Assembly: GCA_965207785.1 (NCBI GenBank)
Contig: CBDBNO010000011.1
Location: 140,664 to 204,663, forward strand
Source of the DNA: Alphaproteobacteria bacterium
GTDB lineage: Bacteria; Pseudomonadota; Alphaproteobacteria; SP197
Length of the DNA stretch: 64,000 nucleotides
Direction: 5' to 3'
Shown: piece after piece, positions 1 through 64,000 of the stretch
How the letters are laid out: each line of letters starts with the position of its first letter
How positions within the stretch are numbered: the first letter of the stretch is position 1
Made by a program: the position numbers and the translations under genes
The notes under the pieces: model-generated
Database searches by the model: none
Seen by the model: the letters and a program-made list of their open reading frames with translations, nothing else
Told to the model about the DNA's origin: nothing

Positions 1-253
1 CCTGGGCGTAGTTTCCGGTGCCACCGCCGCGCGGGGTGACCGGAATGTCCAGTTCCCAGCATGCGGCCAGGACCCGCAGCAGTTCCTCCTCGTTGCGCGG
101 CGAGACGACGGCCTCTGCCGTGACGTCCTTGAGCTTCTCCTTGAGGACCGGCGAATACCAGAACGAATCGCGGCTCTTCCCGCGGACCACATTCGCACGC
201 GTGGTGATCGCGATATCGTCGATTCTTTCCGTGAGCGCCTCGATGCGGCTCAT
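1..253 (-). CDS. FAD-linked oxidase (FAD_binding_4 / PCMH-type), N-terminal part only; gene runs off the window start
   Basis: Minus-strand ATG at 253..251 gives MSRIEALTERIDDIAITTRANVVRGKSRDSFWYSPVLKEKLKDVTAEAVVSPRNEEELLRVLAACWELDIPVTPRGGGTGNYAQ. VVSP...PRGGGTG is the FAD-binding oxidase N-terminal motif. ATGA overlap with the stop of the upstream gene. Confidence 0.6.
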   Translation of the reverse strand, partial: MSRIEALTERIDDIAITTRANVVRGKSRDSFWYSPVLKEKLKDVTAEAVVSPRNEEELLRVLAACWELDIPVTPRGGGTGNYAQ

Positions 254-1581
254 ATCCGCATTCCTTTCATGTCGTCCAGGTGTTGATAGTCAGGCGGGGT
301 CGTATCGATCGGGCATCCGCCGCGCAGGACGATTCGATCCGATAGCGGACGGGAAACGAACTCGCCCCAGTTGCGCGCCGTGAAGACGATGAGATCGGCC
401 GGCGCGCCTGCCTCCAGCCTGCCGCGATCGGACAGACCCATGAGGTCTGCCGCGGTCGTCGTCACGGCCATTGCCCAGTCGCCGAGCGGATGATCGAGCT
501 GCATCATGCGTACGGCGTCACGAAAGAGTTCCGGGACATCGTGATCGCCGTAGGCGTAGAACGCGTCGCGCACGTTGTCCGACGCGATGGCCACCGGAAT
601 GCCGTGCTTGCGCATTTCGTGCACCGGAGCACAGCCTCGATAGCGCGGCGTTTCGCCGGCCCGGCGATCCATGAGATAGGCATTGCAAAGCGGCAGCGAG
701 ACGACGCCGATACCAGCCTTTGCCACCCGCTCAAGCGTGCGCTCGAGCGTCTCTGGCGGCTGCACCGACAGGGCACAGCAATGCCCGACCAGCACCGGTC
801 GATCGAAGCGATTGCGCAACACCGCTCGGGCGATGGCGTCGAGGCCCCTGGAATCCGGGTCGAGAACCTCGTCGGCATGCAAGTCGAGCTCCAGGCCGTA
901 ACGCCCGGCCATTGCCATGACGTCGTCGAGCGCGCGATCGAATTCCAAGTTCGCGGGCATGAAGACGCTCAGAATGCCGGCATGATCGTGGCGCGCCCGT
1001 TCCGCCACGTCGCGGATCCAGTCAGGGTCCTCGTCTATGCTCACAAAGGGGCAGACCTGGAGCGCAATCCGATCGCGCCAGTCATCGGCCAGTTCACAGA
1101 GGGTGGCAAAGGCCTCACCGAACGAGGAACGGCCGGAATCCACATGGCTGCGGATTGCCGTGGTGCCGTGGGCAAAGGCCGTGTTGAGCGCGAAGTCGGC
1201 CCTTTGCCGGATATCGTCTGCGCAGTGATAGGCGGCCGCATCCCGACTGGCGCTGGTCGAGGCGCCGTCGAACGTGCCGTCCGCATTCGGCGAACGCTGC
1301 CACACCAGCGCCTTGTCCAGGTGGGTGTGGCAATCGACCGGCCCCGGCCAGGCCATGGCCCTGGCCATGTCGAGGCCGTCCGGCAGGTCGTCGCGGCTGG
1401 CCGGCGGACCAAGCCAGTCAATGCGCCCTTCGGCAATCACCATGTCGGCACCCAGCAGGCCGTCGCCGACCTGCGGCAGGCCGGCCTTCGGTACCGTTCC
1501 CTGGGGGAGGCGCAGGTTGCGCAGGGCCAGGGGCTCGCCTGCCTGCGCCGACAACAACTGCCGTGGGGTGTCCTGTTTCAT
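250..1581 (-). CDS. cytosine deaminase-like metal-dependent amidohydrolase
   Basis: 443-aa ORF with HTHLD metal-binding motif, HADE and ASDN motifs, collinear with the CodA/AtzC family. Start overlaps the TauD stop (ATGA). Confidence 0.7.
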   Translation of the reverse strand: MKQDTPRQLLSAQAGEPLALRNLRLPQGTVPKAGLPQVGDGLLGADMVIAEGRIDWLGPPASRDDLPDGLDMARAMAWPGPVDCHTHLDKALVWQRSPNADGTFDGASTSASRDAAAYHCADDIRQRADFALNTAFAHGTTAIRSHVDSGRSSFGEAFATLCELADDWRDRIALQVCPFVSIDEDPDWIRDVAERARHDHAGILSVFMPANLEFDRALDDVMAMAGRYGLELDLHADEVLDPDSRGLDAIARAVLRNRFDRPVLVGHCCALSVQPPETLERTLERVAKAGIGVVSLPLCNAYLMDRRAGETPRYRGCAPVHEMRKHGIPVAIASDNVRDAFYAYGDHDVPELFRDAVRMMQLDHPLGDWAMAVTTTAADLMGLSDRGRLEAGAPADLIVFTARNWGEFVSRPLSDRIVLRGGCPIDTTPPDYQHLDDMKGMRI

Positions 1582-2465
1582 GGACGCGTCGCGGACAAGC
1601 CATCGGCATCACCGGCCGAGATGCAACAGCTCACCAGCGTTCGTGCCTGATCGTAGGGCCAGGGTGTGCCGCGGTGCAGAGTGGCGCGCTCATCCCAAAC
1701 CAGCACGTCTCCCGGACGCCAGTGATGGGCATAGATATGGCCCGGTCCGGTCATGCGCTCGATCAGATCGTCGATGAACGTCTGGCCCTCGTCGTCGTCC
1801 ATGCCGCTCGCCGCAAAGGCATGCGAAGCGACATAGACCGCCTCGGCGCCGGTCACCGGGTTGCGCCACACCGCGCGCCATTCGGTATCCGGCCACATGG
1901 TGAAGAGGTCCAGTTTGGCCAGGTCCGGATCGATGCGGGCCCGTGAGTGACTGTAGCGATGGCGAAATGTCATGCTGCGCAACCGCCGCTGCATGGCTGG
2001 CTCGAGCGCCCCGAACCCGGCCCTGGTTGAAACGAACTCAGTGGCACCGCCCTTCTGCGGCACGACTCGCGCCTGCAGCACGTTGGCCAATGCCGGCGTC
2101 GGCAGGAAGGTGCTGTCGGTGTGCCAAAGCATGTTGGCTTTCAAGCCGAGCAGGCGCAGGTCGTCCTCATCGTAGACGCCGCCATCCTCGGTCTCGTTGC
2201 TGACGCCGTAGGATATGTGCGGCTCGCCATCCATGCGCGTGTTGGAGCGGTCTTCGATGGGCCCGAACAGCCGGCCGAAGGCGAGGTGCTCAAGGTCGTC
2301 GAGGTGCTGTTCCGCGAACAGCAACAGCGAATGCCGCTCAAACAGGGCACGGATTGCCGGGTACATGCGATCCGCCGTGACATCGCGCAAATCGACATCG
2401 TGCACCTCTACGCCAAACTCGGGATGCAACGGTGTCGTCTTCAGTCGATCCGCCTTCCCGCTCAT
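1578..2465 (-). CDS. TauD/TfdA-family Fe(II)/2-oxoglutarate-dependent dioxygenase
   Basis: 295 aa. HTD (HxD) iron ligands, C-terminal LHRGT, family-typical length and layout. Confidence 0.75.
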   Translation of the reverse strand: MSGKADRLKTTPLHPEFGVEVHDVDLRDVTADRMYPAIRALFERHSLLLFAEQHLDDLEHLAFGRLFGPIEDRSNTRMDGEPHISYGVSNETEDGGVYDEDDLRLLGLKANMLWHTDSTFLPTPALANVLQARVVPQKGGATEFVSTRAGFGALEPAMQRRLRSMTFRHRYSHSRARIDPDLAKLDLFTMWPDTEWRAVWRNPVTGAEAVYVASHAFAASGMDDDEGQTFIDDLIERMTGPGHIYAHHWRPGDVLVWDERATLHRGTPWPYDQARTLVSCCISAGDADGLSATRP

Positions 2466-2876
2466 CGCTCGCCTCGCTCGTCAAGGGGAGGGTTTCTCGC
2501 GATTCTCCCCCTCGAGGTGCGCGCAACGAAAGCCGCCGCAAGGCACCTGCGCAGGCGCGCCCGGCTTGACGGCCTCGAGGGGCGTGAACATCGGGGAGAA
2601 CACCCGCACCGCCGATATGGGACCGTTGCGTGATCGCTGCCGGGTCGAGAATCGGGAAGGGAATAAGCGACCTGGGCCATGCGTCCCTCCGTGAAGACGG
2701 AACTGCGGCCCTGATATAACCCTATCGCCAGTGGGTGCCCCGAAAGATGGAACGACATCCAGAAGCTGTCAAGAGGTTGCCCAGGCGTTGAAAAAGAGAC
2801 GGGTCTTGGCCTTCATCGAGTCCGCTCAGGATCATCCTTTGCCGTACTCCGGTGCGGACCCCGGGTCAGGGGACAT

Positions 2877-4257
2877 TCAGATTTGAGCGACCGGGCGGCC
2901 GAGGGGAACAGCGGATTCCGGGAACCCGCAGGGCAGAAATTCGCCGCGTCCCGGCTCGGCCCGTATCTCGCCGTCCGCCCAGACCACTTCCCCGCGCGAC
3001 AGCGTGATGGCCGGCCATCCCGTGATGTTCATTCCCTCGTACGGCGTGTAGTCGACGTTGTGGTGCAGCAGGTCGTTGCTGATGGTCACCTCCCGCGAAT
3101 CATCCCAGATGACGATGTCGGCGTCGCAACCGACTGCGATCGTGCCCTTTTGCGGATAGAGCCCATAGAGCTTGGCGGGTGTCGTGGCTGTCAGTTCCAC
3201 GAATCGCTCGAGGCTGATGATGTTCTTGCCGACTCCCTCCGAGAAGAGGAGCGGCATGCGGGTCTCGACGCCCGGCACACCGTTCGGGATCCAGCGAAAC
3301 GAGGCGTCTTCGCCGCGCATCTTCTTTCCGCCGGGACCCTCGAAACGGGTCGGGGCATGATCGGAAGAAAACACGTCGAAGGTTCCGTTGCGAAGCCCAT
3401 CCCAGATCACCTGCTGGTTGGCCTTGTCCCGGGGCGGCGGGCTGCAGACGCACTTGGCGCCTTCGAAGCCGGGCTTGTCGAGGTCATCCTCGGTAAGGAA
3501 CAGGTACTGCGGACAGGTTTCCGCAAACAGCTTGAGACCGCGGGCACGGGCCCTGTGGATTTCGTCCACCACGTCACGAGCGGAAACGTGCACCAGCAGT
3601 ATCGGCACATCCAGGAGCTCGGCCAGGGTGATGGCCCGGTGCGTGCCTTCGCGCTCGACGGGCCGCGGACGGGAATGGGCATGGTACTTCGGCGCGATCT
3701 TGCCCGACTGCTCCAGCCGATCGGTCAGCCAGCTGATGCAGTCGCCATTCTCGGCATGCACCATCACGAAAGCCCGTTCGCGGCGCGCCAGCGCCAGCAC
3801 GTCCAGGATCTCGCGGTCATTCAGCATGAGGCCGTCGTAGGTCATGTAGATCTTGAACGAGGTGTAGCCGTCTCGGATCAATCCCGGCATTTCCTGGCCC
3901 AGGACGTGCTCGTTGGGATCAACGACGATCATGTGAATCGCGTAGTCGGTCATCGCTCGGTTCTCGGCGCGTCCGCGGTACTCGTTCACGGCCTCCCTGA
4001 GACTCTGGCCCCTGAACTGCAGGGCAAAGGGAATCACCGTGGTCGTGCCGCCGGCAAGCGCCGAGCGCGTGCCGGTCAGAAAGTCGTCGGCGCAGACCGA
4101 TCCATCCCTGCTGGGCTGATCGATGTGACAGTGGCTGTCGATGCCACCGGGGGTCACCGTTCGCCCCTCGGCGTCGATCACATGATCGGCGCCTTCCAGT
4201 GAATCCGCCAGCGCCGCGATGCGGCCTTCGCGGATGCCGATGTCACACCTGACGACG
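2877..4257 (-). pseudogene. D-hydantoinase/dihydropyrimidinase, 3' body of a split gene; missing its first ~18 codons, which lie at 14708..14760
   Basis: Annotated ORF gives ...PGGIDSHCH...; cyclic-amidohydrolase fold (HxH, KIYM, DHAP motifs). In-frame upstream reading gives VVRCDIGIREGRIAALADSLEGADHVIDAEGRTV, preceded by TAG and no start codon. The first in-frame start is an internal GTG at ~4182. Confidence 0.75.
4241..4257. repeat. 17-bp direct repeat TGTCACACCTGACGACG, left junction (attL core) of the integrated element
   Basis: Exact copy at 14691..14707. Flanking bases differ on both sides. Lies inside hydantoinase codons AVVRCD on the minus strand. Confidence 0.65.
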
Positions 4258-4372
4258 CACCTTCGGTGCTAAACAACTGATACAACGTAACGTTTTTCTC
4301 TCTCATGTGCAACTGCGGGACGTTTCCGCCACGGATTCTCCCGCCTCTGCAACTCATGACGAGAGGGAATCG

Positions 4373-5497
4373 ATGGCCGCGACCAAACTCACCCAGGCGC
4401 GCTTGCACGCGCTCCGGCCCCGCAAGACCGTCCGCGATGTCCGCGACGCCGAACTCAGGGGATTCGGCGTCCGTCTCTATCCGTCAGGGCGCAAGTGCTT
4501 CTTCATCCACAGCCAACACGAGGGGAAGAGGGTCTGGAAGATCGTCGGCGATGCCGCGTGCCTGAGCGTGGAAGACGCCAGGACCAGGGCCCGCTCCATG
4601 CTGGCAGCCGGCCGGCACGGCACGTCGGCAGCATCGGATCACATCCTGTTCGAGGAGGCGGCCGAGGAAGTCTTCCGCCGCTACGCCAGGAACTGGAAGC
4701 CCGGGACGCTCAGGGTCAACCGGGGTTACTTCGCCAACCAGATTCTTCCCTGGTTCCGGGGACGGCCGATTGCGGCCATCACGGCTGTGGATGTCCGGGA
4801 GTGGTTCGCCTCTCTCCATGCCACGCCGGTGGCGGCCGACCGGTCCGCTCCGGTGCTGTCCGTCATCATGGCCCAGGCGGAGGCCTACGGATACCGTCCC
4901 GAGGGCTCCAACCCCTGCCAGGGCATCAGGCGCTACCGGCGCAAGGGCCGGGAGCGCTTTCTTTCGGACGAGGAAGTCCGCCGGCTCGGGAGGGCGCTGC
5001 GCCGTCACGAAGAGCAATCGGGGATGCATGTGGCGATCATCCGTCTTCTCCTGCTGACCGGGTGCCGCAGTGCTGAGATCGTGACGCTTCGCTGGAGGGA
5101 GTACAGGGACGGTCATCTCCATCTCGCGGACTCCAAGACGGGGCCGCGCATGGTCTGGCTGTCGTCTCCGGCACGGACGATCCTGGACCGGCAACCCCGG
5201 ACGTCGCCGTGGGTCTTTCCTTCGGCCCGGACCGGCAGGTCCGTCGCGGCGGACGCCGTCGGCAAGTTCTGGCGGCAGCTTCGTCTGGAGGCTGGCCTGC
5301 GCGATGTCAGGCTGCATGACCTGAGGCACACATACGCCAGCATTGCCGTCATGACGGGGGAGAACGTGCTCACCGTCGGCCGGCTTCTCGGCCACAACGA
5401 TCCCGGCACGACACTGAAGTACACGCACCTTGCCGACGACGCGGTCGCCACGGCGGCCGAGGCGATGGGGCCCCTTCTCGCGAATGCCGCGTCATGA
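4373..5497 (+). CDS. tyrosine recombinase/integrase, P4-like with N-terminal arm-binding (DUF4102-type) domain
   Basis: MAATKLTQARLHALRPRKTVRDVRDAELRGFGVRLYPSGRKCFFIH matches the DUF4102 N-terminus. Catalytic box LLLLTGCRSAEIVTLRW, HDLRHTYAS, LGHNDPGTTLKYTHL (R, H-x-x-R, Y all present). The annotated ORF starts at 4307, but ATG 4373 better fits the family N-terminus. Confidence 0.85.
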   Translation: MAATKLTQARLHALRPRKTVRDVRDAELRGFGVRLYPSGRKCFFIHSQHEGKRVWKIVGDAACLSVEDARTRARSMLAAGRHGTSAASDHILFEEAAEEVFRRYARNWKPGTLRVNRGYFANQILPWFRGRPIAAITAVDVREWFASLHATPVAADRSAPVLSVIMAQAEAYGYRPEGSNPCQGIRRYRRKGRERFLSDEEVRRLGRALRRHEEQSGMHVAIIRLLLLTGCRSAEIVTLRWREYRDGHLHLADSKTGPRMVWLSSPARTILDRQPRTSPWVFPSARTGRSVAADAVGKFWRQLRLEAGLRDVRLHDLRHTYASIAVMTGENVLTVGRLLGHNDPGTTLKYTHLADDAVATAAEAMGPLLANAAS

Positions 5498-6645
5498 ACC
5501 GCCGGACAAGACTGACCGATGCCGTGATCCGGCGTCTCAAGCCCGGTTCTCGGGAATACACGGTCCGCGATACCGTGGTGCCCTCGCTGGGAGTGCGCGT
5601 GCATCCCTCCGGCGGCCGCGCCTATGTCCACGTCGCCGCGGGGCGGAAGGCATCGCTGGGTTTCGTGGCGCTCCGCACGGTCGAGGAGGCCCGTCGGGAG
5701 AGCCGTGCGCTGCTGGCGGATGGCATGCCAAAGAGGACGGCGGCGGCGCTCTTCCGGGACTTCGTCGCCGGTCCGTGGCGCCAGTCCTGGGTCCACCGGT
5801 GCAAGCCGTCGACGATCAGGTGGCGCGACGGACATCTCGACAAACGCCTTCTGCCGGCATTCGGCCACCTGCGCCTCGACCGCATGTCGCCGGCCGCGGT
5901 GACGAGATGGTTCGACGATTACAGCAGGACCGCTCCGGCCAACGCCAACCACTGCCTCTCGACCCTGCGCCACATCTTCAATCATGCGCTCGCCTGCGGG
6001 CATGTCGCCGCGAACCCCGTCCGCGGCGTCAGGCCCAACCCGCGCCGGAAGATCACCCGCTTCCTCTCCCGGGAGGAACTCGAGCGGCTGCACCGCGTTC
6101 TCGATCGCCATGCCGGCGTCGCAGCCATCAGACCGTCGCACCGCGACCAGATCGACATCATCAGGCTTCTTCTCCTGACAGGCTGCCGCAGGAACGAGAT
6201 CGTCCGCCTTCGCCGGGACGAGGTGGCCGGAACCCGTCTCCGGTTGCGCGACAGCAAGACCGGCCCCAGAACGGTGTTCCTGAACGCCGAAGCCCGGTCC
6301 ATCCTCGAACCAAGGCTGAAGGGCAGCCGGGAGTATCTGTTCACGTCGCCAAAGGATGCCGGACGGCCGCTCAATGAGAGGCTCCCGGTCTGGTACGCCG
6401 TCCGCAAGGAGGCAGGGCTTGAAGACGTCCGCCTCCACGATCTCAGACACACATATGCCAGTCATGCGGTCATGCAGGGAACGCCGCTTCCCGTCGTGGC
6501 GAGGCTCCTTGGTCACAGCAGGACGGCCATGACGCTGCGCTACGCCCACACCGGAGATGCCGAGACCGCGGCCGCCGCCGAGCGGATCGGCCGCGTCATC
6601 GCCGGACTCTGCGGATGCGCCGGCGACTCCGGCGCACCCGCCTGA
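5494..6645 (+). CDS. second tyrosine recombinase/integrase, paralog of the upstream gene, translationally coupled
   Basis: ATG overlaps the int1 TGA (ATGA at 5494-5497). LLLLTGCRRNEIVRLRR, HDLRHTYASHAVM, LGHSRTAMTLRYAHT; same domain layout as int1. Confidence 0.85.
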   Translation: MNRRTRLTDAVIRRLKPGSREYTVRDTVVPSLGVRVHPSGGRAYVHVAAGRKASLGFVALRTVEEARRESRALLADGMPKRTAAALFRDFVAGPWRQSWVHRCKPSTIRWRDGHLDKRLLPAFGHLRLDRMSPAAVTRWFDDYSRTAPANANHCLSTLRHIFNHALACGHVAANPVRGVRPNPRRKITRFLSREELERLHRVLDRHAGVAAIRPSHRDQIDIIRLLLLTGCRRNEIVRLRRDEVAGTRLRLRDSKTGPRTVFLNAEARSILEPRLKGSREYLFTSPKDAGRPLNERLPVWYAVRKEAGLEDVRLHDLRHTYASHAVMQGTPLPVVARLLGHSRTAMTLRYAHTGDAETAAAAERIGRVIAGLCGCAGDSGAPA

Positions 6646-6646
6646 C

Positions 6647-6664
6647 CCCGGGGCGCAGGCCCCG
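6647..6664. terminator. GC-rich hairpin CCGGGGC-gcag-GCCCCGG between convergent int2 and the adhesin gene
   Basis: 7-bp perfect inverted repeat with a 4-nt loop in the 67-bp convergent intergenic gap. No U-tract, as is common in high-GC genomes. Confidence 0.3.
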
Positions 6665-6712
6665 GGGCCGCGCGGGACCGTCCGCATCCATGACGCGGCG
6701 ATCACCGCCGCC

Positions 6713-9700
6713 TCACCAGCGGATGGCGAGATCGACCCCGATGCCGTGCTCCGCCCTGGCCGTGCCGCTCTCCCGGCGCGTCACCTTCACCCCAAACGAC
6801 AGGTCGGGCGCGCTCGCGCCCTCCGGCGTCAAGCGCCAGCCGAGGCTCCAGTCGCGCACGCCCGTGGCGAGCCCGAGGCCCGCATGCGGGCTGCCGGTCC
6901 AGCGCCCGCCGAAGGCCGGCAGGCCGTACGCCGCCTCCACCGCCCAGCGGGAGGTCGCCTCGCTGCCGGTGCGGTCCTCCAGCGTCTGCGGCTGGAACAG
7001 CGCGTCGAGACCGCCGGTGGCCCGGCCGCCGAAGTCATGGCGCAGGCTGAGCGACGCGCCCCGCTTCGTCGCCGGGGCCGGGTCGTATGCCAGCGCCGCC
7101 GCGAAGCCGCGGTCCTTCAGGTCGTCGTTGCCATGTGCGATGAGCGTACGGCCCGACAGGTCGAGCATGAGGCCCATGCCCGGATCGCTCCACCTGACGC
7201 CGCCGCCGGTCTCCACCCCGAAGCCGGTCTCCGCATCGCCGCCGTCATGGCGCGCGCCAAGCTCCAGCTTCGGCACGAGCGTGCCGCCGCCGTCGAGCGC
7301 GACATGGTAGCGGCCCTCAAGGCCGACCCGGAGCCGCGTCGCGTCGGAGTCCGACGCCGCGAGCCGGGCCGTCTTCTCCGAGGAGGTCCGCGTCCACAAG
7401 GCGTCCGAGGTCACCGCCAGCGCCGGGCCGGAGCCTTCCTGCGGGGCTTGGAGCAGGTCGCCCCGCAGCCCCGCCGCCGCCATGCTCCAGCTCGTGTCCG
7501 CGCTGTAGCGGCCGCCCAGTTCGGTCTTCAGCGTCACCTCGCCGGTGCCGTAGCCGGCCGCGCCCCAGAGCTTCAACCGCTCCGATGCCTGGAAGGCCGC
7601 ATAGGGGACCGCCGCCGTCAGCGACGCCTCCACCGTGCCGTCGCCCTCCCGCACCGCGCCCCGGCACAGCTCGGCCGCCTCGGCCGGGCAGTCCTGCGAG
7701 GCGGCGCGGGCCGCGATGTCCGTGTCGCGGTAGTCGCCCTCGCCGTCGCTCTGCGCCAGCGCAAGGCCGACCAGCCACCTGCCCCGGGCATAGTCCGCCC
7801 CCAGCATGCCGGTGGTGACCGTGCCGTCGAGCGAGAAGGTGCCCTCAGCACCATCGAAGCGCGCTTGCGCCGCCCGGCCCCAGAACGCCATGCTGCCGCC
7901 CGAGGAGTCCTTCTCGCCCGTCAGCGAGAAGCTGGAGCCCAGCAGCGCGTCGCGCGCCGTCATGGTGCGCGACTGCGCCGGGGTTTGACCGAAGCCGATC
8001 CCGCCTGTCCCGGAGACCGATCCGGGGCCGCCCGCGCTGCCGCCGAAGCCGCGCGCGATCTCCGCCATGGCCAGCGCCGCCTCGCCGTCGGGAGACCCCG
8101 CGGACCCGAGGTCCGGCCCGCCGCTGCCGGAAGGCGCCGGGTTGAGGTTGACCGCCTGTCCGGCGATCGCGCCCTGCATGCCGGGCGTGCGCGGCGCGGA
8201 CATCCGCCCCGCGATCCCGTCCAGCGCCTGCTCCGCCACCGTGCGACCGAACCGCGCCAGCCACGCCGCCGGCATCGGGTCGTCGTTGACGATGGTGCCC
8301 ACCGCAACCCCGTCGCCGATAACCGCACCCCGCGCCTTCGACAGCACCACCTCGAAGGTCTCCGCCCCCTCGTCATGGCTGTCGTCGTAGATCCGGATCC
8401 ACACCACCTTCTCCGTCTCCCCCGCCTGGAACGTCAGGTCGGAGCTGCCCGGCGCGTAGTCCCGGCCCGGCTCCGCCGACACCGGCGTCGACGGCCGCGT
8501 CGAGACATACACCCGCACCGGCGCGGGCGCCGGCGACGACAGACTCACCGTGAACGGCATCACCGGCAGGCGGCCGCCCTCCTTCGCCGTCGAGTCGCCC
8601 ACCGACAGCGCAGGCACCGTCGAAGGCACGTCGTCGTCCTTCACCTCGACCGACGCCGAGGCCGGATCGCCCACCGTGTAGCCCGCGCCGGCCTCGACCG
8701 TCACCACCGCCGCGCCGTCCGGCTCGTCGGCGTCGTCGTTCACCGTGGCGACGATGAACGACGCCTCCGTCGCGTCATTCGGGATCGTCACCGTGGCCGG
8801 ACCCTCGTCCGCCGCCGCCACGTGGTCGCCGTCCCCGGTCTCGGAGACCGCGAGCGTCACCGTCAGGTCGGCGTCCGGCGCGCGGTCGGCGGTGAGCGTG
8901 AACACCGCATCGCCGCCCTCGCTCACCGAGGCCGCCTTCGCCGCGATCGTCACCACGGGCGGCGGCAGGTCGTCGTCGCGCACCGCGACCGTGGCGTAAG
9001 CCGAAGCGCCGACCGTGTAGCCGCTGCCGTCCGTCACCGTCGCCGTGACCGAGCCGTCCGGCTCGTCCGCGGCGTCGTCGGTCGTCGCCAGGGTCAGCGT
9101 CGCGCTGCCGGTCGTGGGGATGGTGACCGTCTGCGTCCCGGCGGTCACGCCCCAGTCGCCGTCGGCCGCCACGCTCACGCTGACCGCCAGGTCCGCCGCC
9201 GGGGCGGGGGTCGCCGTCAGCGTGAACACCGCATCGCCGCCCTCCGTCACCGAGGCCGCCTTCGCCGCGACGGTCACCTCGGGCAGGGCCGCGTCGTCGT
9301 CACGCACCGCCACGGTGCCCGACGCCGGGTCGCCCGCCGTCCAGCCGCTGCCGTCCGCCACCGTCACGGTGACCGAGCCGTCGGGCTCGTCCGCGGCGTC
9401 GTCGGTCGTCGCCAGGGTCAGCGTCGCGCTGCCGGACGTGGGGATGGTGACGGTCCGGCTGCCGGCGGTCACGCCCCAGTCGCCGTCGGCCGCCACCGTC
9501 ACGCTGACCGCCAGGTCCGCCGCCGGGGCCGGGGTCGCCGTCAGGGTGAACACCGCGTCGCCGCCCTCGGTCACCGCGCTTCCCGCCGAGACCGCGATCT
9601 CCGGCGGGGTCAGGGGCGGCGTGTCGGGCGGCGTGTCGGGCGCCGCCGCCAGCTTCTCCAGCGCCTCGACGATCCGCGGCCACAGCGGGCTACTGTATTT

Positions 9701-12694
9701 CTGCGCATTCGCCTTCGCCTCCGCCAGCGTGGTCGGCGTCAGGCCGGGATACTCCTCCACGCCGAACGCCACCAGCACGCGCCGCCAGCGCTTCACATGC
9801 GCCGCGCCGTGCTGCGTCTGCGCCGCCATCGCGCGCACCTCCGCGACCAGCGCCGGGTCCACCGCCGCAACCGCCGGCGCCGCATCGTCGTCGTCCCGCA
9901 CGGAGACCGTGCCGGAGCCGGACGAGCCCACCGTGTAGCCGCTGCCGGCCGCCACCGTCACGGTGACAGAGCCGTCCGGCTCGTCCGTGGAATCGTCGCC
10001 GGTCGTCAGCGTCAGCGTGGCGCTGCCCGACGCCGGGATGGTCACCGTTTGCGTGCCGGCGGCGACGCCCCAGTCGCCGTCCGACGCCACCGTCACGCTG
10101 ACCGCAAGGTCCGCCGCCGGGGCCGGGCTCGCCGTCAGGGTGAACACCGCATCGCCGCCCTCCGTCACCGCGCTCCCCGCCGACACCGCGATCTCCGGCG
10201 TCTGCTGTTGCGGCTGGTCCTGCCCCTGCTCAAGCGACGACAGGTACACCGAGGCCGCCCAGAACGGGCTCGACGGCCACTTCGCCGCGTTCTCGTGGAT
10301 CTCGGAGGCCGGCATCGCCTCCTCCGGGCTCGCCGTATAGCCGATCGACGCCAGCACCCGGTTCCACTTCCTGATGTGCGCGGGATTGCCCTTCACCGCC
10401 TTGTTCGCCGGGTTGTCCCGCGCCGCGATCAGATGGTCCACCACCGTCTGGTAGTCGGTCCAGTCCGGCGCGCCCTGCCCGGGCTCGTGGTTGAGGATCC
10501 TGATCGCCGAGCGCACCGGCGTGAACGGCTGATAGCCGCCGCTCGCCTCCAGATGCACCGTGACCCACTCGCCGCTGTCCTCCGCCGAATCGTCGATAAT
10601 CGTCACCGGAATGACCGCCGTCGTCGCGCCCGGCGGCACCGTGACCGTCGACGGAACCGTGTAGTCGACGCCCCGCGTCGCATTGCCCGACAGCCTGTAG
10701 TTCAGGGTGAAGTCCGCACTCGGCGCCGGGTTGACCGCCACCACCAGGTTCACCGTCCCGGCCGTGCTCTCCCGCACCTGCCGCGAGTTGGTCACGAAGG
10801 ACACCTTGCGGGCGACCGAGTCGTCGTCGCGCACCGTCGCCTCCGCCGCCGCCCGGTGCGGGAAGGTGTGCCCGCCCACGGACAAGCCGTTCGTGTCGAT
10901 GGTGTAGCCGAAACGGCTCCCCGCCGGCACCACCGTCGTGACCGTCCCGTCCGCCGGCACCGTGCCGTCGGCCCGCGCCAGCGACGCCCGCACCGTGCAG
11001 TCCGGCTCCGCGGTGCCGTCGTTCACCGTCGGCACGGTCAGGACCGTGCTCCCGACCCGCGGCGCGAAGTAGACCTCGTGGCGCTTCGCGTTCCCCGGCG
11101 CCAGGCAGTTGCCGGTCTGCCCCACCTTCAGATGCACCGTGAACGGCCCCTGCGCCGGCGACGGGGCACTGACCTCGAAGTGGACGGGCTTCCCCTCCGC
11201 CACGCCGCCGTCGAGCGCCTGCGGGTGCCACTGCCTGACCGTGACCGTCGGGACGACGTTGCCCGCCGAGCCGTCCGGGCCGTCCTTGATCGTGATCCAG
11301 TACGGATCGTTGGTGACGACCCCGAAGGGCGGCGGGTTGCCTTCGCCCCAGCTGCCGACCGGGCCGGAGAACATCAGCATCCTGCGCACGTCGCTCTCGA
11401 CCAGGGTGGAAGGCGAGATCCGGAGAAGCGCAGTCTTGCTCTTCTCGCCGACGGCAAAGGTCAGGGGGGTGAGCCACTGGTGTGCATGGACGCCCGGCTG
11501 CACGTAGGCGTTCACGGCGATCTGCCGGGTCGCCGCCACGGGGATGAACCCCACCCCCTTCTCCAGCGCCGGGCGGACGAGCCGCGCATTGATGATGATG
11601 TCGCTGCCGGCGGGTGCCTCCGTAATCTCGCATTCGCGGCCGGTGCACGAGCCGCCGACAGGAACAATGCTGTCCACGATGACCAGCGGCGGGCCCGGCG
11701 AGGGCGTGTAGGGCAGCTCCTCCAGCAGCCTGATCTCGCCGTCGCCCGAGCGGCTCGACGAGGCCACCGTCACCCCCGTCGAGGTCACCGTGCCCAGGCT
11801 CACCGTCACCGTCTCGTCGTCGTCGGTGTTGTCCGGAGCGGCCTGCACCTCCAGCGTGGCCGCGGCGACCGACGGGCCGGTGAAGGTCACCGTGCTCCCG
11901 GACAGCGACACCCCCGTGAACGTGCTCGTCAGGAACAGGCTGAAGTCCGCGGGCCGCGAGGCGCCGGCGAAGTTCAGCGGAACCGTCACCGTCTCGCCGC
12001 TCACCAGCGCACGGCTCAGCGCCACGCGGATCTGCGCCACGTTGTTGGCGTCGTCCTCAACCGCAAGGTCGTCCGGGATCGACAGGGTGAGGGTGAAGGG
12101 TGGCTTGACCACGCCGCCGAGGCTGATTTTCAGGGGTACCGTGACGGTGGCCCATGCGCCTGTTGAATTCCATTGTCTACGCAAAGCGTTGTTACCGATG
12201 CTCCAGCCGGCCAGGGCTCCGCTGTCCTCGTTGTTCGAATCCGTGCTGCGTAGGTCCGACGAACCTCTATTGGAGCTCATATCGATCACAAGGAAGTACG
12301 TGGTACCGGCCGCAAGGTCGATGCCCGTGCTCGTGAAGGTCAGCGTCTGGTCCGAGTTGGAGTTGGTGAAGGCGGGGTTGGTCAGGGTCCCGAGAGAACT
12401 GCCCGGAGACCCGCTGGATTCGGAGTGGATGCTGGCGGTGAGCTGCGAAGAAGTAATATTGCTGATCGTGGAAAATTCCACTTCGACGCTGCGCAGGCTG
12501 TAACCTTCGCTGTTGCTGCCGGTCGTGAACGCCATGGCGTAATCGGTGCTCAAACCATATGCGGCTCCGTCTGCCTGACCGACGTTGCTGACAAAGGTCT
12601 GCGTCGTCTGCGCCTCGGCCCCGGTCGGCAGGGCGGCCAGCAGCGGCAGGGCGAGCAGCGCGGCGGCGAGGACCGGGCGCAGGCCGCGCCCCAA
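6713..12694 (-). CDS. giant type Va autotransporter adhesin (1,993 aa) with multiple Calx-beta domains and C-terminal beta-barrel translocator
   Basis: TTG start. Signal peptide MGRGLRPVLAAALLALPLLAALPTGAEA/QT. Repeated Calx-beta motifs (TEGGDAVFTLT...DDAADEPDGSVTV; GNATRGVDYTVP...IIDDSAEDSGEWVTVHL). C-terminal ~300 aa is a classic autotransporter beta-domain (MAFWGRAAQARFDG...LGADYARGRWLVGLALAQSDGEGDY...GIGVDLAIRW) ending in W. Confidence 0.85.
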   Translation of the reverse strand: MGRGLRPVLAAALLALPLLAALPTGAEAQTTQTFVSNVGQADGAAYGLSTDYAMAFTTGSNSEGYSLRSVEVEFSTISNITSSQLTASIHSESSGSPGSSLGTLTNPAFTNSNSDQTLTFTSTGIDLAAGTTYFLVIDMSSNRGSSDLRSTDSNNEDSGALAGWSIGNNALRRQWNSTGAWATVTVPLKISLGGVVKPPFTLTLSIPDDLAVEDDANNVAQIRVALSRALVSGETVTVPLNFAGASRPADFSLFLTSTFTGVSLSGSTVTFTGPSVAAATLEVQAAPDNTDDDETVTVSLGTVTSTGVTVASSSRSGDGEIRLLEELPYTPSPGPPLVIVDSIVPVGGSCTGRECEITEAPAGSDIIINARLVRPALEKGVGFIPVAATRQIAVNAYVQPGVHAHQWLTPLTFAVGEKSKTALLRISPSTLVESDVRRMLMFSGPVGSWGEGNPPPFGVVTNDPYWITIKDGPDGSAGNVVPTVTVRQWHPQALDGGVAEGKPVHFEVSAPSPAQGPFTVHLKVGQTGNCLAPGNAKRHEVYFAPRVGSTVLTVPTVNDGTAEPDCTVRASLARADGTVPADGTVTTVVPAGSRFGYTIDTNGLSVGGHTFPHRAAAEATVRDDDSVARKVSFVTNSRQVRESTAGTVNLVVAVNPAPSADFTLNYRLSGNATRGVDYTVPSTVTVPPGATTAVIPVTIIDDSAEDSGEWVTVHLEASGGYQPFTPVRSAIRILNHEPGQGAPDWTDYQTVVDHLIAARDNPANKAVKGNPAHIRKWNRVLASIGYTASPEEAMPASEIHENAAKWPSSPFWAASVYLSSLEQGQDQPQQQTPEIAVSAGSAVTEGGDAVFTLTASPAPAADLAVSVTVASDGDWGVAAGTQTVTIPASGSATLTLTTGDDSTDEPDGSVTVTVAAGSGYTVGSSGSGTVSVRDDDDAAPAVAAVDPALVAEVRAMAAQTQHGAAHVKRWRRVLVAFGVEEYPGLTPTTLAEAKANAQKYSSPLWPRIVEALEKLAAAPDTPPDTPPLTPPEIAVSAGSAVTEGGDAVFTLTATPAPAADLAVSVTVAADGDWGVTAGSRTVTIPTSGSATLTLATTDDAADEPDGSVTVTVADGSGWTAGDPASGTVAVRDDDAALPEVTVAAKAASVTEGGDAVFTLTATPAPAADLAVSVSVAADGDWGVTAGTQTVTIPTTGSATLTLATTDDAADEPDGSVTATVTDGSGYTVGASAYATVAVRDDDLPPPVVTIAAKAASVSEGGDAVFTLTADRAPDADLTVTLAVSETGDGDHVAAADEGPATVTIPNDATEASFIVATVNDDADEPDGAAVVTVEAGAGYTVGDPASASVEVKDDDVPSTVPALSVGDSTAKEGGRLPVMPFTVSLSSPAPAPVRVYVSTRPSTPVSAEPGRDYAPGSSDLTFQAGETEKVVWIRIYDDSHDEGAETFEVVLSKARGAVIGDGVAVGTIVNDDPMPAAWLARFGRTVAEQALDGIAGRMSAPRTPGMQGAIAGQAVNLNPAPSGSGGPDLGSAGSPDGEAALAMAEIARGFGGSAGGPGSVSGTGGIGFGQTPAQSRTMTARDALLGSSFSLTGEKDSSGGSMAFWGRAAQARFDGAEGTFSLDGTVTTGMLGADYARGRWLVGLALAQSDGEGDYRDTDIAARAASQDCPAEAAELCRGAVREGDGTVEASLTAAVPYAAFQASERLKLWGAAGYGTGEVTLKTELGGRYSADTSWSMAAAGLRGDLLQAPQEGSGPALAVTSDALWTRTSSEKTARLAASDSDATRLRVGLEGRYHVALDGGGTLVPKLELGARHDGGDAETGFGVETGGGVRWSDPGMGLMLDLSGRTLIAHGNDDLKDRGFAAALAYDPAPATKRGASLSLRHDFGGRATGGLDALFQPQTLEDRTGSEATSRWAVEAAYGLPAFGGRWTGSPHAGLGLATGVRDWSLGWRLTPEGASAPDLSFGVKVTRRESGTARAEHGIGVDLAIRW

Positions 12695-12861
12695 GCGGCG
12701 GGCGGCATGGCGGACGCCAGCAGCGGCGCGGGCGGCGGGAAGGTCGCGACTGTCGGGAGTGTCGTGATGCCCCCGGTTAGAGAGACCGGGGCAGGCAGAA
12801 GAAGAAGCGTCAGGCGGGGAGGCTAGCGGGCGAAAGCGGTCCCGTACGCAAGACGCAGGTT

Positions 12862-12979
12862 GGGCGACCCGGCGACCCGGCGACCCGGCGACCCGGCGAC
12901 CCGGCGACCCGGCGACCCGGCGACCCGGCGACCCGGCGACCCGGCGACCCGGCGACCCGGCGACCCGGCGACCCGGCGA
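12862..12979. repeat. perfect tandem repeat of the 8-bp unit GGCGACCC (about 14.7 copies), 168-285 bp upstream of the adhesin start codon
   Basis: Read directly: gggcgaccc ggcgaccc ... ggcgacc. It produces artefactual repeat peptides (PGDPATRR / GSPGRRVA) in two ORF-track entries. Confidence 0.9.
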
Positions 12980-13321
12980 CCATTATACCGCCGGCATCAT
13001 CCCGGTTTGTCAAGCCGTCGGGTGAGCGGATGTCGCTCGCCCCGCCGTCCGGAGCCCCCGCGAGCGCAACCTTCGCCGCGCGCAAAATGTCACCGATCCT
13101 GTCCAACATGGTCATCGCATTGGTCCCCAACTCTGTCGCCCGGCAGGCCCCGCAAGGCACACGCCCGCCGGTCAACGCCTGTTCCATCGGCAATTCGTAA
13201 GCGGATTCCGGCGGCAACGCAAACACGGATCGTCCAAGACCACCCTGATCGGCGAGCTGTCGTCGGGTTCGGCCACGTTGAGCGCACACCGGCGCCAGCA
13301 TCATCTGGCCATCGTGCCAGC

Positions 13322-13555
13322 CCTGCGAACGCCCGTTCGGAGACCCGGTACCTCTCGCGCAACTCGGCCGTCATCATGGCACGGTTGAAGAGCCACGCTG
13401 ACCTGCTCGACATGGTCTCGGGGGCGATGGTGCCGGTCATCAACGGTTGCTGCAATCTCTACCACCCCTGCCAGGCACTCGCGGACGTGCTGACTATCGC
13501 GGCGGACCGGCGCGGGGATCCCGGTGGCGCACGCCGCCTGACCTACGTCGGCGGG
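13322..13555 (+). pseudogene. ornithine/aspartate carbamoyltransferase internal fragment (~78 codons), gene relic
   Basis: ETRYLSRNSAVIMARLKSHADLLDMVSGAMVPVINGCCNLYHPCQALADVLTIAADRRGDPGGARRLTYVGG matches the OTC core (VPVING..HPCQALAD...YVGD). Sequence on both sides is unrelated. No start or C-terminal domain. Confidence 0.55.
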
Positions 13556-13694
13556 TTGCGGTTGAGCGCGCGATCGACCAGCAGCTTCGACATCGACACG
13601 CCCTCGCGCTCCGCCAGGGCGCGGATGCGCTCCCGTTCGAGACGGCTGCACGAGATCGAGTGCATGGTGGCTCTCTCCTCGACGCGCCGGCCCG

Positions 13695-14027
13695 TCATGG
13701 TCCCGGCCTCCCGGCGTCCTGCCGCGCCTGGAATTCCCGGGCCGCAAGGTAGAGGAACGACAGCGCCTCCATGGCGGTGACGTCGCTCCCCGGCAAGGGC
13801 TCCATCAATTCCTCGAGAAGAAGCAGGGTGCGGTTCACCCGATTGAGAAGGTCGCGCTGTTCGGATTCCGAGAGCACCAGGCGCATGTCGTCCTCGTCCT
13901 CCAGGGCGCAGGCGACCATGAAGCGCGAGATCGGCATCTTCGCCGCCTTGGCCCGCCGGCCGATCTCCGCCCAGTCGCTCGGGCGGCAGCTGACGCTGAA
14001 CAGCTGGTTGCGTCTCACGGTCGTGAC
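13695..14027 (-). CDS. small ribbon-helix-helix (CopG/MobC-N-terminal-like) DNA-binding protein, ~111 aa, GTG start
   Basis: VTTVRRNQLFSVSCRPSDWAEIGRRAKAAKMPISRFMVACAL... fits the RHH pattern (beta-strand, then A..G.S.S.y.r). Paralog of the next gene. Start inferred by alignment to the paralog. Confidence 0.45.
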   Translation of the reverse strand, partial: VTTVRRNQLFSVSCRPSDWAEIGRRAKAAKMPISRFMVACALEDEDDMRLVLSESEQRDLLNRVNRTLLLLEELMEPLPGSDVTAMEALSFLYLAAREFQARQDAGRPGP

Positions 14028-14347
14028 TCCTTCCCCTCGATCTCGACCTCGGCCTTCAGCAGGGACTCGATCTCCTCCTCGATCGCCTGCCAGGCCTCCG
14101 CTTCTCCGGCGCGCTCGAAGCGATGGCGCTCGATGCGGGCCAGCACCATGAGGTGATGCGCAAGGCGCCACTGCAGGTCGGCCGGAAGACCGGCCGGTTG
14201 GGGTGGTCTTGTGGTCAGCATCTGCTGCACAGCGTAGCGCGAGATGGGCATGTCGAGGGCCTTCGCGCGCTCGCCGATCCGGGCCCACTCGCTGTCTGAT
14301 GCCATGATGGTGCGCGCCTTGCGCCGCGGATCCTTCGCGTTCATCAT
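14015..14347 (-). CDS. small ribbon-helix-helix DNA-binding protein, ~111 aa, paralog of the downstream gene
   Basis: MMNAKDPRRKARTIMASDSEWARIGERAKALDMPISRYAVQQML...; shares the SDxEWAxIGxRAKAxxMPISRxxV core with the neighbour. Overlaps it by ~12 nt. Confidence 0.45.
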   Translation of the reverse strand: MMNAKDPRRKARTIMASDSEWARIGERAKALDMPISRYAVQQMLTTRPPQPAGLPADLQWRLAHHLMVLARIERHRFERAGEAEAWQAIEEEIESLLKAEVEIEGKESRP

Positions 14348-14690
14348 GGACTCGGTGGCCGGTGGTGGGAACGACGTAAGGGGGCCGTGATGGTGTGTTC
14401 TGGCGGATGTTCGCGTGATGTACTGGACAGAATCACCATGGTCTGCATTGGTATCCATTGTGTGTGATTGTCATGCATTGACGGTGTTCCGGAGCATATA
14501 GGCGATGGAAGAAAGTCTACGTATGACTTCCCCGAATGCAACTGTGGCTCTACGGATCGCTATGCATGTATAGATCTGATGTCGTCCGTGGTACTTGACA
14601 TGGCCGTATTCCGCGCGTAATTAGCGTGACTTGGAGAGAGAGATGCCTTTTGGTGTTTCGATTACATGTATACATGTCGTCAAATTTCTC

Positions 14691-14707
14691 TGTCACACCT
14701 GACGACG
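14691..14707. repeat. 17-bp direct repeat TGTCACACCTGACGACG, right junction (attR core)
   Basis: Exact match to 4241..4257. Preceded by a 230-bp AT-rich tract. Confidence 0.65.
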
Positions 14708-14760
14708 GCGGCTGATGTCGCCACCCTACCTCCCCGAACGATGGTATCGAATCTGCTCAC
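14708..14760 (-). pseudogene. displaced 5' end of the hydantoinase gene (start codon plus ~18 codons)
   Basis: Minus strand: AGGAGA ribosome-binding site, GTG at 14760..14758, then SRFDTIVRGGRVATSAAVVRCD running into the 17-bp repeat. Joined to 4240.., this gives MSRFDTIVRGGRVATSAAVVRCDIGIREGRIAALADSLEGADHVIDAEGRTVTPGGIDSHCH, a textbook hydantoinase N-terminus. An upstream in-frame TGA fixes the start. Confidence 0.65.
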
Positions 14761-14808
14761 GTGTCTCTCCTCTCATTCCTGGCGGCATGACGGACCGGCA
14801 GGCGAGCC

Positions 14809-15924
14809 TTAAGGCGGCGCCACGCCGAGCTGCCTGCCAATCTCCAGACCGTCCTCCCAGCAGTGGCGGTCGATCCGCACCTCGCCCTCTTCAAGCGCCT
14901 GCCTCCGGCGCGCGGCGCTGCCCTCGCCGGGATACCTGATTTCCGTCACGCCGGGAGCCTTCCTGGAGGACTTGAGCGCTCCGAGGCGCTGACCCACGGA
15001 GCGCTTGAAGTCCTCGATGCTGCCAAAGATCTCCGGGTCGATCGCGATGAACAGGTGACCCTTGAGGGGCCCCTCCTTTTCCACGTGGTCCACGCCCATG
15101 TCACAACCGACCAGGGCGCCCGAGAGGAAATCGATCAGCAGCAGCAGGCCGTAGCCCTTGTGTCCGCCCGGGTCGATCGCGCCGATATCGCGGGTGTAGT
15201 TGAGGCCGTCGCACACCAGGCCGGGGTCGCTCGCAGAACGCCCGTCGCTGTCGTGAGCCACCCCGTCGGGGAGCCTGCCCCGATAGCGCCGGGTATAGCG
15301 CACGTAGGTGGGAAGCGTCGCGCAGGGTGTGAAATCGGCCAGAAACGGCGTGCTTCCGGTCGGCACCGAGAACGCCATCGGGTTGCTTCCGATGACGGGT
15401 TCGACGCCGCCGACCGGGTGGACGACGGGCACGACATCGTCGCTGAACACCATGCCGACCACATCCCGGTTCGCCATGCGCTCCGCGTACAGGCCCGCAT
15501 GAAACAGGTCATGGCTGTTTCTCACCCCGACGACCGCGCACCCGGCGACTTTCGCCTTGGCGGCCGCGACCTCGGCCGCCAGAAGGCCGGCCAAGGGGCC
15601 CGGGCCCGAGTTTCCGTCGATGAGCGCGAAGCAGGCCTTTCCCCTGACGATTTGAGGTCTTGCGACCGGATCGGCCTCGCCCTTCCGGTAGTACTGCAGG
15701 TGGCTGTTGATCAGGTGATTGAAGCCCTGCACGCCCACGCCCCTCAGATCGGATTCGAGGTGCACGTCCGCCACCACGGCCGCAGCCTCCCGGTCGAACC
15801 CCACCGCTTCCAGGAGACGTTGCATGTAGATCCGCAGGACATCGATCCGAACCGCTCTCGTTTCGTGGCCAAGCATGATGTCTCTTCCCTCACGACCCCA
15901 ATGGCTGCCATGGACGGGGGGCAA
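14809..15924 (-). CDS. Ldh_2 family (malate/L-lactate/ureidoglycolate dehydrogenase type 2) oxidoreductase
   Basis: 371-aa ORF with family-typical glycine-rich motifs and length. The true start may be the internal Met at ~15876 (MLGHETRAV...). Confidence 0.65.
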   Translation of the reverse strand: MPPVHGSHWGREGRDIMLGHETRAVRIDVLRIYMQRLLEAVGFDREAAAVVADVHLESDLRGVGVQGFNHLINSHLQYYRKGEADPVARPQIVRGKACFALIDGNSGPGPLAGLLAAEVAAAKAKVAGCAVVGVRNSHDLFHAGLYAERMANRDVVGMVFSDDVVPVVHPVGGVEPVIGSNPMAFSVPTGSTPFLADFTPCATLPTYVRYTRRYRGRLPDGVAHDSDGRSASDPGLVCDGLNYTRDIGAIDPGGHKGYGLLLLIDFLSGALVGCDMGVDHVEKEGPLKGHLFIAIDPEIFGSIEDFKRSVGQRLGALKSSRKAPGVTEIRYPGEGSAARRRQALEEGEVRIDRHCWEDGLEIGRQLGVAPP

Positions 15925-16660
15925 TGCCGGTTTCGAAGACGCTGACCCGAAGCGGATAGACCGGAATCTCCACCTCTCTCCACCCTCGTGGCTCTACCGT
16001 TCCGTCCCCGTAAGGACAGATCGAGATCGCGACAACCTGCTCGATCTCGGCGTAGAACTCAATGTAATCGCCAACCTCGGCATCGCTGGTTCCGAATACG
16101 TAATCGCCGCTGCGAGGTTCGATGGCGACCTTGTAGAACAGGTTGAGATTGTCGTGGACCGCGTGCTGGCCGAAACCCATCATCGCCATTCCCGCGCGCA
16201 GGTTGTCGTAACAGGTTCTCGGGTGAACGCCGGCATACTGCACCCAGTGATGTGCGTTGCAGTGAGCAGCGTGGGAAATGTGGTCACGAGCATGATCGCC
16301 GTTGTCATGCCAGCGCACGGTGTCAGCCAGGCAGGTGCACAGGGGCCTCGAACGCGGGGGCGTTCCCCAAACCCGTGTGAACTTCTTGATACGGCCCCCC
16401 TCGAGGGCGATTTGAGCGGCCGGAAAATAGTGCTCGCTCGGGTCGTCCGGGTTCATCACGCAAACGTCCAGGGCATTCGTGCCTTCAACCACCGTGAGGC
16501 GCCACACTTGGCCTGCACTCACCCTGAAGCCGTAGCCGCTGCCGCGCGGCATCTCGTGCTCGAACACCGTTTGGAAGGACTCCCGGCGCGAGATCACGCC
16601 CTCGTAGAAGCCTGTGTCGAAGGAGTGTTTCTCCCGCACCATGGGTGCTGGTTCGGCCAT
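15890..16660 (-). CDS. conserved hypothetical protein, DUF1989-like (urea-carboxylase-associated family); tentative
   Basis: 256 aa, paralog of the next ORF. Shared motifs (..VxDxxAFNPxDPxE...FTRxWG...RPLxTxxxDTV). Confidence 0.4.
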   Translation of the reverse strand: MAEPAPMVREKHSFDTGFYEGVISRRESFQTVFEHEMPRGSGYGFRVSAGQVWRLTVVEGTNALDVCVMNPDDPSEHYFPAAQIALEGGRIKKFTRVWGTPPRSRPLCTCLADTVRWHDNGDHARDHISHAAHCNAHHWVQYAGVHPRTCYDNLRAGMAMMGFGQHAVHDNLNLFYKVAIEPRSGDYVFGTSDAEVGDYIEFYAEIEQVVAISICPYGDGTVEPRGWREVEIPVYPLRVSVFETGIAPRPWQPLGS

Positions 16661-16662
16661 GT

Positions 16663-17550
16663 TCAGCTCTCCCTTCCCGGAGTGGGCACCGGCTTGCTGG
16701 AGCGCCGGCCGTGGCCGTCCTCATAGAGAGAAAGATCGGGGTATGGCACTCCCGGATACGGCCAGCCCAGGGGGTCAGCGACCGGATAGCTCACCGCGAT
16801 CTTCACAGCGCGGGGACGTGGATGTCTGATTTCGGCGGGGGAACGCGAACCGTCGATGTATGGGCTGAGTGCCAGCAACACACTCAAGTCGATTTCGGCG
16901 AACAACGTCACCCGGTCGCCGCGCCTGGCATCGGAAGGGTGGATCCGGAACTCCTGGCTCGGCCCCTCGACTTCCATTCTCTGGAACAGGCTGATGTGCC
17001 CCTTGTCCAGCAAGGAGGGTTCGAGCGAGCGCGACTCGAGCGCGTCGGAAAACTGCTCCCATGTTGATTTCACGCCCTGCTGGCCGCCTTGAAGCCGCCA
17101 GTCTGACGGGGTTTCGAAACCGCCGAACAGAAAATGGTGCCTGCCCTCGCCGGTCCGCGCGGCGACCGTGTCCTCGACGAACGTCAGCAACGGGCGATAC
17201 CGGGCCATCGTTCCCCACAACCGGTTGAACCGCGTAAGATAGATCCCTTCGATCAGGCACATGTCCTGGGTCCAGATACGCTCGTCGGGATCGTGGGGAT
17301 TGAAGGCAAACAGGTTGACGATCTGCGCGCCTTCGGCGAGTTCGAGGGTCAGCAACTCGCCTGCAGCCAACGCGATGCACACGGCCCCTGTTCCGGCCAG
17401 CTCCTGGGTGGCGCGAAACTCCTCCGGCCTGAGATGATCGGCGAGTGACTGGTAGAACTTCCTCCGAAAAGGGCGCGGGTGCGCGGAGTTCGAAGGGTAG
17501 AGCTCGTAGTCCATCTGCTGCTTCTCCGGCCTCGAGGATCCCTGCGTCAA
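16663..17550 (-). CDS. conserved hypothetical protein, DUF1989-like paralog; tentative
   Basis: 295 aa. Same motif set as 15890..16660. The tandem pair resembles the 'urea carboxylase-associated protein 1/2' layout. Confidence 0.4.
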   Translation of the reverse strand: MTQGSSRPEKQQMDYELYPSNSAHPRPFRRKFYQSLADHLRPEEFRATQELAGTGAVCIALAAGELLTLELAEGAQIVNLFAFNPHDPDERIWTQDMCLIEGIYLTRFNRLWGTMARYRPLLTFVEDTVAARTGEGRHHFLFGGFETPSDWRLQGGQQGVKSTWEQFSDALESRSLEPSLLDKGHISLFQRMEVEGPSQEFRIHPSDARRGDRVTLFAEIDLSVLLALSPYIDGSRSPAEIRHPRPRAVKIAVSYPVADPLGWPYPGVPYPDLSLYEDGHGRRSSKPVPTPGRES

Positions 17551-17577
17551 GAACGCGTGCCGGTCCCATCCGGCGCG

Positions 17578-18374
17578 TCAATCGTCTGCATTGACCATAG
17601 CTTCATGGCGCATCATGCGCATGATCTTTCGGTCCAGTCGGCCATACTCCGGATCTGTCAGAATATCTTCCTTCTGGCGAAACTTCATCTCGCGCTTGAA
17701 CGCCACGGGGATGTCTTCGAGAACCTTGCCCGGGTGACGAGTCATGAAGATGATTCGATCCGCCAGGAAAATCGCCTCGTGAATATCATGGGTGACCAAC
17801 AGCACCGTGGTGTTCGATTTCTCGATGACTTCCAGGAGCAACTCCTGCATCCGCCAGCGGGTCTCGGCATCAAGCGCACCAAAGGGTTCATCCATAAGCA
17901 GAAGCGCGGGATCGTTCGCCAGGGTCCGGGCGATCGCGACCCGCTGTTTCATGCCCCCGGACAACGCTTTGGGAAAGACATGCCTGAATCGCGTCAGATC
18001 GACGAGATCGATGAAGTGGGCCGCGCGTTCGGCACGTTCGGCCTTGCCCATGCCCTGCAGCCTGAGGCCGTATTCGACGTTCTGCTGGACATTCAACCAC
18101 GGAAATGAGGTGTACGTCTGGAAGATCATTCCGCGGTCAGGACCCGGCCCGGTGATCTCCGTCCCATGCAGGTAAATCGCTCCCCGGGTGGGTTCCTCGA
18201 GGCCGGCGACGAGGCGCAGCATGGTCGACTTCCCGCAGCCGGACGGTCCCAGCAACACGCACGATTCGTTCTTGGCGACGCTGAAGGACATGTCCGACAA
18301 TGCGGTGATACTGGCGTCACCGTTCAACTGAAAGTCCTTCGTGACGCGGTCGACCACCAACATGACCTTGTCGC
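17578..18374 (-). CDS. ABC transporter ATP-binding protein, NitT/TauT (SsuB/TauB-like) family
   Basis: Walker A GPSGCGKST, signature LSGGMKQRVAIARTL, Walker B LLLMDEPFGALD. Start taken at MLVVDRVTKDF; the annotated ORF extends further upstream. Confidence 0.8.
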
Positions 18375-18407
18375 TTTGCGAGTCCAAGCGTGACTGCCCC
18401 CGTTCGT

Positions 18408-19241
18408 TCACTCTGATTCTTCCAGGTAGGAGAACATCAGGCGATGCACCAGCCGGAAAAGCAGGTCGAACATCAGCCCGAGCAGACCGATGACCAGGAT
18501 TCCGGCCATGATTTCGTCCACGTGGATAAAGCGTCTGGAACGCATCATCATCGCACCAATGCCCGTGGTCTGAGCGGTGATCTCCGCGATCACCAGGTAG
18601 GTCCAGCTGGCCGCCAGCATTTGACGCGCCGAAGTGACTATGTCGGGAGACACCGCCGGCAGGATCACCGTCATCAACACCTGTTTGCGCGTGGCACCAA
18701 GCGTCAGCGCCGTTTCGATGAGTTCGGCACGAACCGCCTTGGTGTGGTCCATGATCAGGGTAATGAGGAACCACACCGCTCCCAGAAACAGTATGCTGAT
18801 CTTGACCAGTTCGCCCGTTCCAAGCCACATCAGGAGCAGGGGTATCAACGCCGCCGCCGGTATGTAGCGCCAGGCGGACACCAGCGGATTGAAGAACCCC
18901 TCAACAGTTTTGAAGGAACCCATCAGGATGCCGAGGGGAGCCGAGACCGCGCATGCGGCGGCAAATCCCAGCACCACCCTCCACACGCTGGCCCAGATGT
19001 CGTAGAGAAAACCCTTGTCGATGACCAGTTCATAGAGGGCCGCTATGACCGCGGGAGGTGCGGGCAGGATGATGGCCGGCGCCCAACCACGCAGATTGGC
19101 GGTCTGCCACAGTCCGAAGAAGATCGCCCATATCGAAATCCCCAGCACGATGCTCCATGAGACAGGGATTTGCGTCTTGTACTCGAACCAACGTCTTCTC
19201 CGCCGACTCGGGCTCGGTATGCTCTCTTGATACTCGCTCAT
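18408..19241 (-). CDS. ABC transporter permease, NitT/TauT (SsuC/TauC-like) family
   Basis: 277 aa, six predicted transmembrane segments, permease signature region (TALTLGATRKQVLMTVILPAVSPDIVTSARQML). Confidence 0.8.
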   Translation of the reverse strand: MSEYQESIPSPSRRRRRWFEYKTQIPVSWSIVLGISIWAIFFGLWQTANLRGWAPAIILPAPPAVIAALYELVIDKGFLYDIWASVWRVVLGFAAACAVSAPLGILMGSFKTVEGFFNPLVSAWRYIPAAALIPLLLMWLGTGELVKISILFLGAVWFLITLIMDHTKAVRAELIETALTLGATRKQVLMTVILPAVSPDIVTSARQMLAASWTYLVIAEITAQTTGIGAMMMRSRRFIHVDEIMAGILVIGLLGLMFDLLFRLVHRLMFSYLEESE

Positions 19242-19340
19242 GTCTGCCGTCCTATCTCCCGCTTCCTGAGACGACGGACTCCCGACTCGCGCAGCGGGCG
19301 CTTGAAATCGATCGTCGCGCCGGCACAGGCGGACAAAGGC

Positions 19341-21140
19341 CTACCGTTCGACGGTTTGCGTACGCAATCGCTTCGTTTTCTGATGATCGACAGTGCCCGT
19401 TTCATCGAGCACCACGCAGTACGTCGCCCTGGCGCGCTCCGGGGTCACATAGCCCTCGATTACATCACGCTGAACCCGAACCGGGTCGCGCCTTCGAGGA
19501 TCGCCATAGCCCGCTCCACCGCAGGAGACACCGATGATACTCTCGTCGGCGGCGAGTGTCAGATCGCCATACGGTGGAATGGGAACGTCTTCTCCGGACG
19601 CATTGCGCATCAACGTCCGGGCACGGGCTCCTGTTAACCCGCCGCGAGTCCCCAGCGGCGCGTTCACGGTGCCGTCGGTGACGTAGATAACCCGCAGCGA
19701 GCAGTCGACCGGACTGAACTCGACAAAGGACGAGGGCGCGCCGCAAAACTCACCCGCACCCTCGCTGTCAGTGACGATGCGGCGCTCAGTGACACGAATG
19801 GGATAGAGCGTCTCGTCGACCTCGACACTGTCCCAAAGGCATTGCCCGGCGCTGCCCGCGCCGAACAACGTCAACCAGCCGTCTTCACTGGGTCCGGCTG
19901 CGCCGAGGGTGTCTCCGAGCTGCAGCTGGTTCACGAAGGCCCTGTCGTTGTTGCGCGGATCAAAACCCGATATGACCGCGCCTGCGGGCGATTGCACCGC
20001 ACCGGTTTCGGCCATGCCGTAACCTTCGGCAAACTCGGCGATGGCGCGCTGCACTGCATTGGTGACCCTGTCAGCGACATTGGTGGTCGCGATTGAGCAA
20101 CTGGCCGGATGGCGAGGAATGCCGACAACGCAGTTTTCGCGCAGGTGAACACTGATCCGCCTGAAGCTGCCGGCGTTCGGTGGCACGCCGGGCTCAATGC
20201 TGTTGAAGATACCGATCATGGCGGCGGTGCGGGCGCAGGCTTCGCTGAGATTCAGGCCACTGGGCAGACAGTCCATGTTGTCGCGCAGGTCCACTTCAAT
20301 GCAGCCGGCTTCGGCGTCCATCTCCACCGTGAGGTTCACCGGGATCCCTTCCGGTGGTGTTCCCGGAAAGGGATCGTGAGTGCTGCACGCTCTGGTGCGG
20401 CCACTCGGGAGTTTCTGAAGCGCCGCCACCATGCGCTGCTCGCTGTAGTGAAACCACTCGCGCTGATAGGCACGGAGCACCTCCCAGCCGATTTCGTCGC
20501 CAAGTGCCAACAACTCCCGTTCCGCTATCCGCGCTGCGCCCAGGGCCGCCAGATAGTCTCCGCGCCACTGGTCCGGAACCCTGATACGCAACATGCACAT
20601 CCGAATGATATCCTCGATATCCCGGTAATCCTCCTGCACCTTCACGGACGGGAAGATGAGCGCGCCCTCTTCGTAGACGTCCTTCGCCGAGAACATGTAG
20701 GTGGTGGGCATAGCGTTGCCGATGTCCGCCTGGTGCGCCTTCGCGATGGCCGTGAACCGGTGCACCCCCTGATCGTCGATCACCGGCACCAGGATGGACT
20801 GATCGGCGGCGTGGGAGCAGCCATGGTAGGGCGAGTTATGGATGAAGGCGTCTCCGCGACGGAGCTCAGGGTGCAAATCCTTCATGGACTGGGCCATCAT
20901 GTCGGATCCCACCATCAGATGGATGGGCAGGCTCTCCCCCAAGGTCAGCAGCTCCGCATCTCCCGTGAGGATGCAGCAGGAGAAATCCCGCCCATTGTTG
21001 ATCACGCCTGAGCGGGCTGTGCGCAGCAGCGTGTTGTGCATCTTGCGGACTATTCCTTCCAGCCGCTTGGAAAGAACGGCAAGCAAAACGCCGTCAATCG
21101 CCGGGTCGTGCCCAGCGTTCGGTTCCACAGTGCCTACCAC
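19341..21140 (-). CDS. hyuB: hydantoinase B/oxoprolinase family protein (HyuB-like)
   Basis: 599 aa, Hydantoinase_B family architecture and motifs. Immediately downstream of the hyuA-like gene. Confidence 0.8.
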   Translation of the reverse strand: MVGTVEPNAGHDPAIDGVLLAVLSKRLEGIVRKMHNTLLRTARSGVINNGRDFSCCILTGDAELLTLGESLPIHLMVGSDMMAQSMKDLHPELRRGDAFIHNSPYHGCSHAADQSILVPVIDDQGVHRFTAIAKAHQADIGNAMPTTYMFSAKDVYEEGALIFPSVKVQEDYRDIEDIIRMCMLRIRVPDQWRGDYLAALGAARIAERELLALGDEIGWEVLRAYQREWFHYSEQRMVAALQKLPSGRTRACSTHDPFPGTPPEGIPVNLTVEMDAEAGCIEVDLRDNMDCLPSGLNLSEACARTAAMIGIFNSIEPGVPPNAGSFRRISVHLRENCVVGIPRHPASCSIATTNVADRVTNAVQRAIAEFAEGYGMAETGAVQSPAGAVISGFDPRNNDRAFVNQLQLGDTLGAAGPSEDGWLTLFGAGSAGQCLWDSVEVDETLYPIRVTERRIVTDSEGAGEFCGAPSSFVEFSPVDCSLRVIYVTDGTVNAPLGTRGGLTGARARTLMRNASGEDVPIPPYGDLTLAADESIIGVSCGGAGYGDPRRRDPVRVQRDVIEGYVTPERARATYCVVLDETGTVDHQKTKRLRTQTVER

Positions 21141-21162
21141 GCCACGAACTCCCGTTGCATTT

Positions 21163-23235
21163 TCAAGGCTTGATCACCAGGTTGCCCTGGAGTGTCCGGC
21201 GAATTTCTGCACCGGGGTCGACGACCACGGTGGTGAACGGAGATTCGACGATGGCAGGACCCGTCACTGTCTCGTCGGGCTGCATCGCTTCAAACCAGAC
21301 GATGTTCGTTTCGAGCATGCCCAAACCGCCGAAGTGGCATTCGCGAGTGCCATGGGCAAGTCCTGCATCGTGCCGGGTCCGTTCCATGGAACCGACCGCC
21401 GATTCGCGCAGCTGACAGCGCACTCGGGCGTGCCAACTGACCAACTCGATCTCGGAGTCGGGATCGCTGAACGCGAAGATCTGCTGGTGAACTCCATGGA
21501 AGTCCTCGGTGAGCGCATCCACATCCCGTTGGGAATTGAAGCGTCCGCGGCGCAAGGGTACGTCAATCTCCCAAATCTGGTGCAGGTAGCGTCCCTCGAC
21601 AAAAAACTCGATGGATTGATCGAACGAACGGGCTCCGGGCCCGTCGATGAAGCGCCGGCACCTGCTTTCCAGGTTGGCCAGGGTGCAATTGACACGGTCG
21701 CGGTCGAACGCGGCGTTGGTCGTGAACAACAACTCGGCATACTCACTGGTAAGGTCGGAGATCAGGGCACCGGCTGCACTGAGTCCGGCCGCCGCGTCGG
21801 GTATCACGATCTCCTTGCATCCCAGGCACCTGGCCGTCGCGACAATATTGAGTCCCGCCGCGCCGCCACCGCCGACGAGCACCGCGTCGCGAGGATCGAT
21901 TCCCTGGTGAATGGTGATTTCCTCGATGGCGGTCACCATGTTCTCGGTGAGCAGGTCGATGACGGCGACGGCAGCCTGGTCCATCCCGATGGCCAGCGGT
22001 TCGGCGACATGCTCGACCATCGCCGACCTCGCGGCAGCGAGGTCCAGGTCCATGGTGCCGTTCAGGAACCGGGCCGGATCGATGTAGCCCAACGTGACCG
22101 CGGCGTCTGTGACCGTCGGACGGGTGCCGCCCCGGCCGTAGCACGCGGGGCCCGGAACCGACCCGGCGCTGTCGGGACCGACGTGGAGAAGACCGCCGGC
22201 GTCGACCCAGGCAATGCTGCCGCCGCCTGCCCCGACGCTCGTCACATCCACGGAGGGAAATCCGGTCATGTGACCGAGGTAAGGACGTCCGATCCACGTT
22301 TCCCGAGTCCAGGGAATCTGGCCGTTGCGGATCAGACTTACGTCATAGGTGGTTCCACCCGCGTCCGCGACGATTGCCGTTTGCGACCTTGACTCGACGC
22401 TCGCGTAGTGACGGCCGGCGACGGGCGCCATGGCAGGCCCGGACTTGATCGAGTGAATGGGAGCTTGCGCGACATCCGACGCGTCGAGAACACCGCTCTG
22501 GGACGTGATCACGAGAAGACGACCTTGAAAGCCCAACTCGCGCAGTTCGTCACGAAGGTTGTTCAGATAGCGACTGAGCAGGGGCTTGAGGGAAACGTCG
22601 ATGCAGGTTGAGGATGCGCGCCGGTACTCTCGCAACGAAGGGTTGATTTCGTGCGACAGCGAATAGGGAACGCCGGGTAGATGTGCTTCCAGCAGTTCGC
22701 CTATCCGTTTCTCGTGCACCGGGTTCACAATGGACCACAGCAGACAGACACCGACTGCCTCCACTGAACGTCGTTCGATCTCGAGAAGGTTCTCGACCAC
22801 GGCGTCCTCGTCCAATGGCGCAACCACCCTACCATCCATGCCGATTCGTTCCGGAACCTCGAAGGTCAACGCCCGGGGCACATAAGGTTCCGGATACGGG
22901 ATCGCGTAATCGAACGTGGAAAGACCGATGCGTCCGCCTTCCCTGATCACGAGGATGTCCCGATGGCCCCGGGTGGTCAGAAAAGCCGTCTTGGCCGTAC
23001 GACGGGTCAGGATTGCATTGGTGGCAATAGTGGTGCCGTGTACCAGCAAATCAACTCGCCCGAGCAGAGCCCGCGTTTCAACCCCCAGATCCGCACTCGC
23101 CGTATCAATGGCCGCCCGTACACCCCTGACCGGGTTTTCCGGGGTGGTCGAGGCCTTGTACATGCGAAGCCCGCCGCTGTCGTCCTCGACGATCAGGTCC
23201 GTGAACGTGCCTCCGGTATCGACTGCGAATCTCAA
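21163..23235 (-). CDS. hyuA: hydantoinase A/oxoprolinase family protein (HyuA-like, ATP-dependent)
   Basis: 690 aa. N-terminal MRFAVDTGGTFTDLIV ATPase (ASKHA) motif. Hydantoinase_A family. Confidence 0.8.
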   Translation of the reverse strand: MRFAVDTGGTFTDLIVEDDSGGLRMYKASTTPENPVRGVRAAIDTASADLGVETRALLGRVDLLVHGTTIATNAILTRRTAKTAFLTTRGHRDILVIREGGRIGLSTFDYAIPYPEPYVPRALTFEVPERIGMDGRVVAPLDEDAVVENLLEIERRSVEAVGVCLLWSIVNPVHEKRIGELLEAHLPGVPYSLSHEINPSLREYRRASSTCIDVSLKPLLSRYLNNLRDELRELGFQGRLLVITSQSGVLDASDVAQAPIHSIKSGPAMAPVAGRHYASVESRSQTAIVADAGGTTYDVSLIRNGQIPWTRETWIGRPYLGHMTGFPSVDVTSVGAGGGSIAWVDAGGLLHVGPDSAGSVPGPACYGRGGTRPTVTDAAVTLGYIDPARFLNGTMDLDLAAARSAMVEHVAEPLAIGMDQAAVAVIDLLTENMVTAIEEITIHQGIDPRDAVLVGGGGAAGLNIVATARCLGCKEIVIPDAAAGLSAAGALISDLTSEYAELLFTTNAAFDRDRVNCTLANLESRCRRFIDGPGARSFDQSIEFFVEGRYLHQIWEIDVPLRRGRFNSQRDVDALTEDFHGVHQQIFAFSDPDSEIELVSWHARVRCQLRESAVGSMERTRHDAGLAHGTRECHFGGLGMLETNIVWFEAMQPDETVTGPAIVESPFTTVVVDPGAEIRRTLQGNLVIKP

Positions 23236-23292
23236 CGTCTGCTCCCGCGATTGGGCTAGGCTCCCCCAACTCCCTCCTGCAGGCGTGGAGCA

Positions 23293-24375
23293 TCACTTGC
23301 CACGGTAACCCGAGTCGTACAGTGCGTTCATGACGCTGCAGTCAACGGCACTTCCCGGATCGACTTGCTGCGTCATCTGCCCGAACTTGATCCACCAATC
23401 GTTGATGGTTTCCACCGCCGTGTATGCATGGCCGTTTTGCTGCCCGAACGGGCCATCGCCTGGAGCTCCGGCGCAGATGCGCGCAGCCTCCATGAACGAA
23501 TACTGCCAGATAGTGGAATCCTCACGAGTGCCGGTCACGCCGTTGATCGCGTTGATGTCGGCCAGGTCCCACTGCAGGATGTCCGACAGCATCTGGTTGG
23601 CTTCTTGCGGGTTTGTCTGCCAGAACGCTACCGCTTCCCAAAACGCCTGCATGGCCTTTGCCGCCAAGTCCGGCTGTTCCGCCAGAAACTTGTCCGACAT
23701 GTAGACGGCGTCCGTCATGAAACCCTTCTCCAACCAGTTGGGCTTTCGTGTGCTGCCCAGGATCATCGATCCCTCGAGTTGCTCAATGACTTGCTCTGTG
23801 TAGGGGGAGAACAGATACGCAAGGTCGATGTCCCCGGCCAACATGGCGGATGCAGCCTGGTCTCCGGCGAGGTTGATCCAATTGACCTCATCGACGCTCA
23901 CTCCCTGCTCGTCGAGCCATATGCCGACCATGATCTGCCCCAGATAACCCTCTACTGCAGCCACCCTTGAACCCCGAATGTTGGCGATGTCGTCCATACC
24001 CTCGATGCCGACCACATGGTCCGCGCCATAAGATATCGTTGTAAACGCCACCAGCTTGATCGGAACCCCTTGCTCGGCCGCGATCGGTGCGTACTCCATG
24101 GTGGCATGAACAATGTCAGTCTGCCCTGCGCCAAGAAGCGTCCAAGCGGCGAACGGATCATTGATGGTGCTGACCTCCAGTTCGAGGCCCGGCACCTGAT
24201 CGAGTTCCGCCGCCAGGTTCCACATCGCGTAGGCCGGCCATTCGATGCCCAGCGCGACCCTGACCTTGTCCTCGGCGGAACTGGAGCCTGGCAGCGTGAT
24301 GCCGAATGCCATGGCCAAAGTCGCTACGGTCAATGCACGACAAATGGTTCCACGTGCTAATCCTGCAAGTGACAT
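23293..24375 (-). CDS. ABC transporter periplasmic substrate-binding protein, NMT1/SsuA-like, with signal peptide
   Basis: 360 aa. Signal peptide (ICRALTVATLAMAFGITLPGSSSA). NitT/TauT-type substrate-binding-protein fold. First gene of the minus-strand operon. Confidence 0.7.
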   Translation of the reverse strand: MSLAGLARGTICRALTVATLAMAFGITLPGSSSAEDKVRVALGIEWPAYAMWNLAAELDQVPGLELEVSTINDPFAAWTLLGAGQTDIVHATMEYAPIAAEQGVPIKLVAFTTISYGADHVVGIEGMDDIANIRGSRVAAVEGYLGQIMVGIWLDEQGVSVDEVNWINLAGDQAASAMLAGDIDLAYLFSPYTEQVIEQLEGSMILGSTRKPNWLEKGFMTDAVYMSDKFLAEQPDLAAKAMQAFWEAVAFWQTNPQEANQMLSDILQWDLADINAINGVTGTREDSTIWQYSFMEAARICAGAPGDGPFGQQNGHAYTAVETINDWWIKFGQMTQQVDPGSAVDCSVMNALYDSGYRGK

Positions 24376-24394
24376 CGCCCTCTCCCGTTTGGTT

Positions 24395-24425
24395 TAGAAC
24401 CTGTTCTTGTGTCCGTAGAGTTCTA
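24395..24425. promoter_or_regulatory. candidate operator: TAGAAC-CT-GTTCTT ... AGAGTTCTA inverted repeats in the divergent promoter region
   Basis: GAACctGTTC is a perfect palindrome. A second GTTCTA half-site lies 19 bp away, in the 147-bp gap between the divergent transporter and aminotransferase operons. Relatively AT-rich. Confidence 0.25.
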
Positions 24426-24522
24426 TGCGTTGAAACGAAACTCCTTGCACAAAGTGACGCAGACGGAACGCCAATGCCAAAAAGGCGCTCTTGAGAAAGA
24501 TTAAGCCGTTATTATACTTTAC

Positions 24523-25923
24523 ATGTGTAAGCTCGACCATGCAAGGAATGCCCCGATGGTCCTCGCCAACCGATTCGAAGTACTTGACGCTGGCGCCGTT
24601 TCGACGGTGCAATCCGAGACCTTGCACCGGGAGGCATGGCAGTACGCTCCCGCAGGCGTGCAGGGAGACGGGCGCTACTACAAACCGTACCCGCTCTATA
24701 TTCGCCGTGCAAAAGGTGCGCGCTTGTGGGACCTGGACGATAACGAATACATCGATTTCCACGGTTCCTACGGGCCTGCGGTCCTGGGGTACTCCGACGA
24801 CCGCGTCAACAATGCCGTCAAGGAAGTTATGGACAGCGAGGGTGTGCTGTTTGCCTTGCCCCATCCCAGAGAGGTGGAGTTGGCGAAGGTTGTGGCCGAA
24901 GTCGTGCCATCGGGCGAGAAAACCATTTTCACGAATTCTGGCACCGAGGCTGTCTACCATGCCGTGCGCGTTGCCCGCGCCTTCACGGGGCGGAATCTGA
25001 TCGTCAAGCTAGAGGGCGCCTATCACGGCTGGTTCAACGACGTGGCGGTAAGCATCAAGCCTGAACTCGAGGAAGCCGGTCCGGCCGCTCAACCGCATAC
25101 CGTACCGGGATCCGCCGGCATCCCCAGAGAGTATCTCGAAAACGTGCTCGTCCTGGCCTACAACGACCTTGACTCGATCGAGAAAGTACTCGAGAGAAGA
25201 CGTGGGGAAATCGCAGCCATCCTGGTTGAACCGGTGGTTCACAGCTGTGGCTGCCTGAAGCCCATGGATGGGTATCTTGAGGGACTGAGGGAACTTGCCT
25301 CGTCCCATGACGTGGTTCTCATCTTTGACGAGGTCATGACAAGTTTCCGCCACCATCAGGGCGGCTGCCAAGCGATTTTCGGGGTCACCCCGGATTTGAC
25401 AACCTTTGGCAAGGCATTGTCGAACGGCTATGCCATCAGCGGCGTCACCGGCAAGAACGAGATCATGTCCAGGATTGTCCCCGAGGGCGATGTCTTCTTC
25501 TCCGGGACGTTCAACGGGCATCTGCTCAACGTGACGGCGGCTTTGCGAACCCAGGAAATCCTTCGCGATTCGTCCATTTACGAACGGCTGTGGAAGCTCG
25601 GGCGAATGGTCGAAGACGGAATCAACACCGCGGTCGAGAGGCTTGGCGTCAAGGCGCGGTGCGAGTCCTTCGGTTCGGTATGGTCATTGTACTTCGGCAC
25701 TCGGGAGATACGGGACTACCGGGACCTCATCGAGGTGGCGTACAGCAAGGACGATCCCGTGATGAGAGCCTACCTCAGTTCGCTGTTGAACAACGGCATC
25801 TACGTTCAACCGTTCTACGTGGTGCGTTCCTTCATCTCGGCGGCACATACCGAAGACGACATGCAGAAGACAATCGATGTGACCGTGAGATTCCTGGAGG
25901 AAAACAGGATCGCATTGTCCTGA
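24523..25923 (+). CDS. class-III (GSA-aminomutase-like) PLP-dependent aminotransferase
   Basis: 466 aa. AT-III fold motifs (DEVMTSFR, GKALSNGY lysine region). Start could be the internal MVLANRFE at ~24556. Confidence 0.75.
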   Translation: MCKLDHARNAPMVLANRFEVLDAGAVSTVQSETLHREAWQYAPAGVQGDGRYYKPYPLYIRRAKGARLWDLDDNEYIDFHGSYGPAVLGYSDDRVNNAVKEVMDSEGVLFALPHPREVELAKVVAEVVPSGEKTIFTNSGTEAVYHAVRVARAFTGRNLIVKLEGAYHGWFNDVAVSIKPELEEAGPAAQPHTVPGSAGIPREYLENVLVLAYNDLDSIEKVLERRRGEIAAILVEPVVHSCGCLKPMDGYLEGLRELASSHDVVLIFDEVMTSFRHHQGGCQAIFGVTPDLTTFGKALSNGYAISGVTGKNEIMSRIVPEGDVFFSGTFNGHLLNVTAALRTQEILRDSSIYERLWKLGRMVEDGINTAVERLGVKARCESFGSVWSLYFGTREIRDYRDLIEVAYSKDDPVMRAYLSSLLNNGIYVQPFYVVRSFISAAHTEDDMQKTIDVTVRFLEENRIALS

Positions 25924-25955
25924 GAGTGGCCGGTGGGCCGCCCGGAGCATTCGAC

Positions 25956-27962
25956 GTGAAACGCATCGGAGTCGATATCGGCGGTACCTTCACCGACCTC
26001 GTGTTGTACGATGGCGCCCGGAACGTCATTTGCAGCGCCAAGACGCTGAGCACTCCCGAAGCACCCGAACAGGCTGTCAGACAGTTGCTGGGAGATGTCG
26101 GCATCGGCGAGGGCGAATCGTTTCAGCTCATGCACGGCACCACGCTCGTGACCAATCTGATCGTGGAGCGGTCCGGTGCGAAAGTCGGTCTCGTGACCAC
26201 CCGTGGTTTCAGAGACGTGCTGGAATCCATGCGCGCCGACCGCCAGCATCTTTACGATCTTCAATGGGACAAGCCCAGGCCATTCGTCCCACGCTATCTG
26301 CGTGTCGAAGTGCACGAACGCCTGGACCACCGCGGAAACGTGCTAATCGAGCTGCACGACGAGGATGTCAGCAACGTGGTCAGGTATCTGCTCGGGCATG
26401 ACGTCGAGGCGGTGGCGGTCTGCCTTTTGCACTCCTATGCCAATCCGGTTCACGAGAGGCGGATTGCGGACATCATCGCAGAGATGGCCCCCGAACTTCC
26501 GGTCACGGTATCATGCGACGTCAACCCGGAGATTCGAGAGTACGAGCGAACCAGCACGACAGTCCTCAACAGCTATGCATTGCCCAAGACCAAGGCTTAC
26601 GTCGCCCGGCTTGAACAGGCCTTCAGCCGAACCGGCTTGATCAGGTACATGCACAGTGGCGGCGGGCTGGTGTCTGCCGAGGTGGCGCGAAGCATGCCGG
26701 TACACCTGGCCTTCTCCGGTCCGGCTGCAGGGGTCCGGGCAGCAACCTGGGTCTGCCAGCGCGCCGGAATCTCCGACATTGTCACTGTCGACATGGGCGG
26801 CACCAGCTTCGACGTGTGCCTGGTTCAGGATGGCGTGCCGGAAACCACGGGCGAACTGGAAGTCGAGTGGGAGATTCCCATCCGTGCGCGTGCGCTCAAC
26901 ATCAACTCCATCGGCGCCGGCGGTGGCAGTATCGCTTGGATCGATGCCGGGGGCGCTCTGCGCGTGGGACCACGCAGCGCGCGTGCCGATCCGGGGCCGG
27001 CCTGCTACAACCGCGGGGGTGCCGAGCCGACCGTGACGGATGCCAACATGGTCCTGGGCTTGCTCAATCCGGCGGGATTCTCCGGCAGCGGGCTCGTTCT
27101 GGATGCCGACAAGTCCATCCGCGCGCTGCAGTCGCTGGCGGAAAACTTCGACCAGCCGGTAGCAGAAATGGCCAAGGGCATCTACAGCATCGTGAATGCC
27201 AACATGGCCCAGGCCATTCGCGAGATCACCATTGAAAAGGGTATCGATCCCCGGGACTTCACCGTCGTGTCCTTCGGGGGTGCCGGGGGACAACATGCCG
27301 TCGAAGTGGCCAGGGAAGTGGGCGCGCGCCGGGTTGCCTTTCCCGCGCTGCCGGGGACGTTCTCGGCGCTCGGCCTGCTGGCGGCCGATATGAGATACTC
27401 ACGCTCCAGAAGCATGGTGACGCACCTCCGTGACGTTCCCATGGACCGGCTTTCGGACGAGCTTGCCACTCTGAAGCGGCAGGGGCTTTCCCTGCTCGCC
27501 TCGGAGCACGAGATGGCTCATCATGGGATCACAGTCGAATGCAGCGCCGATCTCCGCTACGTGCAACAGTCCCACGAGATCAATGTCGACCTCGATCCCG
27601 ACGAGTTGACCCATGAGAGAATCTATGCCGACTTCGAGACCATGCACGAACGTTTGTACGGTACCAGACTGGAAGACCCCTTGGAGATCATCAGCCTTCA
27701 CGTGACCGTTTCAGGCCGAGTCCCGCGCCCTCGCCTTCCGGAGGAGGAACCGGGACCGACGGCCTTGCCGAAACCAGTGCGCCACGCCGAGGTAGCGTTC
27801 CTTGACGAGCCGGTCGCGGTGTTCGACCGCGAGGCCATGCGAGCGGGGATGGCCATCACCCGGCCTGCTCTCATCGAGGAACCCCATTCCATTCTGTATG
27901 TTCCGAACGATTGCAGCGGGCAGGTCGACAGATACGGAAACATCACCATTGAACTGAACTGA
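25956..27962 (+). CDS. hyuA: hydantoinase A/oxoprolinase family protein, second copy (HyuA-like), GTG start
   Basis: VKRIGVDIGGTFTDLVLYDG... The ORF-track entry starts far upstream in-frame. GTG at 25956 follows GGAGCA and matches the family N-terminus. Confidence 0.8.
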   Translation: MKRIGVDIGGTFTDLVLYDGARNVICSAKTLSTPEAPEQAVRQLLGDVGIGEGESFQLMHGTTLVTNLIVERSGAKVGLVTTRGFRDVLESMRADRQHLYDLQWDKPRPFVPRYLRVEVHERLDHRGNVLIELHDEDVSNVVRYLLGHDVEAVAVCLLHSYANPVHERRIADIIAEMAPELPVTVSCDVNPEIREYERTSTTVLNSYALPKTKAYVARLEQAFSRTGLIRYMHSGGGLVSAEVARSMPVHLAFSGPAAGVRAATWVCQRAGISDIVTVDMGGTSFDVCLVQDGVPETTGELEVEWEIPIRARALNINSIGAGGGSIAWIDAGGALRVGPRSARADPGPACYNRGGAEPTVTDANMVLGLLNPAGFSGSGLVLDADKSIRALQSLAENFDQPVAEMAKGIYSIVNANMAQAIREITIEKGIDPRDFTVVSFGGAGGQHAVEVAREVGARRVAFPALPGTFSALGLLAADMRYSRSRSMVTHLRDVPMDRLSDELATLKRQGLSLLASEHEMAHHGITVECSADLRYVQQSHEINVDLDPDELTHERIYADFETMHERLYGTRLEDPLEIISLHVTVSGRVPRPRLPEEEPGPTALPKPVRHAEVAFLDEPVAVFDREAMRAGMAITRPALIEEPHSILYVPNDCSGQVDRYGNITIELN

Positions 27963-27967
27963 ACTGC

Positions 27968-29722
27968 ATGCTTGAGGATCCGTTTACCAGCGAAGTGATT
28001 CGCTCCTATCTCGCATCCACCGTCCGGGAAATGGTCAAGGCAACCACCCGGACCGCCTACTCCATCGTATTCAGTGAAGGAGCGGATTTCTCCTGCGCGT
28101 TGTTCGACGGGCAGGCGAGATGCATCAGCCTGGAATCAGGCAATCCGGTGCACATGGCTTCGCTGCCGAGTGCCTTGCAAGCCCTCAGGGAGAGATACCC
28201 CGAAATCGATGAAGGTGACGTCCTACTGACCAACGATCCCTACAGGGGCGGGACCCATCATTCCGATGTGGTGGTCGTCAAACCGATTTTCCACGCGGAA
28301 AAGCTGGTCGCATTCGGCATCAACCGCGGCCACTGGTCGGATATCGGAGGCATGTCCGCCGGCGGTTTTTCCGGCGCCGCACGAGATGTGATCCAGGAGG
28401 GCCTGATTATTCCACCCATCAAGCTTTATCGGCGCGGCAGACTGGTGCCGGAACTCAAGGATCTGCTGACGTCGAACGTGCGTGTGAGCGACAGGGTCTG
28501 GGGTGATCTGCAGGCTCAGATTGCGGCCGTGATAACGGCGGAAAGACGCTTGAAATCCCTGATCGAGAAGTATGGCCTGACTGCGGTCATCGATGGTATG
28601 GACTATGCCATTGCCTACAGCAAGCGGCGATTCCTGCGCGGGATGCAGGCCATACCCGACGGTGACTATCACGCGGTCCAGTTCATGGAGGATGATGGCG
28701 CAGTCGATCGTCCGTACCGAATCGAAGTGCACATCACCAAGATGGCAGACGGGTTCACGGTGGATTTCAACGGCTCGGACCGCCAGGCGCTTGGACCGAT
28801 CAATGCATCGCTCGCGGTGTCGATGGCATCCTCCTTCTGCGCGCTCACCGCCGTGGTCGATGCCTACACGCCCCTGAACCAGGGCGTATTCGATCTGGTC
28901 GATGTGATTGCACCCGAGGGAAGCGTGGTCAATCCGACCTATCCGGCACCCTTGTACGGAGGCAACTGCGACACTGCTGCACGAATCTTCGAGGCCGTAG
29001 TGAAGGCATTCGCCGGCGCGATGCCGGAGCGCGTGATGTCAGGGCATGTGGCGTCCGGCATGAATACGACAGCTTGGGGCCAGGAACCGGAATCCCGGAA
29101 CGAGTTCGCCTGGTACATGTTTCCAAGCGGTGGCTGGGGAGCAAGGGCGTCAAAAGATGGCAACAATGACGTGTTCCATGCCATGGGCAACTGCATGAAT
29201 CAGCCCGTTGAGGTGTGGGAGACACGCCATCCCACCCGGATCGAGAAGTGCGAACTGCGAACCGATTCAGGAGGGGCCGGCAGATTTCGGGGTGGACTGG
29301 GCATAGAGCGTCACCTGCGGATGCTGGCCAGGGAAACACTGGTCTCGGCATTGGCTGATGGCTGCGCCCAACAACCGTTTGGCCTGGATGGCGGCCGGCC
29401 CGGAAGTTCCAATGCCTTTGAATTGATCCGCGCAGCCGACGGACCTAGGTCGTTGCGGGAAGCATACGACTTGCCGTCTTGGGGAAAGTTCTCGAATGTG
29501 CCGTTGCAGCAAGACGACATTTTGTCCATAAAATGTGCAGGCGGCGGTGGTTTCGGATCACCGGAGGAACGCGATTTCGAGGCTCTGGAGTGGGACGTCC
29601 TCAATGGCTACGTGTCACCCGAGGCCGCCCGGGACGAGTATCGCGTCTGTATCGACGAATCCACCGGCAAGATCGATCGCAAGAAGACCGAAGAGCTCAG
29701 GAGCCGTTCCACCCGGCGGTAA
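27968..29722 (+). CDS. hyuB: hydantoinase B/oxoprolinase family protein, second copy (HyuB-like)
   Basis: 584 aa. Hydantoinase_B family. 5 nt downstream of the second hyuA. Confidence 0.8.
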   Translation: MLEDPFTSEVIRSYLASTVREMVKATTRTAYSIVFSEGADFSCALFDGQARCISLESGNPVHMASLPSALQALRERYPEIDEGDVLLTNDPYRGGTHHSDVVVVKPIFHAEKLVAFGINRGHWSDIGGMSAGGFSGAARDVIQEGLIIPPIKLYRRGRLVPELKDLLTSNVRVSDRVWGDLQAQIAAVITAERRLKSLIEKYGLTAVIDGMDYAIAYSKRRFLRGMQAIPDGDYHAVQFMEDDGAVDRPYRIEVHITKMADGFTVDFNGSDRQALGPINASLAVSMASSFCALTAVVDAYTPLNQGVFDLVDVIAPEGSVVNPTYPAPLYGGNCDTAARIFEAVVKAFAGAMPERVMSGHVASGMNTTAWGQEPESRNEFAWYMFPSGGWGARASKDGNNDVFHAMGNCMNQPVEVWETRHPTRIEKCELRTDSGGAGRFRGGLGIERHLRMLARETLVSALADGCAQQPFGLDGGRPGSSNAFELIRAADGPRSLREAYDLPSWGKFSNVPLQQDDILSIKCAGGGGFGSPEERDFEALEWDVLNGYVSPEAARDEYRVCIDESTGKIDRKKTEELRSRSTRR

Positions 29723-29761
29723 CCGCTGAACCCGTAACCCGGTCGAGACAGGACTATCAAC

Positions 29762-30373
29762 ATGCAGATTGTGTTCAGTCGCACCTCACCGTACGCACGC
29801 AAGGTCATGGTGCTGGCCCATGAGACCGGCGTGATCGATGAGTTCGAAATCATTGAAAGCGGTGATTTGTCAGCCGTGACAAGGAACGAGACCGTTGTTG
29901 CAAGAAATCCCATCGGAAAGATACCGGTGCTGGTGCTGGATGATGGTTCGTCCGTGATTGATTCTCGGGTTATCTGCGAGTTTCTCGACGGTCTGCACAC
30001 GGGTCCAAGGATGTTTCCACCGTCGGGCCGGCGCAGATGGCAGGTGCTCACCCGACAGGCTGTCGCGGAGGGAATCCTGGACGCGGCCGTGAACACGCGT
30101 GACGAGATCATGCTGCGTCCCGAACGGTACCGGTGGCCGGAGTGGATTGACGGCCAGATGCTCAAGGTCCGCCGCGCGCTCGACCAGCTGGAGACGGAAG
30201 TCGGCGACATCGATGCCGCCGTGGACATGGGTAGCATCGCCGTTGCCTGCGCACTTGGCTACTTGGACTTCCGGTACAAGGACGAGGGCTGGCGGGACAG
30301 CCGACCCGGGTTGGCCGAGTGGTACCGGGCGTTTTCGGCTCGCCCGTCCATGCAGGCAACCACTCCGGAGTGA
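29762..30373 (+). CDS. glutathione S-transferase
   Basis: 203 aa. N-terminal thioredoxin-like GST domain (SPYARKV, IPVLVLDDG) and C-terminal helical domain. Confidence 0.7.
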   Translation: MQIVFSRTSPYARKVMVLAHETGVIDEFEIIESGDLSAVTRNETVVARNPIGKIPVLVLDDGSSVIDSRVICEFLDGLHTGPRMFPPSGRRRWQVLTRQAVAEGILDAAVNTRDEIMLRPERYRWPEWIDGQMLKVRRALDQLETEVGDIDAAVDMGSIAVACALGYLDFRYKDEGWRDSRPGLAEWYRAFSARPSMQATTPE

Positions 30374-30378
30374 GCGAC

Positions 30379-30792
30379 ATGACCACGCTCCGTGTCAATG
30401 CCGGACCTTTCGAGTTCATCGCCAGGATGGAAGAGGACAATGCGCCGGAAACCTGCGCGGCGTTCCAGGAGCTGCTGCCCTTCAAGAACAAGCTCATCCA
30501 TGTGCGCTGGAGTGGCGAGGCCACGTGGATTCCGCTCGGTGACTTCCAGATGGGGGTAGGCTTCGAGAACCACACCAGCTATCCCTCACGAGGTGACGTG
30601 CTGCTGTACCCGGGTGGCATCAGCGAGACCGAAATCCTGCTTGCATACGGTAGCACCAGCTTTGCCAGCAAGATGGGGCAACTGGCCGGAAATCACTTTC
30701 TCACCATCATTGAAGGTCGAGAGCATCTCGTCGAACTGGGCCAGCTGGTGCTTTGGGAGGGCGCTCAGAACATCGTGTTCGACAGGACGTGA
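30379..30792 (+). CDS. cyclophilin-like DUF3830 family protein (hypothetical)
   Basis: MTTLRVNAGPFEFIARMEEDNAPETCAAFQELLPF... about 137 aa. The ORF-track start at 30319 overlaps the GST; ATG 30379 fits the family N-terminus. Confidence 0.45.
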   Translation: MTTLRVNAGPFEFIARMEEDNAPETCAAFQELLPFKNKLIHVRWSGEATWIPLGDFQMGVGFENHTSYPSRGDVLLYPGGISETEILLAYGSTSFASKMGQLAGNHFLTIIEGREHLVELGQLVLWEGAQNIVFDRT

Positions 30793-30949
30793 GTGATCAC
30801 GAAGAAAGAGCCGGGATGCGCGCCGGTGCCGCTTTCGACCTTCGAGTAGATATTGAATCACATCGACGATGCCGGATGCGAACTTTTCGACCGTGTGCAC
30901 CGCGACGCGGCGGCGACGCAGTCAACTGCTCCGCCGCCAGGACCAGTTC

Positions 30950-31113
30950 ACCTGGGTGAACCATCTCATCTTGGCCAACTCGGCTACGTGCTCCTGTCAC
31001 AGACCGCAAGCGAGTTCCCGTTCGACGTCTTCAGCCGGCGCTACGAGAACAGCGCCACCGTCGTCACCTCCAACCTGCGCTCCCCGAAAACGAACATCCG
31101 GGTACGCCGGTGA
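30950..31113 (+). pseudogene. IS21-family IstB (AAA+ helper) C-terminal fragment, IS remnant
   Basis: ...LGQLGYVLLSQTASEFPFDVFSRRYENSATVVTSNL... matches the IstB core (LDELGY.P......LLF.VIS.RYER.S.I.TSNL). No N-terminal ATPase domain and no istA. Confidence 0.5.
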
Positions 31114-31597
31114 ACGCCTCACCGGCGTTCTGCTCGACCGCATCTCCCATCACGTTTCATCCTGGAGATGAATGGCGAGAGCTATCGGCCCAAGCAGAGC
31201 CAATTGCGCCGCCGGTCTTTCGTTCAAGAACCCGTCTGACCCCGTGGACCCTCCTGCGGATCTGCAGGGACAAGCAAACCGGGCATTCGATGGATCGATG
31301 CCCATGACCAAGCACCGAACCCGCAGCATCGCTCCAAGGCGCCAGGTTGTTTCAGGAGTAAGTCGCCGGCGAAACGCTCCGCTCCTCGACGCGCCGCTTT
31401 GACCTGTCCCGGAACCTGATCCGGACCTGGGTGGACCGGCATGAGGCCCGCACCTTCGACGAGGAGGCCGAAGCGGCCGATACCACCCTGGAGTACGAAG
31501 TGCTGATCGACAAAGCCGAGCAATCAAACCGTTGGACTCCCAAAGAGGAGCAGGTCAAGTTGGCCCGATTGGTGGCGGAAGACCGGAGCGCGATGTC

Positions 31598-32332
31598 ATG
31601 ACCCTGGACTGGAACCTCGACGGCCGCGTGGTCGTCAACTGGAAGACCTGCGACTGCCAACCCTTTCCCGCCCTCGGGGGCGGAGAGACCGGTCTGACGT
31701 GGCACCCGGTCCGCGCCATGTCCGGTTGCGGCGACGGCACCTACCTGATGAAGGTGACGCCGGGCGGCTCTACCGGGCTGCACGCCCACGCGGGCCGGGA
31801 GTCCTTCGTCGTTCTCGAGGGCGCACTGGTGGACGGCGACGGCACGGTCCTCGTCGAGGGCGACGTGGTGACCTACGATCCCGGCACGCGCCACCGCACC
31901 GACAGCCCCGAATGCTGCACGCTGATGGTGTGGAACGAGGCGCCGATCGAATTGGTCGAGGGTGACGAGGAGTTTGGAGCCATGAAAGCCGGACGCAGGA
32001 TTGTCAACTGGAAGACGACCGCCTACGAACGCTACCCCCGCCTGCCCGAGACCGCCGATCAGATCGACTGGTGCAACGTCCGCGCCGATCCGGAGACGGG
32101 ACAGGGCCTGTCGCTCATCAGGTTCGCGCCGGGCGCCAGTTCCCGGCTCCACGAGCACAGGGGCTGGGAGGAATTCATCGTGCTCGATGGAATGGCCACC
32201 GACCCCGACGGCACGACCTACCGCACCGGCGACGCGGTGAGCCTGCCCCCCGGCAGCGTCCACGCCTCCCGCCCCGACACCGGCTGCATAGGCGCCGTCA
32301 TGATCGAGAAGCCAGTCATGAGGCTGGCGTAG
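31598..32332 (+). CDS. bicupin (two cupin-2 domains) protein
   Basis: MTLDWNLDGRVVVNWKT... Two repeated halves, each with G.H.H...E metal motifs (GLHAHAGRESFVVLEG; RLHEHRGWEEFIVLDG). Confidence 0.55.
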   Translation: MTLDWNLDGRVVVNWKTCDCQPFPALGGGETGLTWHPVRAMSGCGDGTYLMKVTPGGSTGLHAHAGRESFVVLEGALVDGDGTVLVEGDVVTYDPGTRHRTDSPECCTLMVWNEAPIELVEGDEEFGAMKAGRRIVNWKTTAYERYPRLPETADQIDWCNVRADPETGQGLSLIRFAPGASSRLHEHRGWEEFIVLDGMATDPDGTTYRTGDAVSLPPGSVHASRPDTGCIGAVMIEKPVMRLA

Positions 32333-32662
32333 GGTTGGTCTGGCGCAAGGATCGAAGAGTCGCGCGAGCGGTATCGATCCCGATGCGGCTGGTCATGGTG
32401 CTCCGGGCCCTCGAGCCCGCATGATGAGGGCGCTCTTCCCGACAACGTTGCCAGCTCGTCCACCGCCACGACGAACCCGTCAGGTTCGCGTCACCTCGCC
32501 GCAAGTGGAGGCCACCGGACCACGGTGGCGGTAGAGAGTTGCCGTCATGCGTGCCCGTTAGCCCGTGACTCGTGTCCCCGCCAATTCTGCGGAGTGCGTC
32601 GATAACTGGACCCAAACGATCGTCGACGGCATGCTTGACGACACACACGAGGAGGCAAAAGG

Positions 32663-33190
32663 ATGGATGCAATCGTGACGGATCCCAGAGCGTTCATCGG
32701 TTTCGACGAGCCGGTCCTGGCCCATCTTGGGCAGAAACCCGAGATGGTGGTCTGGGACACCAGCGACGAGAGGATGTGGGTCGAGATTGAACCGAACATC
32801 TTCTTCCGCCCGTTGATGTTTGACATGGTGACCGGCGCCCACAGCGAGCTTCTCAAGATCCACGGGCCCGCGACCCTGGGCCGCCATCGCCACACCGCAG
32901 CGGTGCACGGTTTCGTGATCAAGGGAGAGTGGCACTACAAGGAGCACACCTGGAGAGCGAAGCAGGGCTCTTACATCTATGAGGCTCCGGGTGAGGTGCA
33001 CACGCTGACCGTTGATGCCGATTGTGAGGAAATGATCACGTACTTCTATGTCGGCGGTTCGCTGATCTACATGGACGATGACGAGAACATCCTTTCGATC
33101 GAGGACAACATCGGTCTGATCGAGATGTGCCGGGATCACTTCGAAAAGGTGGGTCTGGGCGGCGATTTCGTGCACAACTTCATCCGCTGA
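32663..33190 (+). CDS. 2,4'-dihydroxyacetophenone dioxygenase-like cupin protein
   Basis: 175 aa. Length and sequence pattern of the DAD cupin family (HRHTAAVHGFVIKGEW...GEVHTL). Confidence 0.5.
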   Translation: MDAIVTDPRAFIGFDEPVLAHLGQKPEMVVWDTSDERMWVEIEPNIFFRPLMFDMVTGAHSELLKIHGPATLGRHRHTAAVHGFVIKGEWHYKEHTWRAKQGSYIYEAPGEVHTLTVDADCEEMITYFYVGGSLIYMDDDENILSIEDNIGLIEMCRDHFEKVGLGGDFVHNFIR

Positions 33191-33349
33191 TCGCCAAGCC
33201 GACTGGTTTCGGAACGCCCGACGAGGAGTGCGGGCGGACCGTCCCGTCGGCCCCAATGTGTTCCGGGTGAGGTCGGTGGCGGGATTGCCGCGGATCACGT
33301 CCGGGAACGTTGACGTCAGGGTGGGCTGAAACGAGGAAATCGACCAACT

Positions 33350-34750
33350 TTGGAGGGAAAGGTGGACAACACGAAGCTCTGGGGCGGAGAGCCCTACTAT
33401 GGCCTGGATTACGAATTCGACCCCCAGTGGTTCCTCACCGATGAGCAGCAGAAGCTCCAGCGCCAACTCATCGAGGTGTGCCACGATGTCCTTCGTCCCA
33501 ATGCGGCCAAGTGCGACGAGTCGGGCGCCTATCCCTGGGAGAGCGTGAAGGCTCTGGCCGAGTTGCGGCTGCTCGGCTGCATCGTGCCCGAGAAGTGGGG
33601 CGGGCGTGGCGAGAATCACACGGGCCTCGCGATGATCGGCGAGACCATCACCCGTTACGGCTGTCCATCGACCGGGGTGATCTTCATGATGCACATGGCC
33701 GGTCTCGCGGCGCTTCTGTTCCGGGCCGGCGGCAATCGGGCCATACAGGAACTCCTTGCCCGCATCGACAGCGACGTCATGATCGGCTCGGCCTCCTACA
33801 CCGATCCCGAGACGGGCGGCCACTTCTGGTATCCCAAGGTCTCCGGCGTCGAGAGGGTCGACGGCGGCTGGCATGTCAGGAAACGTTCCGCGTTCACCAC
33901 CTCCTGCGGCGAGGCCCGCTGGATGACGACCCAGACGACAAGTCCCGATTTTGACGGTGACTACTCCGACCTCTCCGTCTTCCTCGTCTACGAGGACGAA
34001 ATGAAGCCCAACCCGGGTCTATGGGACGTCATGGGCATGCGGGCTACCAGCTCCGGTCCTGTCGATTTCGACGTGGTGCTGCCCGAGGACCGTATGGTCG
34101 GTCCGCCGGGCGACGGCGCCGCGTCCAACGACGAGGCCGTCAACGCGGTGGGGATGATCATGTATGGCGCGCTCTACTGCGGTGTGGCCATGGGGGCCCT
34201 GGATATCGCCAAGCGCTACACAACCCAGCGCCGTCACGCCAACTTCGGTCAGTGCGTCGCGGACTATCCGACCACGCATGATGTCTACGGAACCAGCGTG
34301 GTGGATGCCCAGGCCGCACGAATGTTCCTCTTCAGCTTCTGCCAGCAACTGGACCGGGCCACCAGCAACGGCGATTGGACCCTTTACGAGGACGATCCCG
34401 ATGCGCGACCCCGTTCCCCATACATCCTGTGGGGCTTGAAGGTGAAGGAAGTGGCGGCCCGCGCCGCCAGCGAGGTCACCGAGCGCATGTTCCGGCTGTT
34501 CGGCGGGTCAGGGTTCAGTCGCAACCTCGAGATCGAACGCCTTCTGCGGGACTCCAAGGCTGGTTGGGTAATGGGACCGAGCAACGAGGTGACTCGCGGC
34601 ATGGTGGGACGCTGGGCGCTGCACGGCGGCGAGGCCGTTGACTGGTGGAACCAACGCCCCAACGTTGGCCTGCTCAACGCCGAGATCGGCAAGCTCGACC
34701 CTGAAGGCAAGAAGAAACTCATCGCGCAGCTTGAATCCAACCTTGCTTGA
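33350..34750 (+). CDS. acyl-CoA dehydrogenase family protein
   Basis: 466 aa. ACAD N, middle and C domains (C-terminal RLFGGSGFSRNLEIERLLRD). Confidence 0.65.
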   Translation: MEGKVDNTKLWGGEPYYGLDYEFDPQWFLTDEQQKLQRQLIEVCHDVLRPNAAKCDESGAYPWESVKALAELRLLGCIVPEKWGGRGENHTGLAMIGETITRYGCPSTGVIFMMHMAGLAALLFRAGGNRAIQELLARIDSDVMIGSASYTDPETGGHFWYPKVSGVERVDGGWHVRKRSAFTTSCGEARWMTTQTTSPDFDGDYSDLSVFLVYEDEMKPNPGLWDVMGMRATSSGPVDFDVVLPEDRMVGPPGDGAASNDEAVNAVGMIMYGALYCGVAMGALDIAKRYTTQRRHANFGQCVADYPTTHDVYGTSVVDAQAARMFLFSFCQQLDRATSNGDWTLYEDDPDARPRSPYILWGLKVKEVAARAASEVTERMFRLFGGSGFSRNLEIERLLRDSKAGWVMGPSNEVTRGMVGRWALHGGEAVDWWNQRPNVGLLNAEIGKLDPEGKKKLIAQLESNLA

Positions 34751-35025
34751 GACCTCCCGCTGTCGGGGCCGGGCGACGTCGTTGATCATGCCCCTGAAAC
34801 CGCGCTCCGCGTGCTGACCTGAAAGGGGTGCGGCCGTACCGTCCGGTACCTGTCTTGGTCACACTTCAGGGGCCGTATGTCTCCGCTTACGCCCTCTGAG
34901 CCACTCACATGACTGCTTGCAGGTGCCCTGCGCGAGATGGTGGAGCTGTCATGGTCGTGGGCGTCGCGCAGGCCGGCATCCGCTCTCGTTGTCGCGCGTC
35001 CGAGACCGCCCGACTCCTGAGAGAA

Positions 35026-36834
35026 TCACCGCGACCCCCCGACGGGGTCCTGGCGGCCTTCCTCGGTGGCGTTTCGTTCATCCTCGGCGAACATCTCTTC
35101 GAGCTCACGGGTCCAGTGCCTGGCCTCTTCGGCCATGCGATCGGTGTCGTGCGCGATCGCGTGTTGCCGGAGCAGGCGTTCGGTGTCGTGGTCGCGGAAG
35201 GTGTTAACGGTTCGTTGGCTCTCGAAGGCGTCGAGGCCCAGTTCCGTCAGGATCGCGCGGGCAAGCTCGAGGCTCGAGTGAAAGGTGTCGCGCACGATAT
35301 GCCTGATGCCGAGGTCCATCAACGCATGAGCGTGCTGGCGGTTGCGCGCGCGAGCGAAGATCGTGAGGTGCGGGAAGTGTCTGCGCACGGCGCGCGCCGT
35401 CACGAGCGATTGCTCGACATCCTCGATCGCCAGCACGAAAAGAACCGCCTTGTCGGCATTCGCGGCGCGCAACAGTTCGACGCGGCTCGCATCGCCATAG
35501 TAAACCTTGCTGCCGAAGCGGCGCACGAAGTCGACCTGGTCCGAGCTCGTCTCGAGCGCGGTGAAACCGATGCGGCGCATGCGCAGGATGCGGCCCACGA
35601 TCTGGCCGACCCGGCCGAACCCGGCGATGATGACCCGGTTCTCCTCCTCGATGATCTGCTCGTACGCGAGTTCCGCTTTCGGCTCCAGCCGGACGTTCAG
35701 CCAGTCGCCCGCCCTGAGGGCCAGCGGCGTAGCCGCCATCGAGAGTGTCACCGCGACGATCAGCATGTCGGCGGTGCGCCAGTCCATCAGTGCGGAAGAC
35801 ACGCCAAGCGCGAGGATGACGAAGGCGAACTCGCCTCCCTGCGAAAGCGCCACGGCCGTGCCGCGGATCGTGCGCCAGTTCGCCGTTTCGACACGCGCGA
35901 CAGCGATCAGGCAGAGCATCTTGACCGACATCAGACCGAGCGCGAGGCCCAGCACGGCGAGGGGCGTTTCGATCACCAGACCGATGTTGACAGTCATCCC
36001 GACCGCCATGAAGAAGAGGCCGAGAAGCAGCCCCTTGAAGGGCTCGATATCGGCTTCGAGTTCGTGCCGGTATTCGGAATCGGCGAGCAGCACGCCGGCC
36101 AGGAACGCTCCGAGAGCCATCGAGAGGCCGACGAGGTCCATCAGCAGGGCCACGCCCACGACCGTGAGCAGGGCGGTGGCGGTAAACACCTCGTGCGTGC
36201 CGAACTGCGCCACGAGCCGCAGCACGTGGCGCAGGAGGTAGCGGCCACCGAGCACCATCAGCACGATCAGGCCGACCGCCTTGGCGATGTTGAGCCAGAG
36301 AGCTCCCTCGCCGGCGCTTGCGGACGCGGGCGCCAGAAGGGGCAGAAGGGCCAGAATGGGGATCACCGCGAGGTCTTGGAACAGCAGGATCGAGAACGAC
36401 AGGCGGCCGTGACGGGTCGTGAGTTCGTTGCGCTCGGCGAGCGCCTGCAGCGCGAAGGCGGTTGACGACAGCGACAGGGCGAGTCCGGCAACCACGGCGG
36501 CCTCGAGCGGCAGTCCCAACGCGAAGGCGAGACCGGCGAGCGCTACAACGGTCAGCGCGAACTGCCCTCCGCCCAGCCCGAACACCGCCCGGCGCATGGC
36601 CCATAGACGCAGCGGCTGCAGTTCGAGGCCGATGACGAACAGCAGCAGGACGACGCCGAGTTCGGCGAAATGAAGGATTTCCTGCTCGTCGTCGACAAGA
36701 TCCAGCGCCCAGGGACCGACGATCAAGCCCGCCAGCATGTAGCCAAGAACCGAACCCATTCCGGCTCGCCTGGCAAGCGGGACGACGACCACGGCCGCGG
36801 CGAGAAAGATGGCAACCTGCTCGAGAAACGCCAT
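35026..36834 (-). CDS. glutathione-regulated K+ efflux / CPA2 cation:proton antiporter with TrkA-N domain (KefB/KefC-like)
   Basis: 602 aa. About 12 transmembrane segments followed by a Rossmann TrkA-N domain (IIAGFGRVGQIVGRIL). Confidence 0.8.
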   Translation of the reverse strand: MAFLEQVAIFLAAAVVVVPLARRAGMGSVLGYMLAGLIVGPWALDLVDDEQEILHFAELGVVLLLFVIGLELQPLRLWAMRRAVFGLGGGQFALTVVALAGLAFALGLPLEAAVVAGLALSLSSTAFALQALAERNELTTRHGRLSFSILLFQDLAVIPILALLPLLAPASASAGEGALWLNIAKAVGLIVLMVLGGRYLLRHVLRLVAQFGTHEVFTATALLTVVGVALLMDLVGLSMALGAFLAGVLLADSEYRHELEADIEPFKGLLLGLFFMAVGMTVNIGLVIETPLAVLGLALGLMSVKMLCLIAVARVETANWRTIRGTAVALSQGGEFAFVILALGVSSALMDWRTADMLIVAVTLSMAATPLALRAGDWLNVRLEPKAELAYEQIIEEENRVIIAGFGRVGQIVGRILRMRRIGFTALETSSDQVDFVRRFGSKVYYGDASRVELLRAANADKAVLFVLAIEDVEQSLVTARAVRRHFPHLTIFARARNRQHAHALMDLGIRHIVRDTFHSSLELARAILTELGLDAFESQRTVNTFRDHDTERLLRQHAIAHDTDRMAEEARHWTRELEEMFAEDERNATEEGRQDPVGGSR

Positions 36835-36946
36835 GTGATTCGCCCCTCCTCTTCGAACCGCGCCCGCAGAGCCTGATCTTGTGGCCGCATCTCCGGAACT
36901 CTACCATGCCGGCCGCACGGGCTGGCGCCACGGGAGAGTGTTGACA

Positions 36947-37399
36947 ATGCTCGACATCGAGAAGGTGGACCACATCGGCATTCGGGTCAGCGACAGGACC
37001 GTCTCCATCGCGTTCTACGAACGCCTCGGCTTCAGGACCCTTGCCGACGCGGGCTTCGAGAAGGGCCACCCCATTATCATGCAGCATCCCTCGGGCGTCG
37101 TGCTCAACCTGCTCGGCCCGGCAAACACCACGAACGACACCAACATCCTGATGGACGTGGACGAGAAGTATCCGGGCATCACCCACGTCTCGTTCAAGGT
37201 GGCCTCGCTCGACGCCGCCAAGGCGTTCCTTGCGGAGAGCGGCATTCCGCTCAGCGGCCAGTTCTCGTTCAAGGACCTGCGGGCGGTCTTCATCCGCGAT
37301 CCCGACCGCAACGTGATCGAGCTTGACGCCTACGCCGCAGAGGAGCCTCAGACGCGGGCCGTCCCTGCTGAGGATGCCGGCTACCGGGCGCATCCATAG
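36947..37399 (+). CDS. VOC (glyoxalase/bleomycin-resistance/dioxygenase) family protein
   Basis: MLDIEKVDHIGIRVSD... about 150 aa. VOC fold motifs (HIGIRV, HVSFKV). Confidence 0.6.
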   Translation: MLDIEKVDHIGIRVSDRTVSIAFYERLGFRTLADAGFEKGHPIIMQHPSGVVLNLLGPANTTNDTNILMDVDEKYPGITHVSFKVASLDAAKAFLAESGIPLSGQFSFKDLRAVFIRDPDRNVIELDAYAAEEPQTRAVPAEDAGYRAHP

Positions 37400-37497
37400 A
37401 GGGTGCACAAGGCCCGGTGCGCCAGCGCCGGCACGAGCAGCCCGCTGTCCCGGACCAGGAGGCTGGTCAGTTCTTCAAGCGCGACGATCTCGATGCC

Positions 37498-37760
37498 TCA
37501 GGAGTGGACTCGCACGTCGGAGCACGGCGCGCTGACGCCGCCGATATGATCCGGATGGACATGGATGCAGATCACGGCGCGAACCGGCTTGACCGTGATC
37601 CGGCGGCAGCATTCGGCGACCGGCTCGGCGAACTCGACTGTCGGCAACGGATCGACCAGGAGGCAGCCGTAGTCGCCCTCGACCAGCGCGCGGTTGGACG
37701 AGCTGAACCAGCGGGCGACACGATCGCGTCCGGCAAGGGTTCGAGCTTGGAGTTCCGGAA
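37498..37760 (-). pseudogene. metallo-beta-lactamase-fold hydrolase N-terminal fragment (truncated)
   Basis: ...RALVEGDYGCLLVDPLPTV...VRAVICIHVHPDHIGGV then a stop; carries the HxHxDH zinc motif but lacks the rest of the fold. Confidence 0.3.
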
Positions 37761-37852
37761 GGCGAGGCCGGGATGGACGGTTACGGGCCGGTTCGAATCC
37801 TGCGCTTTGCTGTGGCGGTTCTGCGACGCCGCAAATCAGCCCGGTCCGCCAA

Positions 37853-40090
37853 TCAGACCTTTCCGGCACTCGCGATTGCGGCGATGTTGAGCAGGCCGCG
37901 CACGGTGGCATTCGGCGTGACGATATGGGCTGCGCCGCCATAGCCGAGCAGGATCGGGCCGATCGGCTGGGCGTTGCCAAGGGCCGACAGCGCGTGGATC
38001 GCCGCGTTGGCTGCGTCCATCCCCGGAAAGACCAGGATGTTGGCGCGTTCGGTGAGCCGCGCTTCGGGCAGGAAGTGATCACGCGCTGCCTTGTCGAAGG
38101 CCAGGTTGAGCTGCATCTCGCCCTCGAACTCGAAATCGGCTTGCGTTTCGGCAAGGATTTCGGTCGCACGACGCATCCGGGCCGCGCTCGGGCTGGAATG
38201 AGCACCGAAGTTGGCATGGCTGATCAGCGCGACCCGCGGGATCTGGCCGAAGGCGTGGACCTGCGCCGCCGCCGCGCGGCAGATCCCGGCAATGGCTTCT
38301 GCATCCGGTTCGTAGTTCACATAGCCGTCGGCGATAAAGACGGTGCCGGAATCCGTGATCAGCGGCACCAGGGCCGTTACGGTTTCCGACTGGGCCCCCA
38401 GAATCTGGTCAACGTGTTCCAGATGGGTTGAATAATGACCCGAGGTACCGCAGATCAGGCAGGCCGCACCACCCTCGCGGACGTGCATTGCCGCGGCCAG
38501 GGTGTCGCTGGTCCGGAACAGCTTGCGGGCGGCCTCTGGGCCGATCCCGTCGCGGGCCCGCAGACCGTGGAGCCTTGCGCCATAACGCTCGATCACCTCT
38601 TCGTCATCGTGGTCGAACACTTCGAAGTCCCTGTCGGGCGTCACGCGCAGGCCCCTCTCGGTGCACAGGGCAGCGATCCGGCCTGCCCGCCCGGTGGCGA
38701 CGGGCGCTGCGATGCCCTCATCGAGAATGTTCTGGATTGCCCGGAGCACCCTCCGGTCCTCGCCCTCGGCAAAGATCACCTTGCGCGGCGCTGCCCGGGC
38801 GCTGTCGAAGATCGGCCGCATCAGGAAACTGGTTCGGTAAACGAAACTGGAAAGCCGGGTACGGTAGGCGTCGAGGTTCTCGATCGGGCGCGTCGCGACG
38901 CCGCTCTTCATCGCCGCGCTGGCGACGGCCGGTGCGATCGCGCCGAGAAGCCGCGGATCGAAAGGCCGGGGCAACAGGTAGTCGCGGCCGAACTTCAGCC
39001 GCTCCTCGCCGTAGGCCCGGGCGACCTCGTCGGTGATGCCCGCGCGCGCCAGTTCGGCCAGCGCGGTGACGCAGGCAAGTTCCATCTGCCTGTTGATGGC
39101 CGTTGCGCCGACATCGAGCGCGCCGCGAAAAATGAATGGAAAGCACAGGACGTTGTTGACCTGGTTCGGATAGTCGGTCCGCCCGGTGCAGACAATGGCG
39201 TCCGGGCGCGCGGCGCTAACCTCTTCGGGCATGATCTCCGGCACCGGGTTGGCCAGCGCCATGACCATGGGTTCCGGTCCCATGCGTCGGCACTGTTCGG
39301 AACTCAGCACGTTCGGCCCGGAAAGGCCGAGAAAGATGTCTGCGCCGTCGATCGCGTCGTCCAGGGTTCGGGCGCGGGTGTCCCGGGCGAAGGCGGCCTT
39401 GTGCGGCTCCGCGTGACGCCCCTTGTGGACGAGCCCTTCGATGTCGACCAGCCAGACATTCTCGCGTTTCAGCCCGAGGTCCAGAAGCAGGTTCAGGCAG
39501 GCGATACCGGCTGCGCCGCCGCCGGTCGAGACCAGCTTGATCCGGCTGAGTTCCTTGCCCAGGAGATGCATGCCGTTGACAATGGCGGCGGCGACGACGA
39601 TGGCGGTGCCGTGCTGGTCGTCGTGGAAGACGGGGATGTTCATCTCCGCCTTCAGCCGGCTTTCGACCTGGAAGCAGTCGGGCGCCTTGATGTCTTCCAG
39701 ATTGATGGCGCCGAAAGCCGGCTCGAGCCGCCGGATCGTGTCGGCCAGCGCGTCCGGATCGCTCTCGTCGATCTCGATGTCGAACACGTCGATATCGGCA
39801 AATCTCTTGAAGAGGACAGCTTTGCCTTCCATGACCGGCTTTGCCGCTAGCGCCCCGATGTTGCCGAGCCCGAGCACGGCCGAGCCGTTGGTGACGACCG
39901 CGACCAGATTGGCCCGCGCCGTGTAGCGCGCCGCATCCTCCGGTCGTTCGGCGATCGCGCTGCTCGCCTCTGCGACGCCCGGGGAATAGGCCAGCGCAAG
40001 ATCGCGTTGGTTGGCCAGGGGCTTGGTCGGGCGGATCGCCAGTTTCCCCGGCCTGCCTGCTGCATGATAGCGCAAAGCGTCCTGGTCCAT
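37853..40090 (-). CDS. maeB: NADP-dependent malic enzyme (malic enzyme + phosphotransacetylase-like C-terminal domain)
   Basis: Start at MDQDALRYHAAG (the annotated ORF extends upstream). Malic-enzyme N-terminal and NAD domains, plus a ~330-aa C-terminal phosphotransacetylase-like domain typical of MaeB. Confidence 0.85.
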   Translation of the reverse strand: MDQDALRYHAAGRPGKLAIRPTKPLANQRDLALAYSPGVAEASSAIAERPEDAARYTARANLVAVVTNGSAVLGLGNIGALAAKPVMEGKAVLFKRFADIDVFDIEIDESDPDALADTIRRLEPAFGAINLEDIKAPDCFQVESRLKAEMNIPVFHDDQHGTAIVVAAAIVNGMHLLGKELSRIKLVSTGGGAAGIACLNLLLDLGLKRENVWLVDIEGLVHKGRHAEPHKAAFARDTRARTLDDAIDGADIFLGLSGPNVLSSEQCRRMGPEPMVMALANPVPEIMPEEVSAARPDAIVCTGRTDYPNQVNNVLCFPFIFRGALDVGATAINRQMELACVTALAELARAGITDEVARAYGEERLKFGRDYLLPRPFDPRLLGAIAPAVASAAMKSGVATRPIENLDAYRTRLSSFVYRTSFLMRPIFDSARAAPRKVIFAEGEDRRVLRAIQNILDEGIAAPVATGRAGRIAALCTERGLRVTPDRDFEVFDHDDEEVIERYGARLHGLRARDGIGPEAARKLFRTSDTLAAAMHVREGGAACLICGTSGHYSTHLEHVDQILGAQSETVTALVPLITDSGTVFIADGYVNYEPDAEAIAGICRAAAAQVHAFGQIPRVALISHANFGAHSSPSAARMRRATEILAETQADFEFEGEMQLNLAFDKAARDHFLPEARLTERANILVFPGMDAANAAIHALSALGNAQPIGPILLGYGGAAHIVTPNATVRGLLNIAAIASAGKV

Positions 40091-40375
40091 GTCCTGCCCC
40101 TCGAACCGGCGGAACGTGACTCTCGCAATCAGGAACCGTATCACAGAAGCCGCGAGGTGGCCGCCGGCCCGATGGTCATTCGGTCCCATGCACCGCCGCG
40201 ACGCACCCGCGCGTGAAGCATGTTCCGCACCCGTCCGCCCGTGTTGACCGATCAAATCCCTGGCCAAACAGGAGCGCGAAGGATTCTGACAACACCATTG
40301 CCGTCAATGGTTGCGAGGGAAAGACGTGAACCTGCGACTCTTGGGTTGTGAGGGGCGCGATTCAGGCGCTTTCAT

Positions 40376-41173
40376 CTATGTCAGTGCGCCGATGAGGGCG
40401 TCGAGAGTCAAGTTGGGGCGCTCCGCCATCATCATGTGGCCGCATCCCTCCAGCACGATCATGCGGCCATCGGGGAGGGCGTCGACGAGGGCCCGGGCAT
40501 TGCGTGGCGGCGTCATCATGTCCCGATCGCCGAGGATGAGCGTCGCCGGGCACGTGACCCCGGCGGCCGCCTCGAGCCCGTTGGTGTAGTCGTTGCAGGC
40601 CTTCATGTCGTTGTAGAGGACGCCGTCGCCGCCGCGTTCGAGCAGACGCATGCCGCCCCCGGTGATCCACAGCCCCGGGACTTCCGAGCCTCCCATCTGG
40701 GCGGCACGACTGTGTCCCCAGACGGTCACCATGTCGTAGGCGGCATGGCTGTTGATCCGGGCGTTGTCCAGCAGGGCATCGGTGACGGGCATCGGCACGC
40801 TGGTGCCCAGCAGCACGATGTGTGTGCACCGTGGCGGGTAGCGGGAGGCGGCCTCGAGGACGGGCAGCGAACCCATGGAATGTCCGACCAGGGAGGCCGT
40901 GGCCACTCCGGCGGCATCGAGAACGTGCATGAGCCAGTCGGCGACGGCGCCGACCGAAGGCAGGGGCGGCCCCTCCGACCGGCCGTGTCCGGGCAGGTCG
41001 ACGGCGAGGACGGCGTGGCCATGGTGGGCAAACCAGCGGGCCTGAGCCGACCAGACCGTGCGGTTCATGGAGGCGCCGTGGACGAAGAGAACCACCGGCA
41101 GTGCCGCATCGAATGTCCTGCCGCCGGTGGCTGCGAAGACCGCGCGGCCGTCGACGGTAAGTTCCAGTGACAT
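40376..41173 (-). CDS. alpha/beta-fold hydrolase
   Basis: 265 aa. GHSMG nucleophile elbow, HG oxyanion motif, C-terminal His. Confidence 0.7.
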   Translation of the reverse strand: MSLELTVDGRAVFAATGGRTFDAALPVVLFVHGASMNRTVWSAQARWFAHHGHAVLAVDLPGHGRSEGPPLPSVGAVADWLMHVLDAAGVATASLVGHSMGSLPVLEAASRYPPRCTHIVLLGTSVPMPVTDALLDNARINSHAAYDMVTVWGHSRAAQMGGSEVPGLWITGGGMRLLERGGDGVLYNDMKACNDYTNGLEAAAGVTCPATLILGDRDMMTPPRNARALVDALPDGRMIVLEGCGHMMMAERPNLTLDALIGALT

Positions 41174-41177
41174 CGCC

Positions 41178-42473
41178 TCAGGCCCTGGAAGCGGCGGCGA
41201 GGCCGCGCTTGAGATCAGCGACGAGATCGTCCGGATCCTCGAGTCCTATGGAGAGGCGCACGAGCCCTTCGGAGATGCCGGCCGCCTCGAGGGCAGCCGC
41301 ATCCATCTGCTGATGGGTCGTCGAGGCAGGATGGATGACCAGCGACTTGGCGTCTCCGACGTTGGCGAGATGAGAAAAGAGCTGCAATGCCTCGATGAAC
41401 TTCACGCCCGCCTCGCGGCCTCCCTTCAGCTCGAAGCTGAAGATCGCGCCGGGTCCCTTCGGCAACAGACGCTTCGAGAGCTCGTGGTCGGGATGGGACG
41501 GGAGCTCGGGCCACAGGACGCCGCGGACCGCATCGTGTCCGGCAAGGAAGGTGACGACGGCACGGGCATTCTCGACATGGCGCGTCATGCGCAGCGGCAG
41601 GGTTTCCACGCCCTGGAGCAGGTAGAAGGCGGTGGCCGGGCTCATGCAGGCGCCAAAGTCGCGCAAACCCTCGGCGCGGGCCCGCATGATGAGGGCTCCC
41701 GGGCCGAACTCCTCCGCGAAATCGAGACCGTGATAGCCGGCATAGGGTTCGGTGAGGGTGGGAAAGAGCCCGCTTGCCTCCCAGTCGAAGGCGCCCCGGT
41801 CGACGAGCACGCCGCCAATGGCAACGCCGTGTCCGCCGAGGAACTTGGTGGCCGAGTGCATGATGAGATCGGCGCCGTGGTCGAACGGGCGCGACAGGAA
41901 GGGCGAGGCAAAGGTGTTGTCGATCATCAGCGGCAGACCGGCCTCGTGGGCGACTCCGGCGACAGCGGGAATGTCGAGGACCTCGAGACCCGGATTGCCA
42001 AGCGTCTCACCGAAGAGAAGCCGCGTGCGGGGGCCGATGGCCTGGCGGAAGGCATCCGGATCCCGGGGGTTGACGAAGGTCGTCGTGATACCGAAGCGGG
42101 GCAGCGTGTAGTTGAACATGTTGTGGCTGCCGCCGTAGATCGAGCCGGAAGCAACGATGTGATCCCCGTTGCCCATGAGCGTGGCCACGGCGAGGTGAAG
42201 CGCTGCCTGGCCGCTTGCGGTGGCCACCGCTCCGACACCGCCCTCGAGGCCGGCGATCCGTTCCTCGAAAACGGAGACGGTTGGATTGGAAATGCGTGAA
42301 TAGATGTGACCGGCGCGTTCGAGGTTGAAGAGCGAGGCGGCATGATCGGTCGACGGGAAGACAAAGGAGGTCGACTGGTAGAGGGGAACGGCACGCGCCC
42401 CGGTCACGGGGTCGGGCTTCTGCCCTCCATGGAGGGCAAGAGTATCGAATCGCGGGTGTCCGGAACCGGCCAT
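41178..42473 (-). CDS. metY: O-acetylhomoserine aminocarboxypropyltransferase / sulfhydrylase (PLP, Cys/Met-metabolism family)
   Basis: 431 aa. MAGSGHPRFDTLALHGG...YQSTSFVF N-terminus and a PLP-lysine region typical of MetY/MetZ. Confidence 0.8.
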   Translation of the reverse strand: MAGSGHPRFDTLALHGGQKPDPVTGARAVPLYQSTSFVFPSTDHAASLFNLERAGHIYSRISNPTVSVFEERIAGLEGGVGAVATASGQAALHLAVATLMGNGDHIVASGSIYGGSHNMFNYTLPRFGITTTFVNPRDPDAFRQAIGPRTRLLFGETLGNPGLEVLDIPAVAGVAHEAGLPLMIDNTFASPFLSRPFDHGADLIMHSATKFLGGHGVAIGGVLVDRGAFDWEASGLFPTLTEPYAGYHGLDFAEEFGPGALIMRARAEGLRDFGACMSPATAFYLLQGVETLPLRMTRHVENARAVVTFLAGHDAVRGVLWPELPSHPDHELSKRLLPKGPGAIFSFELKGGREAGVKFIEALQLFSHLANVGDAKSLVIHPASTTHQQMDAAALEAAGISEGLVRLSIGLEDPDDLVADLKRGLAAASRA

Positions 42474-42600
42474 GGGAGCTGCTCATCCTTGGGAAGCCGG
42501 CGCACACTAGACCGCCGGTCGTTGAGCGTCCACCGCGGGCGGATTGATCCTGAACAGGCTTGCGGTAATGTCAGCGCCGCTGACCGGAGGACTCTCGATC

Positions 42601-44019
42601 ATGGCACCACTCCCGCAATCCATGGCCGAAGCGCTGCCAACGGACGACCGGATCCGCGAAACCGGCGAGTGGCTGGCGGGTCACAACGTCAAGTACATCC
42701 TGTGCTGCTGGATCGATCTCCTTGGGCAGCCCAAGACCAAGCCTGTGCCGCTCAGCGACTGGGAACGGCTCGCCAGGGGGATGGGCCCGCAGTTTGCCGT
42801 GCATTCGGTATCGTTTGTCCCTGAACTGGGCCCGGCCGATCCGGACCAGATCATGGTTCCCGATCTCGACTCCCTGACATTGTGCCCCTGGGATAAGACC
42901 ATGGCTTGGGTCTTTGCCGATCTCTGGTGGTCCGACAAGCCCTACAATCTGTGTCCCAGAGGGGCGATGAAACGGATTCTCGCCGACTGCGAGGACAAGG
43001 GCTATCTGGTCTATGCCGGTGTCGAGCCCGAGTTCATCGCCATGCGCTGGAAGGACGGCAGGCCCGTCAAGGCGTTCGATGACGACCTGGAGGCTGGCGA
43101 AGGCCTGCGTCCTCGCCGCCAGGCCTTTGGCTACGACGTCGAGTACTCCATCAATTCGATGGGGTTTCTGGGTGAACTGATCGACATACTCGACGGTGAA
43201 CTCGACTGGGACCTGCACGACGTGGTGTGCGAGGGGGCCTACAGCCAGTTCGAACTCGACTTCGGCTACACCGATGCGCTTGCCATGGCAGACCGCCTCG
43301 TCTTCCTCAGAATCCTGCTCAAGGAAATCGCCAAGAAGCACGGCATGTTCATCACGTTCATGCCGAAGCCGACGACCGGCGACTGGCGCTCGGGTGCGCA
43401 CATGAATACCTCCATGCGCAGTACCACGTCGCCGGACGCCAATCTCTTCGAATCACCGGATGGCTGGTCGCCGGAAGTCAGCCATGCCATTGGCGGCCTG
43501 TTGCAGCATGGCGGGGCTCTGACGGCGATTGCCTGTCCGACCGTCAATTCCTACAACGGTCTGGTTCCCCGGGTCGGCGGCTTCGAGGGCGGCACGGTCA
43601 CCTGGGCGCCGACCCACATGACCTACGGCTACAACAACCGTTCGGCCATGTTGCGCATGCCGCAAAACCGCTACTGCATCGAGAACCGTGCGGCCGACAT
43701 GTGCATGAATCCCTATCTGGCCCTGGGCGTGACCGCGGCCTGCATGACCGAGGGCATCGTCTCCGGGATCGATCCCGGGCCACCGCTGAACGAGGACCTC
43801 TACAGTCTCAGCGAAGAGGATCTCGCCCGTTCGGGCGCCCAGCGCCTGCCGCGCAATCTCTTCGAGGCCGCTGAGATCTTGCGCGACGATACCTTCGTCA
43901 AGGAGGTCATCGGCGAGCAGATGCACGCCTCGTTCCTTGCCTACAAGTTCGACGAATGGGAGCGTTACCACCAGGAAGTGACGGACTGGGAGGTTCGCGA
44001 GTACCTGAGGCTCTATTGA
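42601..44019 (+). CDS. glutamine synthetase family protein (GS catalytic domain; gamma-glutamyl ligase type)
   Basis: GS beta-grasp and catalytic domains (GVEPEF, NSYNGLV, RMPQNRY motifs). The annotated ORF starts at 42544; an internal Met at 42601 is possible. Confidence 0.75.
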   Translation: MAPLPQSMAEALPTDDRIRETGEWLAGHNVKYILCCWIDLLGQPKTKPVPLSDWERLARGMGPQFAVHSVSFVPELGPADPDQIMVPDLDSLTLCPWDKTMAWVFADLWWSDKPYNLCPRGAMKRILADCEDKGYLVYAGVEPEFIAMRWKDGRPVKAFDDDLEAGEGLRPRRQAFGYDVEYSINSMGFLGELIDILDGELDWDLHDVVCEGAYSQFELDFGYTDALAMADRLVFLRILLKEIAKKHGMFITFMPKPTTGDWRSGAHMNTSMRSTTSPDANLFESPDGWSPEVSHAIGGLLQHGGALTAIACPTVNSYNGLVPRVGGFEGGTVTWAPTHMTYGYNNRSAMLRMPQNRYCIENRAADMCMNPYLALGVTAACMTEGIVSGIDPGPPLNEDLYSLSEEDLARSGAQRLPRNLFEAAEILRDDTFVKEVIGEQMHASFLAYKFDEWERYHQEVTDWEVREYLRLY

Positions 44020-45035
44020 TGGCCGACTCCTTCGAGACGTGGTCCCTTGGTGATGTCTCGCTGCAGTCGGGAGAAGTTCTCAGGGGCGCTCGCCTTGCCT
44101 ACCGCACCTGGGGCGCGCTGAATCCGGCAGGTGACAACGCGGTTCTCATTCCCACCTACTACACAGGCACGCACCGCAACAACGAGGCCTATTTCGGTCC
44201 CGGGCGCGCGCTCGATCCGGCACTGCATTTCATCGTCTCGATCGACCTCTTCGGCAACGGCCTGTCGTCGTCACCGGATAATCATCCCGCCCCCCAGGAC
44301 GGTCCGCGATTCCCGCGGACCACCTTCTTCGACAATGTCGCCTGCCAGCGCCGCCTGTTGACGGAAGCGCTGGGGGTCACCCGTCTGCGCCTTGTCACCG
44401 GCTGGTCCATGGGAGGCTGCCAGTCCTTCCAGTGGGGCGCCCAGTATCCCGACATGGTCGACGCCATTCTGCCATTCTGCGGGTCGGCGCGGACATCGCC
44501 CCACAACATCGTCTTCCTCGAAGGCGTCAAGGCCGCACTCACCGCCGATGCAGCGTGGTCGGGCGGCGACTACACGGAGCAACCGGTCACCGGTCTCAAG
44601 GCGTTCGGCAGAGTCTACGCCGGCTGGGCCTACTCGCAGACGTGGTACCGTGAGGCCCACTACCGCGATCTCGGTTTCGAAAGCATCGAGGACGTCCTTG
44701 CCGACTGGGAGGCCGACCATGTCGACAACTGGGACGCCAACAACCTGCTTCACAAGCTCTGGACCTGGCAGAAGGGCGACATCAGCGCCAATCACCTCTA
44801 TGGCGGCGACTTCGCCCGAGCGCTTGGCGCCATCACGCCGCGGGCCATCGTCATGCCCTCGTCAACCGACCTTTACTTCCCGCCGGAGGACAGCGAGATC
44901 GAGGTTGAGGGCATGCCCAACGCCGAACTCAGGGTCTATCCGACGGTCTGGGGACATTGCGTGGCCAGCGGCCATGCAGTCCCGGCCTTCCACGACTTTC
45001 TCGATCAAGCCATCCGCGACCTCATCGATTGCTGA
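44019..45035 (+). CDS. homoserine O-acetyltransferase (MetX)-family alpha/beta hydrolase
   Basis: MADSFETWSLGD... GWSMGG nucleophile motif, MetX-like length. ATG overlaps the GS-like TGA (TGATG). Confidence 0.65.
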   Translation: MADSFETWSLGDVSLQSGEVLRGARLAYRTWGALNPAGDNAVLIPTYYTGTHRNNEAYFGPGRALDPALHFIVSIDLFGNGLSSSPDNHPAPQDGPRFPRTTFFDNVACQRRLLTEALGVTRLRLVTGWSMGGCQSFQWGAQYPDMVDAILPFCGSARTSPHNIVFLEGVKAALTADAAWSGGDYTEQPVTGLKAFGRVYAGWAYSQTWYREAHYRDLGFESIEDVLADWEADHVDNWDANNLLHKLWTWQKGDISANHLYGGDFARALGAITPRAIVMPSSTDLYFPPEDSEIEVEGMPNAELRVYPTVWGHCVASGHAVPAFHDFLDQAIRDLIDC

Positions 45036-45066
45036 CCGCAGGAGGAGCCTCTTCGGCGGCGGGCGG

Positions 45067-46203
45067 CTACCAGGTGCGGCCGCGGCCCTCGATGGGCCAG
45101 ATGTCGACGAGACGGTCGCCGCGGACGCAGTGATAGATGTCGTGGAGGTTGACCGTGGGATCGCAGTGGGGCGTGACGCATGTCACGACGTCGCCGACGG
45201 CGGGTCCGTTGGTTCCCGGCGGGACCACGATCCTGCCGTGCTCGTCACCCATGAATTCGTAGAGGGACCCTTCCGCGGCGCCGTCGGCGACGTCCGGCAC
45301 AGGTCCGTCCGTGGCAAAGGCCTTGATGCCGGCATCGATGGTGGCGGCGCCGGCCATGTTGGCCGAGATCACCGTCGACTGCACGAAGAGGGCGGTCCGG
45401 AAGGGGCCGGGGGTGCCGTCCCGGCGCATCACGGCATTGTACTCGACATCCATGAAGATCGCCGAACCCACCTGGATGTCGGTAAAGACACCGCAGTCCG
45501 AATCGTGATCATAGGTGCCTGTACCGCCGCCGGTCACGATCCCGGGAGAACCAGCGACCGTGGTGACGGCGCGCTGTGCCTCGTCGAGGTAGGCAGCAAC
45601 CTCGGCGGCCTCCCTCTCGCGCGCGGCGCAGTCGGCAATGTGCTGGATATCGCCGGCGTAGCACTGCAGTCCGGCGAGTTCGAGCGAGGGCCGGCGGACG
45701 ATCTCCCTTGCCAGCGCGACGGCATCCGCAATCGAGGAAACTCCGGTGCGGTGGAGACCGATGCCGAGATCGATGAGAACCCTCATCGGCTTCTGACGGC
45801 CGGCTGCAAGGGATGCGAGGCGATCGACGACCGTGGCGTTGTCGACCACGAGGATCAGTTCCTCTGCCGTGTCATTGAGCGCCAGCACCCGTTCGAGCTT
45901 GTCGGCCGTGACGATGGGCGAGGTGATGAGGATGCGGCCGATACCCTCGCGGACCAGGGCGTCGGCCTCGCCGAGCTTGGCGACACAGATGCCCGTCGCT
46001 CCGGCATCAAGCTGGAGTCGTGCGATTTCCGCGCACTTGTGGGTCTTGGCGTGGGGCCGCCAGCCGGCCGGCGTCCGGCTGAAGTGGGCTGCCAGGGTCC
46101 TGATGTTGTGTTCGAATGCATCGAGATCCAGCACGAGGGCGGGTGTCGCCAGGCGCCACCGGTTCTCTCCCTTGAGGTGGCGGTTGATGGAAAGGCCGGT
46201 CAT
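45067..46203 (-). CDS. PLP-dependent alanine-racemase-fold enzyme, DSD1/D-threonine aldolase/D-serine dehydratase-like
   Basis: Start near MTGLSINRHLKGENRWRLATPALVLDLDAFEHNI (family-typical). PHAKTHKC PLP-lysine motif. Confidence 0.6.
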   Translation of the reverse strand: MTGLSINRHLKGENRWRLATPALVLDLDAFEHNIRTLAAHFSRTPAGWRPHAKTHKCAEIARLQLDAGATGICVAKLGEADALVREGIGRILITSPIVTADKLERVLALNDTAEELILVVDNATVVDRLASLAAGRQKPMRVLIDLGIGLHRTGVSSIADAVALAREIVRRPSLELAGLQCYAGDIQHIADCAAREREAAEVAAYLDEAQRAVTTVAGSPGIVTGGGTGTYDHDSDCGVFTDIQVGSAIFMDVEYNAVMRRDGTPGPFRTALFVQSTVISANMAGAATIDAGIKAFATDGPVPDVADGAAEGSLYEFMGDEHGRIVVPPGTNGPAVGDVVTCVTPHCDPTVNLHDIYHCVRGDRLVDIWPIEGRGRTW

Positions 46204-46399
46204 GGCGGTCTCCAGGTTCGAACGGTTGATGGTGGCTGTGAACTCTTTCCACGGCAAGGTGCGAAGGGGCATTGCATCGCCGGATGATGCGGCGATACTT
46301 GCGATCGCCATTGACGGAGCTGCGCGTGATTCGCGTTCTGCTTCAGGACCAGTCCGGTGGTGTCCTTCTCCGGCTCTCTGCCGGGAGGTGCGGCGTCGC

Positions 46400-47929
46400 A
46401 TGAACCGGCGGCGCGGTCGGGACCGCCGCATGGAGGAGCGCCGTCAGGCGCCCGCTGCCGCGGTGTCGCCCGGTTGCCCGGGCGGTTGCTACAGACCGCT
46501 CTCTGACAGTGATGTGACGGCGATCCATCGCTGCGTGATGCGCCTCATGGAGGAAGTCGGGTTCTCGGGCGCCATTCCCCCGATGGTCGAGCGTGTCACC
46601 CAGCGGGGCGGCAGGGTCTGCGGCAACGGACGGCTCCACTTTCCGGCATCCCTCGTCGAGGAGGTGCTGCGGTGCAGCCGGCGCTCCTTTGTCGCCTGGG
46701 GGCAGACCCGTGAACATGACCTCGACATTGCCGACGGACGGGTTCACTTCGGATCCGGCGGTGCGTCGCCCAACATCGTCGATCTGGAGACGGGGCGTTA
46801 CCGGAGCGCCACGGTACGGGATCTCCACGACGTCGCCCGCATCGTCGATACCCTCGAGAACATTCACTTCTACGATCGCTCGCTCGTCGCCTGCGACATC
46901 GAGGACCCTCTCGCCTTCGACATCAACACGGCCTACGCCATCCTCGCCGGCACTGCCAAGCATGTCGGGACCAGCATCACCGAAGCCCGCAATGTCGAGG
47001 CTGTCGTTGGACTGTTCGACGCCATTGCCGGTGGCGAGGGCCGGTATCGCCAACAACCCTTTGCCATGCTGCTCTCGTGCCATGTGGTTCCGCCCCTTCG
47101 CTTTGCCGAGGAGGCCTTGTGGGTTCTCGAACGGGCCATTCCTTTGGGTATGCCGGTGATGCTGGTTTCCGCCGGACAGGCCGGCGCCACGGCGCCGGCG
47201 ACCTTGGCGGGGGCGGTGGCCCAGGCGGTTGCCGAGGCACTTGCCGGGCTGGTCTACTGCCACCTCATCGATCCCGATTGCGTCGCCATCATCGGGCCCA
47301 AGCCCCTGGTCTCGGACCTGCGCACCGGCGCCATGTGCGGTGGCAGCGGGGAACAGGCGGTCGCCGCCGCCGCTGCAACCCAGATGGCCCGTCACTACGG
47401 CCTGCCGTGCAGCGTCATGGCCGGCATCACGGATTCCAAGGTTCCCGATGCCCAGTCCGGCTACGAGAAGGCCTGTGCCGTCACCCTCGCAGCCCAGGCG
47501 GGCTGTTCGATGATCACCCAGAGTTGCGGCATGCACGCAAGCCTGCTCGGCGCCGCTCCGGAGAGTTACATCATCGACAACGACATGCTCGGCGCCATCA
47601 TGCGGACGGTCCGCGGCATCGAGGTCAACGACGACACGCTGTCGGTCGATACCGTCAACGAGGTGGTGACCGGAGAGGGCCACTATCTGGGCCACTCCCA
47701 GACCCTTGGCGCCATGACCCGGGACTACCTCTACCCCCGGCTGGCGGACCGGCAACCGCCCGGCGCATGGGAGGAAGCCGGTGCGCTCGACATCCGGGAA
47801 AGGGCGCGCCAGGAAGCCCGGCGGATCCTCCGGGATCACCGGACGGGGCACTTTTCTCGGGCGCTCGACCGGCGCCTGCGCGAGCGCTTTCCGATACACC
47901 TGCAGCCGGACGCCGTTCATCCGCCATGA
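46400..47929 (+). CDS. MttB-superfamily (trimethylamine methyltransferase-like, non-pyrrolysine) methyltransferase
   Basis: About 510 aa from MNRRRGRDRRMEERRQ... MttB fold motifs (TIM barrel). The first 600 nt of the ORF-track entry are antisense to the neighbouring gene. Confidence 0.7.
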   Translation: MNRRRGRDRRMEERRQAPAAAVSPGCPGGCYRPLSDSDVTAIHRCVMRLMEEVGFSGAIPPMVERVTQRGGRVCGNGRLHFPASLVEEVLRCSRRSFVAWGQTREHDLDIADGRVHFGSGGASPNIVDLETGRYRSATVRDLHDVARIVDTLENIHFYDRSLVACDIEDPLAFDINTAYAILAGTAKHVGTSITEARNVEAVVGLFDAIAGGEGRYRQQPFAMLLSCHVVPPLRFAEEALWVLERAIPLGMPVMLVSAGQAGATAPATLAGAVAQAVAEALAGLVYCHLIDPDCVAIIGPKPLVSDLRTGAMCGGSGEQAVAAAAATQMARHYGLPCSVMAGITDSKVPDAQSGYEKACAVTLAAQAGCSMITQSCGMHASLLGAAPESYIIDNDMLGAIMRTVRGIEVNDDTLSVDTVNEVVTGEGHYLGHSQTLGAMTRDYLYPRLADRQPPGAWEEAGALDIRERARQEARRILRDHRTGHFSRALDRRLRERFPIHLQPDAVHPP

Positions 47930-49863
47930 GGCTGCCCCACCTGTTCTCGCCCGTGACGATCGCCAGGACGGAGATCCGCAACCGAATCGTCTTCACCGGT
48001 CATCACACCCATCTTGCCGACGGACTGGTGAGCGACGATCTCGTGGCGTATCACGAGGCACGGGCAGCCGGCGGCGCCGGTCTCATCGTCGTCGAGATCG
48101 CCACCATCCACGACACCGGCGTCTTTGCCGCCAACTGCCTCGACGCCCGTTCGGCGGACTGCATTCCGGGATACCGACGCCTAGCCGGAGCGACCCAACG
48201 GCACGGCGCGCGGCTCTTCGGCCAGCTGTTTCATCCGGGCCGGGAAGTCCAGGTTCGCACCGATGGTCTCATGGCCACCGCCGTTGCTCCGTCCCCGGTT
48301 GCCAACGAGCGCTTTCACATCATGCCGCGGGCCATGTCCGGTGCCCTCATCGAGGAGGTGATCGAGGGATTCGCCCAGGGAGCCGGATATCTTGCCGAGG
48401 CGGGTCTTGACGGTGTGGAACTGGTCGCCAGCCACGGCTACCTGCCGGCGCAGTTTCTCAATCCCCGGCTCAATCTCCGCAATGACGCATGGGGAGGATC
48501 TTTCGACAGGCGCCTTCGATTCGTCGAGGAAACGCTGTCGGCGATGCGTGCCGCAATCGGTGATGCAACGCTCGGCATGCGGATTTCCGGCGACGAACTC
48601 GACCCGGCGCAGGGCCTCACCGCAGAGGATGTCGAAGAAATCGCAAGGGCCCTGGCGCACCGCCTTGACTACATCAGCGTCGTCGCCGGCATGTCGTCGA
48701 CTCTCGGCGCCTCGATCCACATCGCCGCGCCCATGGGTATTCCGGCCGGCTACATCGCTCCCCTTGCCCGCAGGGTGAAGGAGGCCTCCGGATTGCCGGT
48801 GATCGCCACCGGGCGCATCAACCAGCCGCAGATCGCAGAAGGCATCCTGGCATCAGGCGATGCGGATCTCTGTGGCATGACCCGAGCGATGATCTCGGAT
48901 CCCGCCATGCCACTGAAGGCCCGTGAAGCGCGCTTTGACGACATCCGTGCCTGCATTGCCTGCAACCAGGCCTGTATCGGGCACTCGCACAAGGGCGTTG
49001 CCATTTCCTGCATCCAGAATCCCGCCTCCGGGCGCGAACGCCGTTACGGCACGTATCTGCCTTCCCGCATCGCCCGGTCCGTCATGGTGGCAGGCGGCGG
49101 TCCGGGCGGGCTCAAGGCGGCGGCGGTGGCCGCCGCGCGAGGGCACCGTGTCACGTTGCACGAGGCGGGAGACGTGCCGGGGGGACAGGCGAGTCATGCC
49201 GCCATGCTTCCCGGCCGCGCGGAATTCGGCGGTCTGGTGCAGAATCTCGAACACGAAGCCCGCAGCGCCGGCGCGGAGATCCGCACCGGCTCGACGGTGA
49301 CTCCGCGCCTCGTCGAAGAGTGCGAGCCCGACGCCGTCATCGTGGCCACCGGCGCCCGGCCGTGGAGACCGCCCATCGAGGGCGAGGCCCACGTCGTGGA
49401 AGCCATCGCATTGCTCGACGGTGCCAACGTCGGGCATTCCGTCGTGATTGCCGATGGACGCGCCGACTGGACCGGGCCTGGCCTGGCGGAAAAGCTGGCC
49501 GAGGCAGGCCACAGGGTGCGTCTCGTGGTCAATGGCGCCATGGCAGGGGAGCTTCTCCAGCTCTATGTCCGCAACCACCATGTCGGGCGGCTGCGCCGGC
49601 TGGGCGTCGACATCATCACCCACGCGCGCCTCTTTGGCGCCGAAGATGACGTGGCCTACTTCCAGGACACGCTGACGGGCGAGGCGATCATCCTCGAGGA
49701 GATGGATTCCCTGGTGCTGTCACTTGGCTCTGTTCCGCACGACGATCTCGGCCTGGGTCTCGAGGCTGCCGGCCGGCCCTTCGTTCGGATTGGCGATTGC
49801 CTCGCCCCGAGAAGCGCCGAAGAGGCGGTTCTCGAGGGACTCGAGGCGGCATGGAGCCTGTGA
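47926..49863 (+). CDS. Old Yellow Enzyme-type NADH:flavin oxidoreductase fused to an FAD/NAD(P)-binding domain (DgcA/StcD/FadH-like)
   Basis: MRLPHLFSPVTIARTEIRNRIVF (OYE N-terminus). C-terminal GxGxxG Rossmann domain (VMVAGGGPGGLKAAA). ATGA overlap with MttB. Confidence 0.75.
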   Translation: MRLPHLFSPVTIARTEIRNRIVFTGHHTHLADGLVSDDLVAYHEARAAGGAGLIVVEIATIHDTGVFAANCLDARSADCIPGYRRLAGATQRHGARLFGQLFHPGREVQVRTDGLMATAVAPSPVANERFHIMPRAMSGALIEEVIEGFAQGAGYLAEAGLDGVELVASHGYLPAQFLNPRLNLRNDAWGGSFDRRLRFVEETLSAMRAAIGDATLGMRISGDELDPAQGLTAEDVEEIARALAHRLDYISVVAGMSSTLGASIHIAAPMGIPAGYIAPLARRVKEASGLPVIATGRINQPQIAEGILASGDADLCGMTRAMISDPAMPLKAREARFDDIRACIACNQACIGHSHKGVAISCIQNPASGRERRYGTYLPSRIARSVMVAGGGPGGLKAAAVAAARGHRVTLHEAGDVPGGQASHAAMLPGRAEFGGLVQNLEHEARSAGAEIRTGSTVTPRLVEECEPDAVIVATGARPWRPPIEGEAHVVEAIALLDGANVGHSVVIADGRADWTGPGLAEKLAEAGHRVRLVVNGAMAGELLQLYVRNHHVGRLRRLGVDIITHARLFGAEDDVAYFQDTLTGEAIILEEMDSLVLSLGSVPHDDLGLGLEAAGRPFVRIGDCLAPRSAEEAVLEGLEAAWSL

Positions 49864-51533
49864 TGCCGGCGCCTTCGCGCATGGGCGCCGGCGAGGCGGT
49901 GGCGCGTGTTCTCGAACGTGCCGGCGTCGACACGGTCTTTGGGGTCATCGGCGGCTCGATGCTCGAACTCCTCGATGCATTGCACGATTCTTCCATCTCC
50001 TACATCGGATCCCGCGACGAGCGAGCAGCCGGACACATGGCAGATGCCGCGGCACGCCTGACCGGCGGGCCGGGCGTGGTGCTCGGCGCCCAGGCCGGCC
50101 CCGGTGTTGCCAATCTGGCGACGGCCCTTGCGGAGGCTCACCTCGCCTATTCTCCCGTGGTGGCCATTGCCGGCGCCATCTCGCGAAGCCAGTCAGGGCG
50201 CGACACCTTCCAGGAGATCGACCAGGAGGCGCTCCTGGCGCCGGTCACCAAGCGCTCGATCCGGGTTCCTCATGCCGACCGGCTCTGCGAACTCCTCGAC
50301 GAAGCGCTGCGCGTTGCCATGACAGGCAGGCGAGGCCCCGTGGTGCTCCACGTGCCGCGGGACCTCTTCGCGTCATCGGTTTCAGGGGATCTGCCGTGGC
50401 CATCCGGGCCCATCACGGCAGGGGCGCCGGCGGACTGGCACGTCGAACAGGTGAAGGAGCTGCTTGCCGCCTCGGAGCGGCCGGTAATCGTGGCGGGTGG
50501 CGGATTGAAGTGGGCGAGGGCATCGGCTGAGCTCGATCGCCTCGCCCGTGCACTGGACGTCCCCGTCGTCGCCGCGACCGGCCACCATGACGTGCTGGCG
50601 ACGGATCACCCGTTGCTGGCCGGCCAGGCGGGCCCGCGCGGCAACCGTCTTGCCTCCAGGCTCACACGCGAAGCCGATGTCATCCTGGCACTGGGAACGC
50701 GCCTTGGATTCAACTCGACCTTTCACAGCGCCGACTACCTCAACCCTGACGCAGCCATCGTGCAGGTCGATATCGACGCCATGGCGCTTGGGCGTCACTT
50801 TCCGGTGACACTGGGCATTATCGCCGATGCCGGCGAGGCGGCCCGTGCCTTTCTGGCGGCCATCCCGGAGACAACACGTTGGCAGGCCTGGACAAGAGCC
50901 TTTCACGACGAAAGGCGCCTCATCGAGGCCGAACGCGAAGTCGAAGCCCGGCTGACCGGAATGCCGCTCTCGCCGGCAAGAGTGCTGGGAGAGATTCGCG
51001 ACACGCTGCCCCGGGATGCGATCGTCACTCTCGATACGGGCGCCGTCTGCCTGCAGGCCGCCGATCGCCTGAGGTTCGGCCGTTGTCCTGGTCTTGTGAC
51101 ACCGCTCGATTTCGGCCTCGTAGGCTTCGGCTATGCCGCTGCGCTTGGAGCACAGGCGGCGGCGCCCGGTTCCCCGGTGATCGCCATCATGGGCGATGGT
51201 GGATTCGGTCTCACCATGATCGAGCTGACGACGGCCGTGCAGCACGATCTTCCGGTGATCGCAGTCGTTCTCGACAACCGCGCCTGGGGCGCCGAGAAAG
51301 CGTACCAGCGGGACTTCTTCGACGGACGATACATGGGCGCCGATCTCCTCAATCCTCCCTTCGCCGACTACGCCCGGCTCATCGGCGCCAACGGCTGGCG
51401 CGTCAGGCGGCCGGGCGAGACTGCCCAGGCCCTCTCATCCGCTCTCGAGTCGGGCAGGCCGGCCGTCATCCATGTCGACGTCGATCCCGACGCCATCCAG
51501 AGCCTGAGGAAGGATCTCTTCCCGAAGGCCTGA
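49863..51533 (+). CDS. thiamine-pyrophosphate-dependent enzyme (acetolactate synthase/benzoylformate decarboxylase superfamily)
   Basis: TPP N-terminal, central and C-terminal domains (GDGGF TPP motif). Start overlaps the upstream stop (TGATG). Confidence 0.75.
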   Translation: MPAPSRMGAGEAVARVLERAGVDTVFGVIGGSMLELLDALHDSSISYIGSRDERAAGHMADAAARLTGGPGVVLGAQAGPGVANLATALAEAHLAYSPVVAIAGAISRSQSGRDTFQEIDQEALLAPVTKRSIRVPHADRLCELLDEALRVAMTGRRGPVVLHVPRDLFASSVSGDLPWPSGPITAGAPADWHVEQVKELLAASERPVIVAGGGLKWARASAELDRLARALDVPVVAATGHHDVLATDHPLLAGQAGPRGNRLASRLTREADVILALGTRLGFNSTFHSADYLNPDAAIVQVDIDAMALGRHFPVTLGIIADAGEAARAFLAAIPETTRWQAWTRAFHDERRLIEAEREVEARLTGMPLSPARVLGEIRDTLPRDAIVTLDTGAVCLQAADRLRFGRCPGLVTPLDFGLVGFGYAAALGAQAAAPGSPVIAIMGDGGFGLTMIELTTAVQHDLPVIAVVLDNRAWGAEKAYQRDFFDGRYMGADLLNPPFADYARLIGANGWRVRRPGETAQALSSALESGRPAVIHVDVDPDAIQSLRKDLFPKA

Positions 51534-51568
51534 GACCAGGCACGCCGAGAAGAACCGCACATCCGGTC

Positions 51569-52495
51569 ATGCCCTTTGACCTGGTTCCGTGCAACGCTCG
51601 GCTCATGCGTTCCGTGACCCACCGCCGGCTGATCCGGGCTCTCGACGCCGTTGCACAGCGACTCGATCATCCATGGACGGTCGAGGAGGTGGCTGCCGAA
51701 GCGGCATTCTCGCGTTTCCATTGCCAGCGCATGTTCCGCGCCATGACCGGCGATTCGATTGCCGGCCTGGTGCGGCGGTTGCGTCTGGAGAGGGCCGCCT
51801 GGCGCCTTCGCCACGAGAGCGTCGACGTGCTCGAGGTTGCCCTGGACGCGGGCTACAACTCGGCCGAGGCCTTTTCGAGAGCGTTCCGCCGCGCGTGCGG
51901 AATGAGTCCGGGCCACTACCGCAAGGTCTCAACGCCTCCGTCCCTTGCCGGTCCGGCGTCCCGTGTCAGGTACGACCCTGGCACCGGACGCCTGGACATC
52001 GATCTGCCAACAGGAGACATCAACATGGATATCCGCATCGAGACCATCGAAGACATCAGCGTGGCCCGCATTCGCCATGTCGGCCCCTACAACGAAGTGG
52101 GCCCGTGCTTTCAGCGCCTGTTCGCATGGGCGGCCAGCGTCGGCGCGACGCCTGGACGTATCTTCACCCTCTCGTTCGACGATCCCGGCGACGTTGCGCC
52201 GGGGAGCCTGCGTTCCGATGCCTGCCTCGAACTCGCAACCGACGCATCGCCGCCGCCCGGCATCACCCTCGACACGTTGCCTGCGGGGCGCTACGCCATC
52301 TACACCCATCGTGGTCCCTACGACGGCATTGCGGAAGCATACCGGCGGATGTTTTCGCTGTGGTTGCCGCAAAGCGGCGAGGACATCGACGATCGCCCGG
52401 ACATGGAGATCTACCGGAACTCGCCGCTTGACACCCAGCCCGCCGATCTGCTGACCGATCTCTGCATTCCGTTGAAGCCAGCGCCCGGTTCCTGA
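51569..52495 (+). CDS. AraC-family transcriptional regulator with C-terminal GyrI-like effector-binding domain
   Basis: N-terminal AraC helix-turn-helix (SRFHCQRMFRAMTGDSIAGLVRRLRLERA). C-terminal GyrI-like domain. Confidence 0.7.
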   Translation: MPFDLVPCNARLMRSVTHRRLIRALDAVAQRLDHPWTVEEVAAEAAFSRFHCQRMFRAMTGDSIAGLVRRLRLERAAWRLRHESVDVLEVALDAGYNSAEAFSRAFRRACGMSPGHYRKVSTPPSLAGPASRVRYDPGTGRLDIDLPTGDINMDIRIETIEDISVARIRHVGPYNEVGPCFQRLFAWAASVGATPGRIFTLSFDDPGDVAPGSLRSDACLELATDASPPPGITLDTLPAGRYAIYTHRGPYDGIAEAYRRMFSLWLPQSGEDIDDRPDMEIYRNSPLDTQPADLLTDLCIPLKPAPGS

Positions 52496-52738
52496 CACAA
52501 AGAGTTGTCCGTGCTGCCCGTTGTCCGGCCGGAGGAGGCCGATGCCGGGGCCTCCTTCTCCCAGGACACCTTCAGCAGCGAAGCGATCGAGGTCGACGGA
52601 TTCGAGACCGTTGTCGTCGCGGCTTGCCCACGAAGCGGCATAGCACTGCAGGACAAGATCTTTGCGTGTCGCGCACACTTCCATCTCGTCGGCGGAGCAC
52701 CGTGGAGGAGAGGTCACGAGCGGGCCTCAGGAGAGTCC

Positions 52739-53446
52739 TCACACGATCGTGCAGTGCAGCGCAGGAAGTCCTGTGATCCGGGCGGCAATGCGGTCGCCGC
52801 GGACGACCGCGCCGACCCCGGCGGGCGTGCCGGTGAAGACGAGGTCTCCGGGTCTGAGTTCCACCAGGCCAGAGAGCCAGGCGAGTGATTCGTCGGGCTT
52901 CCAGATCATCTGGCCGAGGGTGCCCGACTGCCGCCTTTCGCCGTTCACTTCGAGCGTGATCGAGGCGTCCTCGGGCGGTTCCCGGCGCGCCGCCGGCACG
53001 AGGGCGCCCACCGGACCGGAGGCGTCGAATCCCTTGGCCATGTCCCAGGGCCTCCCCGATCTCTTGGCGAGGTCCTGTAGGTCACGGCGCGTCAGATCGA
53101 TGCCCACGGCATGGCCGAAGATGGCCTCGCGGGCCGCCGAGCGGGAGAGGTCCCGGCCTCCCGAAACAAGCGCGACGACGAGTTCGACCTCGTGGTGCAG
53201 GCTGGCGGTGGCGGGAGGGTAGGGAAGCGATCCTCCCCCGGGGACGATCGCCGACGCCGGCTTGGCGAAGAAGAACGGCTCTTCGCGTTCCGGATCGCCG
53301 CCCATCTCGATCGCATGGTCGGCATAGTTGCGCCCGATGCAGAAGACACGGCCCACGGGAAAGAGCCGGGTCTCGCCCTCGATGGCAAGGCCCACGGGCT
53401 CCGCCGGTGGAAAGATGAAGGTCAGGGACTCTCTCCCGCTGGTCAT
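52739..53446 (-). CDS. fumarylacetoacetate hydrolase (FAH) family protein
   Basis: 235 aa, FAH-fold motifs. Confidence 0.7.
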   Translation of the reverse strand: MTSGRESLTFIFPPAEPVGLAIEGETRLFPVGRVFCIGRNYADHAIEMGGDPEREEPFFFAKPASAIVPGGGSLPYPPATASLHHEVELVVALVSGGRDLSRSAAREAIFGHAVGIDLTRRDLQDLAKRSGRPWDMAKGFDASGPVGALVPAARREPPEDASITLEVNGERRQSGTLGQMIWKPDESLAWLSGLVELRPGDLVFTGTPAGVGAVVRGDRIAARITGLPALHCTIV

Positions 53447-53549
53447 CGACGGGACCCATGGTCAGGTACCGGAAGCCGGTGTCAACCGACTGCAGCCCGG
53501 CCCCATTCCTGCGCCAGGACCTGCCGTTGCCGCATCCTTGACGCAACTC

Positions 53550-54716
53550 TCAGGTCCGAGGACCGGTTCCATCGGCGAGCACAGAGTAGCCGGACGGCGT
53601 GTGGTAGGCAGCCAGGGTGCGCTGCCGCATGATCCAGCGGCTTTGGCCCATGCCCGTCAGGGCAGGGCTTCTCAGCCATCCCGGCCAGGCCATGAACGCG
53701 CTGTAGAGTCCGGAGAGCCACTGTGTCCGGTTGATCAGCGGCCGGTTTTCCGCCTCCCAGGCTGAGAGAGCGTCACGTGTCGGGCCGGAAGGGTTGACGT
53801 GCATCGCCAGCGATACGGCGTTGACCATGGCGAGCGCGGCGCCCTGGCCGAAGTTGGGTGACATGGCATGGGCCGCATCGCCGATCAGCACGACCCGGCC
53901 CGCGTGCCATCGCCTGAGGATCACACTTTGATACTGGTCCCAACTCCAGCGCTCCTGTTCGCCGATGCTCTCGATGAAGGACCTCAGGCAGGGAAAGGAA
54001 GCGATCCAGGTCTCGATATCGATCGGCACCTGGATGCCGGCGGGATCGTCCCTTCGCGCAATGAGGCCCATGTAGAAGGCGTCCTCGCTGCAGGGCACGA
54101 GCATTGCCCGTCGCTTTCCGCTCCAGTACTCGGCGAAGGTGCCGGCTGGCCAGTCGAAGCGGTCGCGCACAGGCAGCAGGAGACGGATGGTGCCGTCGGC
54201 GAAGAACCGGCGCTTGCGCTCCAGGGCGCGACGCACGCGGTTGCGACAGCCGGCGCCGTCGGCCGCCACGACGAGTGCGGCCTCGCGCCTCGTGCCGTCC
54301 GACAGTTCGATGGCCCCTTCGGGATCCACGTCGCGCACCTCCGAGAGGAGTCGGATCTCGACGCCCGAACGGCGCGCCGCTCCGGCCAGGCCGGCGACGA
54401 CGCGGCTGCGCAGCATCATGAACATGCGCAACGCCGAATCCTCCGTGCGCCAGTCGTACGCCGAAATCAGGTGTCCTGATCCGTCCCGCGTCTCCCGGTT
54501 GTCGAGCGGGAAGGCGCCCTGCACCGCCTCGTCGTAGGCGCCCAGCATCTCCAGCACCTTGAGGCCGTTCTCGGAAAGCGCCAGGGCCGAACCGTGGCTT
54601 CGGATTTCACCGCCGCGCTCATGAAGGGTGACGCTCCATCCCACGCGGGCCAGGGCCGTCGCCGCGGCGAGGCCGGCGAAGCCTCCCCCGACGACCTCCG
54701 CGTGACGATCGTGCAC
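53550..54716 (-). CDS. FAD-dependent aromatic-ring monooxygenase (salicylate/3-hydroxybenzoate hydroxylase-like)
   Basis: GGGFAGL dinucleotide motif, GDAAH motif, group A flavin monooxygenase layout. Confidence 0.7.
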   Translation of the reverse strand: MHDRHAEVVGGGFAGLAAATALARVGWSVTLHERGGEIRSHGSALALSENGLKVLEMLGAYDEAVQGAFPLDNRETRDGSGHLISAYDWRTEDSALRMFMMLRSRVVAGLAGAARRSGVEIRLLSEVRDVDPEGAIELSDGTRREAALVVAADGAGCRNRVRRALERKRRFFADGTIRLLLPVRDRFDWPAGTFAEYWSGKRRAMLVPCSEDAFYMGLIARRDDPAGIQVPIDIETWIASFPCLRSFIESIGEQERWSWDQYQSVILRRWHAGRVVLIGDAAHAMSPNFGQGAALAMVNAVSLAMHVNPSGPTRDALSAWEAENRPLINRTQWLSGLYSAFMAWPGWLRSPALTGMGQSRWIMRQRTLAAYHTPSGYSVLADGTGPRT

Positions 54717-54746
54717 CGCGTTCCGCCCCCTTCGCCCGGTACGGCT

Positions 54747-56444
54747 CTAGTGCGCGGTCATCGGCCTGTCGGGACTCAGGCCAACGATTGGCGCCATTGC
54801 CTCGGGATCAACCGCGACGTCAATCACATAAGGCTCGCTGCAGGCGAGTCCGCGCTTGAGCGCACCGGCGACGGCACCTGGCTTGGTGACGCGCTCGCCC
54901 TGGCACTTCAGGCTTCTCGCCACCTCTGCGTAGTCGATGTCGAGGAAGTCGCATTCGCGGTGGACACCGTAAAGCTTGCGCTCGAAGTGCTTCTGGAACG
55001 CGAGGGTGCCGTTGTTCAGGACCACGACGACGACGGCTACGCCATAGCGCGCAGCCGTTTCCAGTTCGTTGAAGACATAGCCGAAGGCGCCGTCGCCCGT
55101 CAGGCAGAGCACCCTGCTCCCGGGCCTCGCCATCATTGCGCCGATCGCTGCGGGCAGCGACCAGCCTATACCGCCCGTACCCCGAGGCGAGATCATCGCT
55201 CGCCCGCCGCCCGGCGTGTCGATATGGCTCATGGCCCACCCGGTCACATAGCTTGCGTCCGTGACGATGATCGTGTCCTCGTCGATCAGCGCGGAAACCT
55301 CGCGCATCACCCGCTCGGGGCGAATGGGAGTCTGCTCCGACGTAAAGACCGCGCGCGTCCATGCGCGCCATTCGGCGCGCAGCGCGTCAAGCCGGGGGCG
55401 CGGATCAGCAGCCCGGGGGCAATCTCCCTCGACGGTCTCGCACAGGTCTCGCAGGACCTCCCGCGCGTCGCCCACGAGCCCCACATCGGTAGGGAAATTG
55501 CGTCCGATTTCCTGCGCGTCGACGTCGATTTGGACGATACGGCAGCCCGGGGCGGGGAGTGTCCAGTTCATGGAGCAGATCTGGCCGTTCCGGGACCCCG
55601 CGATCAGCACCGCGTCGGCATCACCGAGGATCGTGTTGGCGATCCGGCCGCGACCGTAGAGTCCGCCGGTCGAGGAACCCGAGACGCCGGCGCTCAGCGG
55701 ATGGCCGTCCGCGATCAGGCCCTTGCCGTTCATGGTGGTGGCGACAGGCGCGTTCAATGCCTCGGCGAGTTCGACAACCTCGTCAGCGGCACCGGAGATG
55801 ACCGCCCCGCCGCCTGCCAGGATGACTGGCCGCTCCGCTGCCAGCAGGATCCCGGCCGCCTCCGCGGTCGCGTCGCGCGAAGCGCGGCTGCGGGTCGACG
55901 GATAGTGCGTGTGCCGGCCTTCTATCTCAGCCTCGCTCCACTCGATCTCCGTTCCGATCACGTCAGGCGGGCACAGGACGACGACGGGTCCCGGTCGGCC
56001 GGAGGTCGAGATGCGGAAGGCGTGCATTGCCGTCTCAAGCGCGCGCGTCGGCGTCTCGATTCTGCCGACCCACTTGACGAAGGGGCCGAGACAGGCCTCG
56101 TGATGGATCTCGCTGGCCGCGTGACGCCCGCGATTTTCCGCAGGGATATCCTGCACGAAGGCGATAACGGGGTTCGACGACTTCTGCGCCTCCAGGAGCC
56201 CCGTGATCAGATTGGTCGCTCCCGGCCCGCAGGTCGCCAGGCACACGCCTGGCCGCCCGGTCGCTCTGGCGTATCCATGCGCCATGATGGCGCCGTGCTT
56301 CTCGTCGTGGACCGTTACGGTCCTGATCGAGTTGCCATCCAGGCCGTGTACGATCTCCACCGGGTCTTCCATGCCGAAGACGCACGTGACGCCGTGGGCC
56401 TTGAGCAGAGCCGCGATCGCCTTGCCGGCCGTTGTCCGCATCAC
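54747..56444 (-). CDS. thiamine-pyrophosphate-dependent enzyme (acetolactate synthase large subunit-like)
   Basis: 565 aa. Three TPP-enzyme domains, GDGAF motif. Confidence 0.75.
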   Translation of the reverse strand: MMRTTAGKAIAALLKAHGVTCVFGMEDPVEIVHGLDGNSIRTVTVHDEKHGAIMAHGYARATGRPGVCLATCGPGATNLITGLLEAQKSSNPVIAFVQDIPAENRGRHAASEIHHEACLGPFVKWVGRIETPTRALETAMHAFRISTSGRPGPVVVLCPPDVIGTEIEWSEAEIEGRHTHYPSTRSRASRDATAEAAGILLAAERPVILAGGGAVISGAADEVVELAEALNAPVATTMNGKGLIADGHPLSAGVSGSSTGGLYGRGRIANTILGDADAVLIAGSRNGQICSMNWTLPAPGCRIVQIDVDAQEIGRNFPTDVGLVGDAREVLRDLCETVEGDCPRAADPRPRLDALRAEWRAWTRAVFTSEQTPIRPERVMREVSALIDEDTIIVTDASYVTGWAMSHIDTPGGGRAMISPRGTGGIGWSLPAAIGAMMARPGSRVLCLTGDGAFGYVFNELETAARYGVAVVVVVLNNGTLAFQKHFERKLYGVHRECDFLDIDYAEVARSLKCQGERVTKPGAVAGALKRGLACSEPYVIDVAVDPEAMAPIVGLSPDRPMTAH

Positions 56445-56928
56445 CCGAATCCGCCTGGTTGCCCTGTGCCGCGGAACGGGAAGGGCAAACCACTGTGATG
56501 ACGCGTCTCAATGTCCTGCCCGGGAGTGCTGTTTCCGGCGGCGAGGCCGTACTTCAGGGACTCCGGCATTCCGTATCGTGGGAACGTGGTGGCCATGAGT
56601 TCCCTTGCCAGCACCCGGTACTGCAAGGTGCCCCCGGCCCTGGCCGGGAGATCGTCATCGCTCGCAGCGGCCAGCGGGAAACGCATCGATATCCTCTCGC
56701 AGATTCCCACGTCGCATCGAAGGTAGTACGGGCCATGGGGGTGATCAAGCGGCCATCGCGGCGGCGATGCCCGGAGTGATCAGGCGGTCACGGCCATGGC
56801 CGAGACCACACCGTCAGGGGCCACATGGCGTTCAGGTTGGAAGACAGGTCGGCATGCGGTCTGACCTCGGCGCCACGGATGCTGCGGCGGGACGGACTCC
56901 GCGGTGGCAGGGCCGTCCCCGGTCACGA

Positions 56929-57010
56929 TGCGTGGTCGGCTGCCGACCGGTCGGCCAGGCATTCGAAGACAGCAGCCGACGCGAGGCCGGTGCCGCCTGG
57001 ATAGTCGAAG
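56929..57010 (-). pseudogene. displaced duplicate of the 3' end of the tcuA-like gene (~85% identical to 57713..57804), including its stop codon
   Basis: Encodes FDYPGGTGLASAAVFECLADRSAADHAS*, against FNYPGGTGLTSGAVFGRLAGQSAAASAS* in the intact gene. Both copies begin with CCGGTCACGATGCG. Confidence 0.6.
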
Positions 57011-57016
57011 CAGGGA

Positions 57017-57104
57017 CGCATTCTCACCCTCTCATTCAACGATCCGGGCGATGTTGCGCCGGAGAACCTGCGTCCCGATGCCCGTCTCGAGCTCACGCCC
57101 GACA
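57017..57104 (+). pseudogene. GyrI-like domain gene fragment, ~85% nt identity to 52157..52244 of the AraC/GyrI regulator
   Basis: Direct nucleotide comparison (tcaccctctcattcaacgatccgggcgatgttgcgccggagaacctgcg... versus tcaccctctcgttcgacgatcccggcgacgttgcgccggggagcctgcg...). Confidence 0.45.
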
Positions 57105-57202
57105 CAGTCACGTCACGGAGTCCCCGAGCGAAGCTGGCAGCGGCGCCTGTCGTGGAATGATCTCCATATCGTGGAGTCAGCCGAGCGCTTCGAGCCGTGC
57201 CA

Positions 57203-57520
57203 TCAGGTCCGAGGGACCGCGGTGCTCGTCCGGGACAGCGGGAAGGGCTCACGGCCGGGGTGCACGACGAATCGCTCATCCACCTCGAGATCGGAGGCGG
57301 CGAGTTCGAATCCCTTTCCGGTCCTGGGCGCGGCGCTTCGCTTTATCTCGACCGCCCACAGGCGGCGGTCGGGCATGTTCAGTAGGAGATCGATCTCCGC
57401 TCCCGCCCGGGTGCGGTAGAACCAGGCGTCCGTCCCGAAGGGCGCGGCCGCGATCAGATTCTCGATCGCGTAGCCTTCCCAGCTTGCCCCGTTCACCACC
57501 GGATCGGGAGAATGCGCAAG
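57203..57520 (-). pseudogene. C-terminal DUF4143-domain fragment of an AAA+ ATPase (gene remnant)
   Basis: ...VVNGASWEGYAIENLIAAAPFGTDAWFYRTRAGAEIDLLLNMPDRRLWAVEIKRSAAPRTGKGFELAASDLEVDERFVV matches the DUF4143 C-terminal module. No ATPase domain is present. Confidence 0.4.
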
Positions 57521-57536
57521 CACGTCGCGCAACCCG

Positions 57537-57645
57537 GCAAGGGAAGCAGGATGTCGCCGCAGCAAAGTCTCCGATCTGCGCTGGCGCGACATGGGCCAAG
57601 GCGTCATCACGCTCAGCGATTCGAAGACCGGGCCGGGCAGACAAG
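57537..57645 (+). pseudogene. tyrosine-integrase fragment homologous to the catalytic-box region of the island integrases
   Basis: AREAGCRRSKVSDLRWRDMGQGVITLSDSKTGPGRQ, against int1 TGCRSAEIVTLRWREYRDGHLHLADSKTGPRM and int2 TGCRRNEIVRLRRDEVAGTRLRLRDSKTGPRT. Only ~36 codons remain. Confidence 0.5.
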
Positions 57646-57716
57646 GGAGGTCTGCGTGCAGTCTGGCGCGGCAAAGCTCCGCGGCCTGCCGGTTCCGGAG
57701 GCCGTAGAGCCTCCGG

Positions 57717-59204
57717 TCACGATGCGCTGGCGGCTGCCGACTGGCCGGCCAGGCGTCCGAAGACCGCACCCGACGTGAGACCGGTGCCGCCTGGATAGTT
57801 GAAGTAAAAGAGGCCACCGACGAGCTCACCGGCTGCAAGGAGGCCGTCGATTGGCCTGAGATCGCCGTCGAGAACGTTGGCGGCGGTGTCAATGCGCAGG
57901 CCGCCAAACGTGAAGGTGACACCGCAGGTGACGGCATAAGCCTCGAAGGGAGGCTCATCGATGGTGTTGGCCCAGTTCGACTTGGGGATGGCCAGCCCTT
58001 CGGTGGACCGTCCGTCCCTGACCGAGGGGTCGAAGGCGATGTCCTGCCGGACGGCGGCATTGAAGGACCGGATCGTGGCCAGGGCCGCTACGCCGTCGAC
58101 ACCCGACATGCGCGAGACGAGATCCTCGAGGGTCGGGGCGCGAACCCGTGTCACCTGGCGTATGCGGTACTCGTCCCGCAGCAGTCCGGACACCTTGGCA
58201 TCGAAGACCTGCCAGGCGAGCTGCTCGGGCTGGTTGAGGATCTCGGCGCCGTACTTCGCATAGGTGTAGTTCCGAAAATCGGCGCCTTCGTCGAGGAATC
58301 TCTCTCCTCTCGCGTTGATCATGACGGAGAAGGGATAGGAGTGCTTCTGGAAGCCGTCGCCAACGGAAAGGTCGCCGAACTCCGGGGCATTGAGGTCCCA
58401 GGCGACGGCGTGGCACCCCGACCAGTGCCCAAAGGGCGCGGCGCCGATGTCGAGGGCCATGCGGATGCCGTCGCCCGTATTGAAACGGCTGCCGCGCACC
58501 CGTGCCAGATCCCAGCCCGGGCCGAGGTAACGGGCGCGCCATTCGTGGTTCGCCTCGAAGCCGCCGCAGGCCAGCACAACCGCTCCCGCGGCAATGGTAC
58601 GGAACGCACCGTCGTGCAACACCCTGACGCCGGTAACCCGGGTGTCCTTCCTGACAAGTTCGACGGCCCTGGCTTCGTGGATGAGACGGATTCCAGCCTT
58701 CCGGGCGGCCCGTGAAAGACCGTCCACCAGTCCCTCGCCGCCGCCGGCCACCTCGACGGCAAGTCCCCCCCAGAACCGGAAACGCCCGTCGACTTCGAAC
58801 GCCTGGCGTCCCCACATCGGCTGGAACCGGATGCCCTTGGAACGCATCCACAAAAGAGTCTCGCGACTTCTCGTCACAAGGTAGTCCGCGAGGTCGGGGT
58901 CGCAGCGGTAGCGGGTCACGCGTCCCATGTCGTCAAGAAAGTCTTCCCTGCTGTAGGTGCCGAAGTCGGACCGGGCAATCTCCTCGTCGGACAGATCAGG
59001 CATGAGTGTCCTGAGGTCCCCGATCCCGTCATAGACCGTCCGCATGGCGCCGGCCGTGAACCGGCTGTTGCCGCCAGACTCTTCGGCGGGGGCGCGTTCG
59101 ATCATGAGGACATTGCTGCCGGCATCGTTGGCGCCGAGTGCCGCGCAATGGGCGGCGTTGCCACCTCCGATGACGATGACGTCGGCCCTTGCCGGTACGG
59201 TCAT
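57717..59204 (-). CDS. FAD-dependent tricarballylate dehydrogenase (TcuA)-like flavoprotein
   Basis: 495 aa. N-terminal VIVIGGGNAAHCAAL FAD motif. TcuA/fumarate-reductase flavoprotein family layout. Start overlaps the cobB stop. Confidence 0.7.
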   Translation of the reverse strand: MTVPARADVIVIGGGNAAHCAALGANDAGSNVLMIERAPAEESGGNSRFTAGAMRTVYDGIGDLRTLMPDLSDEEIARSDFGTYSREDFLDDMGRVTRYRCDPDLADYLVTRSRETLLWMRSKGIRFQPMWGRQAFEVDGRFRFWGGLAVEVAGGGEGLVDGLSRAARKAGIRLIHEARAVELVRKDTRVTGVRVLHDGAFRTIAAGAVVLACGGFEANHEWRARYLGPGWDLARVRGSRFNTGDGIRMALDIGAAPFGHWSGCHAVAWDLNAPEFGDLSVGDGFQKHSYPFSVMINARGERFLDEGADFRNYTYAKYGAEILNQPEQLAWQVFDAKVSGLLRDEYRIRQVTRVRAPTLEDLVSRMSGVDGVAALATIRSFNAAVRQDIAFDPSVRDGRSTEGLAIPKSNWANTIDEPPFEAYAVTCGVTFTFGGLRIDTAANVLDGDLRPIDGLLAAGELVGGLFYFNYPGGTGLTSGAVFGRLAGQSAAASAS

Positions 59205-60511
59205 GACGTCGGCCCTTCCTCGCGGTCAATGATGTGCATGAACGACGCGGCGACGTTGCCGTTGACGGCGCCGCTTGCGCCGAGATCGCGCCCGTTCGCG
59301 TCGCTGGCGAAGAAGAGAGGAGACGCTGCCGAGGAGGTCTCGCAGGCGTAGTGGAATTCATGGCCGCGCCAGATGCGCCCGGCCTTGCCCAACGGACCGT
59401 TGGACGCGAGGACCATGCGTCGATACCCCAGGTGCCGGCGGGGCGCACGCATGGAGACGGTGATCGGCAGCAGACCGGCCATGGCATGGGTATGGCCTTC
59501 CATGTCCGTGAGCTGTCGGCCCAGCACCATGTAGCCGCCGCACTCGCCGTAGATCACGCAACCCCGGTCCGCAGCGCGTCTCAGGCCAGCCAAAAAGGTC
59601 CGGCCGGCGGCCAGCCTGCCGGCGTGGAGTTCAGGGTAGCCGCCCGGCAGATAGACGGCGTCGGCCGTCTCGTCGGGAGGCTCGTCCTCCAGCGGGGAAA
59701 ACAACAGGATCTCGGCACCGGCATCCCGCCACGCCTGTGTCAGCGATGTATAGAAAAAGGAGAAGGCACCATCGCAGGCAATGGCGATTCTCTGGCCCGG
59801 AGGCGCCAGGGGAACCGGATCCGTGTTGTTCGTCACCGCGATGGGTCGCGCCAGTGCGATCATGCCGTCCACGTCCACACCAGCTGCGATACACGTGGCG
59901 GCGTGATCGATGATGCCGGGATCACCGTCATGGGCCTGAACGAGGCCGAGATGCCGATGCGCCACGACGAGGCGGTCATCCCTGTCGACGTGACCGAGGA
60001 CGGTCGCAACACCCTCGAGAGCACGGGAAAGCATCTTCCGGTGGGTGTCACCCGCTGTCCGGTTCAAAATGACGCCGGCCATGTCGATATCGGGACGGTG
60101 ATCGCGGAATCCGGCGACGGTAGCCGCCACAGATTGCGCCTGTCCGCTGACGTCGATGACGAGAACGACTGGCAGGTCAAGGAATCGCGAGGCGTCGGCT
60201 GTCGACCCCTCGCCCGAGAGACTGGCGTCAAAAAGGCCCATCGCTCCCTCACCGATGACGAGATCCGCGCCATCGGTACAGCGCCGGAACGCGGCACGTG
60301 CCGTGGCCGGTCTCATGGCCCACAGGTCGATGTTGTGGCTGGCGCGGCCGGATGCGGCGGCATGATAGCCTCCGTCGATGTAGTCCGGACCGACCTTGAA
60401 GGATGATACCGCATACCCCCGCCTGGAGAGCGCCCGGATGAGGGCTGACGTGATGATCGTCTTGCCGGCGCCGCTTCGGGTTGCCGAGATGATGAGACCG
60501 CGCGCCGCCAT
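59201..60511 (-). CDS. cobB: cobyrinic acid a,c-diamide synthase
   Basis: 436 aa. N-terminal ATPase (SGAGKT) and C-terminal glutamine amidotransferase domain. Confidence 0.8.
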   Translation of the reverse strand: MAARGLIISATRSGAGKTIITSALIRALSRRGYAVSSFKVGPDYIDGGYHAAASGRASHNIDLWAMRPATARAAFRRCTDGADLVIGEGAMGLFDASLSGEGSTADASRFLDLPVVLVIDVSGQAQSVAATVAGFRDHRPDIDMAGVILNRTAGDTHRKMLSRALEGVATVLGHVDRDDRLVVAHRHLGLVQAHDGDPGIIDHAATCIAAGVDVDGMIALARPIAVTNNTDPVPLAPPGQRIAIACDGAFSFFYTSLTQAWRDAGAEILLFSPLEDEPPDETADAVYLPGGYPELHAGRLAAGRTFLAGLRRAADRGCVIYGECGGYMVLGRQLTDMEGHTHAMAGLLPITVSMRAPRRHLGYRRMVLASNGPLGKAGRIWRGHEFHYACETSSAASPLFFASDANGRDLGASGAVNGNVAASFMHIIDREEGPTS

Positions 60512-61347
60512 CAGACGGCCTCCCTGGAGGTGTCCGTGCCGAGCGGGTCCGCAACCAGGATGCGTCCCTCCATGGCGCCCATCCAGTCGAGACCGGCGCG
60601 CAACCGGACGAACGCGCCGATGGCGACGATCGCCGGCGCGTCGAGATCCCGCGAATCGACAGCAGCATTGGCGAGGGTCGTCTCGATCACTTTCTGGTGG
60701 CGGGTGGTGGCGCGGCTGATAATGGCCACCGGCGTATCGCTGGCGAGGCCCGCCCCGACGAGGCGGTCGGCGATGGACGCGAGTCGCGCCAGAGCCATGT
60801 AGATGACGAGCGCGTGACCGGGAGCGGCGAGGGCGGTCCAGTCGAGACCGTCGGGAATGTCTCCGCCCGCCAGGCGCCCGGTGATGAAAGTGATGGCATG
60901 ATTGGTGTGGCGATCCGTTGCCGGAATGCCGGCCACGGACAAGCCGCCGATACCCGCAGTGATCCCCGGGATGACACGGAACGGGATGCCAGCAGCAACA
61001 AGGGCGAGAGCCTCCTCACCGCCCCGTCCGAAGACGAAGGGGTCACCACCCTTGAGCCGCAGGACTTTCTTTCCCGACCGGGCGAGTTCGATGAGCCGCC
61101 GAGAGATGTCGGGCTGTCCGGGAGACGGTCTGCCGCCGCGTTTTCCGGCATGGATGAGTTGCGCTCCAGGGCGTGCCAGCCTCAGAACGCCATCGTCGAC
61201 GAGGGCGTCATGAACGATGCAATCGGCTTCGCCCAGGGCATGGTGTGCCAGAAGGGTGAGAAGGCAGGGGTCGCCCGGTCCGGCACCGGCGAGCCACACC
61301 CATCCGGCCTCGAAGGCAGGCATGGGCGGCAGCGGGGAATGCGGCAT
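60511..61347 (-). CDS. cobA: uroporphyrinogen-III C-methyltransferase (SUMT)
   Basis: 278 aa. Tetrapyrrole methylase fold (VWLAGAGPGDPCLLT, GGDPFVFGRGGEE). Confidence 0.8.
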   Translation of the reverse strand: MPHSPLPPMPAFEAGWVWLAGAGPGDPCLLTLLAHHALGEADCIVHDALVDDGVLRLARPGAQLIHAGKRGGRPSPGQPDISRRLIELARSGKKVLRLKGGDPFVFGRGGEEALALVAAGIPFRVIPGITAGIGGLSVAGIPATDRHTNHAITFITGRLAGGDIPDGLDWTALAAPGHALVIYMALARLASIADRLVGAGLASDTPVAIISRATTRHQKVIETTLANAAVDSRDLDAPAIVAIGAFVRLRAGLDWMGAMEGRILVADPLGTDTSREAV

Positions 61348-61424
61348 CAGTCACCCCTCGCAACATTGGTGCGACAGACGATCCATAATCGCATTCTCTT
61401 GCGAATTCATCACCACGCGACACA

Positions 61425-62537
61425 ATGTCCCCACAATCGATGTCCGGTGCGGCGGGAGACATGGCGAAGGATGCCTTGCGCAAGGGGTGGACCACCGGAG
61501 CCTGCGCCGCCGCGGCGGCCGCGGCGGCCTACGAGGCGCTGACCACCGGCACGTTCCCGGATCCGGTTCGGATCACCCTGCCAGGTGGCAGGGAGGCAGG
61601 GTTTCCGCTGGCATCGCACCACCTTGGCCATGGTGAGGCTCGGGCATCGGTGATCAAGGACGCCGGCGATGATCCCGATGTCACCCACGGTGCGGAAATC
61701 GTCGTCACCGTGAAGGCCGGTGAAGCGGGAATCGGCGTGGTCTTTCGTGCCGGAGAGGGTGTCGGCACCGTGACCAAGGCGGGATTGCCCGTCGCGCCTG
61801 GCGAGCCTGCGATCAATCCGCGGCCTCGTGAGATCATGACCGAGGCCATCCGCAAGCTTGCCTGGCGCCATGGCGGAACCGCCGACGTCGTTCTCACCAT
61901 CGGCGTCGTCGACGGCGAAGCCCTGGCCCGCAAGACGTGGAATCCGCGACTCGGCATCAAGGGAGGGTTGTCGATTCTCGGGACCACAGGAATCGTCATT
62001 CCCTATTCCTGCTCGGCCTGGATCCATGCCATCCACAGAGGCATCGACGTTGCCCGTGCCGAAGGCCTCGAACACCTCGCAGGGGCCACAGGAAGAACCT
62101 CCGAGACGGCCGTCCGGAGTTTTCATTCCCTGCCCGAGGCCAGCCTCATCGACATGGGAGACTTTGCCGGAGGCATGTTGAAGTACCTGCGCCGCCATCC
62201 GGTTCCCAGAGTGTCGATTGCCGGGGGATTCGCCAAGATGACGAAGCTGGCGCAGGGAGCCCTCGACCTTCATTCGGCGAGGAGTCAGGTGGATTTCGGC
62301 CTGCTTGCCACCATGGCGAGTGAGGCGGGAGCCGATGCCGGACTGGCGCGACACGTGGCCGCATCGACAAGCGCCGGGGAGGCCCTTGGACTGGCACGCG
62401 AAGCCGGTTTGCCCCTGGCCGATCAGGTAGCTGGCGGCGCCCGGCAAACGGCACTGGCCACTCTGGCTGGTGGCGTTTCCGTGGACGTGATCGTCATCGA
62501 TCGTTCGGGCACCATCGTCGGCCAGGCGGGTCCGTGA
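61425..62537 (+). CDS. cbiD: cobalt-precorrin-5B (C1)-methyltransferase CbiD family
   Basis: WTTGACAAAAAAAA motif and CbiD-family length. Start may be the internal Met at 61461. Confidence 0.7.
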   Translation: MSPQSMSGAAGDMAKDALRKGWTTGACAAAAAAAAYEALTTGTFPDPVRITLPGGREAGFPLASHHLGHGEARASVIKDAGDDPDVTHGAEIVVTVKAGEAGIGVVFRAGEGVGTVTKAGLPVAPGEPAINPRPREIMTEAIRKLAWRHGGTADVVLTIGVVDGEALARKTWNPRLGIKGGLSILGTTGIVIPYSCSAWIHAIHRGIDVARAEGLEHLAGATGRTSETAVRSFHSLPEASLIDMGDFAGGMLKYLRRHPVPRVSIAGGFAKMTKLAQGALDLHSARSQVDFGLLATMASEAGADAGLARHVAASTSAGEALGLAREAGLPLADQVAGGARQTALATLAGGVSVDVIVIDRSGTIVGQAGP

Positions 62538-63289
62538 CCCGCATTCTCATCCTCGGCGGGACCGCGGAGGCCGTGGCGTTGGCGAGGGGCATCGCCGAAC
62601 GGGCTCCCGGGGTCGACGTCGTGACGTCGCTGGCGGGTGTTCTTGACGGGACTCCGGATCTTCCCGGACGCCTCCGGCGTGGAGGATTCGGGGGCGCCGA
62701 CGGCCTCGCCCGCTATCTCGACGATGAACGCATCGATGCTCTTGTCGATGCGACCCATCCCTTCGCCCGCATCATGGCCGCTACCGCCTGCACGGCGGCC
62801 TGCCGGTCGGGGGTGCCGAGAATCAAGCTGGTAAGGCCGATGTGGAACAGGATGCCCGGTGATTGCTGGATCGTGGTCGATGATCTCGATGCCGCCGTCG
62901 ACGCCCTGAAAACACTCGCTCCGCCAGTGGCCCTGATCACGCTGGGAAGCCGAGCCGTGGAGTCCTTCCGCTGCATCGATGGCATGCGGCTCATCTTCCG
63001 CATGATCGCTCCGCCGAAGGAACCTCTGCCGAAACCAGCCATGGAGGTCCTGCTGCAGCGGGGACCGTTCGACGTGGAAGGGGAGAAGGCGCTGATGACG
63101 GATCGCCGCATCGGTGCACTGGTCACGCGGGCGAGCGGTGGCGGAGCGACCGAAGCCAAGATCAGGGCCGCCGGCGTTTTTCAGCTCCCGGTAATCATGA
63201 TCCGCCGTCCCGCCGTTCCGGAAGGCCCGGTGACGGCCACCGCGGATGGTGTTCTGGACTGGCTCCGCGAGGGAGGATTCGCCGGATAG
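62534..63289 (+). CDS. cobK: precorrin-6A / cobalt-precorrin-6A reductase
   Basis: MTRILILGGTAEA N-terminus typical of CobK/CbiJ. GTGA overlap with cbiD. Confidence 0.75.
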   Translation: MTRILILGGTAEAVALARGIAERAPGVDVVTSLAGVLDGTPDLPGRLRRGGFGGADGLARYLDDERIDALVDATHPFARIMAATACTAACRSGVPRIKLVRPMWNRMPGDCWIVVDDLDAAVDALKTLAPPVALITLGSRAVESFRCIDGMRLIFRMIAPPKEPLPKPAMEVLLQRGPFDVEGEKALMTDRRIGALVTRASGGGATEAKIRAAGVFQLPVIMIRRPAVPEGPVTATADGVLDWLREGGFAG

Positions 63290-63365
63290 ACAGGGCGCTC
63301 GTGACTGTCTATTCCGACAGTTGCTTATGTGGTGAGGCCTTCAACGGCAAGATGGGAGACATGTC

Positions 63366-64000
63366 ATGCTGCCAACCGTTTCCAGAATCGTCGATCTCAG
63401 TCACCCGATGTACTCCAACATGCCGAACATCGGCGGACAGGTGACATTCTTCCCTCTCGATGATCACGCCTATCTTTCGCAGATCACCGGCGGCAGGATG
63501 GCGATGGAGAGCCGCATGATCCTCATGCCCGAGCACTGCGGCACCCATCTTGACGTGCCGAGGCACTGTGATGCCGACGGCCTGAGTGTTGATCAGGTTC
63601 CCCTGGAACACCTGGTGCTGCCCGGCCATATGCTTGACCTGCGTCACCGGCAGAACGGTGAGGCGATCACCATTGCCGATCTCGAGGAAGCGGAACGCAG
63701 GAGCTCACGCACCATCGGTCCGGATGCAGCCTGCATCGTGTGGACGGGAACCTCGAAGGACTGGGGCAAGGACGACTTCGCCATGAACCGTCCCTTTGTC
63801 CCGGTCGACGCGGCCCAGTGGCTGGTGGACCGCGGCATCAGGCTCTTGTGCACCGACCTCATCGGCATGGACGATCCGTCCGAGTGGTGGTGGCCGACTC
63901 ACGCGGTATGGAACACCCAGGGCGTGTGCATGGTCCAGCAACTGTGCAATCTCGAGGCGCTGGAGGGCGAGGATTTCCTCTTTGTCTGTCTTCCGCTCGC
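63366..64000 (+). CDS. cyclase-family (kynurenine formamidase-like) protein, 3' end beyond window
   Basis: MLPTVSRIVDLSHPMYSNMP... with HCGTHLDVPRH metal motif of the putative cyclase family. No stop before the window end. Confidence 0.6.
   Translation, partial: MLPTVSRIVDLSHPMYSNMPNIGGQVTFFPLDDHAYLSQITGGRMAMESRMILMPEHCGTHLDVPRHCDADGLSVDQVPLEHLVLPGHMLDLRHRQNGEAITIADLEEAERRSSRTIGPDAACIVWTGTSKDWGKDDFAMNRPFVPVDAAQWLVDRGIRLLCTDLIGMDDPSEWWWPTHAVWNTQGVCMVQQLCNLEALEGEDFLFVCLPL

What the first reader, a model, noticed from the sequence alone, without database searches (positions are those of the whole stretch)
4241..14707. A 10.4-kb integrative element bounded by an exact 17-bp direct repeat, inserted in the 5' end of the hydantoinase gene
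TGTCACACCTGACGACG occurs exactly twice, at 4241-4257 and 14691-14707, with different flanks. The two copies bracket everything that looks foreign: the tandem integrases, a giant adhesin, a repeat tract, gene relics, and an AT-rich end at 14460-14690. A random 17-mer pair in 64 kb is not very unlikely (expectation roughly 0.1-0.2). What makes this one convincing is that the hydantoinase pieces on the two outer sides join in frame across one repeat copy to give a canonical N-terminus. The repeat is therefore an att core or target-site duplication, and the element is a site-specific insertion into a protein-coding gene rather than into a tRNA.
Basis: partly seen in the sequence, partly recalled or inferred. 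Interest (0 to 1): 0.85.

Follow-up and report, generated by a model that had tools for sequence, protein, structure and literature searches.

The report
Tandem-integrase mobile island splitting a hydantoinase gene
A 10.45-kb mobile island carrying two back-to-back integrase genes has inserted into the start of a D-hydantoinase gene and cut it in two. It belongs to a widespread, apparently undescribed family of such islands in uncultured marine bacteria, but it is still an ordinary kind of integrative element.

Summary

- **Repeat and empty site.** TGTCACACCTGACGACG occurs exactly twice, at 4241-4257 and 14691-14707. The repeat alone is weak evidence: about 40% of simulated 64-kb sequences contain some exact 17-mer repeat. 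In the two closest genomes (93-95% nt identity) the flanks are contiguous, and the two alignments overlap by exactly those 17 bp. hydA is intact in five related species.
- **Effect on the gene.** The island (10,450 bp) cuts hydA after codon 25/26 and does not restore it.
- **Family.** More than 100 relatives share two overlapping (ATGA), catalytically complete, arm-type tyrosine integrases at one end. At the other end is a mobilisation module: two RHH genes, a third gene, and in two relatives a MobF/TrwC relaxase.
- **Family att sequence.** ...TGTCACACC-N6-CGCACCnnnGGTGCTAA.... The N6 varies between members.
- **Target range.** Six members sit at six different sites and there are several copies per genome, so the family is not hydA-specific.
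- **This copy.** A deletion derivative: gene 3 is truncated and there is no relaxase.
- **Loose end.** The conserved end hairpin resembles the R388 TrwC oriT inverted repeat IR2 next to its nic site.

This is a new variant of a known kind, of moderate interest.

The parts
2877..4257 (-). 3' part of the interrupted D-hydantoinase/dihydropyrimidinase gene (hydA), from about codon 20 to the stop codon. It includes the left copy of the 17-mer.
   Evidence: Translation; Amidohydro_1. It is 95% nt identical to the intact gene of L001. An in-frame TAG lies just upstream of the repeat, so there is no fusion or restoration.
4241..4257 (+). attL copy of the 17-bp core TGTCACACCTGACGACG. It reads as half-site TGTCACACC, a 6-bp spacer TGACGA, then CG.
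4257..4372 (+). Left (integrase-proximal) arm. It holds the conserved palindrome GCACC-TTC-GGTGC (4257-4269) and two TGCAACT repeats (4308-4314, 4348-4354), which are candidate arm-type integrase sites.
   Evidence: Conserved in six family members (alignments A3/A5). TGCAACT occurs only 3 times in the 64-kb window, all in the element arms. Hairpin pattern.
4373..5497 (+). int1: arm-type (P4-like) tyrosine integrase, 374 aa.
   Evidence: Pfam Arm-DNA-bind_3 + Phage_int_SAM_3 + Phage_integrase. Catalytic R-K-H-R-H-Y present. More than 100 homologues at 64-87% identity.
5494..6645 (+). int2: second tyrosine integrase, 383 aa, 38% identical to int1. Its ATG overlaps the int1 stop codon (ATGA).
   Evidence: The pair is conserved in L081, L085, L086, L087, L048 and L088.
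6713..12694 (-). Cargo: a 1993-aa secreted repeat protein with a hydrophobic, signal-peptide-like N-terminus (read by eye), a choice-of-anchor R domain, Calx-beta repeats and a weak C-terminal beta-barrel signal. It is a putative surface adhesin.
   Evidence: Internal 324-bp repeats. GC 0.725. Not shared with other family members.
12863..12981 (.). Perfect tandem repeat, (GGCGACCC) x 14.9.
13340..13501 (+). Ornithine/aspartate carbamoyltransferase N-domain fragment (relic).
   Evidence: Pfam OTCace_N, profile positions 93-147 only, E 7e-12.
13537..13698 (-). Truncated remnant (residues 1-54 of about 142) of the family's conserved third gene. This is the deletion scar.
   Evidence: tblastn: 92.6% identity to the L089 and L091 proteins over residues 1-54 only. 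No TrwC match anywhere in the window.
13695..14018 (-). RHH-B: 107-aa NikA/MobA-like ribbon-helix-helix protein, a putative relaxosome accessory protein.
   Evidence: Pfam NikA-like, E 9e-6, just below the cutoff. NCBIfam MobA, E 4e-5. 83% identical to the L089 homologue.
14015..14347 (-). RHH-A: 110-aa paralogue of RHH-B, conserved at the right end of family members.
   Evidence: Homologues lie on contigs of the same lengths as those carrying int1 homologues.
14348..14690 (+). Right arm: conserved non-coding region of lower GC (0.50). It contains the third TGCAACT (14537-14543) and the palindrome ACATGTATACATGT (14665-14678).
   Evidence: Alignments A4/A6 with L089, L090 and L092..
14691..14707 (+). 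attR copy of the 17-bp core.
14708..14759 (-). 5' piece of hydA: the GTG start codon and the codons upstream of the core, still next to the upstream Ldh_2 gene of the cluster.

Best explanation
Window 4258-14707 (10,450 bp) is an integrative, formerly mobilizable element.

**How it got there.** It entered the 5' end of a D-hydantoinase gene by conservative site-specific recombination between its attP and a matching 17-bp sequence in hydA. The two 17-mers are the att core, present at both junctions. The insertion separates the first 25 codons and the promoter from the rest of the gene. It supplies no replacement start, so hydA is very probably inactive (inferred).

**Recombination machinery (inferred).** The likely recombinase is the pair of translationally coupled, catalytically complete arm-type tyrosine integrases Int1 and Int2 next to attL. 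They probably act together on an asymmetric core, with TGCAACT repeats in both arms as arm-type sites.

**Family attP.** It reads ...TGTCACACC - N6 - CGCACCnnnGGTGCTAA.... I propose that:
- TGTCACACC is the half-site that the target must resemble;
- N6 is the 6-bp overlap where the strands are exchanged;
- N6 differs between family members because it is swapped with host sequence during integration and excision cycles.

On this model each copy would be directed to a different, nearly unique site.

**The other end.** It carries a mobilisation module of two RHH proteins, a third gene and, in fuller relatives, a MobF/TrwC relaxase. In this copy a deletion has removed most of gene 3 and the relaxase, so it could move between cells only with help in trans. 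The cargo is a large Calx-beta surface protein.

**Shown versus inferred.**
- Shown: the insertion, its exact borders, the gene disruption, the conserved architecture and ends, and the multiple targets.
- Inferred: that both integrases are required, where the strands are exchanged, the rewriting of the spacer, and present-day mobility.
For: - **Empty site.** It lies exactly at the repeat in L001 and L002, and hydA is intact in L001-L005.
- **In-frame healed gene.** The joined sequence is a canonical D-hydantoinase.
- **No restoration.** An in-frame TAG lies upstream of attL, and the first usable start is GTG at 4181 (codon 44).
- **Element ends inside the core.** Nucleotide homology to another family member (L081) runs 4244-6590, so it begins inside the 17-mer and ends with int2.
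- **Conserved junctions.** Six attL junctions share ACACC-N6-CG-CACCnnnGGTGCTAA. Four attR junctions share TGTCACACC followed by unrelated host DNA.
- **Integrase pair.** The int1/int2 pair with ATGA overlap is present in 6 of 7 loci (7 of 7 have the pair). All six catalytic residues are present in both proteins in all of them.
- **Arm repeats.** TGCAACT occurs only at 4308, 4348 and 14537 in the 64-kb window, always on the same strand, and is conserved in relatives' arms.
- **Right-end module.** RHH-A, RHH-B and gene 3 are conserved in L089 and L091 (L092 differs in its RHH-B gene call); L090's contig ends within RHH-B. A TrwC/MobF relaxase follows in L089 and L092. The window keeps only residues 1-54 of gene 3.
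- **Composition.** Element GC is 0.70, against 0.62-0.65 in the flanks and about 0.50 in the arms.
Against: - No excised circle or attP junction was found. The one collection that could be scanned for it (JGI metagenomes) lacks this family altogether.
- Both ends are known for this element only. The rule that the spacer at attL equals the spacer at attR rests on one case.
- The core lacks the inverted-repeat symmetry usual for tyrosine-recombinase core sites. Its flanks, GGTGCG and GGTGTG, are direct repeats.
- No excisionase was identified.
- The RHH assignments fall just below the curated cutoffs.
- The conserved hairpin next to the crossover resembles a relaxase nic region. A different enzyme could therefore act at this junction.
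Confidence: 0.78

Rival explanations
1. Relaxase-made or relaxase-used junction. On this view the att core is a MobF/TrwC-type nic region. The element would be inserted, and/or transferred directly from the chromosome, by relaxase nicking and strand transfer at nic-like sequences at both borders. The integrases would play a secondary role.
For: - The reverse complement of the family's left end is TTAGCACC-GAA-GGTGCG-N6-GGTGT. R388 oriT is GCGCACCGAAAGGTGCGTATTGTCT|ATAG, with identical 5-bp IR2 arms and the following G. L086/L087 read GGTGCGTATGCC and L081 reads GATTGTC.
- The nick in R388 falls 9 nt after the hairpin, which here is inside the shared GGTGT core.
- Family members encode TrwC-like relaxases and RHH proteins weakly similar to relaxosome accessory proteins (NikA/MobA).
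- TrwC integrates DNA into 17-bp nic-like targets in the laboratory (PMC3264647).
- This model would explain why the host matches the element for 10 nt 5' of the putative nick.
Against: - The window's element has no relaxase. None of L081, L085-L087 shows one in the DNA held downstream of int2 (about 3-9 kb).
- The two integrases are the invariant partners of this end.
- The positions that are essentially invariant for TrwC recognition in R388 (nt 17-21) fall mostly in the hypervariable N6 here. That is hard to reconcile with a relaxase recognition site and easy to explain as a recombinase overlap region.
- The RHH genes lie on the 3' (leading) side of the putative nick, the opposite of my recollection of R388/F (from memory, not checked here).
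- The relaxases are only about 37% identical to alphaproteobacterial MobF relaxases. No such hairpin was found near mobF in two such plasmids.
- The resemblance was noticed post hoc.
Confidence: 0.1
2. Regulated gene integrity. On this view the element is a domesticated switch, like skin in sigK or the comK prophage. It would excise under defined conditions to restore hydA and with it expression of the catabolic cluster.
For: - Both halves of hydA are undamaged: 98% aa identity to L001 and no frameshift.
- Both cores are identical, so precise excision would restore the gene.
- Both integrases are intact.
- The gene sits inside a co-directional catabolic cluster.
Against: - Close integrase relatives (83-87% identity) sit at other sites next to unrelated genes, and several copies occur per genome. 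This is the signature of a multi-target family rather than a clade tied to one gene.
- None of the 80 best hydA loci from other species is interrupted.
- The element carries cargo and decay products typical of a selfish island.
Confidence: 0.05
3. Immobile fossil. The insertion is real, but the element can no longer excise or transfer, and the gene disruption is a fixed, neutral or slightly deleterious accident.
For: - Internal deletion of gene 3 and of the relaxase region.
- A foreign OTCase fragment and a simple repeat tract lie inside the element.
- No attP junction was found.
Against: Both integrase ORFs are full length with all catalytic residues. Both arms and both cores are intact and identical. 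hydA shows no secondary decay, which suggests the event is recent. This rival is compatible with the origin given in the best explanation and differs only on present activity.
Confidence: 0.3

Closest known systems
Classical integrative mobilizable/conjugative elements (IMEs/ICEs) with an arm-type (P4/SXT-like, DUF4102) tyrosine integrase
   Same: The integrase lies next to one att site and a direct-repeat core is shared by attL and attR. There is an empty attB in relatives, variable cargo, a mobilisation module (RHH accessory proteins, MobF relaxase in fuller relatives), and lower-GC arms with repeated motifs.
   Different: There are two co-translated, both catalytically complete integrases instead of Int plus Xis. 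The target is inside a coding sequence and is not restored. The family uses many different sites, and its otherwise conserved attP contains a hypervariable 6-bp spacer.
GInts (ginABCD islands; Bardaji et al. 2017, PMC5385486)
   Same: A recombinase operon at one end, cargo in the middle and a short AT-rich far end. Imperfect or short flanking repeats. Insertion at gene ends, including 5' ends. Excision is reported to generate att-site variants that shift target specificity, which parallels the variable spacer proposed here.
   Different: GInts need three recombinase-like genes plus the small GinD. Here there are exactly two integrases and no conserved fourth gene. The proteins here carry arm-binding domains, and a relaxase module is present in this family.
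[quoted passage not shown]
   Same: Two catalytic tyrosine recombinases in one operon at the attL end, with translational coupling. A 6-bp spacer between the terminal motifs in the circular form, and 6 bp of host sequence placed next to the int-proximal motif.
   Different: SEs have intA-tfp-intB plus srap and 13-19-bp imperfect terminal inverted repeats. Here the integrases are directly adjacent, no tfp or srap counterpart is conserved, and the termini are not inverted repeats. An empty site clearly exists in relatives.
XerC/XerD acting on dif
   Same: Two paralogous tyrosine recombinases presumed to bind the two different halves of an asymmetric core around a 6-bp central region.
   Different: Xer proteins lack arm-binding domains, are chromosomal housekeeping enzymes and are not encoded as an overlapping pair on a mobile element. 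NCBIfam scores here are far below the Xer cutoffs.
dusA-specific integrase islands (Farrugia et al. 2015, PMC4482086)
   Same: Tyrosine-integrase islands that target the 5' end of a protein-coding gene.
   Different: Those islands form one integrase clade tied to one gene and rebuild the 5' end of dusA. Here the gene is not rebuilt, and the clade uses many targets.
TrwC (R388) relaxase-mediated site-specific integration at oriT-like 17-bp targets (PMC3264647, PMC4176350)
   Same: A GCACC-loop-GGTGC-G hairpin lies next to the junction, and the putative nick position falls inside the shared core. The family encodes MobF relaxases and RHH proteins weakly similar to NikA/MobA relaxosome accessory proteins.
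   Different: This copy has no relaxase. The positions that matter most for TrwC recognition are the variable ones here. The gene order around the putative nick differs. This is a laboratory activity, not an established natural integration route.

Membership tests
Integrative genetic element (site-specific, tyrosine-integrase type) | Bounded by a direct repeat (att core) at both junctions | tested here: met
   Exact 17-mer at 4241-4257 and 14691-14707.
Integrative genetic element (site-specific, tyrosine-integrase type) | Uninterrupted attB in related genomes, with the break exactly at the repeat | tested here: met
   In L001 and L002 the flanks abut and overlap by the 17 bp. hydA is intact in L001-L005.
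Integrative genetic element (site-specific, tyrosine-integrase type) | Integrase gene next to one att site (cohesive int-attP module) | tested here: met
   The int1 start lies 116 bp from the core. The core-int1-int2 block is conserved at 81% nt identity in L081.
Integrative genetic element (site-specific, tyrosine-integrase type) | Excised circular form (attP) and restored attB | tested here: inconclusive
   The attP junction 35-mer is absent from JGI metagenome contigs, but that collection holds no member of the family at all. Reads from the source sample were not available.
Integrative mobilizable element (IME) | Own relaxase and/or oriT | tested here: inconclusive
   There is no relaxase in the window, and gene 3 is truncated. 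Relatives L089 and L092 carry TrwC/MobF. The RHH accessory genes are present but score just below the cutoffs. An oriT was not demonstrated; a hairpin resembling R388 IR2 is the only lead.
Arm-type (P4-like, DUF4102) tyrosine integrases | N-terminal arm-binding domain, SAM-like core-binding domain and a catalytic domain with R-K-H-R-H-Y | tested here: met
   Pfam domains in both proteins (for int2 the arm domain is weak, E 1e-3). Catalytic residues are present in all 15 sequences examined.
GInt | ginABCD operon: three recombinase-like genes plus a small HLH protein | tested here: not met
   Exactly two integrases, and nothing conserved after int2 in six loci.
[quoted passage not shown] | intA-tfp-intB plus srap core genes | tested here: not met
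   int1 and int2 overlap directly (ATGA), and no tfp or srap counterpart is conserved.
[quoted passage not shown] | 13-19-bp imperfect terminal inverted repeats | tested here: not met
   The termini CGCACCTTCGGTGC... and ...TCTGTCACACC are not inverted copies of each other.
Recombinase-in-trio (RIT) element / Tn554 family | Three recombinases (RitABC), or TnpA-TnpB-TnpC | tested here: not met
   Only two recombinases and no third conserved gene.
Gene-restoring islands (dusA type) | attP carries a replacement for the displaced gene end, so the target stays functional | tested here: not met
   An in-frame TAG lies three codons upstream of the core at attL, and no start codon occurs before GTG 4181.
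Regulated-gene-integrity element | An integrase clade consistently found in the same gene | tested here: not met
   Relatives at 83-87% identity lie at other sites. None of the 80 hydA loci is interrupted.
Regulated-gene-integrity element | Condition-dependent excision that reactivates the gene | not testable with these tools
   This needs culture or time-resolved read data.
Relaxase (TrwC-type) nic-site integration | IR2-like hairpin plus a conserved single-strand recognition sequence 5' of the nick at the junction | tested here: inconclusive
   The hairpin arms and the following G are identical to R388. However, the 6 nt that follow are hypervariable in the family.
Relaxase (TrwC-type) nic-site integration | Cognate relaxase encoded by the element | tested here: not met
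   No TrwC similarity anywhere in the window.

The most novel reading that the evidence does not exclude
The attachment core of this family may double as a MobF/TrwC-type nic site: an IR2-like hairpin GCACC-nnn-GGTGC-G, 6 nt, then GG|TGT. An integrated copy would then be flanked by two nic-like sequences. A relaxase could initiate at one border and terminate at the other, lifting the island out of the chromosome as a transfer strand. It could also insert the island into nic-like targets such as the hydA 17-mer. That would be a natural counterpart of the laboratory 'relaxase as integrase' activity of TrwC, coupled to a pair of tyrosine integrases.
Probability: 0.1. Interest if true: 0.8.

Novelty: new variant of a known kind. 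Interest (0 to 1): 0.5.

Why it matters
**The single event.** An island knocking out a hydantoinase gene in an uncultured alphaproteobacterium is ordinary mobile-element biology, and is now documented with exact borders.

**The family behind it** is the more useful result.
- It is abundant: more than 100 integrase variants at 64-87% identity, with several copies per genome.
- Its hosts are uncultured MAGs. Study and bin names suggest marine sponge microbiomes, but this was not verified.
- It carries defence genes and surface proteins as cargo.
- It always uses two co-translated, catalytically complete arm-type integrases.
- Its conserved attP contains a 6-bp hypervariable spacer, and it lands at a different site in each case.

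I found no description of this architecture among the known multi-recombinase elements (SE, GInt, RIT, Tn554).

If the spacer does set the target, the pair would be a naturally retargetable integration system, testable with simple plasmid assays. The family also offers a marker (int1-int2 plus the TGTCACACC-N6-CGCACC core) for delimiting islands in metagenome-assembled genomes, where tRNA-based island finders fail.

Tried and rejected
- **attP search.** I searched for the excised form with the 35-mer spanning right end, core and left end in JGI metagenome contigs. There was no match. This is uninformative, because the family is absent from that collection and from IMG/VR.
- **Second end of other members.** I looked for a second copy of each element's own left-junction sequence (k of at least 12, at most 1 mismatch) within 10 kb in L081 and L085-L087. 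None was found. Those elements are longer than the DNA held.
- **Paired look-ups.** Fetching int and RHH genes from the same large contig (P0028/P0153) failed, and so did the window's own proteins (P0001, P0012): no exact gene record. Look-ups are exhausted.
- **Window ORF 13301-13747(-).** It is not the family's gene 3. The true remnant is in another frame at 13537-13698.
- **Plasmid forms.** The reconstructed 475-nt attP has no blastn match in PLSDB. The best plasmid integrase relatives are only 43% identical, although the Shewanella MR-1 megaplasmid also has an overlapping pair.
- **R388-like hairpin elsewhere.** It was not found near mobF in two alphaproteobacterial plasmids, nor inside the right-end segments of L089, L091 and L092.
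- **C-terminal domain of the cargo protein.** No PDB sequence match.
- **Known RNA families.** No Rfam family anywhere in the window.
- **Transposase-type target-site duplication.** Rejected, because the family-conserved ends overlap the repeat from both sides.
- **Deletion in relatives instead of insertion here.** Rejected. It would need the same precise 10,450-bp loss in at least five species, each leaving one core copy inside an intact reading frame.

Full report
**1. The observation**

TGTCACACCTGACGACG is present exactly twice in the window, at 4241-4257 and 14691-14707 on the + strand. There are no further matches at up to two mismatches, and the flanks of the two copies differ.

The repeat on its own is weaker evidence than it looks. 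In first-order Markov simulations of a 64-kb sequence of this composition, about 42% contain at least one exact repeated 17-mer (mean 0.55). The window itself has another, unrelated pair at 9157/54254.

That support holds. hydA lies on the minus strand. Joining 2877-4257 to 14708-14759 across one copy of the repeat gives an uninterrupted frame. It starts V(M)SRFDTIVRGGRVATSAAVVRCDIGIREGRIAALADSLEGADHVIDAEGRTVTPGGIDSHCHIDQ. The 477-aa product aligns from its residue 5 to residue 2 of the solved D-hydantoinase 1nfg (E 3.6e-128).

**2. The decisive test: empty sites**

I scanned one genome per species for relatives of the healed protein. This returned 80 loci, every one matching from residues 1-4 onward, so none is interrupted.

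The five closest (L001-L005, 96-98% aa identity) are uncultured Alphaproteobacteria MAGs. In L001 and L002 the DNA on both sides of the window's element is 90-95% identical to one continuous stretch:
- window 2877-4257 aligns to 11434-10054;
- window 14691-16100 aligns to L001 10070-8662 (14691-16554 to 10070-8212 in L002).

The two alignments meet and overlap by exactly the 17 bp. Each relative carries one copy of the 17-mer inside hydA, differing at one synonymous position.

So 10,450 bp are present here and absent there, with borders at the repeat. The alternative would be the same precise deletion in at least five species, each leaving an intact frame. That is not credible.

**3. Consequence for the host gene**

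At attL, the frame of the 3' part of hydA runs into a TAG three codons upstream of the core. The first possible start is GTG at 4181, which is codon 44. The element does not rebuild the 5' end, unlike the dusA-type islands.

The 5' piece (start codon plus the codons upstream of the core) stays attached to the upstream Ldh_2 gene. hydA sits in a co-directional cluster: Hydantoinase_B, ABC transporter, DUF1989 x2, Ldh_2, hydA, a 98-aa ORF, TauD, amidohydrolase. I infer that the gene is inactivated and that polarity on downstream genes is possible. Neither was tested.

Both gene halves are otherwise undamaged (98% aa identity to L001), so the event looks recent.

**4. Anatomy of the element**

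| Window coordinates | Strand | Feature |
|---|---|---|
| 4241-4257 | + | attL core |
| 4257-4372 | + | left arm, about 115 bp, GC 0.52 |
| 4373-5497 | + | int1, 374 aa |
| 5494-6645 | + | int2, 383 aa; its ATG overlaps the int1 stop (ATGA) |
| 6713-12694 | - | 1993-aa cargo protein |
| 12863-12981 | . | perfect (GGCGACCC) x 15 tract |
| 13340-13501 | + | 54-residue carbamoyltransferase fragment |
| 13537-13698 | - | first 54 codons of a conserved family gene (gene 3) |
| 13695-14018 | - | RHH-B, 107 aa, overlaps RHH-A |
| 14015-14347 | - | RHH-A, 110 aa |
| 14348-14690 | + | right arm, 343 bp, GC 0.50 |
| 14691-14707 | + | attR core |

- **Integrases.** Both have the Phage_integrase catalytic domain, a SAM-like core-binding domain and an Arm-DNA-bind_3 N-terminus (weak for int2), which is the P4-like architecture. 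They are 38% identical to each other.
- **Cargo protein.** It has a hydrophobic, signal-peptide-like N-terminus (read by eye), a choice-of-anchor R domain, Calx-beta repeats, internal 324-bp DNA repeats and a weak beta-barrel signal at the C-terminus. 'Adhesin' is a reasonable guess but is not shown.
- **RHH genes.** They are ribbon-helix-helix genes with weak NikA/MobA/TraJ similarity, just under the curated cutoffs.
- **Composition.** The element is 70% GC against 62-65% for the flanks.

**5. It is one member of a large family**

int1 has more than 100 distinct homologues at 64-87% identity. Almost all come from uncultured MAGs and metagenome assemblies. This indicates several copies per genome.

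Study and bin names (ROBB21, RHO1) suggest sponge microbiomes. That is my reading of the names, not a checked fact.

Every locus I could fetch has the same pair:
- L081/L082/L083, L085, L086 and L087 (83-87% int1 identity);
- L048 (62%);
- the Shewanella oneidensis MR-1 megaplasmid (43%).

The ATGA overlap is kept in 6 of 7. All six catalytic residues (R, K, H, R, H, Y) are present in every Int1 and every Int2 examined.

What follows int2 differs in every locus: Mrr, SIR2, a pentapeptide protein, fasciclin, IS elements, and here the Calx-beta protein. Nucleotide homology between the window and L081 runs from 4244 to 6590 only. It starts inside the 17-mer and stops at the end of int2.

**6. The other end is conserved too**

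RHH-A has 59 homologues. Many lie on contigs of the same lengths as those carrying int1 homologues.

The fetched loci L089, L090, L091 and L092 show the following:
- RHH-A, followed by RHH-B and a 142-146-aa gene 3 in L089 and L091. L090's contig ends inside RHH-B. L092 has an 80-aa gene call in the RHH-B position and a 135-aa gene 3.
- In L089 and L092, a 1431-1730-aa TrwC/MobF relaxase follows.
- The cargo is often defence-related (GmrSD, methyltransferases, Z1/HATPase).

The window keeps gene 3 only to residue 54 (92.6% identity) and has no relaxase similarity anywhere. This copy is therefore a deletion derivative. The carbamoyltransferase fragment and the repeat tract lie at the scar.

**7. 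The family att site**

Aligning six left junctions and four right junctions gives a consistent picture, written in window + orientation.

Left junctions read host | ACACC - N6 - CG - CACCnnnGGTGCTAA...:

| Member | N6 |
|---|---|
| window | TGACGA |
| L081 | GACAAT |
| L085 | GGATAA |
| L086 and L087 | GGCATA |
| L048 | ATGGGG |

Right junctions read ...TGTCACACC | N6' - host:

| Member | N6' and next two bases |
|---|---|
| window | TGACGA-CG |
| L089 | ACGATG-TC |
| L090 | GATGCC-CG |
| L092 | CGACTA-CA |

The circular form should therefore carry ...TC TGTCACACC N6 CGCACCnnnGGTGCTAA.... The only sequence common to both ends across the family is ACACC.

In the window, hydA happens to match the conserved half-site (TGTCACACC), the spacer (TGACGA) and the next CG. 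That is what makes the repeat 17 bp long.

Both arms carry TGCAACT, at 4308, 4348 and 14537. These are the only three occurrences in 64 kb, all on one strand, and they are conserved in relatives. They are candidate arm-type sites. The motif was found from the two left copies, so the independent evidence is the third copy falling in the right arm (roughly p = 0.02), plus the conservation.

**8. Most likely mechanism**

I read this as conservative site-specific recombination by the integrase pair.
- Two different, co-translated, catalytically complete recombinases, together with a core that has no inverted symmetry, suggest that each binds one half of the core. This parallels XerC/XerD at dif. 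It is an inference.
- The spacer is 6 bp, the canonical size of a tyrosine-recombinase overlap region. It is far more variable than the conserved sequence on both sides.
- The simplest cause of that variability is exchange of the overlap with host DNA during integration and excision. This resembles the coupling sequences of Tn916/CTnDOT, the 6-bp 'fingerprint/footprint' of SEs (PMC10214605), and the att variants that shift specificity in GInts (PMC5385486).
- A copy whose spacer has become TGACGA would then find hydA as a near-unique target.

Both ends are known for this element only, so the rule remains a hypothesis.

No excisionase was recognised. The RHH proteins could serve in mobilisation, in directionality, or both.

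**9. A loose end that could matter**

Read on the other strand, the left end is TTAGCACC-GAA-GGTGCG-N6-GGTGT. The nic region of plasmid R388 is GCGCACCGAAAGGTGCGTATTGTCT|ATAGCCC (PMC4176350). The two share the same 5-bp hairpin arms and the following G. L086/L087 continue GTATGCC and L081 continues GATTGTC.

The R388 nick lies 9 nt after the hairpin, which here falls inside the shared GGTGT core. The family encodes MobF relaxases, and TrwC can integrate DNA into 17-bp nic-like targets in the laboratory (PMC3264647). The att core might therefore double as a nic site.

Against this:
- The nucleotides most critical for TrwC (nt 17-21) fall mostly in the variable N6 here.
- This copy has no relaxase.
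- The RHH genes lie on the leading side of the putative nick, which as I recall is the opposite of R388 and F (from memory, not checked here).
- The relaxases are distant (about 37% identical to alphaproteobacterial MobF).
- I found no such hairpin near mobF in two related plasmids.

I keep it as the most novel reading, at about 10%.

**10. Comparison with known systems**

It works like a classical IME/ICE integration module and passes the tests for an integrative element: repeat, empty site, and a cohesive int-att module. It fails the defining features of the named multi-recombinase elements:
- GInt: three recombinase-like genes plus GinD;
- SE: intA-tfp-intB-srap and terminal inverted repeats;
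- RIT: three recombinases;
- Tn554: TnpABC.

It is not a dusA-type gene-restoring island. It does not look like a regulated-gene-integrity switch, because close integrase relatives occupy other sites and no other hydA is interrupted.

Five of my seven literature searches were aimed at tandem or paired integrases and sponge-symbiont elements. None turned up a description of a directly overlapping pair of arm-type integrases as the conserved module of an island family. That is absence of evidence in a partial library, not proof of novelty.

**11. Verdict**

As a single event it is ordinary. The family-level features make it a new variant of a known kind and a reasonable target for a short experimental follow-up: the obligate integrase pair, the conserved core with a hypervariable 6-bp spacer, many targets, several copies per genome, and an end resembling an R388 oriT. 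Interest is about 0.5.

Noticed in passing
window 4257-4269 (and L081, L085-L087, L048 left ends): The conserved palindrome GCACC-nnn-GGTGC followed by G is identical in its arms to IR2 of the R388 oriT nic region (GCGCACCGAAAGGTGCGTATTGTCT|AT). L086/L087 continue GTATGCC. It may be an oriT element placed at the att junction.
   Followed up: partly
window 12863-12981: Perfect 8-bp tandem repeat (GGCGACCC) x 14.9, with 100% matches, inside the element's relic zone. Its origin and function are unknown.
   Followed up: no
window 13340-13501: A fragment of an ornithine/aspartate carbamoyltransferase N-domain abuts the truncated gene 3. It may be a piece of a former insertion site or of lost cargo.
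   Followed up: partly
window 57549-57635: A 29-residue stretch 52% identical to the TGCR region of int1 (tblastn E 2e-5). It lies in an ORF (56605-57798) with no Pfam hit, so it may be a relic of another integrase or a chance match.
   Followed up: partly
window 46040-46132: ARAGORN calls a 93-nt tRNA-Ala(GGC), but the Rfam gathering-threshold scan finds no tRNA or any other family in the window. The call is probably a false positive.
   Followed up: partly
L081 15445-16760: A second, 5'-truncated int1 (last 63 residues) plus a full int2 lies 4.5 kb downstream of the first pair. Two family members appear to sit in tandem in the same MAG.
   Followed up: partly
L086 9055-9200: A relict left end (GCACCTTCGGTGC hairpin, a conserved arm-like sequence and an ATGGCGACC... 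start) lies 830 bp upstream of the L086 element. It appears to be a decayed neighbour of the same family.
   Followed up: no
L048 2028-4450: Another family member (int1 62%, int2 55% identical) lies 6 kb from a hydA homologue (65% identity) in a different Alphaproteobacteria MAG, but not inside it. This is probably coincidence.
   Followed up: partly
L081, L085, L086, L089, L091, L092 (cargo regions): Cargo of related elements is rich in defence-type genes: Mrr, SIR2_2, KAP NTPase, GmrSD/HNH, EcoRI-type and N6/N4 methylases, Z1/HATPase and GIY-YIG.
   Followed up: no
L088 (Shewanella oneidensis MR-1 megaplasmid, NC_004349.1 32496-34993): A distantly related (43% / 39% identical) pair of overlapping integrase genes exists on a cultured organism's plasmid. 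The tandem-pair module therefore reaches well beyond the MAG lineages and could be studied in a tractable host.
   Followed up: partly
window 9157 and 54254: A second exact 17-mer pair occurs in the window with no other shared context. It illustrates that exact 17-mer repeats arise by chance at this composition.
   Followed up: yes

What the first reader, a model, noticed from the sequence alone, without database searches (positions are those of the whole stretch)
2877..14760. Hydantoinase gene split by the insertion; the start codon and first 18 codons are stranded 10.4 kb away
At the right junction the minus strand reads AGGAGA, then GTG, then SRFDTIVRGGRVATSAAVVRCD into the repeat. At the left junction the frame continues CVVRCDIGIREGRIAALADSLEGADHVIDAEGRTVTPGGIDSHCH. 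Joined, this is MSRFDTIVRGGRVATSAAVVRCDIGIREGRI..., which matches the conserved hydantoinase/dihydropyrimidinase N-terminus. At the left junction the reading frame upstream of the body hits TAG with no start codon, so the body can only initiate at an internal GTG (~4182) and would lack the first beta-strands. This amidohydrolase of the cluster is probably inactivated. The locus also has two HyuA/HyuB pairs and a CodA-like amidohydrolase, which may explain why the loss was tolerated.
Basis: seen in the sequence. Interest (0 to 1): 0.6.

Follow-up and report, generated by a model that had tools for sequence, protein, structure and literature searches.

The report
Dihydropyrimidinase gene split by integrase island
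A 10.45-kb mobile island carrying two back-to-back integrase genes has inserted into codon 18-24 of a dihydropyrimidinase (D-hydantoinase) gene and almost certainly switched it off; this is an ordinary kind of event, but the island belongs to a little-studied two-integrase family.

Summary
An exact 17-bp direct repeat (CGTCGTCAGGTGTGACA, minus strand) lies at 4241-4257 and 14691-14707. This ORF passes the NCBIfam dihydropyrimidinase cut-off over its full length and models onto D-hydantoinase 1NFG (TM 0.93).

A relative (L001, 97% aa identity) has the gene intact, with one copy of the 17-mer and colinear flanks, so L001 is an empty site.

The insert is a tyrosine-recombinase genomic island:
- two translationally coupled P4-like integrases (IntA, IntB) at one end;
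- foreign high-GC cargo, a 1993-aa Calx-beta surface protein;
- two NikA-like ribbon-helix-helix genes;
- an AT-rich distal arm.

A second, divergent island of the same family (IntA 58% identical) sits at the same site in another metagenome (L014). The site is therefore a recurrent attB.

The stranded body has no in-frame start before GTG 4181. A product starting there would lack beta-strands 1-3 and part of 4, so the gene is most likely inactive. The halves are undecayed (dN/dS 0.057), so precise excision would restore the gene.

The gene disruption is ordinary. The two-integrase family is the modestly novel part.

The parts
14680..14760 (-). Stranded 5' stub of the dihydropyrimidinase gene. 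GTG start at 14760-14758; codons 1-23 are native; then R-E-I-TGA is read from the island (26 codons in all).
   Evidence: aligns to the L001 intact gene
14766..14771 (-). Shine-Dalgarno-like AGGAGA, 5 nt upstream of the GTG start.
   Evidence: conserved in L001
14691..14707 (.). Direct repeat copy at the integrase-distal junction (17 bp, exact).
4241..4257 (.). Direct repeat copy at the integrase-proximal junction (17 bp, exact).
   Evidence: present once in the empty site at L001 10054-10070
2877..4257 (-). Body of the dihydropyrimidinase gene (codon 18 third base to the stop). The first canonical in-frame start is GTG 4181, giving the 434-aa ORF 2877-4181.
4269..4271 (-). In-frame TAG that closes the body's reading frame on the island side.
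4258..14690 (.). Inserted island: 10,433 bp unique sequence plus one repeat copy, 10,450 bp in all. GC is 70% against 62-65% in the flanks.
4257..4269 (.). Family-conserved palindrome GCACC-N3-GGTGC, abutting the repeat. It forms part of the conserved end (C/A)ACACC-N6-CGCACC-N3-GGTGCTAA.
4373..5497 (+). intA: 374-aa tyrosine integrase with an Arm-DNA-bind_3 N-terminal domain.
5494..6645 (+). intB: 383-aa tyrosine integrase, 38% identical to IntA. Its start overlaps the intA stop by 4 bp.
6713..12694 (-). Cargo: 1993-aa secreted surface protein. It has a signal peptide, a choice-of-anchor R domain and Calx-beta repeats of 108 aa. A C-terminal beta-barrel-like region is suggested only by sequence pattern.
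   Evidence: Pfam finds nothing in the C-terminal 515 aa
12863..12981 (.). Perfect tandem array (GGCGACCC) x 14.9, about 170 bp upstream of the surface-protein start codon.
13328..13552 (+). Internal fragment of an ornithine carbamoyltransferase gene (about residues 105-177), a pseudogene remnant inside the island.
13695..14288 (-). NikA-like ribbon-helix-helix ORF (the real start is probably near 14030).
   Evidence: 26.2 bits, just under the Pfam cut-off of 27
14015..14458 (-). Second, paralogous ribbon-helix-helix ORF (weak NikA-like match).
   Evidence: (repeat D14)
14459..14690 (.). AT-rich distal arm (46.6% GC). It holds TGCAACTG at 14537-14544 and the perfect palindrome ACATGTATACATGT at 14664-14677.
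4308..4315 (+). TGCAACTG in the proximal arm. This is the only other copy in the window, so the two copies are candidate arm-type sites.

Best explanation
A circular 10.45-kb genomic island integrated by tyrosine-recombinase site-specific recombination into a 17-bp core that lies in codons 18-24 of a chromosomal dihydropyrimidinase (D-hydantoinase) gene.

Shown:
- The gene is cut in two. Its promoter, ribosome-binding site and first 23 codons now sit 10.45 kb from the remaining 459 codons.
- The island carries two translationally coupled integrase genes at one end, unrelated cargo in the middle and an AT-rich arm at the other end.
- A relative has the unoccupied site.
- A divergent island of the same family occupies the same site in another sample.

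Inferred:
- Strand exchange happened inside the 17-bp identity. It contains the family-conserved half-site CACACC, a 6-nt variable spacer, and the first two bases of the conserved CGCACC-N3-GGTGC palindrome.
- IntA and IntB act together, possibly helped by the two ribbon-helix-helix proteins and the TGCAACTG arm sites.
- The gene is off. The stub makes only a 26-residue peptide. The body has no in-frame start before GTG 4181. A product starting there would lack beta-strands 1-3 and part of 4 of the beta-sandwich that packs against the C-terminal strands.
- The repeats are identical and both halves are undecayed, so precise excision would regenerate a working gene.
For: - Exact 17-bp repeat found only at the two junctions.
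- The joined ORF is in frame and 477 aa long. It passes the NCBIfam dihydropyrimidinase cut-off over its full length.
- It aligns to 1NFG from residue 5. The AlphaFold model has pLDDT 94.8 and Foldseek TM 0.93/0.97 to 1nfg_A.
- Empty site L001: intact 477-aa gene, one copy of the 17-mer, both flanks colinear at 88-94% nt identity.
- 26 orthologues cluster at >=90% identity. Of the members whose lengths were listed, 13 are 477 aa; the short ones are this window's ORF (434 aa), L014's (460 aa) and a 466-aa call that I read as a later-start call (not checked).
- Both integrases hit Pfam Phage_integrase and keep the catalytic R / HxxR / H / Y residues.
- The IntA-IntB pair, with its 4-bp overlap and conserved end sequence, recurs in 12 other loci with different cargo.
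- L014 has a family member with only 58% IntA identity at the same position and orientation, in a host gene 92.9% identical.
- Island GC is 70%, against 62-65% in the flanks.
- dN/dS between the joined gene and L001 is 0.057, with no frameshift or stop.
- No in-frame start lies between TAG 4271 and GTG 4181.
- Model strands are at residues 4-14, 19-27, 30-35 and 41-46.
Against: - No direct evidence of excision, of a circular form, or of loss of enzyme activity.
- No comparably long direct repeat was found for other family members within the 10 kb fetched. The general size of the core is therefore unknown, and the 17-bp identity may be unusually long.
- The half-sites CACACC and CGCACC are in direct, not inverted, orientation. 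This does not fit the textbook core-site layout, so the cleavage positions are guesswork.
- An outward-reading promoter in the island end, as reported for GInts (PMC5385486), cannot be excluded. The consensus scan found none, but that scan is weak evidence.
- Rare starts exist (CTG 4211 and 4199; ATC 4241, 4235 and 4220).
Confidence: 0.88

Rival explanations
1. The split is a regulated, reversible switch. The island excises under some condition and restores the dihydropyrimidinase gene, as the skin element does for sigK or the nifD element does in heterocysts (my own knowledge of those systems).
For: - Perfect repeats and undecayed gene halves.
- Both integrases are intact.
- The same site is used by two divergent islands.
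Against: - Of the >=90%-identity orthologues whose lengths were listed, 13 are intact at 477 aa and only two are cut at this site, so occupancy is the exception.
- Other family members sit at unrelated sites: inside a KshA-like gene, or about 25 bp upstream of a luciferase-like gene.
- There is no evidence of regulated excision, and no sign that the island's presence is conserved with the gene.
Confidence: 0.07
2. The 5'-truncated ORF is still expressed and functional, either from GTG 4181 or from a rare start codon. The gene would then be remodelled rather than lost.
For: - A 434-aa ORF remains and retains all the metal ligands H60, H62, K153, H185, H241 and D317.
- A weak GGAAGG lies 10 nt upstream of GTG 4181.
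- GInt islands are reported to drive transcription out of their integrase end (PMC5385486).
Against: - The missing 43 residues form strands 4-14, 19-27 and 30-35 and part of 41-46 of the beta-sandwich in a high-confidence model. They are conserved across 81 homologues.
- No promoter-like site was found at 4100-4500.
- All intact orthologues start at the same position.
Confidence: 0.06
3. The 17-bp repeat is a target-site duplication made by a transposase rather than a shared att core.
For: The empty site has one copy of the 17-mer and the occupied site has two. On its own, this is also what a duplication would look like.
Against: - No transposase is present in the island; the only recombinases are two tyrosine integrases.
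- There are no terminal inverted repeats.
- Part of the 17-mer (CACACC ... CG) is conserved next to the island end in independent insertions at other targets. This fits an attP/attB core, not a random duplicated target.
- 17 bp is longer than the usual duplications (established knowledge).
Confidence: 0.04

Closest known systems
GInts (genomic islands with three integrases; Bardaji et al. 2017, PMC5385486)
   Same: - A multi-integrase operon sits at one end, variable cargo in the middle and a short AT-rich far end.
- Insertion is site-specific, into the 5' end of a protein-coding gene, and is flanked by short direct repeats.
- The att sequence partly tracks the target.
   Different: - GInts need three integrases plus the small GinD protein. 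This island has two integrases, and only 67 bp lie between intB and the next gene.
- GInt integrases are Cre/Xer-like. IntA here carries a P4-type Arm-DNA-bind_3 domain.
- GInt repeats are 10-11 nt and imperfect. Here the repeat is 17 nt and perfect.
- Homology to GinA, GinB or GinC was not tested.
P4/SXT-type integrase genomic islands and dusA-associated integrase islands (PMC4482086)
   Same: - A tyrosine integrase with an N-terminal arm-binding domain lies next to one att site.
- Integration is into the 5' end of a conserved protein-coding gene.
   Different: - Those elements use one integrase.
- From my own knowledge, dusA islands carry a replacement 5' end that keeps the target gene readable. 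This island supplies no in-frame start in the window, so the target is broken.
Tn554 family (TnpA and TnpB tyrosine recombinases plus TnpC)
   Same: - Two different tyrosine recombinases are encoded side by side.
- A short junction sequence varies with the insertion site (my own knowledge of Tn554).
   Different: - There is no tnpC-like third gene.
- IntB is 383 aa, whereas TnpB is about 630 aa.
- Both proteins here are P4-like.
- Tn554 makes no flanking repeat.
Gene-interrupting excisable elements (skin in sigK, the nifD/fdxN elements, the comK prophage)
   Same: A coding gene is split by an element bounded by short direct repeats, and precise excision restores the gene.
   Different: Those elements are fixed in their lineages and excise on a developmental cue. 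Here most relatives have the gene uninterrupted, and no regulation is known.
D-hydantoinase / dihydropyrimidinase (1NFG, 3SFW, 3DC8)
   Same: - The joined ORF has the full-length profile match, the fold and the metal ligands of this family.
   Different: In this genome the gene is interrupted after codon 23.

Membership tests
Dihydropyrimidinase / D-hydantoinase (NCBIfam NF009941, TIGR02033) | Full-length profile match above the curated cut-off. | tested here: met
   Joined ORF: NF009941 758.8 bits (cut-off 647), model positions 2-470 of 478; TIGR02033 537.1 bits (cut-off 393).
Dihydropyrimidinase / D-hydantoinase (NCBIfam NF009941, TIGR02033) | Binuclear-metal ligands: HxH, carboxylated Lys, His, His, Asp. 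| tested here: met
   H60, K153, H185, H241 and D317 are invariant in 81 homologues and H62 is nearly invariant (>=90%). They align with 1NFG. Their assignment as ligands comes from established knowledge of the family.
Dihydropyrimidinase / D-hydantoinase (NCBIfam NF009941, TIGR02033) | TIM-barrel plus beta-sandwich fold. | tested here: met
   AlphaFold pLDDT 94.8; Foldseek to 1nfg_A gives TM 0.93/0.97 and rmsd 1.3.
Dihydropyrimidinase / D-hydantoinase (NCBIfam NF009941, TIGR02033) | One uninterrupted, translatable gene in this genome. | tested here: not met
   The gene is split at 4257 / 14691 by 10,450 bp, with no in-frame start before GTG 4181.
Dihydropyrimidinase / D-hydantoinase (NCBIfam NF009941, TIGR02033) | Hydrolysis of dihydrouracil or hydantoins. 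| not testable with these tools
   An enzyme assay is needed.
Tyrosine-recombinase integrative genomic island | Integrase with the catalytic R, HxxR, H and Y residues. | tested here: met
   Phage_integrase domain: IntA 68.6 bits, IntB 72.6 bits. The IntA alignment to XerA 5HXY shows R, HxxR, GH and Y conserved. The same motifs are visible in IntB.
Tyrosine-recombinase integrative genomic island | Flanking direct repeats that equal a single copy in an unoccupied site. | tested here: met
   17-bp repeats; one copy in L001, with colinear flanks.
Tyrosine-recombinase integrative genomic island | Excision to a circle carrying attP. | not testable with these tools
   This needs reads from the sample or PCR.
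GInt (PMC5385486) | ginABCD operon: three integrases plus a small helix-loop-helix protein. | tested here: not met
   Only two integrase ORFs are present, and 67 bp separate the intB stop (6645) from the next gene's end (6713). The same two-gene module is found in the related loci.
GInt (PMC5385486) | Short AT-rich far end; insertion in the 5' end of a gene; short flanking repeats. | tested here: met
   The distal 232 bp are 46.6% GC against 70% for the island. The insertion lies in codons 18-24, with a 17-bp repeat.
GInt (PMC5385486) | Sequence homology to GinA, GinB or GinC. | not tested
Tn554-like transposon | tnpA, tnpB (about 630 aa) and tnpC gene set. | tested here: not met
   IntB is 383 aa, and no third small gene follows it.
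P4/SXT-type arm-binding integrases | N-terminal Arm-DNA-bind_3 (DUF4102) domain. | tested here: inconclusive
   IntA scores 30.4 bits (cut-off 27), which is met. IntB scores 19.5 bits, below the cut-off.
Integrative mobilizable element | Relaxase and/or oriT with relaxosome accessory proteins. | tested here: inconclusive
   No relaxase was found. Two NikA/MobA-like ribbon-helix-helix ORFs score just under the cut-offs (24-26 bits against 27).

The most novel reading that the evidence does not exclude
The island represents an undescribed class of two-integrase elements, in which IntA and IntB work as an obligate hetero-pair (Xer-like) on an asymmetric core, CACACC-N6-CGCACC-N3-GGTGC. The class spreads between phyla in sponge-type microbiomes with defence and adhesin cargo. 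The 5' end of this dihydropyrimidinase gene is a preferred attB whose occupation reversibly switches pyrimidine/hydantoin catabolism off.
Probability: 0.15. Interest if true: 0.65.

Novelty: new variant of a known kind. Interest (0 to 1): 0.35.

Why it matters
The gene disruption matters little by itself. It removes one step of reductive pyrimidine or hydantoin breakdown in one strain, while nearly all close relatives keep the gene.

The wider value is the vehicle. It is a compact module: a conserved end, intA and intB. IntA homologues are often present several times per genome, and the complete module was confirmed at 13 loci (12 related loci plus this window). These loci carry very different cargo, including restriction and defence genes, pentapeptide proteins and a giant adhesin, in metagenome-assembled genomes assigned to several phyla. 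More distant pairs occur in cultured Shewanella.

If the two integrases are both required, this would be a simpler relative of the three-integrase GInts. It would also be a tractable system for asking why some islands use more than one recombinase and how their target choice drifts.

Tried and rejected
- Megablast of the right flank against PLSDB plasmids gave no match, so there is no sign that the window is a known plasmid.
- The first AlphaFold run used an 8-sequence alignment and gave pLDDT 39.6. It was discarded and repeated with 81 sequences.
None was a hydantoinase or an island junction; all were chance matches.
- Searches for a second copy of the junction core downstream of the integrases in 12 related loci found nothing convincing. 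I tried exact 9-mers and longer, and 18-mers with up to 3 mismatches. The far ends of those islands therefore remain undefined. An 8-bp CACCGACA candidate in L009 is unverified.
- The source contig could not be fetched through IntA or its paralogue on the same contig.
- BLAST of the whole island against the related loci showed that only 4244-6590 is shared. The distal arm is not conserved at the DNA level among the loci held.
- Pfam at E <= 1 found no autotransporter or other domain in the last 515 residues of the surface protein.
- Consensus promoter scans at both junctions found nothing.
- Literature searches for tandem or paired tyrosine integrases with arm domains found only Xer, GInt and unrelated work.
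- I considered a tRNA att site. ARAGORN's only call in the window lies far from the island.

Full report
**1. The observation**

The minus strand at the right junction reads AGGAGA (14771-14766), then five bases, then GTG (14760). It continues SRFDTIVRGGRVATSAAVVRCD and, inside the insert, R-E-I-stop. At the left junction the same frame reads TAG (4271-4269) HRRC VVRCDIGIREGRIAALADSLEGADHVIDAEGRTVTPGGIDSHCH.

The shared sequence is an exact 17-mer, CGTCGTCAGGTGTGACA, at 4241-4257 and 14691-14707. It occurs nowhere else in the window, even with two mismatches allowed, and none of 100 shuffles gave two matches.

Removing one repeat copy and everything between the copies (10,450 bp) gives a 1434-nt ORF of 477 codons with a single terminal stop. 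Between the TAG and GTG 4181 there is no ATG, GTG or TTG in frame, only ATC and CTG codons. The gene caller used on the source assembly also settled on the 434-aa ORF that starts at 4181 (P0256, on a 654,708-bp contig).

**2. What the joined gene is**

- The joined protein scores 758.8 bits against NCBIfam NF009941 dihydropyrimidinase (cut-off 647), over model positions 2-470 of 478. It scores 537 bits against TIGR02033.
- Its best solved relative is D-hydantoinase 1NFG (E = 3.6e-128), aligned from residue 5, so the alignment crosses the junction.
- With an 81-sequence alignment, AlphaFold gives pLDDT 94.8. Foldseek places the model on 1nfg_A with TM 0.93/0.97.
- The metal ligands expected for the family are conserved in the 81 homologues: H60, K153, H185, H241 and D317 are invariant and H62 is nearly invariant.
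- The N-terminal strands in the model are at residues 4-14, 19-27, 30-35, 41-46 and 51-54. A product starting at V44 would lose the first three strands and part of the fourth.

**3. Proof that this is an insertion**

The closest database protein, P0001, is 97% identical and 477 aa long. It lies on a 4.13-Mb contig (L001).

- L001 carries the 17-mer once, at 10054-10070.
- A three-way alignment shows L001 following the window's right junction up to the repeat and the left junction after it.
- L001 10054-11434 matches window 4257-2877 at 93.7% identity. L001 8582-9886 matches window 16096-14791 at 88.5%.
- The Ldh_2 gene lies upstream and the cytosine-deaminase-like gene downstream in both.

In the cluster of 26 orthologues at >=90% identity, 13 of the members whose lengths were listed are 477 aa. 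Nei-Gojobori dN/dS between the joined gene and L001 is 0.057 (dS 0.26), and there is no frameshift or stop. The insertion is therefore recent relative to that divergence, or the island is lost again often.

**4. What the insert is**

From the left junction inward, the insert contains the following.

- A conserved end carrying the palindrome GCACCTTCGGTGC (4257-4269).
- intA (4373-5497, 374 aa) and intB (5494-6645, 383 aa). The two genes overlap by 4 bp.
  - Both have the Phage_integrase catalytic domain.
  - IntA passes the Arm-DNA-bind_3 cut-off.
  - Both keep the R / HxxR / H / Y residues.
- On the other strand, a 1993-aa protein (6713-12694) with a signal peptide, a choice-of-anchor R domain and Calx-beta repeats.
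- A perfect (GGCGACCC) x 14.9 array.
- A 75-residue internal fragment of an ornithine carbamoyltransferase gene.
- Two paralogous NikA-like ribbon-helix-helix ORFs.
- A 232-bp arm of 46.6% GC that ends at the second repeat copy.

The island as a whole is 70% GC, against 62-65% for the flanks. It has no transposase, no relaxase and no tRNA gene nearby.

**5. The island belongs to a family**

IntA has thousands of homologues. Many are exactly 374 aa, and there are often several per genome: four each on a 4.71-Mb and a 4.14-Mb contig, and a second copy at 82% identity on the same source contig.

In the 12 related loci that I could read, the following held.

- IntA is followed by IntB with the same 4-bp overlap.
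- Orthologous pairs are more alike than the paralogues are. For the window against L002, IntA is 61% and IntB 52% identical, whereas IntA and IntB are 38% identical to each other.
- Only the end-plus-integrase module (window 4244-6590) is shared at the DNA level.
- The cargo differs: an Mrr nuclease in L009, GmrSD with GIY-YIG and a helicase in L012, and a pentapeptide protein in L084.
- The end reads (C/A)ACACC-N6-CGCACC-N3-GGTGCTAA, followed by conserved arm sequence up to the intA start.

TGCAACTG, part of that conserved arm, occurs only twice in the 64-kb window. One copy lies in each arm of the island.

The record titles assign the related contigs to an unclassified bacterium, Chloroflexota, Alphaproteobacteria and Paracoccaceae bins. 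Protein names add Delta- and Gammaproteobacteria. Binning of mobile DNA is unreliable, so cross-phylum spread is a lead, not a result.

A more distant pair (43% IntA identity, 4-bp overlap) sits on the Shewanella oneidensis MR-1 megaplasmid, with a CCACACC motif upstream.

**6. The site is used repeatedly**

L014 is a 4.7-kb contig from another sample. It has intB and intA directly upstream of the hydantoinase body, in the same orientation as in the window. Its host gene is 92.9% identical to the window's, but its IntA is only 58% identical. These are therefore two different islands, not one inherited insertion.

Its junction is ...AGCACCTAAGGTGCG|CGTCAGGTGTGACATCGG, one base shorter than the window's ...GGTGCG|TCGTCAGG.... 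That single base puts the island's GTG in frame in L014, where the gene is called as a 460-aa 'MRVRCD...' protein (P0254). In the window the same GTG is out of frame and runs into TGA.

Other family members sit elsewhere. One lies across the 3' part of a KshA-like gene. Another lies about 25 bp upstream of a luciferase-like gene. L002 has a pair 1.9 kb upstream of an intact orthologue in which the site reads GTACGTTGTGACA and lacks the CACACC motif.

**7. Mechanism**

Shown: the two junctions, the empty site, the intact integrase genes, and the family-conserved end.

Inferred: the circular island carried attP, ...AAATTTCTC-TGTCACACCTGACGACG-CACCTTCGGTGC.... It recombined with attB, ...GATGCCGA-TGTCACACCTGACGACG-GCGGCTGA..., somewhere inside the 17-bp identity.

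CACACC and the terminal CG of the 17-mer are conserved across the family, while the six bases between them vary with the insertion. That variable stretch is therefore the likely overlap region. This resembles the target-tracking att variants described for GInts (PMC5385486). Whether IntA and IntB each bind one side is not known.

**8. Consequence for the gene**

The stub can make only a 26-residue peptide. The body lacks a start, a ribosome-binding site and a detectable promoter. From GTG 4181 it would lack conserved strands of the beta-sandwich. I rate loss of function at about 0.8.

Those genes exist but belong to other enzyme families. No second dihydropyrimidinase is present in the window.

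**9. Comparison with known systems, and verdict**

The architecture is closest to GInts: an integrase operon, cargo, an AT-rich end, and insertion in the 5' end of a gene. It fails the defining GInt feature of three integrases plus GinD. It also resembles single-integrase P4-type and dusA-type islands, and the two-recombinase Tn554, without meeting their gene sets.

A gene broken by an integrative island is an ordinary event. The two-integrase module and the repeated use of one site by divergent members make it a variant worth noting, not a new kind of system. Interest is 0.35.

Noticed in passing
window 12863-12981: A perfect tandem array (GGCGACCC) x 14.9 lies about 170 bp upstream of the TTG start of the 1993-aa surface-protein gene. 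The unit is not a multiple of 3. Slippage could change promoter spacing (phase variation), but this is untested.
   Followed up: partly
window 13328-13552 (+): A 75-residue internal fragment of an ornithine carbamoyltransferase gene (aligned to about residues 105-177 of OTC structures) lies inside the island. It may be captured flanking DNA from an earlier host or a decayed cargo gene.
   Followed up: partly
window 16097-32591: A 16.5-kb block is present here but absent from the relative L001, where Ldh_2 lies next to the cupin gene. The block holds two DUF1989 genes, an ABC transporter, both HyuA/HyuB pairs, NMT1, an aminotransferase, GST, DUF3830 and a cupin. It has no integrase. Whether it was gained here or deleted there is unknown.
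   Followed up: no
window 1578-2465 (-): A TauD-family dioxygenase gene lies between the hydantoinase and the cytosine-deaminase-like gene. It is missing at this position in L001 but present in L084, so gene content around the locus varies between close relatives.
   Followed up: no
L014 2440-2710: A second island of the family (IntA 58% identical) occupies the same hydantoinase site. Its junction is 1 nt shorter, which puts the palindrome's GTG in frame and yields a called 460-aa ORF beginning MRVRCD.
   Followed up: yes
L002 3669-8000: A related intA-intB pair lies 1.9 kb upstream of an intact 86%-identical hydantoinase orthologue, next to a helicase C-terminal fragment that may itself be a cut gene. 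The hydantoinase site there reads GTACGTTGTGACA, without the CACACC motif.
   Followed up: partly
L012 9143-9904; L013 9820-9900: Other family members disturb other genes. In L012 a KshA-like Rieske oxygenase ORF runs across the junction and stops inside the island end. In L013 the island sits about 25 bp upstream of a luciferase-like monooxygenase start codon.
   Followed up: partly
one search hit table (contigs of 654,708, 4,144,807 and 4,709,096 bp): IntA homologues are multi-copy. A second copy at 82% identity is on the window's own source contig, and four distinct copies are on each of two multi-megabase contigs. This abundance resembles that of a transposon.
   Followed up: no
L085 (NC_004349.1 32496-34993): The Shewanella oneidensis MR-1 megaplasmid carries a distant tandem integrase pair (43% IntA identity, 4-bp overlap) with a CCACACC motif upstream. 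It is a cultured host in which the module could be tested.
   Followed up: partly
window 8859-9576: The surface-protein gene contains 324-bp (108-aa) tandem repeats at 87% identity, corresponding to its Calx-beta-like modules.
   Followed up: no
window 46040-46132 (+): ARAGORN calls a 93-nt tRNA-Ala(GGC) inside a region covered by a called Ala-racemase-N / D-serine dehydratase ORF on the other strand. It is probably a false positive.
   Followed up: no

What the first reader, a model, noticed from the sequence alone, without database searches (positions are those of the whole stretch)
4373..6645. Two intact, translationally coupled tyrosine integrases in tandem
Two paralogous P4-like integrases sit head to tail, with the second ATG inside the first stop (ATGA). 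Each has an arm-binding N-domain and both retain the catalytic Arg (TGCR), the HDLRHTYAS box and the tyrosine (TLKYTHL / TLRYAHT). Most integrative elements carry a single integrase. Tandem tyrosine recombinases recall recombinase-in-trio (RIT) elements or Tn554 TnpA/TnpB. Here there are two, they are co-transcribed, and the insertion target is the 5' end of an enzyme gene. This may represent a heteromeric or two-step recombinase system with unusual target specificity.
Basis: partly seen in the sequence, partly recalled or inferred. Interest (0 to 1): 0.7.

Follow-up and report, generated by a model that had tools for sequence, protein, structure and literature searches.

The report
Conserved two-integrase module of mobile islands
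Two different but related integrase genes, always found together and overlapping, sit at the left end of a 10.4-kb mobile island that has split a dihydropyrimidinase gene; the same pair recurs in many Alpha- and Gammaproteobacteria, and I found no description of it.

Summary
intA (4373-5497) and intB (5494-6645) overlap by ATGA, are 38% identical, and both keep the full R-K-H-R-H-Y catalytic set.

They are the end module of a 10,450-bp island bounded by a 17-bp direct repeat (4241-4257 and 14691-14707). The island splits a dihydropyrimidinase gene at codons 19-24. A relative's genome holds the intact gene, with one copy of the 17-mer.

The pairing is old and conserved:
- 78 of 80 related loci have IntA followed directly by IntB.
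- All six catalytic residues are invariant in 59 of 59 copies of each protein.
- The two proteins co-diverge (r = 0.89).
- Shewanella oneidensis MR-1, Vibrio and Aurantiacibacter plasmids carry an overlapping pair; the MR-1 genes are IntA- and IntB-type.

The "5' end of an enzyme gene" target is not a family trait. Insertion sites are diverse and share only ACACC, followed by 6-7 variable bases and an element-borne inverted repeat (CGCACC-N3-GGTGCT). Near-identical modules sit at different sites and carry different cargo.

Best reading: an obligate two-subunit integrase acting on an asymmetric core site, with loose target choice. That the two proteins work as a heteromer is inferred, not shown. 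The pair is not a RIT, Tn554, SE or GInt member. I rate it a new variant of a known kind.

The parts
4241..4257 (+). attL: left copy of the 17-bp direct repeat TGTCACACCTGACGACG. It contains the family-invariant ACACC (4245-4249) and the 6-7 nt variable spacer, the presumed crossover region.
   Evidence: This is the only repeat longer than 12 nt between 4150-4420 and the rest of the window. The related empty site holds a single copy. ACACC is invariant in 73 of 73 aligned loci.
4257..4269 (+). Element-borne inverted repeat GCACC-TTC-GGTGC. This is the first conserved sequence of the element and a candidate core-type binding site.
   Evidence: It is exact in 28 of 80 loci at the same distance from the intA ATG. 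The loop varies. Compensated variants occur in L015 and L031 (GCACT..AGTGC). Homology between near-identical modules starts here.
4258..4372 (+). Conserved left arm and leader of intA. It holds ..ACTGA..ACGT.., TTTTTCTCTCTC (4293-4304) and two TGCAAC(T) motifs, and its purine-rich Shine-Dalgarno region can pair with an upstream CUCCC.
   Evidence: Alignment of 81 upstream regions. Imperfect inverted-repeat relation to the right end. Folding results are only suggestive.
4373..5497 (+). intA: tyrosine integrase, 374 aa, with arm-binding (DUF4102), core-binding and catalytic domains.
   Evidence: R232, K255, H315, R318, H341 and Y350 are invariant in 59 of 59 orthologues.
5494..6645 (+). intB: paralogous tyrosine integrase, 383 aa. 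Its start codon overlaps the intA stop (ATGA).
   Evidence: The catalytic hexad is invariant in 59 of 59 orthologues. It co-diverges with IntA.
6713..12694 (-). Cargo: 1993-aa secreted repeat protein with a choice-of-anchor R domain, Calx-beta repeats and an autotransporter-like C-terminal region.
   Evidence: Pfam and NCBIfam hits. The same gene sits in the same position next to intB in L036, L045 and L051.
12810..13304 (-). Conserved hypothetical ORF with five GSPGRRVA repeats, carried as cargo.
   Evidence: Translation. Homologues lie at the equivalent place in L036, L043, L045 and L051. No Pfam family.
13695..14458 (-). Two tandem paralogous small ribbon-helix-helix-like genes (about 14458..14015 and about 14030..13695). 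They are candidate directionality, regulatory or oriT-accessory proteins.
   Evidence: Weak NikA-like and MobA hits below the cut-offs. They are conserved next to the right end in L036 and L051, and one copy in L029.
14560..14690 (+). Right arm of the element. It holds a conserved TTGACA (14595-14600), GGAGAGAGAGA (14633-14643, inverted relative to the left-arm TCTCTCTC) and the terminal ..TTTCTCTGTC abutting ACACC.
   Evidence: Comparison of the right ends of the window, L036, L045, L051 and L029. The promoter scan does not call a promoter here.
14691..14707 (+). attR: right copy of the 17-bp direct repeat.
2877..4257 (-). Displaced body of the dihydropyrimidinase gene. The reading frame is open up to a stop at about 4269 inside the element and has no start codon.
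   Evidence: It aligns with the intact gene in L082 starting from the repeat.
14691..14760 (-). 5' stub of the same dihydropyrimidinase gene (GTG start, MSRFDTIVRGGRVATSAAVVRCD), left at the far side of the island.
   Evidence: Joining the two flanks restores a 477-aa ORF. That ORF is 97% identical to an intact protein, P0241.

Best explanation
intA and intB are the recombination module of a family of integrative genomic islands. The window's copy is 10,450 bp and reads attL - intA - intB - surface-protein cargo - two small RHH genes - attR.

Shown:
- The island is a discrete insertion flanked by a 17-bp repeat.
- It entered a dihydropyrimidinase gene that is intact in a close relative.
- The two integrases are always together, in the same order and tightly coupled.
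- Both keep all catalytic residues, and they co-diverge.
- They differ mainly in their DNA-binding domains.
- The junctions have an asymmetric layout: (GTC)ACACC on the target and right-end side, then 6-7 variable bases, then CGCACC-N3-GGTGCT on the element's left end.
- Insertion sites are many and unrelated apart from ACACC.

Inferred:
- The two proteins are made in fixed proportion from one coupled message.
- They act together as a hetero-oligomer, comparable to XerC/XerD, with each paralogue bound to one of the two unlike half-sites and responsible for one pair of strand exchanges.
- Their arm-binding domains read the imperfectly inverted subterminal repeats.
- ACACC plus the first spacer bases is the crossover region that must match between element and target.
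- The rest of the target is only loosely read, so the island inserts in a transposon-like way at many sites.
- The RHH proteins set direction or help mobilisation.
For: Insertion and boundaries:
- A 17-bp direct repeat lies at 4241 and 14691.
- The two halves of the split gene rejoin to a 477-aa ORF.
- The intact orthologue (97% identical) in OZ244844.1 has a single copy of the 17-mer, and both window flanks align to it.
- Four further elements of the same layout, 9.7-10.3 kb long, have repeats made of ACACC plus 5-9 nt.

Pair conservation:
- 78 of 80 loci have IntA followed directly by IntB.
- 56 of 59 complete pairs have a 4-nt overlap or a 3-nt gap.
- The same contigs recur in both homologue lists.
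- In Shewanella MR-1 the first gene is IntA-type (43% against 29%) and the second is IntB-type (39% against 34%). Vibrio and Aurantiacibacter plasmids also carry overlapping pairs.

Both proteins look active and act as a unit:
- The catalytic hexad is invariant in 59 of 59 copies of each.
- Pairwise identities of IntA and IntB correlate at r = 0.89; 0 of 2000 Mantel permutations reach this.
- Between IntA and IntB, the arm-binding and core-binding domains are 26-29% identical and the catalytic domain 46%. IntA's core-binding domain is its best-conserved part, at 72%.

Site asymmetry and loose targeting:
- Searches give the junction alignment and position counts. ACACC is present in 73 of 73 loci, with no conservation further left.
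- Modules 96-99.7% identical sit at different sites. Their spacers differ in the bases next to ACACC and agree in the bases next to CGCACC.
- Target genes are unrelated to one another.
Against: - No experiment or structure shows that the two proteins interact.
- The core is not a classical inverted repeat, so the half-site assignment is a guess.
- No excised circle or attP junction was found.
- In ten loci an orphan 3' half of tRNA-Met follows intB. This could mean that IntB once had, or still has, a site of its own.
- Near-identical modules lose homology inside the IntB tail and carry different cargo. Gene conversion between resident copies could explain that as well as recent movement.
- A 17-bp match between this element and its target is longer than a purely promiscuous element would need.
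Confidence: 0.6

Rival explanations
1. Two independent integrases, each with its own attachment site. IntA would serve the ACACC-type site upstream of intA. IntB would be a classical P4-like tRNA integrase with a site downstream of intB. The island could then integrate by either route, and no hetero-oligomer is needed.
For: Ten loci carry the 3' half of tRNA-Met, from the anticodon loop to CCA, directly after intB. In L027 and L065 the match breaks in the T-arm, as at a crossover. Homology between related modules ends at the 3' end of intB.
Against: The window's subfamily and most loci have no tRNA fragment after intB. No intact tRNA-Met lies within 10 kb of the fragments. In L029 the fragment lies inside an element bounded by ACACC repeats. 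Strict order, start-stop coupling and co-divergence at r = 0.89 are more than two independent systems would need.
Confidence: 0.2
2. One paralogue is the working integrase. The other has become an accessory factor (architectural, directionality or regulatory), like Tfp/GinC in SEs and GInts, which keep the recombinase fold.
For: Multi-recombinase elements with non-catalytic recombinase-fold partners exist (SE Tfp and GInt GinC; PMC10214605). The window element has no recognisable Xis-type gene.
Against: Tfp and GinC have lost the RHRY residues. Here all six catalytic residues are invariant in 59 of 59 copies of both proteins, across 46-100% (IntB) and 54-100% (IntA) sequence identity.
Confidence: 0.12
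3. Chance adjacency. The pair would be a recent local duplication, or two islands stacked at one site, each leaving its integrase.
For: Stacking of islands at one att site is common (PMC7192596).
Against: The proteins are only 38% identical. Order and overlap are the same in 78 of 80 loci and in Gammaproteobacteria. Orthology runs across classes. There is one pair of att repeats, and the empty site shows a single insertion event.
Confidence: 0.01
4. A housekeeping Xer-like pair for chromosome or plasmid dimer resolution, or an inversion switch, rather than an island integrase.
For: The best NCBIfam hits are Xer models, and XerC/XerD is the classical heteromeric pair.
Against: Scores are far below the Xer cut-offs (65-80 bits against 220-335 bits). 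Both proteins have an arm-binding domain. At least 11 of the 80 listed loci come from a single genome. The pair lies at the edge of an insertion that is absent from a relative.
Confidence: 0.02

Closest known systems
P4/SXT-type island and phage integrases (IntSXT subgroup of Smyshlyaev et al. 2021, PMC8138268)
   Same: Same protein architecture: an N-terminal DUF4102 arm-binding domain, a SAM-like core-binding domain and a catalytic domain with R-K-H-R-H-Y. The gene sits at the edge of the island next to att.
   Different: Known members work as a single integrase and go to one conserved gene (a tRNA gene, prfC, and so on). Here there are two co-evolving paralogues and many unrelated sites that share only ACACC.
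Tn554 (TnpA, TnpB, TnpC)
   Same: Two adjacent tyrosine recombinases, both needed in Tn554, an asymmetric element and a short core sequence at the junctions (as summarised in PMC3414803 and PMC10214605).
   Different: Tn554 has one ordinary and one large (about 630 aa) recombinase plus TnpC. They are simple recombinases without DUF4102, the hosts are Firmicutes, and there is one preferred site. None of this matches.
RIT (recombinase-in-trio) elements
   Same: Overlapping tyrosine recombinase genes that stay together as a unit, with several copies per genome.
   Different: RITs have three simple recombinases (RitA, RitB, RitC), are about 3.5 kb, carry no cargo and have terminal inverted repeats. 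A RIT-like trio is in fact inserted inside intB in L006 as a separate element.
SEs and GInts (IntA-Tfp-IntB-Srap; GinA-D)
   Same: Integrative elements whose movement needs more than one tyrosine recombinase made from a coupled operon at one end. They have imperfect terminal inverted repeats and a 6-bp junction spacer that partly follows the target (PMC10214605).
   Different: Those need four conserved genes, including a non-catalytic recombinase-fold protein and a coiled-coil factor, and one of the recombinases is large. No counterpart of either extra gene lies in or next to the pair here.
XerC/XerD
   Same: Two paralogous tyrosine recombinases, each bound to one half of an asymmetric site and each exchanging one pair of strands. 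This is the model proposed here for how the pair works.
   Different: Xer proteins lack arm-binding domains, act on dif and are single-copy housekeeping genes. Scores to the Xer models are far below cut-off.
Tn916 / CTnDOT / NBU-type elements
   Same: Tyrosine-recombinase elements that insert at many sites defined by a short motif next to a variable spacer that can be inherited from the target.
   Different: Those use a single integrase of other subgroups plus Xis-type factors, and their junction spacers are usually not direct repeats. Here the repeats were exact in the five elements with unrelated flanks whose two ends are known.
dusA-specific integrases (PMC4482086)
   Same: DUF4102-type integrases that insert into the 5' end of a protein-coding gene.
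   Different: They act as a single integrase, always target dusA, and the element restores the gene's 5' end. Here the gene is left without a start codon, and the 5' position is not general.

Membership tests
Tyrosine recombinases with arm-binding domain, IntSXT/P4-like subgroup | Catalytic domain with R-K-H-R-H/W-Y | tested here: met
   Phage_integrase E 7e-19 and 5e-20. All six residues are present, and invariant in 59 orthologues of each protein.
Tyrosine recombinases with arm-binding domain, IntSXT/P4-like subgroup | N-terminal DUF4102 (Arm-DNA-bind_3) domain | tested here: met
   IntA scores 30.6 bits against a cut-off of 27. IntB scores 19.5 bits, below the cut-off, but aligns with IntA from residue 4, and several IntB orthologues carry the precomputed PF13356 hit.
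Tyrosine recombinases with arm-binding domain, IntSXT/P4-like subgroup | A single integrase directing the element to one conserved gene | tested here: not met
   Two coupled paralogues. Sites are diverse.
RIT elements | Three adjacent overlapping recombinases of the RitA, RitB and RitC families | tested here: not met
   Only two genes are present. The next gene is a convergent cargo gene.
RIT elements | Simple recombinases without an arm-binding domain, in a compact element of about 3.5 kb with no cargo | tested here: not met
   The DUF4102 domain is present. The element is 10.45 kb and carries cargo.
Tn554-like transposons | One ordinary and one large (>600 aa) recombinase plus TnpC | tested here: not met
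   The proteins are 374 and 383 aa and of equal architecture. No third coupled gene follows.
SE / GInt elements | Four-gene core including a non-catalytic recombinase-fold protein (Tfp/GinC) and Srap/GinD | tested here: not met
   intA and intB overlap directly with nothing between them. The only GmtZ hit is 19.6 bits against a cut-off of 600.
XerC/XerD | Score above the curated equivalog cut-offs; no arm domain; single-copy housekeeping gene | tested here: not met
   65-73 bits against 330-335. An arm domain is present. At least 11 of the 80 listed loci come from one genome.
Integrative genomic island (site-specific insertion) | Discrete insertion with direct repeats, absent from an otherwise collinear relative | tested here: met
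   17-bp repeats. The empty site in L082 has one copy, and both flanks align to it.
Integrative genomic island (site-specific insertion) | Excision to a circle with an attP junction | tested here: inconclusive
   One metagenome scan for a junction-type pattern found only two ordinary attL sites. Read-level data could not be examined with these tools.
Heteromeric recombinase (works like XerC/D) | Physical association and division of labour between the two proteins | not testable with these tools
   Only indirect support is available: coupling, co-divergence, divergent DNA-binding domains and an asymmetric core.

The most novel reading that the evidence does not exclude
The IntA-IntB pair defines a further, undescribed class of tyrosine-recombinase mobile element, alongside ICE/IME, Tn554, RIT, SE and GInt. 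It would be an obligate hetero-oligomer of two arm-binding integrases that reads an asymmetric core. It would need only ACACC plus a few matching bases in the target, and so would move whole cargo islands in a transposon-like way. It is common and multi-copy in uncultured Alphaproteobacteria and present in tractable hosts such as Shewanella oneidensis MR-1.
Probability: 0.35. Interest if true: 0.8.

Novelty: new variant of a known kind. Interest (0 to 1): 0.62.

Why it matters
How elements with several tyrosine recombinases divide the work is still unsettled for Tn554, RITs, GInts and SEs (PMC10214605). This pair is the simplest such case. It has two proteins of the same, well-understood lambda/P4-type architecture, clear ends, a short invariant target motif, and relatives in bacteria that can be grown and manipulated. 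Those features would make the question directly testable.

The pair is also a practical marker. Annotation pipelines call both genes "site-specific integrase" and miss that they bound islands carrying surface proteins, restriction systems, porins or polysaccharide genes, and that these islands can knock out host genes, as here. A recombinase that needs only about 5-7 fixed bases in its target could interest genome engineers. None of this is established until both proteins are shown to be needed.

Tried and rejected
- BIM "bipartite modules" of Van Houdt et al. 2012. I recalled these as two recombinases. The paper shows they are one recombinase plus an SMC-domain protein, so they are not this.
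- A 2.4-kb minimal element made of the pair alone. This was suggested by homology between near-identical modules ending at intB. I rejected it as the general unit: the window's gene halves lie 10.45 kb apart; L036, L045, L051 and L029 have the same layout with repeats at 9.7-10.3 kb; and the interrupted genes in L034, L060 and L072 do not resume after intB.
- tRNA targeting. The window's only tRNA (46040) is unrelated, and most related loci have no tRNA near the junction.
- 5'-end-of-gene targeting as a family rule. Rejected.
- Exact repeats of 12 nt or more within 10 kb. These were found for few loci. Many elements are probably longer than the DNA fetched, so the right ends of most loci remain unmapped.
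- Promoter calls at either end. The consensus scan found none, so the outward TTGACA at the right end stays a conjecture.
- A consensus RNA structure for the intA leader. RNAalifold predicted none on the MAFFT alignment.
- A search for a circular junction in metagenome contigs found nothing.
- One look-up of the second pair on the window's own contig (P0012) found no record.
- Seven literature searches and five papers found no description of the pair. The library lacks most subscription journals, so prior description cannot be excluded.
Full report
**1. The observation**

The window has two same-strand ORFs, 4373..5497 and 5494..6645, and the second ATG lies inside the first stop codon (gcgtcATGAacc). 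The proteins (374 and 383 aa) align over their full length at 38% identity (E 2e-61). Both match Pfam Phage_integrase, the SAM-like/central core-binding domains and the DUF4102 arm-binding domain. The arm-domain score is above the cut-off in IntA and below it in IntB. Both carry TGCR, SKTG, HDLRH, LGH and the catalytic Tyr. The ATG at 4373 is preferred over the GTG at 4307 because nearly all orthologue clusters are 373-375 aa long.

**2. The pair sits at the edge of a mapped insertion**

Left of intA, the minus-strand dihydropyrimidinase ORF ending at 2877 stays open up to a stop at about 4269 and has no start codon.

A seed search between 4150-4420 and the whole window gave one repeat longer than 12 nt: TGTCACACCTGACGACG, at 4241-4257 and 14691-14707. 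Just right of the second copy, on the minus strand, lies GTG AGC AGA TTC ..., which encodes MSRFDTIVRGGRVATSAAVVRCD. Removing 4258-14707 restores an uninterrupted 477-aa ORF.

A protein 97% identical to that reconstruction, also 477 aa, is encoded intact in the 4.13-Mb genome OZ244844.1. That genome has a single copy of the 17-mer. The window's right flank aligns up to and through it, and the left flank aligns from it onward.

So a 10,450-bp element inserted at codons 19-24 of the gene and inactivated it. No start codon or in-frame fusion is supplied from the element side.

**3. Content of the element**

- intA and intB.
- A convergent 1993-aa surface protein with a choice-of-anchor R domain and Calx-beta repeats.
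- A conserved repeat-containing ORF at 12810-13304.
- A fragment of a carbamoyltransferase gene.
- Two tandem small genes with weak, sub-threshold similarity to NikA/MobA ribbon-helix-helix proteins.
- The right arm.

The same order (intA, intB, large surface protein, repeat ORF, RHH genes) recurs in L036, L045 and L051, where IntA is only about 61% identical to the window's. Those three elements are 10.05-10.3 kb long and are bounded by repeats of ACACC plus 5 nt. L029 (9.7 kb) has a 14-nt repeat and one RHH gene next to its right end.

**4. The pairing is conserved and old**

Each protein has thousands of homologues. The best 120 clusters of each are at least 64% identical to the query, and the same contigs appear in both lists. 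These include a second pair on the window's own 654,708-bp contig.

A scan of one genome per species with an IntA alignment returned 80 loci. Nearly all are from uncultured Alphaproteobacteria, and 11 come from the single genome OZ220705.1.
- In 78 of 80 loci an IntB-type frame begins within about 30 nt of the end of IntA, on the same strand. The two exceptions are a contig end and one decayed copy.
- Among 59 complete pairs (58 loci plus the window), 23 have the 4-nt overlap and 33 a 3-nt gap.
- All six catalytic residues are invariant in 59 of 59 IntA and 59 of 59 IntB sequences, although identities go down to 54% and 46%.
- Pairwise identities of IntA and IntB correlate at r = 0.89, and 0 of 2000 Mantel permutations reach this. 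No pair of loci is discordant.
- The two paralogues differ most in the arm-binding (26%) and core-binding (29%) domains and least in the catalytic domain (46%). IntA's core-binding domain is its most conserved part.

The pair is not confined to these MAGs. The Shewanella oneidensis MR-1 megaplasmid has two overlapping integrase genes (SO_RS22330 and SO_RS22335). The first is clearly IntA-type (43% against 29%) and the second IntB-type (39% against 34%). Vibrio europaeus and Aurantiacibacter atlanticus plasmids have overlapping pairs as well. The duplication therefore predates the spread of the pair across two proteobacterial classes.

**5. The DNA sites**

An alignment of the 200 nt upstream of intA in all loci shows no similarity until about 130 nt before the ATG. 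From there every locus reads (C)ACACC, then 6-7 variable nt, then CGCACC-N3-GGTGCT-AA, followed by a conserved leader.
- ACACC is present in 73 of 73 alignable loci. The base before it is C in 41, and the base after it is A in 34. Nothing further left is conserved.
- The inverted repeat GCACC-N3-GGTGC is exact in 28 loci. Its loop varies, and two lineages have the compensated form GCACT...AGTGC. Other variants are not compensated.
- In the window the 17-bp repeat ends exactly where this inverted repeat begins.
- In the five elements with unrelated flanks whose two ends are known (window, L029, L036, L045, L051), the repeat always covers ACACC and the adjacent spacer bases. The right end reads ...TTT..C.GTC before ACACC. 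L047's 13-nt repeat lacks the leading A. In L006 and L010 the repeat is long because the element carries a copy of the target porin gene, and it stops in or at the spacer.
- The two arms carry imperfectly inverted copies of a GAGAGAGAAAACG-like motif 65-80 nt from each end.

The core is therefore asymmetric. The side shared with the target (ACACC) and the side carried by the element (CGCACC-N3-GGTGCT) are unlike each other.

**6. Target choice**

Translating the flanks shows insertions in many contexts:
- just upstream of, or a few codons into, genes (an ABC permease, an old-yellow-enzyme-type reductase, a CoA-transferase, a peptidase);
- in mid-gene (a polyketide synthase, a type IV coupling protein, a substrate-binding protein, a DExH helicase exactly at DELHT);
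- near 3' ends (a Kef-type antiporter, an RND transporter);
- in IS630 and IS66 transposase genes;
- upstream of the reverse transcriptase of a group II intron;
- at base 7 of a tRNA-Pro gene;
- in the signal-peptide codons of porin genes, a site reused by six loci.

Modules that are 96-99.7% identical at the nucleotide level lie at different sites, several of them in the same genome. Their homology begins at ACACC/CGCACC. Their spacers differ in the bases next to ACACC but agree in the bases next to CGCACC, for example AACAAG against CTCAAG, and GCGGGA against ACGGGA. This fits a crossover in or just after ACACC, with the left part of the spacer coming from the target.

**7. How it most likely works**

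The steps shown are listed in sections 2-6. The following steps are inferred.
- One coupled message yields IntA and IntB in fixed proportion.
- They assemble as a hetero-oligomer on an asymmetric core, with one paralogue on each unlike half-site, as XerC and XerD do on dif.
- The arm-binding domains read the inverted subterminal repeats.
- ACACC and the first spacer bases are the exchanged region and must match.
- The remaining target contacts are weak, which gives many usable sites.
- The RHH proteins at the right end are candidates for directionality control or for an oriT-accessory role.

I put this at 0.6. That the pair is the recombination module of a mobile island is close to certain. 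That both proteins are needed and act together is the uncertain part.

**8. Rival explanations**

- Two independent integrases with two sites (0.2). In its favour, ten loci carry an orphan 3' half of tRNA-Met just after intB, and in two of them the match breaks in the T-arm. Against it, most loci and the window lack this fragment, no intact tRNA-Met is nearby, and the fragment lies inside an ACACC-bounded element in L029.
- One paralogue turned accessory (0.12). This is unlikely given the perfect retention of the active site in both proteins, unlike Tfp and GinC.
- Chance adjacency or a recent duplication (0.01), and a Xer-like housekeeping role (0.02). Both are contradicted.

**9. Comparison with known systems**

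By architecture both proteins belong to the DUF4102-bearing IntSXT/P4 group (PMC8138268), but that group is known for single integrases with one conserved gene target.

A 2023 review of the field lists five groups of tyrosine-recombinase elements: ICE/IME, SE, GInt, RIT and Tn554 (PMC10214605). The defining features of the four multi-recombinase groups were checked and not met:
- RIT: three simple recombinases, with no arm domain and no cargo.
- Tn554: one large recombinase plus TnpC.
- SE and GInt: a four-gene core with a non-catalytic fold protein.

BIMs are one recombinase plus an SMC-domain protein (PMC3414803). No close solved structure exists. Seven literature searches found no description of this pair, but the library is incomplete.

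**10. Verdict**

This is a real, conserved and apparently undescribed two-integrase module. It is a new variant among multi-recombinase tyrosine elements rather than a member of any named family. Interest is 0.62. The finding is not ordinary, the family is large and reaches tractable hosts, and it offers a simple system for an open mechanistic question. The key claim, joint action of the two proteins, remains untested.

Noticed in passing
L006 12085-15268 (also L066 and L068, same genome OZ220705.1): The IntB orthologue is split at residue ~224 by a ~3.6-kb insert. In L006 the insert carries three overlapping tyrosine recombinase ORFs (413, 314 and 361 aa), which looks like a RIT element that has inserted into intB. 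L066 and L068 show the same split, but their inserts were not read.
   Followed up: partly
L006 7978-9872 and 16638-18588; also L010, L014, L017, L020, L030: One subfamily inserts in the signal-peptide codons of a porin gene. In L006 it carries its own porin plus sulfotransferase copy at the right end, so integration fuses the chromosomal promoter and first ~17 codons to the incoming porin and displaces the resident one. This amounts to an allele swap. A second, decayed pair in inverted orientation abuts a third porin copy.
   Followed up: partly
L027, L029, L039, L043, L046, L063, L064, L065, L071, L072, just downstream of intB: An orphan 3' half of tRNA-Met (CTCATAACCTGAAGGTCGCAGGTTCAAATCCTGCCCCCGCAACCA) lies here, often with a terminator-like hairpin. 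In L027 and L065 the match stops in the T-arm. ARAGORN called no tRNA-Met in any of the ten loci.
   Followed up: partly
L012/L016, L034/L035, L021/L024 around 12216-12260: Near-identical modules lose homology abruptly inside the C-terminal tail of IntB (after ..AAERIG), so related elements encode different IntB tails and unrelated cargo. The cause is unknown.
   Followed up: partly
window 4335-4372 and the equivalent leader in related loci: The purine-rich ribosome-binding region of intA can pair with an upstream CUCCC/CCCC stretch, with the invariant UGCAAC in the loop. This could be a translational control hairpin. Single-sequence z-scores are significant in only 2 of 7 cases, and no consensus fold was obtained.
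   Followed up: partly
window 13340-13502 (+): A fragment matching the end of the carbamoyl-phosphate-binding domain of aspartate/ornithine carbamoyltransferase (E 7e-12) lies inside the island between the repeat ORF and the RHH genes. It looks like a gene remnant picked up as cargo.
   Followed up: no
window 12860-13000: Five tandem copies of a 24-nt unit, read as GDPATRRP on the plus strand and GSPGRRVA on the minus strand, lie inside a conserved hypothetical ORF of the island. Similar repeats occur in L036, L043 and L045.
   Followed up: no
window 57549-57635 (+): A short integrase-like fragment (29 aa, 52% identical to IntA residues 230-258 around the TGCR box) lies in a stretch that looks decayed. 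It sits next to what looks, by eye, like the C-terminal part of an ATPase gene.
   Followed up: no
window 46040-46132: The only tRNA in the window, tRNA-Ala(GGC), is called at 93 nt, which is unusually long for a bacterial tRNA-Ala.
   Followed up: no
L072 13581-18538; L034 12746-20559: Cargo of related elements includes what look, from the ORF translations (no domain search was run), like a type III restriction-modification pair (894-aa helicase subunit and 757-aa methyltransferase) and a polysaccharide/cell-envelope gene set interspersed with IS elements. The family appears to carry defence and surface functions.
   Followed up: no
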